From: Nemertoderma westbladi
Taxonomy: Eukaryota > Animalia > Xenacoelomorpha
Direction: 5' to 3'
Assembly (NCBI GenBank): GCA_032718475.1
Contig: JAUCBJ010001662.1
Coordinates: 1 to 45,940, forward strand
Length of the DNA stretch: 45,940 bases
Within the stretch, counting starts at the first letter, position 1. The number at the start of each line of letters is the position of its first letter. Shown in pieces: positions 1 to 45,940 of the stretch. The translations under genes and the position numbers were made by a program. The notes beneath the pieces are model-generated. The model was not told where the DNA came from. It saw only the letters and a list, made by a program, of their open reading frames with translations, and did not search any database.

Positions 1-1504
1 CCCCCCCCCCCCCCCCTAAAATCTACAAATATTTACGAAAAACGTCTGATTGTTTGTTTGTACGTAGGTATCACTTGTCTGGATCCGACCGAAAAAGAAA
101 TTTTTCGAAAAAGCTGTACTGGGGTGGTTATATTGCAGCACCAAAATTACAAGTAGTGCACAATTTTCACCAAATTTGAAAGTTACATTTTCGGCTAATT
201 ATTTTTCAATACAGGTTTTCTGGGGTGCAAAATACATTGGAAAATATTAAAAAATGATATGATTACTATAAATGGCTGTTTAGTCCTCTCTGCGTAGGAA
301 AAAAATGAAAAAAACAAGTAACCAGCACTTTTCAGTTAGAACACAAAATTTTTAATTCACTTATACGATGCTATAAATTCACATTTTCAGGTTTTCGAGG
401 GCGCTGATTCTAATGGAATACATTTCTAATATGCCAGATCATTGCTACTTGTATTTTTCGGCGTAATTTGGCAAATTTTGGTGCTAGCACCAAATTTCGT
501 ACCCATCACCAAAAAGTACAAGTTTGCGATGTCCAGTGCTGTTTTTATTGATTCCATCGGATTCAGGACCCTCATAAACCCGTATAACGCAAGAAACAAG
601 GTGATACTATCTACTTATCAATTTGCATATTTTCCAAAATTTGGTGCTGGCACAACAATTTTCACCCACCGGCGAAAAATACAAGTTTGAGAACTCTTAT
701 GAAATTTTTACTGATTCCATTGAATTCAGAACCATCACAAACCCGTATAACGCAAGAAACAAGGTGACACAATCAATTGATATATTTGATGGTTTTCAAA
801 ATTTGGTGCTAGCACCACATTTTGCACCCACATCCGAAAAATACAAGTTTGAGATGTCTAGTTCGATAATTATATTTTCCATTGAATTCAGAACTGCCAT
901 AAACCTCTAAAACGCAAGAAATAAATTGTCACAAGCAATTTTATCTATTGAATGGATTTTCAAAATTTCGTGCTAGCACCAAAATTTGCACACAGCACCG
1001 AAAAATACAAGTTTGATACGCTTGGTGCAACTCGTATATATTTCATCGAATCCAGAAACCCAAAAAACCCCAATTGCGTAAAAAACAAGTTTCAAACGAT
1101 CAATTTACAAAATTGACTTATTTCAAAATTTGGTGCTGGCACCAAAATTTGGCACCCACCGAAAAAAACAAGTTTGAAATTTCTAAATCAATTTATATGA
1201 ATTCCATCAAATTTCTAACACCAAAAAACCGGTGTAAATCAAAAATAGAGATGTTACAATTCATATTTAATGAAATGTAATTTTCAAAAAACGTCTCAAA
1301 AAAAGTGCCAAAAGTAGGGTTAAAAAATGGTGCTATAACTCGAAAAGTACCCAATATTTTTGAAAACGGTTTTCACTACTAGGAAGACAATAGATTTTTA
1401 GGAAAAGTCATAAAATTTCAGATTGCCAACTGCGTTTGTTTCAGAATTATACTAAAAAAACCACGGGGGGGGTCATATTGACCCCCCCCCCGGGTTTAAT
1501 AGGG
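1..1504. mobile_element. Non-autonomous piggyBac-type DNA element, right end only (left end not identified)
   Basis: Ends ...CCCGGGTTTAATAGGG followed by TTAA (1505-1508); CCC/GGG termini with a TTAA target are the piggyBac signature. Subterminal GGGGGGGTCATATTGACCCCCCC palindrome. No transposase ORF. Confidence 0.6.
470..1260 (+). repeat. About 163-bp diverged tandem repeat, about 5 copies, inside the DNA element
   Basis: Motif AAATTTGGTGCTRGCACCA...AAAATACAAGTTTG recurs near 474, 637, 798, 961 and 1124. Confidence 0.85.
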
Positions 1505-1771
1505 TTAAACACTTTTTGTACCAGAAACTTTGGCCAAAGTGGATGAGGCACTCGAAACCATGAAGAAATACCCGTGTAAACCAAGGTCAACTCAACTAAA
1601 AATCGAAAACTACTACTAAAACTAAAAATTAAAATTAAAACTAAAAAAACAACTAGGATTCCTTACAGAAAGTAAAACCTGGTGGTTCCTAATTATTTAT
1701 CTAGAATTTTGTAGATTTAGATTTGCTTTGTATTTTATTGACTATATTATTATGGATACTTTATATCTTAC

Positions 1772-1882
1772 TTTCACAAAATCCATCTTTTAGTTCAGTT
1801 CCAGGTTGACATTGACATGAATATGAAGTATCTCCGTGGACGATACAATCTCCAAACCCACACTCAACTCCAGTACATGGAT
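1772..1882 (-). CDS. Host-gene exon encoding an EGF-like domain (not in the ORF track)
   Basis: Minus strand ttttgtag|ATCCATGT...TGTGAAA|gtaag; 111 nt, phase 1-1; translates (D)PCTGVECGFGDCIVHGDTSYSCQCQPGTELKDGFCE with the 6-Cys EGF spacing. Confidence 0.85.
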
Positions 1883-2166
1883 CTACAAAAACAATATAGT
1901 TTATAACTCATTATATCAGGCTGCTTCTAGTGCTGGTGTTTTTTGTTAAAAGCAAAGACCATAATTTACACACACTAGACTTAACCAGACCCCTCCTATT
2001 AGACATCCTTTATAATGAACTAAAGCAGGACTCCATAGTCAGTCACACCCCCCCCCCCCCCCCCCCCCCCCCATATGTGATTGGTTGGTTCTAAGCTTTA
2101 TTAATATTACCTGCTTTGCTTCTCCAATTATATTTTCATATTCATTCATCAATATTTATCACTCAC

Positions 2167-2328
2167 CGCAGCTTCTACAAGCTATTGCTTCCACAATATC
2201 TCCACATTCTTGGCCCCCATTACTTGGTTGTCTAATAATTTCTCGTTGATAAACTGCAAATCCTGAACCACACGGAATTGTGGCATTGCATTCTTGTATT
2301 GTGGTCCGGTTTGATAGAACACAATCAA
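2167..2328 (-). CDS. Host-gene exon encoding a thrombospondin type-1 (spondin-type) repeat
   Basis: ttttttcaaacag|TTGATTGT...AGCTGCG|gtgagt; 162 nt, phase 1-1; VDCVLS...C...CGSG....R.I..QPSNGGQEC...EAIAC. Confidence 0.85.
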
Positions 2329-2519
2329 CTGTTTGAAAAAAATGACACATTAATATTAATAGTGTATGAGTGAGACAGGCATTAAAATAATTTTGTCTCA
2401 TACTCTCATTGCATTGGCTGGTGGAATACTAAAATAATATATTAGTTTCCACCATGATTTCCTGATATATCAGTAGTATTATAAAATGGTAATCAACTAA
2501 AGGAAGGATGACGAATCCC

Positions 2520-2665
2520 AGTATCATAGGTTATGGATAGAGAGTAGCAAAAAAGACATAAGTTAGGAAAGCAAAGGCGTGGGTAGCTCTATCAAAAATG
2601 GATACAACCTGGAATTTAGAACTAAGTTCTTTCGAGCAACAGTGGAAAGTATGCTTTTATACTTT
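2520..2665 (+). mobile_element. Short decayed RTE-group LINE fragment
   Basis: Frameshifted translation WIESSKKDI..RKAKAWVALSKMDT.W..RTKFFRATVESMLLY resembles the post-RT thumb region of RTE LINEs. Confidence 0.5.
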
Positions 2666-3064
2666 TACTACTGACTAAATCACAGCTAGCACAGTAATGA
2701 GAAAACTGTAGCTAGTCTTCTCTGTATACAAGTAGGGGTTACTTAAGTAAGTGATCCGATGACAGTTAATAATAGCACACAAAATGGGGGAATATAAATA
2801 ATAGCAAAAATTAGAAAATTAACAAATTATGGCAACTGGGGGGAAGAAATTCTAGAATCATTAATGAAAGCAACAGACAAAAATTACAAATTTAGGGAAA
2901 ATTGACACTTGGGGGGGTATATTTGTATAAAATATACCGGAAAACGTAATATAGGAGGTAGGCTATCACTGATCGGAACAACTAACATTCTGTTTGACAA
3001 CCCTCTCACTTAAACTGAGCCTTTGTAAGGCCCCACCAGTTGGGTGAGAGCGCGTAGATTCGTG

Positions 3065-5030
3065 ATGGCATAGAAATTAGTAAAGAAGAGAAAGTCGGAG
3101 AAGACTGGGAAAGAGTTGCTAGTGGACTTCACGCAGAGGCATCCGGAGGAGAAGACGAAGGGATACTACAAACTACTCCCAAAGGGTCACAGAGCACACG
3201 TGCTACAGGACCAGTTTAGGGAGATGCACGAGCGACGACTGGTCGGGACCTAAGGGACGCCGTTGTTGGACAACGCGATCCACGAGCATCTTCGTTATGT
3301 TGTGAAGGGAGGCGAGGCGAAGTTCGGGATACCGAAGTATCCGAGGGAACCACTGAGGAAGGAGTGGAGGAGATTTGTAGATTCCGTGGAGAGGGGCGGA
3401 TACATGGTCCTAGATGACGAAGGGACTGTGGAGGATGATGAGGGCTCGAGAAGGGGTCGGGAGGATCAGCTAGAACTATATGGCCGAAGTTAAACTGGTT
3501 GCCTAGGGTGGTGCAGGAGCTAGTGAGACAGAAAACTACGATCAAGGTGGGATCGGCAATCCACGACGACGCTGATAGGATTATTGGACCGGACACCTGC
3601 AATCTCCTGGACATGCAGGTCTATATGGCTATGACAAGACCAGAGGGATTGGCATTGGTGGAGAACACAGGACATTGCGGAGCTGTGGCAATGGGCCAAC
3701 TGATGGGACTCGTCTACCACAAGCAGATGGACTGGAACAAGTTCCGGGAAGAATACGGAGCGGAACTTGCGAACTCGCTGAAGTGGCTAGTGCGACCAGG
3801 AAAGCAGGAAGTGTATCAGTTCTGGAGGGGAGCGATGAAGATATATCAGAAGAGATATATCTTACTGGAGGATTGGATAATGATTGGTTTATTAAACCTA
3901 TTCATTACAGTGATTATAGGGAGGGAGCCGATGGCGTTTCTACTATCAGGAGCACCTCTGAATCACAGGAGAACCTTTAAGGTAGCCATCGAGGGTCTTG
4001 TAGACCATCTGGCGCTGAAGGGCGAGTCGGTATTTTTCGATACCCGACACCTAGTGGCCAGAGAGGTAGACACACCGTACAAGCGATGGAGGAAACTGGA
4101 GGCGGATAGGGTCGAGGAGAAGAGACTAGAGGAGGTCGCAAGGAGAGAAAGAAGGGAGGCAGCGGACAGAGAAGCAGATATAAGGGGAGAGGAGTATGAG
4201 TTTGAAGCTCAAGTCATAGACGAGAGGTGGGGATCGGAGACATCAGACGAATTTGGGCTGGAGGACGAACTGGGTTGGATGGAAGAAACACCGAGACAGT
4301 CAACATCGGGGTTGCAAGGAATACCCATGCCAGCAGGCTCTGAGGGCAACATTGGGAGGAAGAGACCGAGGGAGGTAGAAGGGTGGAAGGCTATGGGCAG
4401 ATACCAGGGTGGAAAGGGACACAGTGGATCAACCAGGCTACCAGGTTCGGATCCACTCCCGGCAGGGGAGGAAGAAGACGAGTTTGGGGCGATGCTGCCG
4501 ATAGAGAGGATTGCGGCCCCAGCAGGGGAAGAGGAGGAGGACGAGTTCGGGGCGATGCCGCCGATAGTAAGGATCGGCCACTCAGATACGGACTGGGTGG
4601 ACGGGAGGGTGTTGATGGACAGCGGGGCGGGGGGAGATCACCAAGAGGAGACTACCAGTCACGTATCAGGAGTTAGTGACAGCGGCATCGTACTGAGGGG
4701 TCATCAACACCAAAAGATACCTAGACAGATGGTCCCAGGAAATAGGATCGAATTCAGGGACTTTCTGGGGGAACACGTGCCGCGCGCGATGAAGATGATC
4801 TTGTGGGACGCTACCAGAGGGAGACAGGAGGGACACTCAGTGGGACCACCTGCGAAGTGATACTGGGAGTTGATAACACCTGTGCCCAAAGAACCAAAAA
4901 CGGGGCTTGGTAAGACGGTATCGGCGAGGATGAGTAGCCTCAAGGATAAACAGGAAGGAAGGAACAGGCAAGATGACGATATGGGCAAGGAACTCAGATG
5001 TTTCCCGAAGTCGGGAGGAGCAAACTAGAA
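3065..5030 (+). pseudogene. Disrupted intronless ORF with WRN/EXD-type DnaQ 3'-5' exonuclease-like motifs, probably from an unclassified mobile element
   Basis: MVLDDEG (ExoI-like DxE), LPRVVQELVRQKTTIKVGSAIHDDADRI (ExoII-like KVG..I..D), LLDMQ, FWRGAMKIYQKRYILLED (ExoIII-like). Strongly purine-rich. In-frame stops, plus a frame change near 3490. Confidence 0.55.
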
Positions 5031-5715
5031 CTCAGGAACAGGGGTGTAAGTGTGCCTGGAAGGCACCACATGAATGCAATAGTACAAACCCCTAAGTGCA
5101 ATTAATTAAGTGCAATTAGTATGTACATACGTAAAATTAATTAATTAATACCCAATATAATCAATATATGTACTATAGTCAAAATACAACGTTTTCCAAC
5201 TAGCTACTGGGATTGGGGACCAATTGACTAGAGTAGGAAGACGAGACATTAGACGGATCTCACTGACATGATGTACACATGCGTGGGACCCGATAAGAGT
5301 GTGGAGAGTGACAATAAATACAGGTTGACTATGGGGAATGGGGGAAGCATGGGGAGAAGGTGCTAGAATTGAGGAAGTGAAAGAAGTCCGAGATTCAAGT
5401 GTGGGGGGCGAGCATAGAGGATGATGAGTCCCAAGGGACTGGTGAGGGAGGAAGGGACAACAAAGTCCGTGAGGAAAATTGTGTGAGGAGTGAGGGCAAT
5501 CATCTAAAACAGAGACGCCAGATACCTTGGTAATGGCATAGCGCGCAGGTGTACCAAGGATGGGTAGTCATAACAGACCCATTGGGGCCGGCCTGGAAAC
5601 GAAAGTTGACCCCGAGAAGAAAATTCCACCCCACATCCAATATTAGATTGGATTCCAGCGGAATTGAAGCACACGTAAGGTTGATGCTATCTTCTCACCG
5701 GGAAGATAGCATGGG

Positions 5716-6986
5716 ATAAATAATTACTCATGACCATAGCAACGGGGATTTCCCTCTTATACACTAATTGATGGTGGAATTTCTCAAAATTTTGTGAAAT
5801 ATGAACACTGAAGTATATAGAAACATCTTATGGACAAAAATTTCAAAATTAATTTATGTTTACTTACTATACTTGCATAGCAACATAGGTTTTCCATAGC
5901 AACCATAAAGTTTTTCATGGTATTCTAAGCAAAAACAAGTTTCCTGCATCATTATAATGCTATACATACATATCAACAGCGGATTTTGCATAGCAACGGT
6001 AAGTTTTTCATAGCAATGACGAATTTACCATAGTAACCTGGAACATATCTTAGCAACGGAGCGTTTTTGACAGCAATAAAAAGTTTTTTTCTTAGAGTGT
6101 TACATATGAGAGGCAATACATCCTTAGCAACAGCGATTTTTGCATAGCTACGAGGAATTTGGCTTTGATTTGGTACATTTTTGCATAACTACGACGAATT
6201 TGGAATTTATTGGAATTTGGTATATTGGTATTGGTATATTGGGCAACGTGGTGTTTATATAGCTAACTATATAGCTTCCAATACTTGACAACGCATCCCT
6301 TCATCAAATTAGAGCTTGAATACCATATTGGTCAAGTATTGGAAAGGTTCAAGGTTGTAATTTATGATAAGTGAATTGCAACATGTGAACGAATAAAGGA
6401 AGGTCCAAAAAACTTTAATAGGTTTATAAATTGTTATCTAGCTATATAAACACCACGTTGCCCAATATACCAATACCAATATACCAAATTCCAATAAATA
6501 CCAAATTCGTCGTAGTTATGCAAAAATCTACCAAATCAAAGCCAAATTCCTCGTAGCTATGCAAAATTCGCTGTTGCTAAGGATATATTGCCTCTCATAT
6601 GTAACATTCTAAGAAAAAAACTTGTTATTGCTGTCAAAAACGCTCCGTTGCTAAGATATGTTCCAGTTTGCTATGGTAAATTCGTCATTGCTATGAAAAA
6701 CTTACCGTTGCTATGCAAAATCCGCCGTTGATATGTAAAGCATTATAATGATGCAGGAAACTTGTTTTTGCTTAGAATACCATGAAAAACCTTATGGTTT
6801 CTATGGAAAACCTATGTTGCTATTCAAGTATAGTAAGTAAACATAAATAAATTTTGAAATTTTTGTCCATAATATGTTTCTATATGCTTCAGTGTTCATA
6901 TTTCACAAAATTTGGAGAAATTCCACCTATCAATTAGTGTATAAGAGGGAAATCTCCCGTTGCTATGGTCATGAGTAATTATTTAT
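5716..6986. mobile_element. Foldback/MITE: about 550-bp inverted arms with a 173-bp spacer
   Basis: 5716-6265 is the near-perfect reverse complement of 6439-6986 (ATAAATAATTACTCATGACCATAGCAACGGG... / ...CCCGTTGCTATGGTCATGAGTAATTATTTAT). Confidence 0.9.
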
Positions 6987-7001
6987 ATTTAAAAAATAGC
7001 T

Positions 7002-9035
7002 ATAAATAATAATAATAAACAAATTTATTTTTGTTATTGCAGGCGCCCTTAGGGGTCAGTGCGATCTTATCAGGGCGCCTGCAGCTAACTACCTAACCTA
7101 ATTAAAACAACATATACCTGTTCCATCAGTCACTTAATTAATAATAATACACTAAACAAACTGGACAAAAATACTAAAAGAGACTAGTTTTTAGTTTGTT
7201 TTTAAAGGTGTCATAGTTAATACCTCCAGTGCAGAATCTCATGTCGCTGGGTAGGGAGTTCCAGACGTGTGCTGCGTTGTAGTAGAAGGCCTTGCGCGCT
7301 TGCTCATTGACCGTATGCGGAACGTTTAGTTTGATTACGTCATTGGAGCGGAGAACACGCGAATCTGTTTGTATGTTTACATCCAGTCTCAGATATAAGG
7401 GAGCGTTCCCCGAGACACACTTGTATGTTACACAGGCTACTTTATAGTCAATTCGGGATTCAATTGGTAGCCAATGTAGTGATCTCAACATTGCTGAAGC
7501 AGAGTTGTAAACATAGCAGCCATTAATCACATTATAACGTGGAACATTAGTGATCAACCGAGCAGCGCTATTCTGCACAGTTTGTAATCGTCTCCGTACA
7601 GTTTTAGCCGATGACTTTAGGATTCCATTCGAATAATCGAGACGACTCGTTATGAAAGAGTGTGTTAAGGTTTCAAGCGAGGATCTGGGTAGATACGATC
7701 GAATTTTGTACAGGGAGCGAAGGTAGTATTTAGTTTTCGCTGCTGTACTCACAATGTGCTCTTTAAATTTTAAATGCGAATCAAAAACTACACCCAGGCA
7801 GGCACTTAACTTGGCTTGAGAAAGGAATTCTAAAACTTCGGAAATTTAAAATTTGGGAATCATCAGGAATCTTCTTGCACTGCTGGGAAGTCCCATAGAC
7901 AATTATATCTGTTTTATCAGGATTAATTCGCAAGTGATTCTTGTCCATCCAACATGCTGCAGTATGTAGTGCCACTGACAATTTATCTTTAATGGTAGAA
8001 AAATCTTGAGGTTTACCAGTTGCAAAGAATTGGGTATCATCAGCATAATTGGATGATTTGGATCCAAGCGGGCCAATACGCCAGAAAAGGTCTGTCATGT
8101 ACGCATTAAATAGGGTAGGACCAAGGATACTGCCCTGTGGAACACCCGTTTCTAGCAGTACCATATCAGACGTACTCCCTTCGATTTTTACTCGCTGGTA
8201 TCTATCATGTAGGTATGATCCCAATAATTTCAATGCAGTCCCAGAGAAACCAAATTCGGTCTCTAACTTAGATAGAAGAGTCACGTGGTTAACGGTGTCA
8301 AAAGCAGCACTTAGGTCTATATATGCACAGATAGTTATATTTTTGTTCTCCATTGCTTTCAGGAACTGACTATGTAAGAAAAGATTCACGGTTTCAGTCG
8401 AGTGATTCTGTCTGTATCCAGACTGGGAGGAGTGAAAGGCAAACTGTTGGTTGGCTCTGAACATAATCGCTTTCTCTATAACCTTTGAGATAAAACTTAG
8501 ATTACTGACTGGCCTGTAGTTATTCAAACATTCAGGATCCAGCGACGGCTTTTTCAGTAATAGCCTCACAACTGCCACTTTCAGAAATCTTTTGAATTCT
8601 CCTTTACACAAGACCTGATTCACGTAATTTGTCAGCGGCCGGATAATAATTGGTAGAACAGACTTGAACAAGGGTGTCGGTAGACAGTCGAGTTCACAAG
8701 ATGCGCTTGACATGTTTTTGATCAGTTTGGACAATTCTGCCTCTGATAGGGGTAAAAATTCCTCAAACTGCTTCTCGTAGAGTTTCGGTAAGTTTCTGCA
8801 GTCGCAATGCATGTCAAAAGATTTTACGATATTGCGAACCTTTCCAACGAAGAAATCAGAGAATTTGATCGCTAGATCTGAGCAGTTTCCCAGGGTTATA
8901 GGTAGTATTGGTGAGTTTGACTTTCCTAATAAGCGTTTGAATTGTTTCCAGAGGGCACGGGGGTTACCGTGGTTTTCCTCTATAAAATCTCTATAATATG
9001 CGCGAGTTGAGTTACGGAGAGCTTTAGCCAGTGAT
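7002..9035 (-). mobile_element. L2/CR1-group LINE, 3' part (RT and C-terminal domain), 5' side interrupted
   Basis: NYRPVSNLSFISKVIE, IDLSAAFDTVNH, GVPQGSILGP, YADD, LHWLPIESRIDYK, WNSLP. Frameshift near 7795. 3' UTR stem TGCAGGCGCCCT/AGGGCGCCTGCA (7038-7049/7072-7083) and an (ATT)n tail near 7003-7018. Confidence 0.9.
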
Positions 9036-9873
9036 AGACCCCAGATATATATTTTGCAAATCAAGAAAATTATTTCCTTCCAAATATGAAAAAATAAGAA
9101 AGCGGAAGTGCCTAAATAATGAAACATACCCGTTGCTATGGTAACTATATTGACTGTTCTAGTGGTCATAGACCTCTACTGTGTAATGAGGAACTAAGCA
9201 TATGATAGCGCATAATATGATCAAAGTTGAAGTAAACTGAACATGTTTTATTCAATATTTTGACCACATTCCAAATGTTATCGGTCACCATGGCAACAGA
9301 GACAAACTTGTATGGTTGGAAAGTAATTGTCTGGACTTGGAAACATGTAATACACTAGATCCAAAATTTAATTTTTTTTAGATAGTTCGAAACTATATTA
9401 AATTTGGCAGAATATATTTAGTGACATGTGACCATGGTTACAGGACTACAACAGGTCCATTTAAATTGGTCCACCACTAGAAATTAAGATGGCCTCAGGG
9501 ATAATATATTATAATGTTAGATGATTTTTCCCAACGGGGAACAATTATTAATCAATGGTTTTATATTTTTCGAATATTTACTGAAAATCGGCGTTTGAAA
9601 TTCATTTTTGAAACAGTTGCCATGGCAACCGGGTTTTACAAATGACGTCAATGGAATCTCTGATGCTGATATATGGGGGGTAGGTCAAGGTTAGAAGACT
9701 GTAGGTTTATTGGAAAGTGGACTCCTGTTGTCATGGTAATATGGGACCGATAAATAATGTTGCAAAGTTGGTTCCCCTTAAAAAATTAAAGGTATGGTAA
9801 TTATCTACTCCGGTGCCAATTATGGGAAGTTTGTCCAGGACGTCCACATTAACTTGCTAAGCAACCTGACTAT
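9035..9873. mobile_element. Unclassified non-coding repeat rich in RFX X-box-like palindromes, truncating the LINE
   Basis: LINE homology stops near 9035. Contains GTTGCTATGGTAAC (9132-9145), GTTGCCATGGCAAC (9616-9629) and three near matches. Boundaries are approximate. Confidence 0.45.
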
Positions 9874-11088
9874 TATTGAATTCTGCTAATGTAACATTAC
9901 CGAGCAGTTCCTTTGGGGATGAAGCCGATCTTGCCACGGAAATCACCGGAATAATATGAAATGCAGTCCACATGTTGGGTGCATACACCAGCATTTCCCT
10001 GCTGCCTAGAAACAGCCACAACATTCTGATTGTTGATCACATCAAAAAAAATGGTCGAACCTACAGTATGTTGTTCCTCAACTCGTTCAGATGTGCAAAT
10101 TCATTCTTGATCAGCACGATCTTGACGGTTTACACTCAAACATATAATGCATAAACTCGTTAAGAATTGTAGACAAATCTGGCATAGATGAAGATTGGTC
10201 TGGAGTTTCGCTCATAGTTTCAGGTTATCCTTGATCAGGCCTACCAGTAGCAGTACTCTCAAAATACTCTGAATCACTTTAACTTTCAGCTCTATGAACT
10301 GCTTTTGTTTTTTCATAGACTGTTGTGCAGCTTTGCTATTTTGCAGGTAGGGTGTAGGCCTATTTCAGTATTTCTGTATTTGACAGTTTGTAGCCCAAAG
10401 TCAGAAATCAGACTAATCTAATAATACCACTTCGCCTCCGCGCAGCGATTCACAAACTCGCAGCGCAATGTTAAGTCTGGCTTGAGATTTCACTGATATA
10501 GAAGCTATATAATATATAAACATAGTAACCAGACTGGCATTAGCAATATAATATCATAATGACTGCATGATTAGTATTACAAGTTTACAATGGCATTATA
10601 ATAATACATATAATACTATACAGTTACTGGTATCTACATACAAGCAGTACTGCCGTCTCTCTGAATTGGCATCACATCCTAATAATCATACAGTAGACGG
10701 ACCTCACAAAAAACATAAAAGATAATTTTTGAAAAATTTAGAAAGTGTACACTTTTGGTGCATGTTTGGTTAGGTGTAGTCAGGATGAAAGTTTAATGTA
10801 ATTTTTCTTGAGTTGCCTTTTTTGGGGCACTTTCTCTATCTACTTTTTAACTACTCAACCGATTTTCGTTCATAATTTTTGAAACAACTTATCGAAAAAC
10901 TGATTTCAGATTCGGAATCTTCATAAAATTTTACATCGGAAAACAAATTAGAAAATAATGTCGAAAAAAGGCGCCTTGGAATTCATTAAGATATGGAATA
11001 ATTAATAGCACCCGGTGGGGCAGTGGGATATGCCATCACTGGAACAAGTTATCGTACCACCATTGGAACATACTACCAATAAACTTAC

Positions 11089-11781
11089 CTATTTTCCTTT
11101 CTTCATCCAATGTTTTACTATAAACCTCTTTCAAGTCCATTACACTTAGAGCACAGCTGTAGTATTGAACATGTGCAACATATCCGTTTTGCATCTGGCC
11201 AATGATGAAAGGGAAGTTCGCATCTCGAAACGAACGGCCATAATTCTTAAAAGTTTCATGCCATGATTTTGGTGTCGCTTCTGTGACATTGGTATCCACT
11301 TCTTGTAAGAATAACAGGCCTTCTTTTAATATGTTATCTATTGATACAGCTACCATATACCAGGTGTTACGAAGCCGTGTTACGGACCGCACAGGTACAG
11401 GAATGCGTCCCCCATTATTTTTATCCAAATAGTACATATGATTACTAGGATGATTAAACATAAGTGTAGCACCTGTCTTTACAATATCGCGATGTTGATA
11501 CCCAAACACAATATCACCTAGCCTTGTTTCGCCAACTGTTGTGTCATCTATACCTGTATTTTTTACAAAAGCCACTATTGTGAACGTCTCAGTGGATAAT
11601 TCATGTCGATGTTCAATTGAAATGTAAGACCCATTGAAAAATGTTGCCTGATTGACGACTCCAGCTGGGCCTGTACCATACTCAACGTTTCCTCTAATTG
11701 TGCCATGGAGGTTTCCACCCGTGTCTCTGGCTCCGTGTTGCTTACTCAAAGGCCAGTATGATTCGTATTGGCAACCATCAG
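11089..11781 (-). CDS. Host-gene exon encoding a LamG/concanavalin-A-like domain
   Basis: ttgtttcag|CTGATGG...AAATAG|gtaagt; 693 nt, phase 1-1; YWPL...GNV.Y..GP.G..NQA..FNGSYI...FTIVAF...WYMVAV...GYVAHVQYY..AL. Confidence 0.88.
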
Positions 11782-12299
11782 CTGAAACAATTAACAATAA
11801 TGATAACTTTTACATAAGTAAAGTAAGCAAAAAAAATTAATAGTAAAGTGTTGTATGTTCGTGTTCGTTGTCTTTAATTAGTAATCAACAATGTTAATTC
11901 GCTAAGGTGTATAAATCAATATTTCGTCTGTCGTTTGTAATTGTAATGAAAATTCTTGAAATATATTATATTCATTTCGCATAATTTAATTATTTATAAT
12001 TTTTTTAATTTAAATCGTATAATTTCTTTTCCACACAATTTCTTTTCCACACATCAAATTTTGCACTTTTAGATAAAATTTAATAGAAGAAATTTAACAT
12101 TTCAGGTGAATATCAAATATAAAAGGATCTTCACTGGAATTTTTTGAGAAGCAACAGATGTTGCCAGTAGCAGATGCTAGAAGTATTGACAACAAGATAA
12201 TATTGGTATTGAAATAATAATATATAATAATATAATATGGTATTGAAAACAATTAAAATGATATTAACTGAGTTGACAGTCTATTGTAGCATGTAGCTT

Positions 12300-15237
12300 A
12301 TACCAGTTCTTCTATGAGTATTTCTTTTAATGCTTTTGAAAAAGATTGTTTTGATTTTTTATTTATTATTTCTATGGGTAGTGAGTTCCAGATTATTGCC
12401 CCATGGTATTTTAAAGATTTTTGAGTTTGCTGTAGTCTGGTGCGATGTATGAAATAGTTACGGATAGACGTAGAACGTGTGATGTGGGAGTGAATGAGAC
12501 TTGTTGGTTTAAACTAAACAGCGATATAATGTAATCTTGTATTTTGTGGTTAATAACTTCCCACGTTATAGCGTTAATAACTTCCCACGTTATAGCGTTA
12601 ATAACTTCCCACGAGTGAATATATATATGGCAATGCGAATAATAATACAGAACTATTCCTAGATTGGGCAGCTGAAAACTGATTCTGTGTACCATCGACG
12701 TTCTTAAGTAAGAAATGTAGTAAACGCAGTTCATGGTTCCATGCAGCTACAAAGAGATGGTATATACAGGATAACTTCCTAGTATCGCAGGCCAATAGGA
12801 GTCTCGTGATTGATGCGGAATCATTAAACAATTGTTATCACATATCCGATCACAAACCAATAACACTACGAGTGCAGCTAAAATGGTTTAGACGAACACT
12901 ACCTAATACCAAACAACCTCCACTTGTAGAGTTAACTCAAGTAAAAGACCCTCAGCTATGTAAACAATTTGTTAGCAATTTCGCACGAGTAGAAATATCC
13001 GATCCATCCGATATTGATTGCGTGAACAACGAATTCTCTGATTGTATACTCAGCCTCTCTAAAGTATTCACACCTAGCAAATCTATGAACTCACGTAGAC
13101 CATGGCTATCCCCTGATTATTTCAATATTCACGAGAAAATCCGTGCTAAACAGACTCGAACCCGTCAACAGCGACGCCTCCTCCGACAAGCAGAACACAT
13201 CGCGCGTCGGGATAAACGCCGCTGGCTGGATGAACAGTCACAGATAGCTCGCGAGGCGATTAATAGGGGTGATCTGGGCGGTTTCCACCGCCAAAGAAGT
13301 CAACTAGCTCAGGGTCCTGCACCAGCCAATATCATCCATCCCTTAACAAATGATGGTAAACTCGTTGGTGATCTTAAGAAAATTGCTGAGCTACATGCTG
13401 AATACTTAGAAGGCAAGTTTACAGCTGAACCTGTCCCTGATCTTCTACTACCACCGGCACACACACCACAAGTTCCTGTAGATACATGACCTCCTAGGAC
13501 CGCAGAAGTCGAGGCAATCATAAAGTCACTCCCATCCGGTAAAGCCCCTGGTGAGGATAACATCACTAATGACCTACTAAAGGCAGGTGGATCCGCAGTA
13601 ATTCTGTGGTTATTAACACTGCTTAGCCTAATCCACTCAACTGGGAAGTTTCCATTGCATTGGGGGCGTACTATAATTACAGAAGCCAAAAAAGACTGGT
13701 TGATCCCTAAGTCGAACCGTCCAATAGCACTAATGTTAGCAGCATCCAAGATATGGGAGCGCTGGGTTATGTCTAGGATCCAGCCCTGGTATGAGTCCAT
13801 TCTCGATAACTGTCAAGTTGGCTTCCGTAAAGCACGGCAACTATCAGAACATGTGCTCTCAGTAAAACTCTTGGGTCAGCAGGCCCGTGCTGCGGGTGAG
13901 ACAATTTATGTTTCATATGTAGACCTAACTGGTGCCTACGATTTTGTACCCAGGGAACTAGTTTTTAGAATTCTGCTGCATGAGGGTCTTCCGTCAATTT
14001 ATGTAAATATGTTCTGTGCATTCTATGCCATAAACACATTTTGTGTACGCATTGCTGGGACCCTTAGTTCGTTCTATAGAACTGGGCGTGGGGTCTTACA
14101 AGGATCTGTGTGTAGCCCTTTGCTATTTAACATTTTCTTGAACTGCATTATTGCCGAGGTAGCTAGAAGATGTAAAGTTAAAGGAGTTTTTCGTCGTCGC
14201 TTTCGCTTTGCATTGCTGAGATGGCCCTCCATCGGCGCTGAGTTACTCCCTTTCTACATACGATGGCTGTTATACGCCGACGATATAGCGTTGCTGTGTG
14301 AAACAAAAGATGACTTAATAGAAGTACTAACGTGCCTAGATTCTGTGTTATCTGAATACCAAATGATATTGTCTGTTGACAAATCCGAATGGTCTGTATA
14401 TGGTCATAATGCAGAAACAATTGATAAGTCACCTATTACTATCCCTAGTGGAATAATTAAATTCGCTTCCCAGTTTCGCTACCTTGGATGCGAGCTACCA
14501 ACAAACTTAGATGACATGGCTGATGGAACTTCCCGCATTGCTAAGGCAAATCAGTCCTTTGGACAACATAGACAAATCCTATACAACCGATCACTGTTAT
14601 ACAAGCAGAGATACTACCTATTTCTATCACTTGTGATGCCGGTAGCCCTCCATGGTGCCGATACGCATACTCTGAGCCTTCTGAGAAAGTACCTTGTATT
14701 TGAGAATCGCTGTATGAGACGGATCCTGGGTGTCCGCCTCATAGATCGGGTACCTATTGCGACTCTTCGGCAGAGATGCGGTGTATCCCTGTCAATAGTT
14801 CAACGCATCAGGATACGGCGCATGAACCTAATAGGCCATGTGCTCAGACATGACATCCCCTGTCGAGATCTACTCTTCGCCCGGGCGAATGGTAATAAAC
14901 TAGGTAGACACCTCTGGTATATACGTGACGCCAGCAAGGATATGTCTGATACTATCGGGTCCCACAGTCAGTCACTCATAGACAATCGATCTAAATTCCG
15001 GTCTGCAGTACGGAACTGGGGAACTAAATTGGACTCAGAGGGGCAACGTTTCACCTGCCCCCATTGCAACAAAAAATATACTTCAGTATTATGGTTCAAC
15101 CGTCATTGTGCGAAGTGCAACTAGCTAGACCCTAACTCATTCGTGGGTGTGTAGGGAATATTATTATTATTATTAACTTCCCACGTAAGTTTGGCCGTTT
15201 CCAGTTCTTGCAGTTTTTCTATAGGTAAAGTAGAATG
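12300..15237 (-). mobile_element. Old L2/CR1-group LINE 3' end, split by the RTE insertion (pieces about 12300-12565 and 15174-15237)
   Basis: Removing the RTE joins ...LPIEKLQELETAKLTWEVINHKIQDYIISLF...YHGAIIWNSLPIEI, a typical CR1/L2 C-terminus. Confidence 0.65.
12614..15173 (+). mobile_element. 5'-truncated RTE-group LINE (end of APE endonuclease, RT, C-terminal zinc finger)
   Basis: WFH...SDH endonuclease end, GKAPGED, QVGFR, VDLTGAYD, GVLQGSVCSPLLF, LLYADD, FRYLG, CPHCNKKY...H...C. One in-frame TGA at 13487-13489. 3' hairpin at 15130-15156, (ATT)n tail, TSD TAACTTCCCACG (12602-12613 / 15174-15185). Confidence 0.92.
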
Positions 15238-15241
15238 TTAA

Positions 15242-15670
15242 GGGGGGGGGGTGGTGCCCCCACAGGAGAGTTTTTTTAAACAGCATTCAGCCAACGTGGG
15301 GAAGGCCAAAGCAAAGAGCAACAAAAATGGAAATTTTAAAATTTTTTGTGTCCCTCTAGCGGCGAGTCGCGGAATTAAATATTTCACTAAAAACACTAGT
15401 AGTCCCTTAATATTTATCCAATTTTTGTGAAACCAATTTTTTTGAACTCAGCACCTTTGTTTCTACAAAAAAGATCCAGCCGATTTTGTAAATTTTAAAT
15501 TTTGACCTAAATTAATTTAATTCATTAATTAAAATTAATTAAAATTTTCAATAATATTAAAAGAAGATGTTCAAAAAACCTTACAAACGAGCCATAAATT
15601 ATCGAATTTGGGTGAAAAACGATCTGAACAGAACTTAAACTTTAATGTAACAATTTTTCATGGAGATAAA
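15242..15670 (+). mobile_element. Kolobok-type non-autonomous element, left part
   Basis: TTAA (15238-15241) followed by a poly-G terminus. Internal sequence similar to 30162-30650 (CTAGCGGC...GCGGAATTAAA.ATTTCACTAAAA...AGTCCC). Right end not found. Confidence 0.55.
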
Positions 15671-16577
15671 AATATATAAATAGCACATAATATTGGGTTA
15701 TTTATAAGGTAGATAGATATACTTGAAAATGCAAATGTTGCCCCAATTTCCAGCGAACTTTGTTTCTATTTTTGCGAACTATATTCCAATTTTAGCCATC
15801 CAGAGATTTGGTGACCTCAGCAGTTAGAGCCCAGCATGGACTCCCATGGATTCCAAAGACACCAACATGTGAGGTCTTATTTTCGGGTGCTACACCCAAT
15901 GAAGTACGATTCGCGTACTTCATTGGACTGGACATAACAGTAGGATGACTTTCTATAGGGGGGAGGACTTTAGACGCAATTTATTCAATTTCATGTCTCT
16001 TGTGATTGGTCCTTTAAGTAGAATATAGAATATTTACCCTATTTGGCCAGGGGGGGGGGGGGTTGTGTGACATGAAAAGTATACAAGTACAGTAGCACAT
16101 ATTTGATAATCGCATAAAGCATTAAGAAATCAACCTGATTTTATGGCCTTATGGGCTTTCCATGTAGCTGAATTCGTATGTGACACTCAACAACCATTCG
16201 TCTAGAAAATATTTCCATCATGTACGTTTGCCATCCTTGAAAACCTTTATAGGTCGCAAATGAGGGCTGACTGGTGAGTTTAAAGATTCTGGATTATTGA
16301 AACTTTTTGGGTACCATTGGTTTTAATGAAATATTTCGAAAACTGAGAAAGGTATTACAAAACCGATTGCATATTAGAAATCCCCATAAATTTTCAGATA
16401 ATTTATAAAAATTTATTGTCTTTATACAAATATATATACTGCCACGACAACGCAGAAAAATCGACCCAGTAATTTTTTGGCCTTGCTGCCATTTGGCAGG
16501 CCGTATTTAAGTAGGCCATGAAGTAGCCAAGTAGTGAAGAAGACCCCTAGATCCCTTCCTATAATAAATATATAATA

Positions 16578-17075
16578 ACACGAAGTGGGGACTTCGCGCA
16601 GCACGAAGTTGGCAGAGCCTTAGCGAATTGACACTGTTAGGGGGTAGGTCAATTTATGCAAATAGTCACGTTGGCCCTCTAGCGGCAGACTGGAGAACTG
16701 CAGATGGATTCGCCTCCTTTGAAAGTCACAGCTAATGGTCTAATACATATCTGCCAAGTTTCAGCTTAAACGGATTAAAAGCAAAGAAATGGGAGGGCAT
16801 TTAATGTTTAGACATGTGGCCCTCTAGCGGGAGACCATTGCACTGATGGTGTCTGAAAGTCTCTCAAAAATCTCAACATTTGCTCATATTGATACCTACA
16901 AATTTTCAACTTGGCAGCTTTAAATCCGACAAAGTTATTAGCATGTCAAAATCGTAACAACGACGACGACGACAACGACGACGACGACGACGACGACAAC
17001 TATTTGCATAAATTGACCCACCCCCTAACAGTGTCAATTCGCTAAGGCTCCGCCAACTTCGTGGCTCGCCCCACA
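16578..17075. mobile_element. Non-autonomous element with 65-bp subterminal inverted repeats and a (GAC)n microsatellite, possibly Helentron/HINE-like
   Basis: 16602-16666 is inverted at 16999-17063; (GAC/AAC)n at about 16957-16999. The family assignment is inferred from architecture only. Confidence 0.55.
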
Positions 17076-17271
17076 AACACCTCGAAAAATACAGCTTGCC
17101 AACACACTGTTACTATGAATAATGATGTAGCACAGACTGATATTAATTTGATAGTTACTACGATAAAATAATTTTAATAAGTTGTTGGATGTGGCTTTTG
17201 AGTAACATAGAATTGTCCCCAACTTGTATTTCATTACATTATTATTTCATTTGCATTTCATCAACAATTTT

Positions 17272-17420
17272 GACGCCCCGCATTGTAATATTATTAAACG
17301 CCGGGGCGTTTATTCGGGGAAGGCGTTGAAGTTGCTAATTTGATGGTAAGGGGGGGGGGGCTAATTCGATGGGGCGTTTATTCGAGGAGGGGGGGGGGCT
17401 CTTCTTCGAGTAAATACGGG
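17272..17420 (-). mobile_element. Remnant of a Tc1/pogo-like MITE
   Basis: Minus strand CCGTATTTACTCGAA followed by repeated CGAATAAACGCCCC motifs. Confidence 0.4.
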
Positions 17421-18569
17421 GTACTCATTATAGCCTACTCACATATTCTTTACCAGTCATGATCAGGCCTCATTATTTTTGAGAAATCGCAAATTTATCA
17501 AAAATAAGCTATTTTGGAGATATTTTTCATTTTATTTTTGCTATTTTTGCGATGTTGTCTAAATCATCCTGTAATGATACGTATTGTTGTAAATATTGAA
17601 ACATATTTGTTTTGAGTGAAACCGACACTTAGTACAGTGTTTAACAAACTATTGAAACTTGTTTGTTACATACTGTATGTAGTCCTATAGTATTTTATCT
17701 AATTAATTAGGTATACAGGATGTCTTTGATAGCCTTTGACTGACACTTATTAACGTTACTATCATCAGTACTCTCTTTTGTACTGCCTTTATTGCCTTCA
17801 GTGTCATTTTTGGACATGCTAAAGTAATGTTAATAAAATCGATCTTATCTTATCTTATCTTATCTTACTAGAACTGCAGTACACAGTAGTTATTTCTATA
17901 AGTAAATCACAATTTCACATTAGTTAGACTAACTCACTGATATGTATGTATCGCAGTATCATATAGTATGCGGACAACCTTAGATGCCTACCGGCTACCA
18001 GACCACCACAGGTAACACTACCGTAGCCTATACTGTGAAAATGAAAGTTATTATTAAAATAGGCCTACAGTCTAGTACGCCTTGCCTACAGTATACTGTA
18101 GGGTTGTATAGAGGCCCATTTTCTATCTCTATCGCAAGTATTTTTTTTTTAAACTTTAATATGACCAATTTATGTTAATTTAAGTTTATGTAAATAAGTA
18201 TAACTACTGCATGCAAGTATTAGTGGCCGGTAAAATAAACATTTTGAAAATTTTTGATATTTGAAAAAGTTTTCCGTGTGTACTGTGTATCCCATTCCAT
18301 CTGCAATAGGTATTAAATTTTGAACTCTTTCCAGCTGGTTGAAATTGCAGTTTTGATAATTGAAATTTTTAGATTATTATATAAAGAAATGTGCCTCAAA
18401 ACCTTTAAATTCAACAAAAAAAGTATCTGTTATTTTTGAGATTTTTCCAATTTTAAATTTGCTACTTTTGATGATTTGACAAAACAGTCAAAAATAATTT
18501 GGCCTGGTCATGATTGATGCAAAGAGCATTAATAACAACCGGGACAGGATCCGTGACATATTTTGCTTT

Positions 18570-18775
18570 ATAATGACTTGTGAGGGTTCTGAATCTGATG
18601 CAAAAATAAAACGGCACTTGACATAACTTGTATTTTTTGGCGGAGGGTGCAGAAATTGGTGCTTGTACCAAAATTTTAATCCATAAATAAGACTTCCAAA
18701 GAATTGGAGCTTTTAAAATATTTCCGCTTATATAATCAGCGCCCCAGAAAACCTAAAAATGTGAATTTAGAGCAC
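18570..18775 (-). repeat. Dispersed inverted relative of the element at 1-1504
   Basis: The reverse complement resembles 376-410 (AAATTCACATTTT.AGGTTTTC.GGGCGCTGATT) and the 163-bp unit. Confidence 0.55.
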
Positions 18776-18829
18776 ACTAATTAATTTATTATTATTTCCG
18801 GTAGGTAATAGGTAGTATTTCAAGGTCTA

Positions 18830-18900
18830 CCGAGTCGCTAGCGGAATCGTTAGAGCGCCACACTGGCGGTCACCAGTTCGACCCCATCTAGAGGTCATTA
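18830..18900 (+). mobile_element. Possible degraded tRNA-derived SINE head
   Basis: A-box-like TAGCGGAATCG and B-box-like AGTTCGACCC at short spacing; no intact cloverleaf. Confidence 0.3.
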
Positions 18901-20861
18901 CCGACTTTGCTAAGCTGTGCACAACGAAAGTTACTACAGTTATTCATTAATTAATCAATAATTATTGCTGTTCAATCTATTCAAGGAAATTCGTTGAGAC
19001 ATAATTATCAGATTCTGCATTTTTAAACTTCTGTTTCTCGCTAAGTTCCTTTGTTTCGGCCTATATGCTATATTATTTTTTTTTAGAAAGATAACTCTTT
19101 AATTAGGGCCATTATGTCAATTATTTTCTTAAAAATAACTCAAAAATATCCCTAGTGTTATAAAATGCTATGGCTACTAAATTTCAAATTTTTTAATATC
19201 TATAGTAAACAAGTTTTTGAAATATAAATTAAACTTATATTTGTATTTTAGATAGATGATTTAGTTATTATGGTCCATTTTGCATATCATTGCGGTGAAT
19301 CAACCTGTTATTTCTATTTGCAAGTAAAGTTATTGTTGTTAAGGGTTGCTAAGTGATCTACATTAAATTTAGAGTACTTTTATTAGTATTTTAAATAGAA
19401 GTTGACAACTACCTGTTAATTGCTTTAGGCCTGGCAGCTGTTATATAAACCACGCCATATGAGTGGAGCGTTTTCTGTGTGCTGGTCCAATGAGGAGCGA
19501 GCAGCAATGCCCACTAAGCATTACCCGTAGTAATACATTGCAGCTAACCTCAGCTCAATATATTAGTTTTGGGGCCCAAATCCCATTATTATCTCAACTC
19601 AATTCTAACTTGATTCTTCCTTAGTTAATTTCTTGTCATTTATATTAGTTTTGAATTTGAGCAATATGTTTTGCGTATATTAGTATAGAAATTGTCCTTG
19701 TAATAATATGTCCTAAAATATATTATATTTGAAAGTCGGTTTAATGTTTTAATGGATTAATGTTTTGGAAACGCTACAGCTTACAGCGGCCTTGTTGGGG
19801 CGTATAGGGTAATTAGGCGAAGGGATGAGACGCCTCAACGCACATTGGAAATAGTCAAGGGAAGTATGGGGCTTATTTTGGGCTAACAGATCGGTTTTGG
19901 GGGGCTAAATGGGTTTCAATACGTCCTAAAGATATAGTACTGCTTCATAGGTAACAGTATAATAAATTGGGAAGGAATGAATAAATTCAGTTGTATTTCC
20001 CGTTTTGAACCTGACTTGTTTGTAAATAAATTATATACCGCAAGTCAATCGGAGATTAAACTAAATTGGGGGGATACGCGAGTAAAAATAGGTCTTGCTT
20101 GTGTACGTTTTCGGGGCAAATGTTTTGGGTTAGTTAGGTATCATCCTTCATTGGTCCATTTAGAAAACTACGGGATATTTGTAATATGTGCCAAGTTTAG
20201 CCATTGGGCATAACCTATAGATAAGAAAATTGTCCTTAGATAATTTGTACTATTCTAGAACGAGAGTGTAGTGTTACAGTACAGATCAGTCATTCTAGAA
20301 CTGTAAAATCGGTTTTCTAAGGAGGGATGGAATCCTGGTGAGTCTCAAACATTTCTGGCCTATTTTAAATTTAGGTTTATATTTTAATGCGGTAACAATC
20401 TGTAGTCAGGATTTTTTGGCTTATAAATCAAATATATATTTCGCATCTACACTTACTGTAAATTATAAAGGTGATAGTAACAGGTGCTATTACATTGAAG
20501 TCCTGGACCAGCGTTTTCCTTTGCTTGCGATAGATAATTAGTTTTCCCTGGCGGGGGAGTTTTTATTTCGAAATAAATTATATATTTTGCTGGAGGAATT
20601 TGAGATCGAAATTTTAGTTTATACTAAGATTGTGGATCGAAGATTCGTTGGATATTATTTGGTTCCTACGAATTCTACTGTACAAGTGTCCTATCAACAA
20701 CTTGGTTTGATGTGAGTGACTTTCGGACTAAACTGAAATTAGAAATTCTACACCCCAAATGTTGACGACCCCCTCCCTCCTCTAGCACATGCACCTCTAG
20801 CAGTAATTTCTTTCACAATTTATTTATTCGAATTCATTTAGAAACTGGATCATAAACTCAC

Positions 20862-21572
20862 CATTTTCCTGTTCAAAAGCCAGACCCTCCTCATAAATGT
20901 CATTCAGATGTGTCAGAGTATAATAACAGCCGTAATATCGGACATGGGCGACATGCCCGAGCTGTTTTCTTGAATCCTTCTCATCAAATCCTATGTTGAA
21001 ATTGCTGGTCCTATCTGGAGGACATCTGCCAGTAAAATGAGAATCAAACAGTTTCGTTGTTACTACATTTGTCCCTACAATTCGACTATAAAGAAGTGTT
21101 TTTCCAGTCGCAGCATTGACCCCCACTGCAATCATGTACCACGTGCCAGTAGTGAGTGCATTATCTGCTGTCATTGATTGCGCGCCACCACAGCTGTACC
21201 ATAGGGAAGTCGGTTGAAGATAGTTCCATAAATGTGTACCTCTTTCGTTCTGACCACCATAACCTAATATAGGGCCAGCTTGGTTGCCTGGCTTAAAAAA
21301 TGCAACTATGGTGAAGGTGTTGTCCATTAACTGGTTAGCCGCATGTGGGAATGAAATGTATCCATTGGCAAATTCCATGGCTTGATTAACGATGCCACTT
21401 GGTCCAGGGACATATCTTACAGTGCCCTTTACGTTGTTAGTGTTTCCTGGGTGGTTATCATCTTGCGATTGGTAGGAAAGTGGTTTAGCAATTTCCAGTA
21501 TGTCATTTCCGACATAGTTGTTGTTCAATGGCCACCATGATCCATGGGGCACATAGTTTACACTACATGGAT
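20862..21572 (-). CDS. Host-gene exon encoding a LamG/concanavalin-A-like domain, paralogous to 11089-11781
   Basis: ttattatttcag|ATCCATGT...AAAATG|gtgagt; 711 nt, phase 1-1; WWPLN...GTVRY..GPSG..NQA..F.NGYI...FTIVAF...WYMIAV...GHVAHVRYY. Confidence 0.88.
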
Positions 21573-21586
21573 CTGAAATAATAAAA

Positions 21587-21976
21587 AATATGATATAAAA
21601 AGTTGAGTCGAAATTGTAGCTTTTTGCGATTGGGATAAAAGTGGTTTAGCAATTTCCAATATACCATTTCCGACATAGTTGTTGTTCAATGACCACCATG
21701 ATCCATGGGGCACATAGTTTACACAACATGGATGGTGGGGGGGGGGGGGGGGGGGGGGGACTGGACGCAATACAAATTCATCCCTCTCAAAGGGAAATTC
21801 GACGCAAATGACAGCTGATTATTCTCAAAAATAAAACTGTAACCTGTTTTATTGTGCTTAGTTTATTTTTTTTGGTTCAAATAACGTGCCACTTTAACCT
21901 GCTCCTTCCCTAAATTGAGAATTTAACATTGAGGCGGGATATTAATTCGCCAAGGCCGGATTTGCGTCCAGTTTCC

Positions 21977-22013
<37 letters not shown>

Positions 22014-22125
22014 TTTCTTTAAATATGATATCAAAAGTTGCGTCGAAATTGTAGTTCTTTGCGATTGCGAGAAAAGTGGTTTAGCAATTTCCAATATGTC
22101 ATTTCCGGCACGAGTTGTTATTCAA
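21587..22125 (-). repeat. Two extra partial copies of the exon's 5' end plus intron sequence (21587-21733 and 22021-22125)
   Basis: TTGCGATTG...AAAGTGGTTTAGCAATTTCCA...CATTTCCG...AGTTGTT occurs near 21463 (exon), 21624 and 22059. Confidence 0.85.
21737..22013. mobile_element. Small MITE with poly-G/poly-C termini
   Basis: Inverted ends (G)nACTGGACGCAA ... TTGCGTCCAGTTTCCT(C)n. Confidence 0.55.
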
Positions 22126-22376
22126 TCAATCTGCGACACGCCGACTTTAGGGCATTCATCATTACAATTATTAAACTGGATAAGTACTGTTTTATTTGCC
22201 CCGGTGAACTTACGTTGAAAAAAGGTTTACAGTTTTAATCGATTAATTTCTGCCTTCTAGGGCCATCATCACGATAAATAATTACGGTTACTTTATTTAC
22301 ATGTTACGTAGACAGGCAGTTACAATATAAAATTAATGTACAAAGTTCATACCTACACCTAAGATGCACTGACGGG

Positions 22377-22620
22377 TGTCGTAAATATTGTACTATTACG
22401 AGTTCAAACTGATAGTATGATCTAAGTTCCCTTACTTTTTCTTGTTACTTAGTATTTCGGTGTTGGGTGATGTATTGATGTATGCAGTGATATACTGCTG
22501 TATTGAGCTGTGTACCTGGTACCGGTCTCATGTAAACCTTTTGTACTTATTATATATATTATATAGCAATAATATGAGAACTGCAACTGCGACCATTCTG
22601 CCATTATGGATATTTTAACA
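22377..22620 (+). repeat. 5' LTR
   Basis: Identical by eye to 29109-29352. Confidence 0.97.
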
Positions 22621-22638
22621 TGGTAGCAGAGCGTGGTT
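22621..22638 (+). promoter_or_regulatory. Primer-binding site, probably initiator tRNA-Met
   Basis: TGGTAGCAGAGCGTGGTT immediately follows the LTR and is complementary to the ...CTCTGCTACCA 3' end of animal tRNAiMet. Confidence 0.8.
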
Positions 22639-23027
22639 AGTGTTTTCATTCCAAAATTAGATGCGACTCCAGGACTCTCCATAATGGCAAGAAATCCGAA
22701 TATTGCTAATACGCTGACAGCCAAGATCGATACTGCTGTACTGGTAGGCAGACGATAACCAGCTGGGATGATGACCGGCCGACCAGTCCACGCAGTGCCT
22801 GGTAATTAATAAACTGAACCGAATACTGGAATACGATACTAGCATACCGGTCTGACGGTACCTGGGTACTGCTGAATAATCTGATATTTGCGAACCGGTA
22901 CCGGTACTGACTGCGATACCGATACCGGCAACCGATATACTGAATTCAGATTTTTTGCGGTACTTTTTTCTGGTTAGGCTGTTAGGCCTGTATGGTAGGC
23001 CTAAGGGCTGTGCTGCTGTGAGTTACA

Positions 23028-26000
23028 ATGAGTACCGGAACCGCTGCCCCTGCCACTAGGGTTAAAGATAAAACTCTAGGAGGGAAGAAAGATGAAACAA
23101 TACATTACTGTGGTGGGAAAAGCAGAAAGTGTGTGAATAAAATATCAAACAATAATTTGCGATTTATGCAAACAATTCTGGTGTGTTAAATGTGTTAATG
23201 ACGATTATCCGAATTCTTTACCCGATTCTTTGTACAATAACCTACCAGATGAGTTTGAGTGGAGTTGTTCCGAATGTTCTACATTAAGTCTACCACAATG
23301 TTTAATAGTAAATGAAGTTTTTGATGAGAAAAGTTTACGTAAATTTGGATGTGAAATCGAATTTTCCGATGAGTTTAATAGATTATTAATCCATAAAAGG
23401 CAAGGAAAAAATAAAAAGCGCACTGAGCCCTTAACCTTAAGTGATAACGAGTATTGTAATGAGAACAGTGCGAAACTGAATGACAACAGTGATAAGCGAC
23501 AGAATGATGAAATTATTAAATTATTATCAAACCAATTACATCAACAAATGCTATTTATGGATCAGATGAGGCGAGACCAAATATTAGCTCAAGAAATACA
23601 TAGAGAAGAATTGAAACGAATGATAGGTTCACAAGAGATTGATCGTGAGCATACCCGAGAAATAATGAGAGAAATGATGAGCCAAAATTCGAGTAGCGAA
23701 ATGAGGCATAGTGATATGCGATTTGGACACCAAGGGGTGAGTGTGCCTAGTTCATCTACGAGGTCAAGAATTAAACTTCCGAAAATTGATTTACCTATAT
23801 TTTATGGTGATCAGTTGAAATGGCTAGGCTGGTGGACTTCATTTAAAACAGCAATACATGAACATTCTGAGTTATCAGGTGGTGAAAAACTAACTTATTT
23901 ACGCATGAGCTGTAAAGGAAAGGCATTTGCAGCGATTGAAGGTTTTGAAGTTACTGAATCAAATTACAATAAGGCTATAGATAAACTTACTGAACAATTT
24001 GGTAGACTGGAGGTTCAAATACGAGCTCATTATGACTGTTTATACTCCATACAGTGTCAGAGCAACCCTTCTACTAAACAGTTACGAAAATTTACTGACA
24101 CGATTGAACTACACTTACAACAAATGGAGTCCCTTGGGGAAGATGTCGAGCAACGGTCACTATTGTCTTTCCTTTTAGGGAAAGTGCCAAGAGATATAAT
24201 GGAAAAGTTAAGTAAACAAAAGGACAGGAAGGTTGAATGGTCTATGGAAAAATTCCGAGAGGCCATAAATGAGCTAATTCTACTCCGAGAGGATTTACTT
24301 CTGCAAAGTGGTATTTCAAAAACAACCGAGAGCAATTATGATTCAACAGGGCATAGTCATAATTATCATGATAACAGTGATATTAGATATGGCCGCAGTG
24401 ACAGCCGGAGTAAGTATAATGATAGGAGAGATGCTAGGCATATAGGTTATTATAAACGAAATAATTCAGGAAATTATCTATCGGAACGAAGTGTTCCATC
24501 CACAACAGAAACATTAATAACTAATTCTGTATGGTCTAAAACAAACAATAGTTGCCCATACTGCCAAGGTGAGCATTGGGCAGATGAGTGTCAACAGTAT
24601 AGTACTGTTGATGAACGTAAGGAGAAACTGGGATCAAACTGCCATCTGTGTTTAGGTAAGGGACACTTCAGACATCAGTGTAGAAAGCATTCTAGATGTT
24701 GGTATTGTGGGATGAATAACCATCATCATAGGAGTCTTTGTATAAAGCGAACAGAGAAACAAAATGACTCAATGCATAATAGTAGTAATAAGATAAAAAC
24801 AAATACAAATGATGCATCAAAAATAAAACCTAAATATGGAGGTCAACCACATACTTTAGTTACTGAAAGTAAAGAATGTGATGTAGCAATGAAAACGGCC
24901 ATTTCTACAGTTTTTAATCCTATGAATGGCAATGAGGCAGAGACGATAATATTTTTGGATTCAGGAAGCAAAAGAAGTTACATATCAGAAAGTTTAAGAC
25001 GAAAACTAAAAATAACTAACACTGAACGATATGAAACATTTTTATTGTGTACATTTGGGTCTGAGAGAATAAAGACTCAAATACTTCCAATTATTAAAAT
25101 GGGAATTATACCAAAATTCGGTCATACACAAACTATAGAATTTGCTGTAGTGCCACAGATAACAGGAACTGTTGGGCGTTTCGCCATCGATGAAGTTTTA
25201 GAAGCTGAATTAAAACAAAAGGTCAACTACCTAGCTGATAACTCACGAGATAGAAATTATCAAATGGAAGTTTTGATTGGAAATGATTATTATGATGAGT
25301 TTATAAACACAAAACGAATTCAAGTTAATGATGGTTTGTGCCTTCTAGAATCTAAATTTGGTTGGATCTTATCAGGTCGAGTGGAAGTTATTAATTTACA
25401 GAAGGATAACCAGTCAATGATGACATTACTATGTCATAACTCAATACTAAATGACCAATGTGAATATGTGGATAAGGTATTAGAGAAACCTAATATTGAA
25501 CTGTTCTGGAACCTAGAAACCCTTGGAATAAAGGAATCATGTGTAGCCAATGATGATGATAAGGCACTAAGGCAATTTAACAACTCTATAATCTTTGAAA
25601 ATGGACGTTTTGTTACTTGGCCATGGCGAGAAGATTTTGCAAGAGATCTACCCGACAACTATGAATTATGCCTAGGTCAATTAAAATCTGTACATAAAAA
25701 CGACTATTGAATGATAGAAAATTATTAGCTGATTATGATAATATTATAAAAGATCAAATATCGGAAGGGATTGTTGAAGAAGTTGAAATGAAAAAGGAAA
25801 ATTCTGCAAATTTGAAACATTATATCCCACATCATGCTGTGGTTAAACCAGATAAGGAAACCACAAAGGTACGAATTGTTTACAATGCAAGTGCTAAAAC
25901 AAAAAAGGGAAATAAGAGCCTCAATGAGTGCCTTTATTCAGGACCAGTTTTATTAGAAAACTTATGTGGTGTACTTTTACGATTTCGGATAAAACCAATT

Positions 26001-29000
26001 GCTATATTAGCAGATATAGAAAAGGCATTTTTGCAGGTTGGACTGTAAGTTCCAGATAGGGATGTGACGAGATTTATATGGTTGAAAGACTCAAATAGAA
26101 CATGTACTTCAGATAATATAATGGTCTTACGATTTACGAGAGTTCCATTTGGAGTTGTTACAAGCTTGTTTCTATTATTGGCTGTAATAATATTCCACCT
26201 GAATACATTGGGAACTAAAGTTGCACTGCAAATTAAAGATAAAACTTATATGCAGATAACATTGCTACTGGGGTAGATAGTGTTAAGGAAGCGAAGGAGT
26301 TTTATTCTGAAGCAAAGAATATATTTAAAGAAGCATCTATGAATTTACGAAGTTGGCAATCCAATAGCAAAGAATTAAGAGACATTGTGAATCCAGAAGA
26401 TCGATCGATTGCTGAAATTATCAAAGTGTTAGGCCTATGTTGGAATGTCAATGATGATACATTTTCAATATCAAAATTTAAAATGTTGAAACCAGATGAG
26501 TGGACGAAAAGGTTGGCTTGGAAAGCACATTCTAGTGTATTTGACCCTCTTGGATTTTTTGCACCAGTATTGCTTCGAACAAAACTGTTTCTACAAAGGT
26601 TATGGAAAGAAAAACTTGATTGGGACGCACGATTTTCGATTGCACAGTCAGTAGAGTGGAATAAATTACTAGATAGTATAGTTAATATCAATGCGGTAAA
26701 ACTAAATAGAAGTTTCTGTGCTGCTGTTGCAAATAACTACCGATTGATTATATGGATTTGGAGATGCTTCTGCCCAGGCTTATGCAACATGTGTATTTCT
26801 GGTGAAAGAATATGCAAATGAATGTAACAAATTATGTTATGAACCACTGTTGGTGTTTGCTAAAAGTCGACTGATAGAACCAAAGAAACACCAATCAACA
26901 AAACAGCAACCATCAATTCCAAGACTTGAACTTCTTGGCATGTGGATAACATCAAATGCTGTAACTTTCTGCAAAAATCAACTTCGAAATATCCAGATTG
27001 TTGATACTATTATATTTTCTGACTCACTATGTGTACTTTATTGGCTGAAATCTAAGAAGCAAATAGGGGCATTTGTAGATAGACGACTGCATGATATTCG
27101 AAATACTGGTTACGAATTCAGATATGTTATTTCAAAGGACAACCCTTCAGATATTGCAAGTCGAGGTTGTTCCATTGACGAATTGATTGACAATAAGATT
27201 TGGTGGAAGGGGCCAGAGTGGCTTTCATGTGACCCGAATGAGTGGGAGTCAACAAAACTTCCTCCAATAACACCCGAGTATATTAAACTATGTGATGAGG
27301 CGTCAAAACCGGCAAAGGAGTTATACAGTATGTCATTACTTGCCCATCCTCAGAAAAAAACAAGAATATAGAGAGAACACTGAATGGAAATTTTTAGAAG
27401 AATTTGGAAACAAATATTCAAATCTGTCAAATGCGATTCGGGTAATGGTTTACATTTTACGGTTCATTACTCCAAAATCTAAACGTTTGCAGATAAATAA
27501 TGATCTTGTTATGAACTGTATTGTTTCTGAAGAAATTAAATTAGCAGAAACAAAACTAATACATCTTATACAAATTCAACATTTCGGCGACATGATACAT
27601 GCAATTAACCATAATGAGACGAACGAGTTGAAGCGAGCATTAGGTTGTTTTATTGATGATGATGATATTATTCGATGCAGGGGATGATTCACTTATGCTG
27701 AACCATTAAATGGTTTCCCAATATTACTCCCGAAAAGATCATGGTTTACAAAATTATTGGTAGAAAGAGTACATAAATTAAACTTCCATGTTGGTGTATC
27801 ACATACTTTGGCTTTAGTTAGAAGACATTTTTGGATAATACATGGAAGATCTGTTGTTCGATCAATATTATTGAAATGTATAATGTGTAAAAAGGTAGAT
27901 GGGCAATCATATAAACTTCCTCCGATAGCTCCATTGCCAAAGGAGCATATTATGAGATCACTTCCCTTTGAATATTCTGGATTGGATTATATGGGACCAC
28001 TACTCGGAAGAAACGATGCAAACGAAGTCCAAAAGATTTGGATTTGTCTGTTTACATGCATGGCTACTCGAGGTGTTAGATTGGAATTAGTTCGAGACCA
28101 AGGAACTGAAGAGTTTTTATTTTGTTTTAGGCGATTTAAAGCGAGATCAGGGAAGATATCAATGTTCATATCTGATAATGCTTCTCAATTTAAACTGGCA
28201 CGATCTGTATTGGAAGCTGTGTTAAGTGACGGCATAAAGTGGCGATTTATCCCTGAAATGTCCCCTTGGATGGGTGGCTTTTACGAAAGGCTTATTGGCT
28301 TGATAAAAAAGATCTTAAAGAAATTACTACGAAAGACGTGCTTGACTATAAGGCAACTTGAATGCCTGTTATTAGAAATTGAACCTATAATAAATAGTCG
28401 ACCTCTGCTATATGTAGGAAATGATATAGACTCAGGGTATACTTTATGTCCAAATGATTTCTTAGGTGCATTTTTAGAATGTGGATCCTATGAAGATGTA
28501 TTAAGAGATTCAAATTATCAACCAGCCATTCCGACACTTAAGGAAAGTTTGATTAGTGCATGGACTCATGGAAAGGAACATATTGATTCTGTCTGGAAAG
28601 CTTTCTATGACGAATATTTACATAGTCTCCAAGAGCGAACACAAACTGACCATAAGGGTAGAAAGGGACAGTTGGTAGATAAACCACAAATTGGAGATAT
28701 TGTTTTGATAAAGGATGATGGGCCACGAGGACGTTGGAAACTGGCAGTTATTGATTCTTTGAACACCAGTAATGATGAAGAAGTTAGAAGAGCTGTTGTG
28801 AGATTCATTATCGAGAATAAAAGGAAGGTAAAAGTAAGTCGAGTAACTCGACCAATTAACATGTTGTTTCCATTGGAATTAAACGAGAGATGTATTGAAC
28901 CAAACTCTGTGATGAATAAGAATACTAACTGTTCTGATTCCCGCATTTCAAAACATACCACTAATGACCGTGAATGTCAACGACCTAAAAGAAAAGCTGC

Positions 29001-29040
29001 GGAGAGAGCTAAGAAATTAATAGCGGAAGGATTGTGTTAG
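23028..29040 (+). pseudogene. Disrupted BEL/Pao gag-pol: PHD finger, gag, three Cys/His knuckles, aspartic protease, RT, RNase H, integrase
   Basis: ICDLCKQFWCVKC...WSCSEC, KLPKIDLPIFYG, CPYC..EH..C / CHLC..GH..C / CWYC..HH..LC, FLDSGSKRSYI, YIPHHAV, ADIEKAFLQV, FDPLG, IPRLEL, NPSDIASRG, GLDYMGP, SDNASQF, GFYERLI. Several frameshifts, and stops at 26046-26048 and 27685-27687. Confidence 0.93.
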
Positions 29041-29108
29041 TAGAAATAAATTAAACTTAAATCAAGACAAAGTCATCACTGGTCCGGTAGTATTTCCTTT
29101 CGTGGGAG

Positions 29109-29352
29109 TGTCGTAAATATTGTACTATTACGAGTTCAAACTGATAGTATGATCTAAGTTCCCTTACTTTTTCTTGTTACTTAGTATTTCGGTGTTGGGT
29201 GATGTATTGATGTATGCAGTGATATACTGCTGTATTGAGCTGTGTACCTGGTACCGGTCTCATGTAAACCTTTTGTACTTATTATATATATTATATAGCA
29301 ATAATATGAGAACTGCAACTGCGACCATTCTGCCATTATGGATATTTTAACA
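29109..29352 (+). repeat. 3' LTR
   Basis: Identical by eye to 22377-22620. Confidence 0.97.
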
Positions 29353-29418
29353 ACGGGTCAGCACAGTCAGACAATGCAATACTGACTAGATACCGGTAGC
29401 GTAGGCCCAAAAGGTTAA

Positions 29419-31301
29419 CCCTATTCAACCTGGGCTAATCTATCCGAGATTCAACCTGGGTGTTGGCGTTTTCTGCCAACAATTTTGAATACATTTTGAA
29501 TGAGGTAGAAATGTTCAAAATTAGTTGCGTTTTCGCATGGAAACAGACACATATATGGAGCATATAGTGGATTTTAAATTAATGTAAAATATTATGGCTA
29601 ACTATCCAATATTTAAATAATTAATTAGAGTGCACCATTCAAAAATATATCATATAGTTTCAATGGAAAGAGTTGCTATTTGCCTATCTTTACCAAATTA
29701 CTCCCTCCTCCTACCTTGTATGAGATGTTGGGTTTAGTGTTTCATATTATAGTCTAGTAAAGGACAGATGGCTGGGGGCTATTCTGTACACTACTACAAA
29801 GATTGGTAAATAATTGGAATAAAATGGTCAGACAATATTAGCTTGTCTGCATGCTGCAACAGCAACCTGGGAAGCCAACCTAATTTGCCATTTTGCTTGA
29901 GGCAGTTTCAGACTCCTGGTGACTTAATTCAATACATCCTTAGATGATAACTTGGCTGCAGATCTCAACCCAGTTTTCTATCCAGCTGTGTTTTAGGTAT
30001 CCCAATTCCAGCATGAGGTAAACAAACACAATGCCTTATCTACCTTCACTTGTAATTTAATTCAATTCAATAATATCTGTCTGGCAGGTAAAACTGGTTG
30101 AATAGTTTGGTATTTGATTGGGTGCCAAGGCTAAAGCATTGTCCAACCAGAATCACATTAAGGGGGGGGTATACCCCCCCATGAACCTTTTTTTAAAATG
30201 GCTGTCAATTACTGTTAAATGATAATATTGCTATTTTGTCATGGTCAACCACTGTATGGAAGGCCAAATAGCCTTTATAGTAAAATTTGAAAATTTGTAG
30301 CCTCCCCCTAGCGGCTGGCGGCGGAATTAAAGATTTCACTAAAATTGCTACTAGTCCCTCAATTTTGGTCCAAATTTCTTGAAACCAACTTTTTTGGACT
30401 CAGCGTGATCGACTCTACAAAAGTTATCTTATAGAATTTTTAATTAGCCAATTTTATTTTAATTAATTAATTTAATTAATTAATTATCATATTTTTAATT
30501 AAAAATGGCTAATTAGAAAAAATTTTAATATTTATCAAAATTCCATAAGATAACTTTTAAAGAGCTTCCTAAGCTCGTTCGAATGAGCCATAAACGAAGA
30601 AAATTGGTTGAAAAATGACGGAGGAGTAGTAATTTGAAAATGAAAAATGTCATTCCGAGAAAATGCCCTTCAAAGTTTAAACCGTCCCGCCAAAATTGGC
30701 TGTCTGTGTTCTGGTTGGTTAATTATTTCTGGCACGAAGGATGCACACCAACAAGCTAAAATGTTCGTTACTTGGGTTTTCGGGGTCGCTGATTTCATTT
30801 CCGATGTCAGTTTTAATTTTTGGTAGAATCTAGTCTATTTGTCAGTCTGTCGGTCTTCTGTCTTTCTTACAATTTGACGGACAGACCGTCATACGGAAAA
30901 ACAGTGATAACTCGAGAACTGAAAGAGGTCTCACTAAGCGGTTTTCAGATTTGTAATCCTCATTAAATTCTGCTCTAGGTGAAATATAGAAACAATAATT
31001 TGAAAATTTTACCTTAGGGGGGGTATACCCCCCCCCCCCCCTTAATTAAGAAGTTAGGAATATTGTGACAGCACCAAGAATTATTTTAGTAAATTTGGAT
31101 AAAATTCTCGACTTCCCTTTGACAAAATCTCATTTGCAAAAAAACTAAAAATCGCACAAAAAAATAAATGACACTACGAGATTCACCAGTAAATTTTAGG
31201 AAAAGTCAACAATTTTCAAGTGCATAGCCCTTAAATATATTCTCAAATTCACAGCATTATATTATAATGGCGGAAAACGCCAACACCCAGGTTGGATAGG
31301 G
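29419..31301. mobile_element. Non-autonomous piggyBac-type element
   Basis: TTAA (29415-29418) CCCTATTCAACCTGGG ... CCCAGGTTGGATAGGG TTAA (31302-31305); subterminal TGTTGGCGTTTTC / GAAAACGCCAACA inverted repeat. Confidence 0.85.
30162..31041. mobile_element. Kolobok-type non-autonomous element nested in the piggyBac-type element
   Basis: TTAA (30158-30161) GGGGGGGGTATACCCCCC ... GGGGGGGTATACCCCCCCC TTAA (31042-31045); purine-start termini with a TTAA TSD. Confidence 0.75.
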
Positions 31302-32718
31302 TTAAAGTATCCGACCAATCAGAGAACGATATTAAACAGCACCAAGCACCACCTATGTGTAGTTCAACCACTACACCTTATAATGTCACAGTACTGCAGT
31401 ATGAACAGAGATTGCATATAAATATTAACTACGGTCAGCAATCACTTTCCACTAAACAACTAGAGTTTCATTAAGTAAGAGAGAGGCAAAATAGATATTG
31501 TAAAATCAACTCATTACCAACCGCACAAAACGGGCTTCCCTTTCAACTAAATATGGATTTAAACGCAACCCAAATAAACAGAAATAAACAAAACAAAAAT
31601 AAGCCCTAACAATATTCCCCCCTTACGTTTCTTTACAGGGCCACAGATACAGTACCTAATAATTAAATATAACTTATTAATTAGTTAAACGTGCTTCATG
31701 AAATAAAGCCCAATCAAGCAACCATCAATCTTTTTAAGCACTATAATACCTTTAAATTTTCTATACGGGACCATAATATACAGTATGTTAATAATGATAA
31801 TTATTATGCCTTAAGCTCCTTTCCAGCACCACAAGATATTATTTTCTCGAACTACATTAAATCTTATGTTTCTTAACATGACCACAATATACAGTATGTT
31901 AATAAATTCACATATAAATTGTTAATTAATTACCTAAACGAACCTTTAAACAGAATTAAACGTGTCGAGTTTCAAAACGTTCATTAATATAAACGTATAT
32001 TAATATTATAATGAAAATTACCGTATTTACTACCAAATATAGATGTCGCGACTACATCAAATAAAGGCGTAACAAGACCACCTAAAAGCCTCCTCATATA
32101 AATTATCCATTTAGTTTATTACATTAAATTGCACTTCACCGGCCGGGTTGATAAGGGCTATGTAATATTATATATCAAATAAATAAATAAGTAAGTTTTG
32201 ATTATTCCCCCCCCCCCCCCCTTCCCTGTTTTTAACCCATCTATATCATCTAAACAATTAATTGAGCTTACACTGCAGGTTTCACGGCATTCCAAGGAGG
32301 ATTGAAACGATGGATATAGTTCGCTTCCGCGTGAATCCTGGTGTTGTCATCCCTAAAACTACGGAACCCTGTAACTCGTAGGTTCGAAATGGGGCACTCT
32401 AAAAAATGCTCTACCAAAATGTATTCCGGGATATCATAGACATCCGGGTCTACCTCTTTCCTAAAACTTCTCAGGTTTGACCTATGTTTAGACACCTCTC
32501 CCTTAATGCTTGTTCAGTTTGACCAATATAAAAGAGACCCTTATGTTGCACACATGTTAATAAATATAAAACATTTACCGATAAACAATTAAATGAACCT
32601 ACAATCTTATCACCCCAAGGTGTCCTCCTCATATCGCACATGGAGACACAAGTTAGACAATGGGGTTTCCCGTATGGTTTATTACCCAGAACACCTTCTG
32701 AGACTCGCTTCCGGACTA

Positions 32719-32999
32719 AAGTAAAGTAAAGTAAATTTGCTTCAGCCGCTAGGCCAGGGATTACGCACAAAGTCTTACGACTTATTTCCAGTGCGGTCCC
32801 CCCAGGACTTTACTCCCCAGAGGAAACTCCAGTTCTCATTTAGCTACCACTTAAGGATGCAAGGCAGAGATGTGCCCTGGCTGGTCCCTTTAAAGCATTC
32901 GTGCCGAATCGAAAACTGCCCTGGCCCATGTGAGGATCGAACCCACCTACGGGAGATGTGAATTCAATGCGACCACTACACCAAGGTGGAACCTCTGGA
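32719..32999 (-). mobile_element. tRNA-derived SINE inserted in the Penelope-like ORF
   Basis: A box TGGTGTAGTGG (32973-32983), B box GGTTCGATCC (32934-32943), (CTTTA)n tail, TSD TAGTCC (32713-32718 / 33000-33005). Excision restores GKNLGNFLVRKRV. Confidence 0.88.
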
Positions 33000-34000
33000 G
33001 GACTAGGAAATTTCCTAAGTTTTTTCCCGGTGACGTTGCCATGGTAACGCGTATACCTTCCCCCTCCATCCGACGTCTGAAACTCCTCATCACGGGTCTC
33101 ACTACATCGGTAAACCGGCTGTCTAACGGGAAGAAAACTTCAACTATGTCCCCCGCACGTTTCACTACTCCTCCTCGAACTCTGGGAACCGTTCCGAAAA
33201 TCCATTCCCTCAACCACTCCAACACGTTAACTGGATATCCCGGAACCCAACAGTCGGTCTAGTATCAATCCCTAGCTTTCTCATATTCCAGTCCAAAACG
33301 TGCGAAACATTGCAACTTACCCTTCACGATAGCATCCAACATCTTCTTGCTATGGAAGCTGTTGTATGGGATCGGGAGTTTCCAGGACAACGGTTTAAAG
33401 TACACGGCCGATCCTAAACTTCCTTCTTCCGTTCTGTATATGTCCAAATCTAGAAAAACCGAGCGAGAGTTCGAAAATTCAAAGGTGAATTGAATTCCCG
33501 TAGTACCGAATACCTCCTGACATCCCTCATTATATTTATCTTTAATTCGTGTCTTCTCCTCCTCCGTTAAACTCTTCGAAAAGATTCGTCCACGAACGTA
33601 TGGAAATATATGGCGCTGAACTGAGTAACCAAACCCATGTGGGTGTGGATTCTGTCTACCGTTAACACAGCAATCAATTTCCTGGCTGGACCCCCAATGC
33701 CCAAACCCTTTATTAGAACGTAGAAAGTTCCCTCGTGTTTGAAATATGTGTGTTCAATTACGTATTTCAGGAGTAAAACAATCTGTTGACAATGATATCC
33801 CGTGCTTTCTAAAATATCATCGTTCTTAGCTACTACCATACCGATCGCCGCGACCGCAAGGTCGTGCGAGATTGAAGGGTACATGTCCTTTACGTCCAAT
33901 GCCATAAACGTGATCTCCCTCCACTGCCCGACGGGTAACTCCTTCCGAGCGGAGTGTGAATCCTTCACAAAATGTTCCATACATTCCAATAGTGGTTGTA

Positions 34001-34701
34001 CAGTACAGGCCACCAGAAAAAGCAGATTTCATCCAATGTGATCACATGTGAACACATTTGTTCAAGTCATCTGATTGGCAGGTTATGGCGAATTATCTTC
34101 TAGATCACACGCAGCAGGAGACTAACTTGCTGGGACCGACAAAGGCTTTGTGTGCGGTGCGCCTGTATGTCTGATATCAGGTAGATGAGAGAGCCCCCAG
34201 GGCGTAACATTGCGGACATGGGCTGTATTGGTAGAGAGAGAACTACATACAAGACCACATGGAGGTTCATAGAGTGTATGGGAGTGGATGGGTATATGGA
34301 TGGAGGAGCCTAAACCATTGCATAATTAATTTAGTGCAGGGAGATGTCGCGCCATTAGTCTGACACCGAGAAGGCACACAGAAACACCAGAAGATGGCTT
34401 AACATCACTAACTATAGGCCTGCCTCCTAGACACTATTAACCGCACACTATAAAGGTAAACAATATCCTTATCGCATTTCCAGCTGCAGTGGGTGACAGT
34501 TAGCGGCAAACTACAGATAGTTTCCAGTGTTTCAAAAGTATTCAATTGTATCCTTTGGCGAAAAAATTTTGGTTGTTGCCAATTCAATTATGTTCAATTA
34601 TGTTCAATTGTCCCGTTCAACAACATTACACTACACTGGTACACATTTGATAAAATGTGTTCACAATTGTACAAATCTGCGTTTTCTGGTGGCCTGTACT
34701 G
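34001..34701. mobile_element. Tc1/mariner-type MITE inserted in the Penelope-like RT
   Basis: TA|CAGTACAGGCCACCAGAAAA ... TTTTCTGGTGGCCTGTACTG|TA. Excision restores LLNKIIQPLLECM. Confidence 0.9.
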
Positions 34702-35274
34702 TATGATTTTATTCAATAACTTAGCGACTTTCTCCATTAGCGTCCCTGTCTTAGATATAATCAGTCTCGCTTTTGGTGCTTTCACGCCCCCCCCCCCCCC
34801 CCCCCCCCCCAGTTTATCCATTCTTCCTCCCCCTCAGCTCGAAACTTACTGGTGGGGTTGTGCGTCAACCTCTTGTAAGTCGACTGATCCTCCAAAATCC
34901 TCCGAAGTTCCCTCTCTTTAACTCTCCTGTCGACGAGAATGACATTACCCGTTTTGTCTCCCTTCACTATTGCGATATCTTTATCCCTCCTTAGTGTATG
35001 GATAAGTTTAATCTGTTCCGGTAGAAGATTAGGTTTCACTCGATCAACTCTCTTTCATTCCGTCGACTCATCCAAAGACCCATGTAGTGCGCGTATGAGA
35101 TCCTCCACATTCTTGTTGAGACTCTTTGGAGAAACATATCTATGTTTGAATGGTATCCATAGCGGTTCATACCGAAGTTTCGCCCTCTCATTGGGTGTCG
35201 CCGGTTCACCGTTTAAACTCATCCCCATATAATCCATTTGTTGGATCGAGGTGAACCCATCGGTTTCCCCTATG

Positions 35275-37370
35275 AATAATCATTGATTATTAGAAGATTC
35301 ATTCTGATATTGGATCTGGAACTTCTAATGTCAGTAGTTGAGGAGGTGGTGTTGGCTCAATTGGCCATGATGATTCAGGTTCATATATGAATTCTGGACC
35401 ATTTAGGTAGAGAGAATTAGACTGAAGGTTTATTAAACTACTCCCACAGGAAGGTACATCAGCGGGATTTAACTCTGAGGGTACAAAGGTCTCCATTGGT
35501 AGGTTTCAGTTATGTTATTTATTTCAGTCACCCTGTTTAATACAAAGAGATCTCGTTTAGATGGGCCTTTATGAATCCATCCAAGTGCACACATAGAGTC
35601 ACCCACACACATATCCCAACCTTTGCCGTATTTCCATGAATTCTGGAGTATTAATCGGGATTGTATTGTCCAAGGGCACAGAAGACCATTAGGATCATAG
35701 ATCTGACCCTGCGATATCAGTAGTTCTCGACGAGTGAACAGAATTGGAATTGATACATTGGAAGTGTCTATATAAATCTCATCACTATCAATATTCCATG
35801 GAACTAAAGAAATCTTGGAAGGTTTTAAGACTTGACGAAGGTTCATACCAGCTAAACTAAAGATACTTATTGCTGATTGTAAAAACTCTATTGCTCTTTG
35901 TTTATTGGAATTACTATGTATCACATCATCACAATATAGTGATTTTAAAAGCTCTACAACGAATGCTGGAGGAGCTGTTGCAGTAGCATGGAACTGCACT
36001 GCACGGTTGAATTAAGAAGGAATGAGCTAGATGATACTCCGAAAGGAGTTCTCTTAAACTGATATGAAACATTATTCCATATAAACTTTACCTATTTTCG
36101 ATCGTCTGGGTGAAGTTCGATTTGATGGTAGGCAGCTTCTATGTCAGCTACAACTACATGTTTATAAAGACGAAAACCTAGAAATACATCAACAAGTGAT
36201 GCAAGAAGGTTCGGACCAGGATCTAGGCAGGAATTAAGACTGACTCCTGAAGTATCTTTAGCAGATCCATTAAAAACCACACGATATTTATTGGATATTT
36301 TCACTAAATGATTTGGAAGAAAAAAACCAATGTTATAGGAAGTTGTCACAGGCTCAATTATGTCATCAGCAAGGAGCTTTAACATTTTGGATGTATAGAC
36401 ATCATTTTCCTCAGAGTTTAGTTTTGAAGTAAAATGCTTCTGTTGAGCAAAGATGCGATTGTAATTGGAAACAGGATGCTGTAAACCCTTGAATGGTAAC
36501 CGAACTCTATAATGAGGTGGACAATCCTCTGAAACTGTAGGAGTTGGATATTGAATATGGTCAACTTCATGTTTTCGTATACCAACAGTTTCCAAATCCC
36601 AAAGTTGGGTAATATCCAGAGGTTCAGTTAAAAAGAGTGAAGGTGATACTTCATCCACTATACTACTTTGAGCTTATTTGCTACAATATCAATTTTTCCC
36701 CTGATTCTCTTGCTTTTTTCCATCCTCTTCACTTTGAATTGCCTGTTCCTTTCTTATCGCTGGATGTGTATCAGGTTAGATATAGACATTGGCAGTTTCG
36801 GGTGTATTTGCCAGATCCGCCCATTTTTCTAGGACTTGACTTCTCTCGCATCTCCGTCTAGAGACAAAACTGACGTAAGATCGCACAATGTTGTGGTTTA
36901 CCTTTACCAGCACCCTAATCATTCATTTTCTTAGATTTCTTCTGTAGTAACTTGATCTCTTCTCTGGTAACTCTCCAAGCATGTGCACATATGAAATCGC
37001 ATTCATCACTTCCACATCGGAGCATAAACTCAGCAGTAGAGCGTCAATGTTGCTGTCCTCACATAACTACCCTGCATGAAATCATCCTGCTCGGGAATGC
37101 CATGAATAATTCGTTGCTTACTGCAGCATTCAATGTCCATGATGTCGAGTAATCGTTTGTGATTTTCAACTGTTTACCTCATATAAGCAATATCATAGGT
37201 TTAACACCACGCGTTGGAGTTTTTAATTTTCCTGCTGAAGCAAGTCGATTTCAGATATACGACCCTTAACTTAATCTACATCATGTTTTATTTTCCGGAT
37301 ATCATTTATTAAAGCCACAATTTGATCCTTCGGATCAGAAGGGATGGTGTCTAAGGGAGGAGTTTTTGGT
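35275..37370 (-). mobile_element. Decayed BEL/Pao pol fragment
   Basis: LWDLETVGI, RVVFNGSAK...SLNSCLDPGPNLL, ADIEAAYHQI, LYCDD, YDPNGLL, VPSELNPAD, GPEF, in frameshifted pieces. No LTR identified. Confidence 0.85.
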
Positions 37371-37393
37371 CTATAGTATAACTATCAAATTAG

Positions 37394-37957
37394 GCGCTGC
37401 ACCTATACGAACCTTCATGTTGGCTCCAGAATATAATTCTGGAAGCCCCACTGCTTGCAGCACTATAAATGTATGTAGCACTCCTACGTACCTTTATGTT
37501 GGTTAGTATTACTACTATACTACAATAATCGGCCTGCTGCATTGAAGATGAACATTGAGATGCTATCCTGGCAACAAAATATTTTTGCCACCACCATGCA
37601 ATCCACAATTGACATGCCCCAATAAAGTGTGCATTAAGAATGCTATGTCGGTTGTTTATGTTGGTTCGCTACAATTTTATTCTGGAAGGTGATGGCCCAA
37701 TGTTTGCAGCACTATTAATCTTCGCTGCACCCATATGTACCTTCATGTTGGCCCCAGAATATAATTCTGGAAGCCACAACGTTTGCAGCACTATTAACCT
37801 ACCCTGCACCCATACGTACCTTCATGTTGGCCCCATAATATAATTCTGGGAGCCCCAACGTTTGCAGCACTATTAATCTACGCTGCACCCATACGTACCT
37901 TGATGTTGGCCCCAGAATATAATTCTGGCAGCCCCAACGTTTGCAGCACTGTTAATG
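37394..37957. repeat. 79-bp minisatellite (about 3.3 tandem copies at 37700-37957 plus a detached copy near 37394)
   Basis: CGCTGCACCCATACGTACCTTCATGTTGGCCCCAGAATATAATTCTGG... starts at 37723, 37802 and 37881. Confidence 0.85.
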
Positions 37958-39167
37958 TACACGGCATCCACAGTTATAGTACAACTCGTTGCTCCATTGA
38001 TTTCAGGGTCTATTGGATACGAATGGATTTCCCTAAATGATAATAATACCAACATACAAATATAGTTTAAAATTATAATATAATATAGTATAAACAGGAT
38101 TAAACCTTAGTAAACACAGTATGAAAATATTAATAATAATTAAATTGAAAATGTACCTAATAGATTGATCCTTTTTCGGATTTAAAATAGGTTATGTCAG
38201 TAAGTTTGTATAATTAACTAACTATTTAATTTGTGTTGTTGATTATTGTTGTGTTGCCGCATTATAACATACATTGGGTGTAGAGTGTAAGTGTAGTGTA
38301 ATCGGCTATTTACACTCCATTCTACACCGAGTGCAGGTGTTGGTGTAACTGGCTACACCAGTTGTCTCACGTTGTCTCACGTTGTGAGAGTGAGTGTATA
38401 TTGGTTTATAGGACTTACCAGGTAACCTATATTGGATTTATTTTGGGACTGTTGTAAGTGTTGGTGTGACTGGCTACACCAGTCCGAGTGTAACTCGAGA
38501 GTTGGGTGTAAGTGTTAACACTCGCTGTAAATGTAAAGTTCAGTGTTAAATTTGGGTGTAAGTGGATCGGGTGTAGAATTCCTGAAAGTTACACCGAAAT
38601 TTAACACTTAAAGTGTAAATCAAGGGGATTTACACTTTTTTTACCAGGGTGCAAAACATCAAATAATGGAAGTAACTCGCCACATTATTCAGCCACCGCA
38701 CATTTGCACTTAGTACATACACGCACACTACTTCTAGGTTTATGTTATTGTAGCTCATTTGGGACCATAATAGCTCACCTTCGGTCATTGTGCCTCAGAG
38801 TAGCTCGTTGTAAGTCATATGTTAGATCATTGTAGCGTAGCTCGTTTAGGTCATTTGAGATTTTAGTATACGTACTTCTTGAACGGGTTACCTGCTTTGT
38901 TTTACTTTCGGTTCCCACTACTGCAGTGTGTTTGTTGTAGGCACACAGTACTCTGCTTCCTGCAGTTACGGTGATTATATTACTATTGTACTTCCTCTTT
39001 TGTTGTACCAGCATGGAATACTAAATTAATTTAGTATTAGATGGTTCTGGTAAGGATCTAACTAGCCGCATAGGCATACTCTACCCATATATTTTCGTTT
39101 CACTACGAGGCATATACCGGTAGTTTGATTGTGTAATATTACAGTACTTAGGCCTGTGCCAACAACT

Positions 39168-42050
39168 CTAAAATAAACTTAGGACAATACCGGTACAAAG
39201 TAAAAGAAACTTATAGTTAGACATGGCGGATTTAGATCTACGTGGGCTAGGACTCCTGTGTTGGATCTTCTGCGGGTTTGAAAGGCTAGGAAAAGGTACG
39301 ACTGGCGTTTTACAAAGTCTGCTTGAGCTCAAACCAAGCAATCCTTGTCCAACTCCAGGTGTTCGTCTAATCGGATCGGATTTGGATGGAGTATCGGTAA
39401 CGCATTGAGGGAGTTTAGGAAGTGGAATCGAACTGTCCACCAACACATCGCTCTCAGAAGTCATCTGAGCTCTCATGGGTTCGAGTAAAGGGTATCCTGT
39501 TCCTCCTGGTGGTTCTCTAGAAAGAGCAATGGTATCTCGGGTAATCCTTATTTGCGATTCGGGTTTTCCTCTTTCCACAATTTTAATTGTCCTCTTAACG
39601 TCTTGTCCCATTTTCTGGGATCTAAGTATACAATGTTGAGCATCCTCTCGAGGATGTCGCATCAATGGGTCCAATGGACTGGCTTTAACTTTAGTTTCTT
39701 GTAAAATCTCCTTGGCGTCAAGTATACCGGGTTTCACTTGCTTGTTGTAGAATGTGCATCGGTAGGCCCAAGAGATAGTATACCACGCTCCTCTATTGCG
39801 TTGTTCAACTCGCAATCGATCGAACTCTCTAGCAGTAATGCAATTAACTACAGTATGGAAATTCCATGTATTCTTATTATCCGGGTGGATCTGGAGAAAA
39901 TAATCTCGCACAACCCTAAATAAGCTATCCAGTCCAGAGGTAGGATATCAACGACTTCCAACAGCTCGTCATATTGCGGCATCGCCGCTACATCAATAAT
40001 AATATAATAATATCATAATCAATTATATATGATAACCAAGGGGTTCACGGCCCAGAATCAAAGGTGCACCCCAAAGGTACATCCCGAAGTTGGCATTCTG
40101 AGGCTCAGTGGCCCTTAATGTTGCAATAAGACTACTGCGCGATGAAGCGCCATCATGTGTAGAATGAGTGAGATCCATAATCTCCACACCAGTTGCAAAC
40201 TAAGTCCACCAAAGATATGTATTTAGCTCCACATTTCTTTGCGTGGTGCACCGTAGCTCCACAACTTCCACATATAGTATTCGCAGGATACCAAACGCGT
40301 TTGTAAACTAAGTCCCCAATAGATCGAGCTCTACCATCCACATGATAATCATAATCATTGGGATCGGTTGGTATATTCGTCTCCATGGATTGTACACAGA
40401 CCATGTTTGGTCTTCGGTTTGTTTTGGTCTTCGGGGGTTCAGTTTGTGTCTTCCTCGGAAGATTCTCCTAAATAGCAATAATTTGCCTCAGCGGCTCGTA
40501 GATTACCGTGAACTCGGTCGAATCACTCACTCATCAGGGTGATGAATAGTAGGCACACTCGCCTTCCGCGATTCTTCCAGGTCCATAATCTCCACGTGGC
40601 GTTCCCCTTCATTGGGTACTAATGTGAACATCAATGGTCTGTAGACGAGAAATCCCTCATATAGACGATATACTTCATGAAAGATACTGAAGCCCGCATG
40701 TGTAAGAGCATCACAGTGAGCGTCGGTGTTGTAAAACGGGTGAGGGAATCGACAAAACACATCGGTATACATTCTCCCTCCTTCATAGATTGTATGTCCT
40801 TCTCCGAGGCATAATGGATGTCGCTTTAGAGTCCTAGATACTATATCAGCAATGAAACACATGTTAACCAATGACTCTATAGCCTGATAGTATTGTAAGA
40901 TTATCTGTGGAGGTGAAGTAATGCCCCAATATACGCATCATCTCCTCTTCAATTGAGACTCGAACTCGTTAACATTAGGCGTATCACCTTTTCCATATAT
41001 ATCCGTATATTTATTCCTCTTGCTTTCCTTTTAGTCCCAACTAAACATAAAATACGAGATGTATCCCATCCCTGTCTTTTGGGTGTTGTACTCCTGGAAG
41101 TATCCTTGCTCTATAGACCAGAGCAAAAGTCATCGCATTACATCGCATGCCATCGAGTTGTCTCCTACGGCATCGGTATCTTCTTGTCGTTCCTGAAGAC
41201 ATGTAATACTCTGTCTGGTACTCTAATTTGAATGATTTTCGAGATGAGGCTCTGCTGATGGCCTTCTCATCCTGAAGCGGATGGGTTTCACCGACCAGTT
41301 AGTCACGATATCGGTATCGGATTCAAACGTGCTGACTCAGATCCATAAATGGATTGTTCTCGTTAGGTACACCCTCAAGAGACAAGGCGCGATATCAACT
41401 TCCTTAAAGTCTGTAATATGTGGAGGTACGTTATGCACAATCTTCTGCACTATTACCCTCCGTAAATTCGAAGCTTCTACCACATCGCTGAACGTTACCG
41501 ATGGGATAAAATCTAGGTTCGATATAATCTCGGGATGTTCCACTATTGGGATTTTGTAAGTGGTGTCCGTGCGGGTTGGAATACTAATAGGGAAGTTAGA
41601 TATCCTCGCAATTGGTGCTACCGCTTGAGTATGGTATGGATGAGGTTCTCGCGTCATTCCTATATGAGGTATCTGTAGTCTTTGTGACAATCATTGAGCA
41701 TAGATAATGCTATTGAAAAGTCGGGTGTCATCTCTTTCTTCTCAGTTTGGTCGTGAAAGATCCAGTAGAATGATAGGCTCGCGAGCCTTCCGCCAAACTC
41801 TTCGATCTCACCCTTCTTATATGCCTTGTATGCTCTATACAAGCTAAGAGCTTCTCTCTTTTTCTGTATTGATTTGTTCACTCCATCTATTATCATTCTG
41901 TAAACAAATGGCTCGACAGTTTTTGGTTCATAGACCACGATTTCACCTGCATTTGGTCTGCTCATCTTAAACGAGTGGTATGGATTCATCAAAGGATAGC
42001 CACCTTCTTGATAGCACAAACTCTGGTGATTTGAGGATCATGCTAGTAGC
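39168..42050 (-). pseudogene. Long decayed intronless ORF with an exonuclease-like region and CCHC zinc knuckle(s); unclassified element
   Basis: Consecutive minus-strand ORF pieces. 40870-41340 reads IIQIRVPDRVLHVF....IP / KTGMGYISYFMFSWD*K...NKYTDIYG...YWGITSPPQIILQYYQAIE. CGSCGATVHHAKKC and CNWCGDYGSH lie in 40153-40404. Confidence 0.45.
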
Positions 42051-42929
42051 GGTTCGGGATTCTACGGGTTTATATCGTTATATATATATCTATATATATA
42101 TATATATATTTATATCGTTATATCGTTATATCGTTTATATCGCGATATATCGTTACGTTTATATCGTTACACAATTGTTACGTTTATTTATGTTACGCCT
42201 ACTAGAGGGAGCACAACAGATGTTAGATGTGAGGAGACTTAGAGGTTTCGTCGGCTTTTGGCTCCACTTCGCTCTAAACTCCTACCCGTAGCCCAAGATT
42301 CAGGGTTTGCTGCAATTTCACACAAAATTTCCAAAAATGTGCCGATAAAAAATAATTCAGGCAAACTGGCTGTGAGTCTAAAATACTCATTTTTTAATCC
42401 TAAACTACTTCCCATAAAAATAATCCAGTCAAGAATTAGTCAAAGTAAAATTTAGTAGACACGACTATTGGAAACAACGCCTTATTATATTTTTGAAAAA
42501 TTGGAAGGCTCACGAGACTTCCATCCACTCTTGTCCCACCCCCCCCCCCCCCCCCCCTTTTTTTTTAGTCCCACCCAACCATATCTTAGAATGCGTCCAC
42601 TGGAGAATCAATTTTCCTAAAAAATTATAATCCAAATGGATTGTCTAAAATTTTTAAAAAATTTGTCTCACTTGTGGGTTCCAAGTGGAATTCCATTCCT
42701 TTGTACACACAAAACCGCTCCTATATGATACATAAGGGTACTACCCTCATCTTCACATATAAAGACAATGGAATTCCACCGCTGTCTTTAACCTACAGTG
42801 TACAGGAATATGGAAGGGTTATGTAGCGACCATCAAAGGTCCCACATCTCTACTTACGTGGTTTGCTTGGAGATTTATAGTATCCAGTCTCGTTTCGAGT
42901 CTCCTCAAGGAGTACAAGATGTTGTATGG

Positions 42930-44204
42930 GTCTGTCTACAGTACGTCCAGAATTGTACATACAGTCACATTTCGCATTACACCATCTGATGATGAGTGTG
43001 TGGTCAAAATGACTCAAGTCAACCAAAACTGACTTTTCAAGTTTTCTCTTCTAAAAGTACATGGTCTTAAAGAGCGGATGGTAAGATACCAAGTGGTTCT
43101 GGTTGAAATAGAGGCCAAATAATATTTCTGCCATATTTCCCAAAACTTTTTGGCTAGCAGTTGAGTGATTTTCCACACTTTTTTACTGTAACTATCACTG
43201 TCTACTGTTATAGAGGTAGGTCACAGTGTAGTCGGCTCCTGCATAAGCAGGTGCACTGGTGTCAAAGCATACTGAGATTGTTTGTCGTCGGGAACCAAAG
43301 CGATTGGTCTAGTGTTTAGAATCACCTCCTCGATTTCGATCAACAAAGTGGTCAATTGGTCGTCTGTCAATATGCGTTGCACAGGTATTACTTTTACTAA
43401 GGCCATTTTGATAGATCCAATCAGCCTTTCCCAGACTCCGCCTCTCCATGGACTATCTGAAGGGTTGAAGTTCCAGACAATATTGTGGGGACGAAGTTCA
43501 TCTGAAATATGATTGTGATCTAACTTTTTTAAGGCTCTGGCAATTTCGTTCCGTGCACCTAAAAGTTTGTACCTTTGTCGCAATGTATGGATTTAACTAG
43601 TCCACATCTGGCAATAAATCGCCGCAAAGCCAGGATAAAAGCGTTGGTGGATAAATCTGTTACGCGTTCAATGTGAACTGCTCTACTGACCATGCAGGTA
43701 AAGATCAATCCCCAATGTTTCACCTGTACGCGTCCGGCTGTACGGGTCTAAACGCTTGTAGTCTAGCTAGTGGTAGTTCACTCATTTCTTGGCATCCTAT
43801 CCTAGCATGTACCTTCTTACAGATGATACAGTTGCGCGTCACTGAACTCAAAGCCTTACTGGGTCTAATAAATACAAACCTTGAATGCAAGTGAGATAGA
43901 CAGTGGTGTCTTCCTACGTGTTTAAGTCATATATGTGTGTCCAGTATCATAGCACGCTGTAATTCATGATGTTGCGGTATAATGATACCTAAAGTCAACG
44001 TTTTGGAGCCCGGACTTATGACAAAGTAAGCCTTTGTATATTATCGAACTCCAACTCAGTATTGGTGAAGACTTAATCTGTTTACCTTGATTGATTGATG
44101 TGAATTCTCGTGCGAAATATCGCAATTCATAATTTCGAATAGTATCAATCTCACAACTATCCATCTTAGTCAAGGTTAGTCTACATGGAAAGTCACGTTT
44201 GCCT
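42930..44204 (-). mobile_element. Decayed BEL/Pao integrase fragment
   Basis: FILALRRF, WNFNPSDSPWRGGVWERLIGSIK, LIEIE..LNTRPI...ALTPVHLL. Cut off at about 44204 by the tandem array. Confidence 0.85.
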
Positions 44205-44558
44205 TTATCAGATGTTGACAACTACGACTTTAGAGGGATTGTAATATTCATATTAAAACAATAAAATAGGACATGGGGTCTATTCCCTCAGATACTACCT
44301 AGCATTTAGGGCCACTTGGGCCACTGTTAGTACTCAGGCACTAGGCCCATCAAAAAACACAAAACAAAATACCAAATCGATTTTAGTGCTACATAAACCC
44401 AACCCAACTACCACAAGAAAAATTGCACCAAACCATACAGTAACTACAGGTTCCGGTAAGTATTGCACAAAATAGGCTATCCCATAAATTACGAAAAATA
44501 TAGGACATCTTGTCCGCCGAAAAAGGTAAGTCTAAGTAATAAATTTTATAGAAATAAA

Positions 44559-44630
44559 AGGGTTTCGGAGATTTAAACACTGAACCCTGGGATTCGTGGT
44601 TCTCCTCATCAGCAGTGTGCCACGAACCCC
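44559..44630 (-). ncRNA. Hammerhead ribozyme, non-circularly permuted (copy 1)
   Basis: Minus strand GGGGUUCGUGG-C-ACACUG-CUGAUGA-GGAGA-A-CCACGAAUCCC-AGGG-UU-CAGUGU-UUAAA-UCUCC-GAAA-CCCU. Invariant core CUGAUGA/GAAA/NUH with perfect stems I (6 bp), II (5 bp), III (4 bp + A-U) and an extra 11-bp helix. Confidence 0.8.
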
Positions 44631-45236
44631 ACCTCTACCCTAACAAAACTGCACCACTAAATGAAGACAATGACCAATAAATTAGAAATCCTACCGTACC
44701 ACCGAACAGAGTTGAAACCACCCACCCCCAATGTATGTTACCATCAGCCCCAAATGCATAAACATGATTTCCCAACTGAATGCAACCAACCCCAATTAGC
44801 ACCTACCGGTATGTACAGATATATGATCAGATTTTTAAACAAAATTGCGCAGATGTCAGGAAATACCCCTTTAAATATATAATTATCAGATGTTGACAAC
44901 TACGACTTTAGAGGGATTGTAATATTCATATTAAAACAATAAAATAGGACATGGGGTCTATTCCCTCAGATACTACCTAGCATTTAGGGCCACTTGGGCC
45001 ACTGTTAGTACTCAGGCACTAGGCCCATCAAAAAACACAAAACAAAATACCAAATCGATTTTAGTGCTACATAAACCCAACCCAACTACCACAAGAAAAA
45101 TTGCACCAAACCATACAGTAACTACAGGTTCCGGTAAGTATTGCACGAAATAGGCTATCCCATAAATTACGAAAAATATAGGACATCTTGTCCGCCGAAA
45201 AAGGTAAGTCTAAGTAATAAATTTTATAAAAATAAA

Positions 45237-45308
45237 AGGGTTTCGGAGATTTAAACACTGAACCCTGGGATTCGTGGTTCTCCTCATCAGCAGTGTGCCA
45301 CGAACCCC
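45237..45308 (-). ncRNA. Hammerhead ribozyme, non-circularly permuted (copy 2)
   Basis: Identical to 44559-44630, offset by 678 nt. Confidence 0.8.
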
Positions 45309-45916
45309 ACCTCTACCCTAACAAAACTGCACCACTAAATGAAGACAATGACCAATAAATTAGAAATCCTACCGTACCACCGAACAGAGTTGAAACCACC
45401 CACCCCCAATGAATGTTACCATCAGCCCCAAATGCATAAACATGATTTCCCAACTGAATGCAACCAACCCCAATTAGCACCTACCGGTATGTACAGATAT
45501 ATGATCAGATTTTTAAACAAAATTGCGCAGATGTCAGGAAATACCCCTTTAAATATATAATTATCAGATGTTGACAACTACGACTTTAGAGGGATTGTAA
45601 TATTCATATTAAAACAATAAAATAGGACATGGGGTCTATTCCCTCAGATACTACCTAGCATTTAGGGCCACTTGGGCCACTGTTAGTACTCAGGCACTAG
45701 GCCCATCAAAAACACAAAACAAAATACCAAATCGATTTTAGTGCTACATAAACCCAACCCAACTACCACAAGAAAAATTGCACCAAACCATACAGTAACT
45801 ACAGGTTCCGGTAAGTATTGCACGAAATAGGCTATCCCATAAATTACGAAAAATATAGGACATCTTGTCCGCCGAAAAAGGTATGTCTAAGTAATAAATT
45901 ATTTTATAAAAATAAA

Positions 45917-45940
45917 AGGGTTTCGGAGATTTAAACACTG
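45917..45940 (-). ncRNA. 3' portion of a third hammerhead copy, cut by the window edge
   Basis: Minus strand CAGUGU-UUAAA-UCUCC-GAAA-CCCU. Confidence 0.65.

Follow-up and report, generated by a model that had tools for sequence, protein, structure and literature searches.

The window, the whole 45,940-nucleotide contig JAUCBJ010001662.1 from Nemertoderma westbladi, ends in a tandem array (44205..45940) whose ribozyme sense strand is the minus strand and which holds 2.56 head-to-tail copies of a 678-bp unit, >99% alike. The three copies (unit 1, 44205-44882; unit 2, 44883-45560; and unit 3, a partial copy of 380 bp, 45561-45940) share one phase and are spaced 678 and 678/680 bp apart. Three substitutions separate unit 1 from unit 2, and unit 3 differs from unit 2 by a 1-nt deletion, a 3-nt insertion and one substitution. 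Array homology begins abruptly at 44205, the preceding base already being different, and further copies of the unit were not found elsewhere in the window (best blastn E-value 0.30). Tandem Repeats Finder left the array out of its output because its longest period is 500. The unit has a GC content of 38.9% and is without an LTR. Read circularly, it has a longest stop-free run of 81 codons, none of its four longest ORFs matched Pfam at E≤1, and no ORF in it was credible; ARAGORN found no tRNA-like module. An earlier sequence-only reading of this locus, which had described nearly identical 678-bp head-to-tail units without a credible protein ORF, is borne out on both points.

That reading had also described an abrupt insertion into a decayed BEL/Pao integrase region, and this agrees with the flank of the array, where an integrase remnant (43386..43986, minus strand; Pfam and tblastx) precedes the edge at 44205. 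Pfam matches to Integrase_H2C2 and rve are weak (43926-43559, minus strand), and tblastx homology to a better-kept BEL element of the same window runs from 43986 to 43386; with 43986 as the tblastx limit, the last detectable BEL homology therefore lies ~220 bp from the array start. The left flank of the array (...CACGTTTGCCT) is not (TA)n, the unit junction carries ATATATAA, and the nearest (TA)n tract is at 42079-42115. As (TA)n is described as the usual target of Naiads (Craig et al., Mol Biol Evol 2021, PMC8557442), an insertion of this Naiad type was not seen at the left junction of the array. Within the window we found no Penelope-like ORF (GIY-YIG plus Penelope-type RT). Both RT ORFs of the window are LINE-like, with LINE-1 ORF2p and R2 as closest relatives, and the unit showed no similarity to either.

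One hammerhead core is present on the minus strand of each complete unit (45290-45242 and 44612-44564), as had been noticed from the letters, with CUGAUGA at 45290-45284 and 44612-44606 and GAA at 45244-45242 and 44566-44564. In the 5′ to 3′ direction of this strand, the CUGAUGA block is followed by the cleavage-site block and then by the GAAA block, giving the order C-S-G. The complete domain of unit 2 (45237..45308, minus strand, 72 nt), delimited by folding and by comparison by eye with a published alignment, consists of a joining-helix 5′ arm (45308-45298), stem I strand 2.x (45296-45291), CUGAUGA, stem II strand 10.x (45283-45279), a joining-helix 3′ arm (45277-45267), stem III strand 16.x (45266-45262), U17 (45261), stem I strand 1.x (45260-45255), a 5-nt linker UUAAA (45254-45250), stem II strand 11.x (45249-45245), GAA and stem III strand 15.x (45241-45237). 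The domain of unit 1 (44559..44630, minus strand) is identical in sequence, and unit 3 carries a partial hammerhead (45917..45940, minus strand) made up of stem I strand 1.x, linker, stem II strand 11.x, GAA and stem III strand 15.x, which is the portion 3′ of the cut only. By the hammerhead rule of a cut 3′ of position 17, cleavage is predicted between U17 (45261) and C1.1 (45260) in unit 2 (45260..45261, minus strand) and at 44583/44582 in unit 1 (minus strand); the window itself stops at the predicted cut in unit 3.

All core nucleotides are in place (C3 U4 G5 A6 N7 G8 A9, G12 A13 A14, the pair A15.1-U16.1 formed by A45241 with U45262, and an H17 that is not G, here U), and stems I, II and III comprise 6, 5 and 5 contiguous pairs with no mismatch. 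Stems I and II are tied together by the 11-bp joining helix (45308-45298 with 45277-45267), which has a duplex energy of -18.7 kcal/mol, the other three helices having -6.1, -5.6 and -5.8 kcal/mol. The minimum free energy fold of an 81-nt domain (-28.6 kcal/mol, z -2.09) comprises the joining helix and stem III, the nested part of the structure.

Type CSG was described as a non-circular permutation of the hammerhead by Eckert, Friedrich, Weinberg and Weinberg (Nucleic Acids Res 2023, PMC10085705), where it is recognized by blocks C (stem I strand-CUGAnGA-stem II strand), S (stem III strand-H17-stem I strand) and G (stem II strand-GAAA-stem III strand) in 5′-3′ order with no insertions inside the blocks. 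Blocks C (45296-45279), S (45266-45255) and G (45249-45237) follow exactly this arrangement in unit 2, as do their counterparts in unit 1; judged on sequence, the unit hammerhead is a type-CSG non-circular permutation. The sequence-only reading had called it a permuted hammerhead, unusual for a retrozyme, and the permutation is real in its C-S-G order, although the arrangement had already been named. The orders of the classic types I, II and III (CGS, GSC or SCG in one domain) were not found in the unit, the classic order arising solely between neighbouring units. Several other readings of the core were considered and rejected: a type I reading, in which stem III fails; a type III reading with the upstream GGGGUU/C, in which stem I has only 2 pairs; and the 11-bp hairpin as a competitor of the active fold, since this hairpin is the joining helix of the published type (PMC10085705). 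Rfam reported no hammerhead at gathering score or at E≤10 (the sole match being a chance rimP, E=8), as expected because the type-CSG fold is knotted.

A scan for hammerheads in any block order over the whole window and both strands matched the array only. Among dinucleotide shuffles of 44.9 kb, stems of 6/5/5 pairs arose in 1 of 300 and stems of 5/4/4 pairs in 10 of 300, with the joining helix not required and with thresholds that had been set after the motif was seen. Matches to the bare type-CSG pattern had the stems in 0 of 127 natural cases (76 from metagenomes, 48 from prokaryote genomes and 3 viral; the published CSG contigs are absent from these 127 loci), compared to both complete copies in the window. 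A pattern specific to the window motif had no matches in metagenome and viral contigs.

In print, type CSG comprises CSG-1 and CSG-2, near-identical sequences on two short soil-metagenome contigs to which no host or biological setting is assigned (PMC10085705). Their cis-acting constructs of 77-78 nt cleave in vitro at the predicted site, with kobs of 0.004 and 0.026 per min, and their authors consider the evidence for biological relevance to be weaker for the slow type CSG than for type SGC (PMC10085705). Cleavage is established for CSG-1 and CSG-2 and is predicted for the window motif. We compared the window motif to Supplementary Figure 10 and the Stockholm file of that paper by eye; the comparisons with published sequences made here and below cover three to nine sequences. 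The linker UUAAA (5 nt) is identical to that of CSG-2, and a helix that connects stem I to stem II is present in both; the helix has 11 bp in the window motif versus 8 bp in the published CSG and, unlike the published helix, is flanked on either side by a single spacer base. Furthermore, the linker before stem III measures 0-1 nt instead of 2, position 17 is U instead of the C of CSG-1 and CSG-2, and the stem sequences all differ from those published. Relative to CSG-1, 9 of the 16 pairs in stems I-III are changed on both sides and none is broken, a count made by eye on very few sequences. The contexts also differ, the motif occurring here once per unit of a high-copy 678-bp animal repeat and there on short soil-metagenome contigs.

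A second comparison concerns the Naiads, which are described as lacking canonical hammerheads, some of them being flagged ‘HHR_half_core’ with core halves 35-50 nt apart (PMC8557442). In the supplement of that paper, six nematode Naiad consensus 3′ ends could be read by eye as type CSG, a fold on which the paper itself is silent (Naiad_Hpol; the four ends that precede the entries Naiad_Hcon, Naiad_Hpol, Naiad-2_Nbra and Naiad-3_Nbra; and a sixth close to part 13), and two passages with the CUGACGAG word (parts 17 and 19) could not be read in this way. The six motifs have, by eye, joining helices of 7-13 bp and stems I, II and III of 5-6, 4-5 and 6-12 bp, and their H17 is C or U, with the U of Naiad_Hpol matching the window motif. 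Both the type-CSG order and the joining helix are therefore common to the window motif and these 3′ ends as read by eye, and the core halves of the window motif, 39 nt apart, fall inside the 35-50 nt of Naiads. The likeness concerns the core layout; the Naiad motif lies ~100-140 nt from the end of a GIY-YIG plus RT element of 3.4-4.4 kb, whereas the window unit is a 678-bp tandem repeat with no GIY-YIG/RT ORF near. Because the same layout is read at Naiad 3′ ends, we favour a Penelope-like link over a separate, independent class of element as the more likely.

Metazoan non-LTR retrozymes are described as carrying type I hammerheads in highly self-paired RNAs of ~170-400 nt that have been shown as circles, with units of 150-450 bp (Cervera and de la Pena 2020, PMC7229834); a recent preprint gives units of 51-972 bp (Li, Clavereau and Pollet 2026, 10.64898/2026.07.22.740005). 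The 678-bp unit is above the former range and inside the latter. As in these retrozymes, the window holds short tandem units that lie head-to-tail, lack ORFs and carry one hammerhead apiece, with GC <50%, many copies and no LTR, and a dependence on Penelope-like elements, as proposed below, would likewise be common to both. Two features differ from the retrozymes so described. The hammerhead in each unit is of type CSG instead of type I, and the unit RNA is not a stable, highly self-paired molecule, since the 678-nt circular minus strand folds at -176.3 kcal/mol compared to -172.7 on average for shuffles (z -0.58), the plus strand giving z +0.44. On the same z of -0.58 against shuffles, a viroid-like compact fold of the 678-nt RNA was rejected. 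The retrozyme interpretation of the sequence-only reading is supported in part, by the ORF-less tandem units and the one permuted minus-strand hammerhead in each complete unit.

We propose that the unit encodes a minus-strand type-CSG hammerhead whose predicted U45261/C45260 cut would release 678-nt monomers, and that we are likely dealing with a retrozyme-like element that encodes no protein and depends on Penelope-like (Naiad-type) elements, a reading to which we assign a probability of roughly 60%. By analogy to known systems, the minus-strand transcript would self-cleave in cis in every unit, as CSG-1 and CSG-2 do in vitro, leaving monomers with 5′-OH and 2′,3′-cyclic phosphate ends that may be circularised by tRNA ligase, as in described retrozymes. 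A Penelope-like reverse transcriptase would then copy RNA longer than one unit with a ribozyme-made 5′ end, which would explain why the array, read as RNA, opens precisely at the cut: position 45940, where the window stops, is C1.1 and directly follows the predicted cut, although the window end is possibly only a contig end. Several observations speak against this reading: Rfam reports no hammerhead, position 17 is U where CSG-1 and CSG-2 have C, the published type-CSG ribozymes are slow, the circular unit RNA folds no better than shuffles, contig ends do not accumulate at the cut, both RT ORFs of the window are LINE-like and the left junction lies outside (TA)n. A broader proposal, which we hold tentatively and at somewhat less than even odds, is that type CSG is the working ribozyme of Naiad-type elements and their ORF-less tandem derivatives in animals, with the window array as a DNA copy of RNA cut in vivo.

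DNA runs of three studies contain the unit at very high depth, together with its head-to-tail junction and many different flanks. This rules out a single-locus satellite or assembly artefact, one of the outcomes that the sequence-only reading had named as a refutation; numerous single-contig flanks fall at different phases in runs of all three studies. In one run (X1), 636 contigs match the unit, and summed word depths range from 5,000 to 112,000, versus 13-33 for contigs >1 kb with a partial match only. Contigs of 1-1.5 kb match only 45208-45300, the ribozyme module, at ~87% identity; the module is therefore common to other repeats. Copies of the unit within the genome barely vary over the hammerhead in the DNA runs: across 45237-45296, the only variant at ≥1% of depth in any run is 45244 C>T (G12 to A), at 1.8% in run X4.

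These data also bear on the strongest alternative, an ordinary satellite spread and kept uniform at the DNA level by unequal exchange and gene conversion, in which the hammerhead only trims transcripts or is a recent relic that plays no part in copying. Such trimming is familiar from newt satellite 2, whose tandem units of a few hundred bp each carry one classic (type I-like), unknotted hammerhead, and from cave-cricket pDo500. The latter (PMC2837043) resembles the window repeat in having few-hundred-bp tandem units with one hammerhead per unit in transcripts, its hammerhead being classic (type I-like) and unknotted, unlike the window motif. Consistent with a satellite, about half of the X1 contigs (303 of 636) are at least 99% identical, and the head-to-tail junction in run X2 is nearly as deep (2,937) as the unit (3,300-10,000), so that most copies sit in arrays. 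The unremarkable folding of the unit RNA fits as well, as does the observation that none of the runs recorded as RNA contains the unit. A further run, X5 (RNA by guess and under another organism label), from which we draw no conclusion, gave one 219-nt contig at depth 2.2 across the unit junction and none on the ribozyme. Nor do array ends pile up at the cut: among 19 of 57 rows of contig loose ends, 1 of 19 lies at the site and the others are scattered over 45233-45339. In favour of the proposed reading, one X4 contig leaves the unit directly after ...AAACACTG, at the predicted cut; its 22-nt flank matched nothing in the window. One X2/X4 contig stops 4 nt beyond the predicted cut. Against the satellite stand the shortness of the array (2.56 units), its abrupt edge and position inside a retrotransposon remnant, the many single-contig flanks at different phases in three studies, the sharing of the ribozyme module with other repeats and the same ribozyme layout as read by eye at Naiad 3′ ends (PMC8557442). 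We therefore regard an ordinary satellite as unlikely.

Alternatively, the array could be a pseudo-LTR or partial tandem of an autonomous Naiad-type element with its ORF just past 45940. Penelope-like elements are described as inserting in partial tandems, with hammerheads located in their pseudo-LTRs (PMC8557442), the type-CSG layout is read by eye at Naiad consensus 3′ ends, and the window stops inside the repeat, all of which would suit this arrangement. It is nevertheless improbable, as two complete units without an ORF stand in succession at a period of 678 bp, the unit resembles neither of the LINE-like RT ORFs of the window, and the unit-to-unit junction is so common in the DNA runs that a unit is usually bordered by a further unit and not by an ORF.

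A further possibility is that the motif needs two adjacent units to act, its C and G blocks pairing with the S block of the next unit in a classic, unknotted type I-like or III-like junction that would leave monomers and circles immune. With classic topology, the core does form perfect 6/5/5 pairing to the site one unit away (678 nt, in either the upstream or the downstream direction), but a loop of >600 nt would compete poorly with a site 12 nt away, and the 11-bp joining helix and 5-nt linker are features of the published type CSG, which acts in cis within 77-78 nt (PMC10085705); we consider action between units alone highly improbable. Finally, a motif that resembles a ribozyme by chance, or one produced by misassembly, for which the lack of an Rfam match and the spotting of the motif by eye in a single window out of very many might speak, is discounted almost entirely by the counts in shuffles (1 of 300, the joining helix not even required) and natural pattern matches (0 of 127), by the extra 11-bp helix at the position required by the published type, and by the occurrence of both unit and junction in the DNA runs from three studies.

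The window motif is a third, strongly diverged example of type CSG in which, as far as the comparison by eye goes, every helix is kept through changed sequence. It thereby provides the type with a host, a setting in a genome and a plausible role, the cutting of repeat transcripts to unit length. The Naiad comparison suggests that knotted hammerheads may be present in a large group of animal retroelements that are reported to lack hammerheads; if true, type CSG would fill the ‘missing hammerhead’ of Naiads. It further suggests that classic descriptors (Rfam, RNAmotif) systematically miss knotted hammerheads.

Depth in the DNA runs additionally marks a sub-segment of the unit (44929..45020, plus strand; also 44251-44342 and 45607-45697) that is 2-10 times deeper than the remaining unit. 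Its left flanks are diverse at 44928-44933, and A-rich tails of variable length follow after 45021; the sub-segment may be a short repeat in its own right, more abundant than the unit that encloses it.

The 678-bp repeat forms a tandem array of three in-register copies at 44205-45940 (spacings 678 and 678/680 bp), in which unit 1 (44205-44882) and unit 2 (44883-45560) are three substitutions apart and the partial third unit (45561-45940, 380 bp) carries a 1-nt deletion, a 3-nt insertion and one substitution. The array has a sharp left edge at 44205, beyond which lie minus-strand BEL/Pao integrase remnants recognized through weak Pfam matches (43926-43559) and through tblastx homology (43986 to 43386) to a better-kept BEL element at 23137-29040. 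No unit-like sequence was found elsewhere in the window (best blastn E-value 0.30), and the array is absent from Tandem Repeats Finder output solely because the period limit was 500. Unit G+C is 38.9%, the longest open frame of the unit read as a circle spans 81 codons, and its four longest ORFs returned no Pfam match at E≤1. The sequence-only reading, which had described a near-identical head-to-tail array lacking a credible protein ORF and abruptly edged within a decayed BEL/Pao integrase region, is confirmed.

On the minus strand, each complete unit contains CUGAUGA followed 39 nt downstream by GAAAC (unit 2 domain, 45308-45237). At gathering score, Rfam finds nothing anywhere in the window, and in 44000-45940 it finds no hammerhead at E≤10 either. 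Using a custom hammerhead scan in which the cleavage-site strand was free to fall anywhere within 700 nt, we found this strand between the two core halves, so that the three helices cross each other; the predicted hammerhead is none of types I, II and III. Eckert, Friedrich, Weinberg and Weinberg 2023 (PMC10085705) distinguish three hammerhead blocks, with CUGAnGA and strands of stems I and II in block C, the cleavage site and strands of stems III and I in block S, and GAAA and strands of stems II and III in block G; in these terms the classic hammerheads are CGS, GSC and SCG. Among the non-circular permutations treated there, type SGC has many metatranscriptome examples, type GCS is doubtful, and type CSG comprises two unique soil-metagenome DNA sequences, both of which were shown to cleave themselves at the expected bond in vitro, with kobs of 0.004 and 0.026 per min. 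The window order is C-S-G. In the published type-CSG alignment, stems I and II are also linked through a fourth helix, whose strands are the 5′ flank and the stretch directly after the block C stem II strand (PMC10085705). An 11-pair hairpin of GGGGUUCGUGG (45308-45298) with CCACGAAUCCC (45277-45267), at -18.7 kcal/mol, equals this joining helix, and its consideration as a competitor of the active fold was dropped. The minimum-free-energy fold of the 81-nt domain consists of the joining helix and stem III, the nested part of the structure (-28.6 kcal/mol, z -2.09). By every criterion of block order, core nucleotides and helices, the motif qualifies as a true hammerhead of type CSG with predicted catalysis, and the earlier proposal of one permuted hammerhead per unit holds for each complete unit.

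A by-eye comparison with the published type-CSG alignment showed the same joining of stems I and II by a fourth helix, stems I, II and III of equal length (6, 5 and 5), the identical extended core words CUGAUGAG and CGAAAC and, as in the published sequence CSG-2, a 5-nt linker, UUAAA, between the stem I and stem II strands. In contrast to the other published sequence, CSG-1, 9 of the 16 window stem pairs are altered on both sides and none is broken. Further differences from the published type are one spacer base on each side of the joining helix, 0-1 rather than 2 nt before stem III, and U rather than C at position 17. At this position of the hammerhead, U is a permitted base. In dinucleotide shuffles (44.9 kb) with thresholds set after the motif had been noticed, its strength (6/5/5 pairs) was reached in 1 of 300 and 5/4/4 pairs in 10 of 300. 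As a natural-DNA control, the sequence pattern without stems (core plus G, 20-34 nt, UUAAW, 4 nt, CGAAAC) was sought in three collections and found at 127 loci (76 in metagenomes, 48 in prokaryote genomes and 3 in viruses), none of which has the stems in register, whereas both complete window copies have them. By sequence, the window hammerhead brings the very rare type CSG to three members; it is diverged from the other two and gives the type an animal host and a repeat context.

The unit occurs in public DNA runs of three studies, all under one organism label. In run X1, 636 contigs match one unit (303 at 99% identity or more, 203 at 95-99%, 93 at 90-95% and 37 below 90%), with summed word depths of 5,000-112,000; 229 contigs match in X2 and 31 in X3. 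The head-to-tail junction has a depth of 2,937 in X2, with two bases changed, and contigs above 1 kb with a partial unit match have depths of 13-33. If the latter approximates the single-copy level, copy number would be in the hundreds to thousands, depth not being copy number. Loose ends with differing sequences occur at many phases of the unit, several of them joining the repeat to its own opposite strand; the 678-bp family is therefore abundant and mostly tandem, with many different borders, which rules out a single-locus satellite or assembly artefact. Several 1-1.5 kb contigs of low depth (13-24) in X1, X2 and a further run, X4, match only the ribozyme domain at 45208-45300, at ~87% identity, and so, judged by match extent and identity, the module is common to other repeat families of the genome in a diverged copy. 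Within the core domain, the only variant at 1% of depth or more in any run is G12 to A (1.8% in X4). A ~92-bp stretch at 44929-45020 (also 44251-44342 and 45607-45697) is 2-10 times deeper than the rest of the unit in all three DNA runs. To its left the sequences are diverse, with loose ends at 44928-44933, and past 45021 come A-rich tails that vary. The stretch resembles the 3′ end of another, commoner SINE- or LINE-tail-like repeat on the plus strand, opposite the ribozyme.

The unit is probably tied to Naiad-type Penelope-like elements. Craig et al. 2021 (PMC8557442) describe Naiads as lacking canonical hammerheads and flag some as 'HHR_half_core', with core halves 35-50 nt apart; the window halves, 39 nt apart, fall within this range. 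Inspecting supplementary consensus sequences of that paper by eye, we found the full type-CSG layout at six nematode Naiad consensus 3′ ends (Naiad_Hpol; those printed before the headers Naiad_Hcon, Naiad_Hpol, Naiad-2_Nbra and Naiad-3_Nbra; and one near part 13), with a joining helix of 7-13 pairs, stem I of 5-6, stem II of 4-5, stem III of 6-12 and C or U at H17. Two further passages (parts 17 and 19) showed no such fit. No published report of type-CSG hammerheads at Naiad 3′ ends was found, most subscription journals lying outside the search, and, by titles and abstract openings, none of the six listed of eight papers pairing non-circular permutation with hammerheads concerned animal elements. 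Soil invertebrates would be a fitting origin for the soil DNA that gave CSG-1 and CSG-2. Naiads usually target (TA)n, and a (TA)n run with 8-bp TATATCGT-type repeats lies at 42069-42154, ~2 kb from the array and out of contact with it.

The Li et al. 2026 preprint argues that animal retrozymes derive from Penelope-like pseudo-LTRs and reports consensus lengths of 51-972 bp, a range that 678 bp therefore fits. The sequence-only reading of the array as a retrozyme is partly supported: each complete unit has one full type-CSG domain on the minus strand, without an ORF, in tandem and at high copy number. Against the full reading, the 678-nt circle shows no unusual degree of self-pairing (z -0.58), the left flank of the array is not (TA)n, no RNA run is known to contain the unit, and a Penelope-like ORF is absent within the window. 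A minus-strand transcript would form the joining helix first, the site and GAAA strands would then dock, and the folded RNA would self-cut between U45261 and C45260, multimers yielding 678-nt monomers with 5′-OH and cyclic-phosphate ends. These may be circularised by tRNA ligase by analogy with type I retrozymes, for which such closure is shown (PMC7229834), and new copies would be made by a Penelope-like reverse transcriptase.

The last window base, 45940, corresponds to 45260 (C1.1), the first base past the predicted cut, a coincidence with chance odds of ~1 in 678. In the RNA sense the array as present in the window therefore begins exactly at the cut, and after two further complete units it terminates at 44205, a layout that would be the product expected if an RNA of more than unit length, trimmed by the ribozyme, had been reverse transcribed. 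Base 45940 may be a real end of the array or just the point at which the contig stops; in the DNA runs no pile of contig ends falls at the cut, and among the loose ends listed one X4 contig departs from the unit directly after ...AAACACTG and the others are scattered.

The window as a whole is animal DNA rich in transposons; it contains two LINE-like reverse transcriptase ORFs as well as gag, protease and integrase domains of BEL/Pao type. The plus-strand BEL/Pao element at 23137-29040 is fairly well preserved, with domains in several ORFs: DUF1759 and DUF1758 in one of 857 codons, Peptidase_A17 in two adjoining ORFs, and Integrase_H2C2 with DUF5641 in one of 450 codons. A second, decayed element has Peptidase_A17 at 36011-35469 (minus strand). 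The reverse transcriptase ORFs at 7781-9175 (minus; RVT_1, E 3e-28) and 13490-15124 (plus; RVT_1, E 5e-30), whose nearest solved structures are LINE-1 ORF2p and R2, are LINE-like and not Penelope-like. Two minus-strand ORFs, at 11036-11809 (below the Pfam threshold) and 20824-21645 (just over it), match Laminin_G_3 (concanavalin A-like) weakly to moderately; they could be fragments of host genes or cargo carried by transposons.

Follow-up and report, generated by a model that had tools for sequence, protein, structure and literature searches.

A hammerhead ribozyme of type CSG in a tandem array of Nemertoderma westbladi, predicted to process a retrozyme-like element with a probable link to Naiads

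The tandem array, its insertion site and its family

The window, as the whole stretch of 45,940 nucleotides analysed here is called, is animal DNA, with BEL/Pao elements (a metazoan group), LINE-type reverse transcriptases (RTs) and Penelope-type remnants. The best matches of the BEL integrase are 40–45% identical to it, and the named ones come from bivalves and a hemichordate. The decayed BEL/Pao integrase region at 43221 to 44204 of the minus strand is interrupted by a tandem array and represents the insertion site, being itself outside the inserted element. The array (44205 to 45940, minus strand) is made of 2.56 head-to-tail units of 678 bp that are 98.2–99.6% identical, differing by few substitutions and indels, with one intact hammerhead in each complete unit. 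Copy 1 of this type-CSG hammerhead, 72 nt with its core and four helices, is found at 44559 to 44630 and the identical copy 2 at 45237 to 45308, both on the minus strand, as is the 3' part of a third copy (45917 to 45940), at the predicted cut of which the window exactly ends. Two successive predicted cuts delimit a monomer of 678 nt (44583 to 45260, minus strand), which is U-rich, has a GC content of 38.9% and contains no protein family: five frames of the unit were scanned and none passed the Pfam cut-off, BLAST also returned none, and an open reading frame (ORF) of the Naiad type (N-terminal GIY-YIG, CxC and C-terminal RT) is absent from it. When closed to a circle, the predicted 678-nt RNA does not fold better than shuffled sequences (z −0.43). 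Just 5' of the ribozyme, in each full unit, lies the stop codon of a hydrophobic frame of 55 codons (44635 to 44802, minus strand), which was rejected as a gene, having no ATG and a Pfam match only below the cut-off.

The window closes on base 45940, which has the same phase in the unit as 44582 and 45260, and is thus the first base past the predicted cut. If this is also where the record ends, many genomic copies starting at the cut, and breaking the assembly there, would explain it; it is one position of 678, in one case, and could be due to chance. A sharp pile-up of copy starts at the cut is disfavoured by the copy 5' ends among those listed (at about 44585, 44586, 44589, 44614, 44622, 44626, 44647 and 44661), since three of them are 3–7 nt and five are 32–79 nt upstream of the cut and none is exactly there. 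The other end of the window begins in a poly-C run, and both ends may be assembly breaks.

Other copies of the BEL element run on past 44207 without the array in three sequencing runs (X1, X2 and X3). The junction between array and BEL element shows a 2–3 nt microhomology with the empty site and is located at the RNA 3' end, which is where target-primed reverse transcription would be expected to start. Inside the repeat, seven opposite-strand joints were detected in runs X1 and X2, about five of them distinct and each of low depth; they resemble the inverted copies described for Naiads, a feature that is not specific to Naiads. The repeat family occurs in three sequencing studies with one organism label, and in runs X1, X2 and X4 the contig depth over the motif, which is not a copy number, lies between the thousands and the tens of thousands. 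Run X3 includes a deeply covered 1210-nt contig that agrees with 44961 to 45072 and then continues into sequence outside the window; it may belong to a diverged subfamily, its first loose letters still resembling the unit. Run X5, which bears a different organism label and is RNA by our guess, contributes, at a small share, chiefly sequence of the BEL part, the unit being covered by a single 219-nt piece, and none of the runs listed is an RNA run with the repeat family.

The family is homogeneous: at a 1% share, 3 of 161 positions vary, and the only one of them within the ribozyme (1 of its 72 positions) corresponds to a rare core change at G12 that accounts for at most 1.8% of the depth. With a family so near to invariant, no covariation can be read inside it. 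This high homogeneity, along with units that differ by so few changes, is what would be expected of a satellite multiplied at the level of DNA, in which the ribozyme would be an inherited passenger, rarely transcribed or inactive. We regard a satellite as improbable, however, because the ribozyme core and all of its helix pairs are intact, and because the sharp junction with BEL, the inversion junctions and the end of the record at the cut better fit an RNA-mediated spread. Indeed, the presence of one motif per unit, the lack of coding sequence, the low GC content, the clean insertion into BEL, the inversion joints and the coincidence of record end and cut all lead to the reading of the array as an element, and it is likely that it spread through RNA in a non-autonomous manner.

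Strand order and fold of the hammerhead

Hammerheads of types I, II and III are circular permutations of one strand order. Eckert et al. (2023; PMC10085705) divided the hammerhead into three blocks, C, G and S, and named six orders. Twelve hammerhead segments had been claimed in a first-pass annotation of this DNA, and all of them were found on the minus strand where it had placed them. From 5' to 3', the first strand of the P helix (44620 to 44630; paired with a probability of 1.0 in each of three sequence contexts) is followed by block C (44601 to 44618), which comprises a stem I strand (44613 to 44618), the CUGAUGA core (44606 to 44612) and a stem II strand (44601 to 44605). The 3' strand of P (44589 to 44599) then abuts, without any spacer, the stem III strand (44585 to 44588) with which block S (44577 to 44588) begins, and which is followed by U16.1 and U17 (44584 to 44583) and by the second stem I strand (44577 to 44582). 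The 5-nt linker UUAAA (44572 to 44576), between stems I and II, leads to block G (44559 to 44571), formed by a stem II strand (44567 to 44571), GAAA (44563 to 44566) and a stem III strand (44559 to 44562). The non-circular succession of a CUGAUGA block, a cleavage block and a GAAA block had also been claimed, and a descriptor written for the six orders identifies it as CSG, the canonical circular order C, G, S of types I, II and III not being that of the array hammerhead.

The conserved core (CUGAnGA, GAAA and UH) is complete, stems I–III directly adjoin, and all of the 26 helix pairs are standard: 11 bp in P (10 Watson–Crick and one G-U), 6 bp in stem I, 5 bp in stem II and 4 bp in stem III, to which U16.1-A15.1 is added. 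The pairs G10.1-C11.1, G16.2-C15.2 and U16.1-A15.1 are all present. Five of the six possible helix combinations cross, P and stem III forming the sole exception, and the mutual crossing of stems I, II and III results in a pseudoknotted core with no three-way junction, as in type CSG; the connectivity of P also matches the published CSG alignment. Thus, pairing and descriptor match support the initial proposal of a pseudoknotted, non-circularly permuted hammerhead with a P helix, every structural feature of CSG that was examined is found in the array RNA, and we are close to certain that this RNA folds as a type-CSG hammerhead. The cut that had been predicted at GUU/C, between 44583 and 44582, follows from the pairing register and from analogy, and the hammerhead would probably be able to cleave.

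Calculated for separate duplexes, the energies are −18.7 kcal/mol for P, −6.1 kcal/mol for stem I, −5.6 kcal/mol for stem II and −5.8 kcal/mol for stem III. Nested folding programs show P and stem III alone, since five of the six helix combinations cross, with probabilities of 1.0 for P and 0.46–0.92, depending on the context, for stem III; the fold of a 96-nt construct is unremarkable (z −1.45). A decoy located 5' of the hammerhead (44637 to 44641, minus strand) is able to pair with the 3' strand of stem III and rivals the proper partner in the 96-nt construct (0.38 versus 0.46), whereas in three longer contexts its probability is 0 as compared with 0.68–0.81 for stem III. The decoy is unusable as a type III site: with cleavage at the GUA of 44638 to 44636 stem III can form, but only two of six stem I pairs do, and this reading was rejected.

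The descriptor covered all six block orders, with stems of at least 4, 4 and 3 bp and no requirement for a P helix. Allowing a span of 120 nt it matched the window twice, at 44612 and 45290, both times in the CSG order, and 150 dinucleotide shuffles of the window, searched on both strands with a span of 100 nt (the motif spans 72 nt), gave no match of any block order. A looser descriptor added one weak match in the window, within an RT frame. Rfam returned no match to the array hammerhead at the gathering score, and one unrelated match at E 7.2. An exact core-plus-linker pattern, of a kind that would miss most Naiad-type motifs, retrieved eight loci from metagenome contigs and eight from prokaryote genomes, none of them CSG, and 0, 55 and 39 loci from viral contigs, where one weak match (stems 5, 4, 2) was judged to be due to chance; over the 110 loci of the metagenome, viral and prokaryote scans there was no convincing CSG fold and no homologous locus. 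A scan for sigma-70 promoters, irrelevant for an animal, remained at chance level.

Published type CSG and the tails of Naiads

In the accessible text of Eckert et al. (PMC10085705), type CSG rests on two similar sequences, found in metagenomic soil DNA only, with modest covariation, no known host and no role, and its authors grade it as likely valid but less well supported; for the whole set of motifs that text gives none from a known organism, except for one GCS candidate. CSG-1 and CSG-2 cleave in vitro at the predicted bond, with rates of 0.004 and 0.026 per min, as single-copy constructs of 77–78 nt, and in their alignment stem I has 6 bp, stem II 5 bp, stem III 4 bp plus U-A and P 8 bp, with a I–II linker of 5 nt, UUAAU or UUAAA (PMC10085705). 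The array hammerhead is like them in block order, in the set of four helices and in the lengths of stems I–III, and its UUAAA linker is that of CSG-2, CSG-1 and two Pristionchus Naiads having YYAAW. It differs in the length of P (11 bp as opposed to 8 bp), in the spacer before stem III (none instead of 2 nt), in the cleavage triplet (GUU rather than GUC), in the stem sequences and in the setting, namely an animal genomic tandem array as compared with soil metagenome contigs without a host. GUU is usually slower than GUC.

The topology of the array hammerhead is not new, type CSG having been published (PMC10085705). The ribozyme is a further member of that type, what is new is the retrozyme-like element that carries it, and a search of the open-access literature revealed no report of CSG hammerheads from animals or Naiads. 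Type CSG would thereby be placed in the genome of an animal host and in a mobile element, and be given a role open to test. Type SGC, as described for HRIMA-1 and its variants (PMC10085705), shares with the array hammerhead a non-circular order, a pseudoknotted core and a helix bracing stems I and II, which in SGC is required, but it has another block order and comes from metatranscriptomes.

In the accessible parts of their report, Craig et al. (2021; PMC8557442) describe no canonical hammerhead in Naiads and flag cores and half-cores that fall outside the descriptors used. The ends of 19 of the 54 Naiad consensi were read by eye, up to about 600 nt each, and were complemented by motif searches that miss motifs across line breaks. 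The complete CSG order with a P helix was recognised, by eye and unscored by any program, in eight of them, which are seven of the eight nematode consensi and one of the three from spiders, and no CSG was seen in the remaining 11 ends. Five of the eight bear an HHR_core or HHR_half_core mark of the original authors (PMC8557442). Its place in the 3' non-coding tail ranges from the final bases to more than 600 nt inwards, and in each of these consensi it fits as a whole within about 100 nt. By giving the base pairs of P, I, II and III (the latter without the U-A pair), then the triplet and the I–II linker, the values are 11/6/5/11, GUC and 5 nt for Naiad_Parc, and almost identical for Ppac (placed by file order); 13/5/5/10, GUC and 3 nt for Nbra1; 13/5/5/5, GUC and 4 nt for Nbra2; 9/5/4/5, GUC and 5 nt for Nbra3; 15/6/5/10, GUC and 2 nt for Hcon; 17/5/5/8, GUU and 3 nt for Naiad_Hpol; and 10/6/5/11, GUC and 3 nt for the spider consensus Smim, with one mismatch in stem III and an extra U after A9.

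Naiad_Parc and the array hammerhead are alike in P (11 bp), stem I (6 bp) and stem II (5 bp), in both 1-nt spacers, in the spacerless link between P and stem III and in a 5-nt YYAAA linker, and Naiad_Hpol shares the GUU triplet with the array. A U is also listed at the cleavage site of several Hydra-clade hammerheads (PMC8557442 File S2). When the array motif, CSG-1/2 and the eight Naiad tails are compared by eye, with no statistic attached, each helix varies yet stays paired: pair 2.1-1.1 is G-C, A-U or U-A, pairs 10.2-11.2 and 16.3-15.3 are G-C, U-A or C-G, and pairs 10.1-11.1 and 16.2-15.2 are constantly G-C. The array motif and the Naiad tails thus bring nine more sequences in which the four helices vary and remain paired. 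A rule by which the length of P would track that of stem III fits the array motif, CSG-1/2, Hpol and Hcon and fails for Parc and Smim, and was abandoned. In Naiad_Amil, Lpol, Ptep and Ovul and, by file order, Plae and Bfor, GAAA precedes CUGANGA, with candidate helices, which suggests that non-canonical wirings of two or more kinds are in use among Naiads. The CSG reading also offers an answer to the question of why Naiads seemed to be without hammerheads.

For both SGC and CSG a direct link from P to stem III is difficult to reconcile with the crystal structure, according to the text of PMC10085705. This difficulty, and the finding reported in the literature that amphibian retrozyme hammerheads work better as dimers, would suit an active form in which neighbouring units swap strands, blocks C and G of one combining with block S of the next in a junction-like fold. 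The partner blocks are, however, 678 nt apart in the array. Minimal dimer-dependent hammerheads have stems II and III that are not of normal length, whereas those of the array hammerhead are normal. Furthermore, folding in trans between repeats is not needed, given that single-copy CSG constructs cleave, although monomer and dimer are not separated in the text (PMC10085705), and that the Naiad motif is complete within its short segment. Such a dimer is accordingly the least probable of the alternatives considered, and a very remote one.

Retrozyme character, candidate helper and proposed cycle

With metazoan non-LTR retrozymes the array has in common that it is non-coding, of low GC content and arranged head to tail, with one hammerhead per unit (PMC7229834). 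These elements are defined, and have been searched for, by their type I hammerheads, whereas that of the array is CSG, and the unit of 678 bp exceeds the 170–400 nt of classic retrozyme monomers; monomers across families span 51–972 bp (Li et al. 2026, bioRxiv 10.64898/2026.07.22.740005). Of the defining features of retrozymes, the array displays two or more successive units with a complete hammerhead and non-coding sequence with a GC content below 45–50% (38.9%), and it has neither a type I hammerhead nor a monomer of about 150–450 bp, by which it is classed as a variant of the non-LTR retrozyme. Retrozyme surveys that use type I descriptors would, by implication, miss a set of elements. An origin in Penelope-like pseudo-LTRs has been proposed for non-LTR retrozymes (PMC7229834; bioRxiv 10.64898/2026.07.22.740005), and in the literature vertebrate retrozymes are said to resemble the pseudo-LTRs of Penelope, and eight of the nine Xenopus retrozymes tested did not cleave.

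Taken together, we judge it reasonably probable that the array hammerhead cuts its own RNA at GUU/C and that the array is a non-autonomous, retrozyme-like element mobilised by a Penelope-like element of the Naiad type. As far as the helper on its own is concerned, a Naiad is the favoured candidate, at a confidence just below that of the whole proposal. The link is provided by the shared CSG architecture, and hammerheads, according to the literature, may arise repeatedly. Naiads have an ORF and the unit has none, the likeness being one of architecture. Tandem and inverted arrangements are typical of Naiads, and the array is tandem, with inversion joints, which are not specific to Naiads, in the contigs of its family. 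Tandem and inverted insertions have been described for Naiads and, in Chlamys, non-autonomous head-to-tail derivatives (PMC8557442).

The main rival explanation takes the unit to be a terminal repeat (pseudo-LTR) belonging to an autonomous Naiad, the ORF of which would lie past the end of the record or in other copies, with the ribozyme processing the full-length RNA. The position of the Naiad CSG motifs in the 3' non-coding tail would agree with it, as would the 1210-nt contig of run X3, which leaves the unit for sequence outside the window, although the likeness of its first loose letters to the unit may point to a diverged subfamily. By taking into account also that the 2.56 head-to-tail units contain no frame matching Pfam or the comparison proteins, we hold an autonomous Naiad to be unlikely, though less so than the other alternatives. 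It may also be considered that the ribozyme is real and had another helper, either a canonical Penelope/Neptune element or a restriction-endonuclease-like non-LTR element, with a convergent likeness to Naiads, as the window contains LINE-type RTs and a canonical Penelope-type remnant. The window has no other Penelope-like remnant, and this one, which belongs to the C-terminal endonuclease type, has no CUGANGA near its 3' end; among the retroelements that were read the CSG order appeared in Naiads alone; a helper of this kind is thus quite improbable, slightly more so than the satellite discussed above.

For a non-autonomous element mobilised by a Naiad, the following cycle can be proposed. Read-through transcription of the array would produce an RNA in which P may form first, bringing stems I and II together at their outer ends and replacing the loop–loop contact, after which stems I, II and III, for which the complementarity is evident, would close the standard core. 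Cuts at 44583/44582 and at the corresponding bond 678 nt upstream would free a 678-nt monomer. Hammerhead cleavage leaves a 5'-OH and a 2',3'-cyclic phosphate. The monomer may then be circularised by an RtcB-type ligase, by analogy with type I retrozyme monomers, which according to the literature RtcB circularises in vitro and which build up as circles. The helper RT would prime at a genomic nick and copy the circle, or a partly cut multimer, and such copying could yield both head-to-tail arrays and inverted junctions. By extension, the balance tips slightly in favour of CSG being the ribozyme that normally processes one branch of Naiads, in nematodes, a spider and this animal, where it would cut in vivo, the present array starting at the predicted cut, and drive retrozymes that are hidden from type I descriptors, with the two soil CSG sequences deriving from such elements in soil invertebrates.

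Elsewhere in the window, two LamG-like frames on the minus strand (11036 to 11809 and 20824 to 21645) are uninterrupted over about 250 codons and have no close relative, the best matches of the second being 24–33% identical. A frame of 472 codons on the plus strand (3442 to 4860) is GC-rich, with an acidic second half and no Pfam match. A BEL/Pao element at 22376 to 29352 has identical terminal repeats of 245 bp (22376 to 22620 and 29108 to 29352) and a broken pol region. An element of about 1.27 kb (5716 to 6986) consists almost wholly of inverted repeats with arms that are 96–100% complementary, and a 163-bp tandem repeat at 466 to 1151 has a related inverted copy 17 kb away, at 18625 to 18774.
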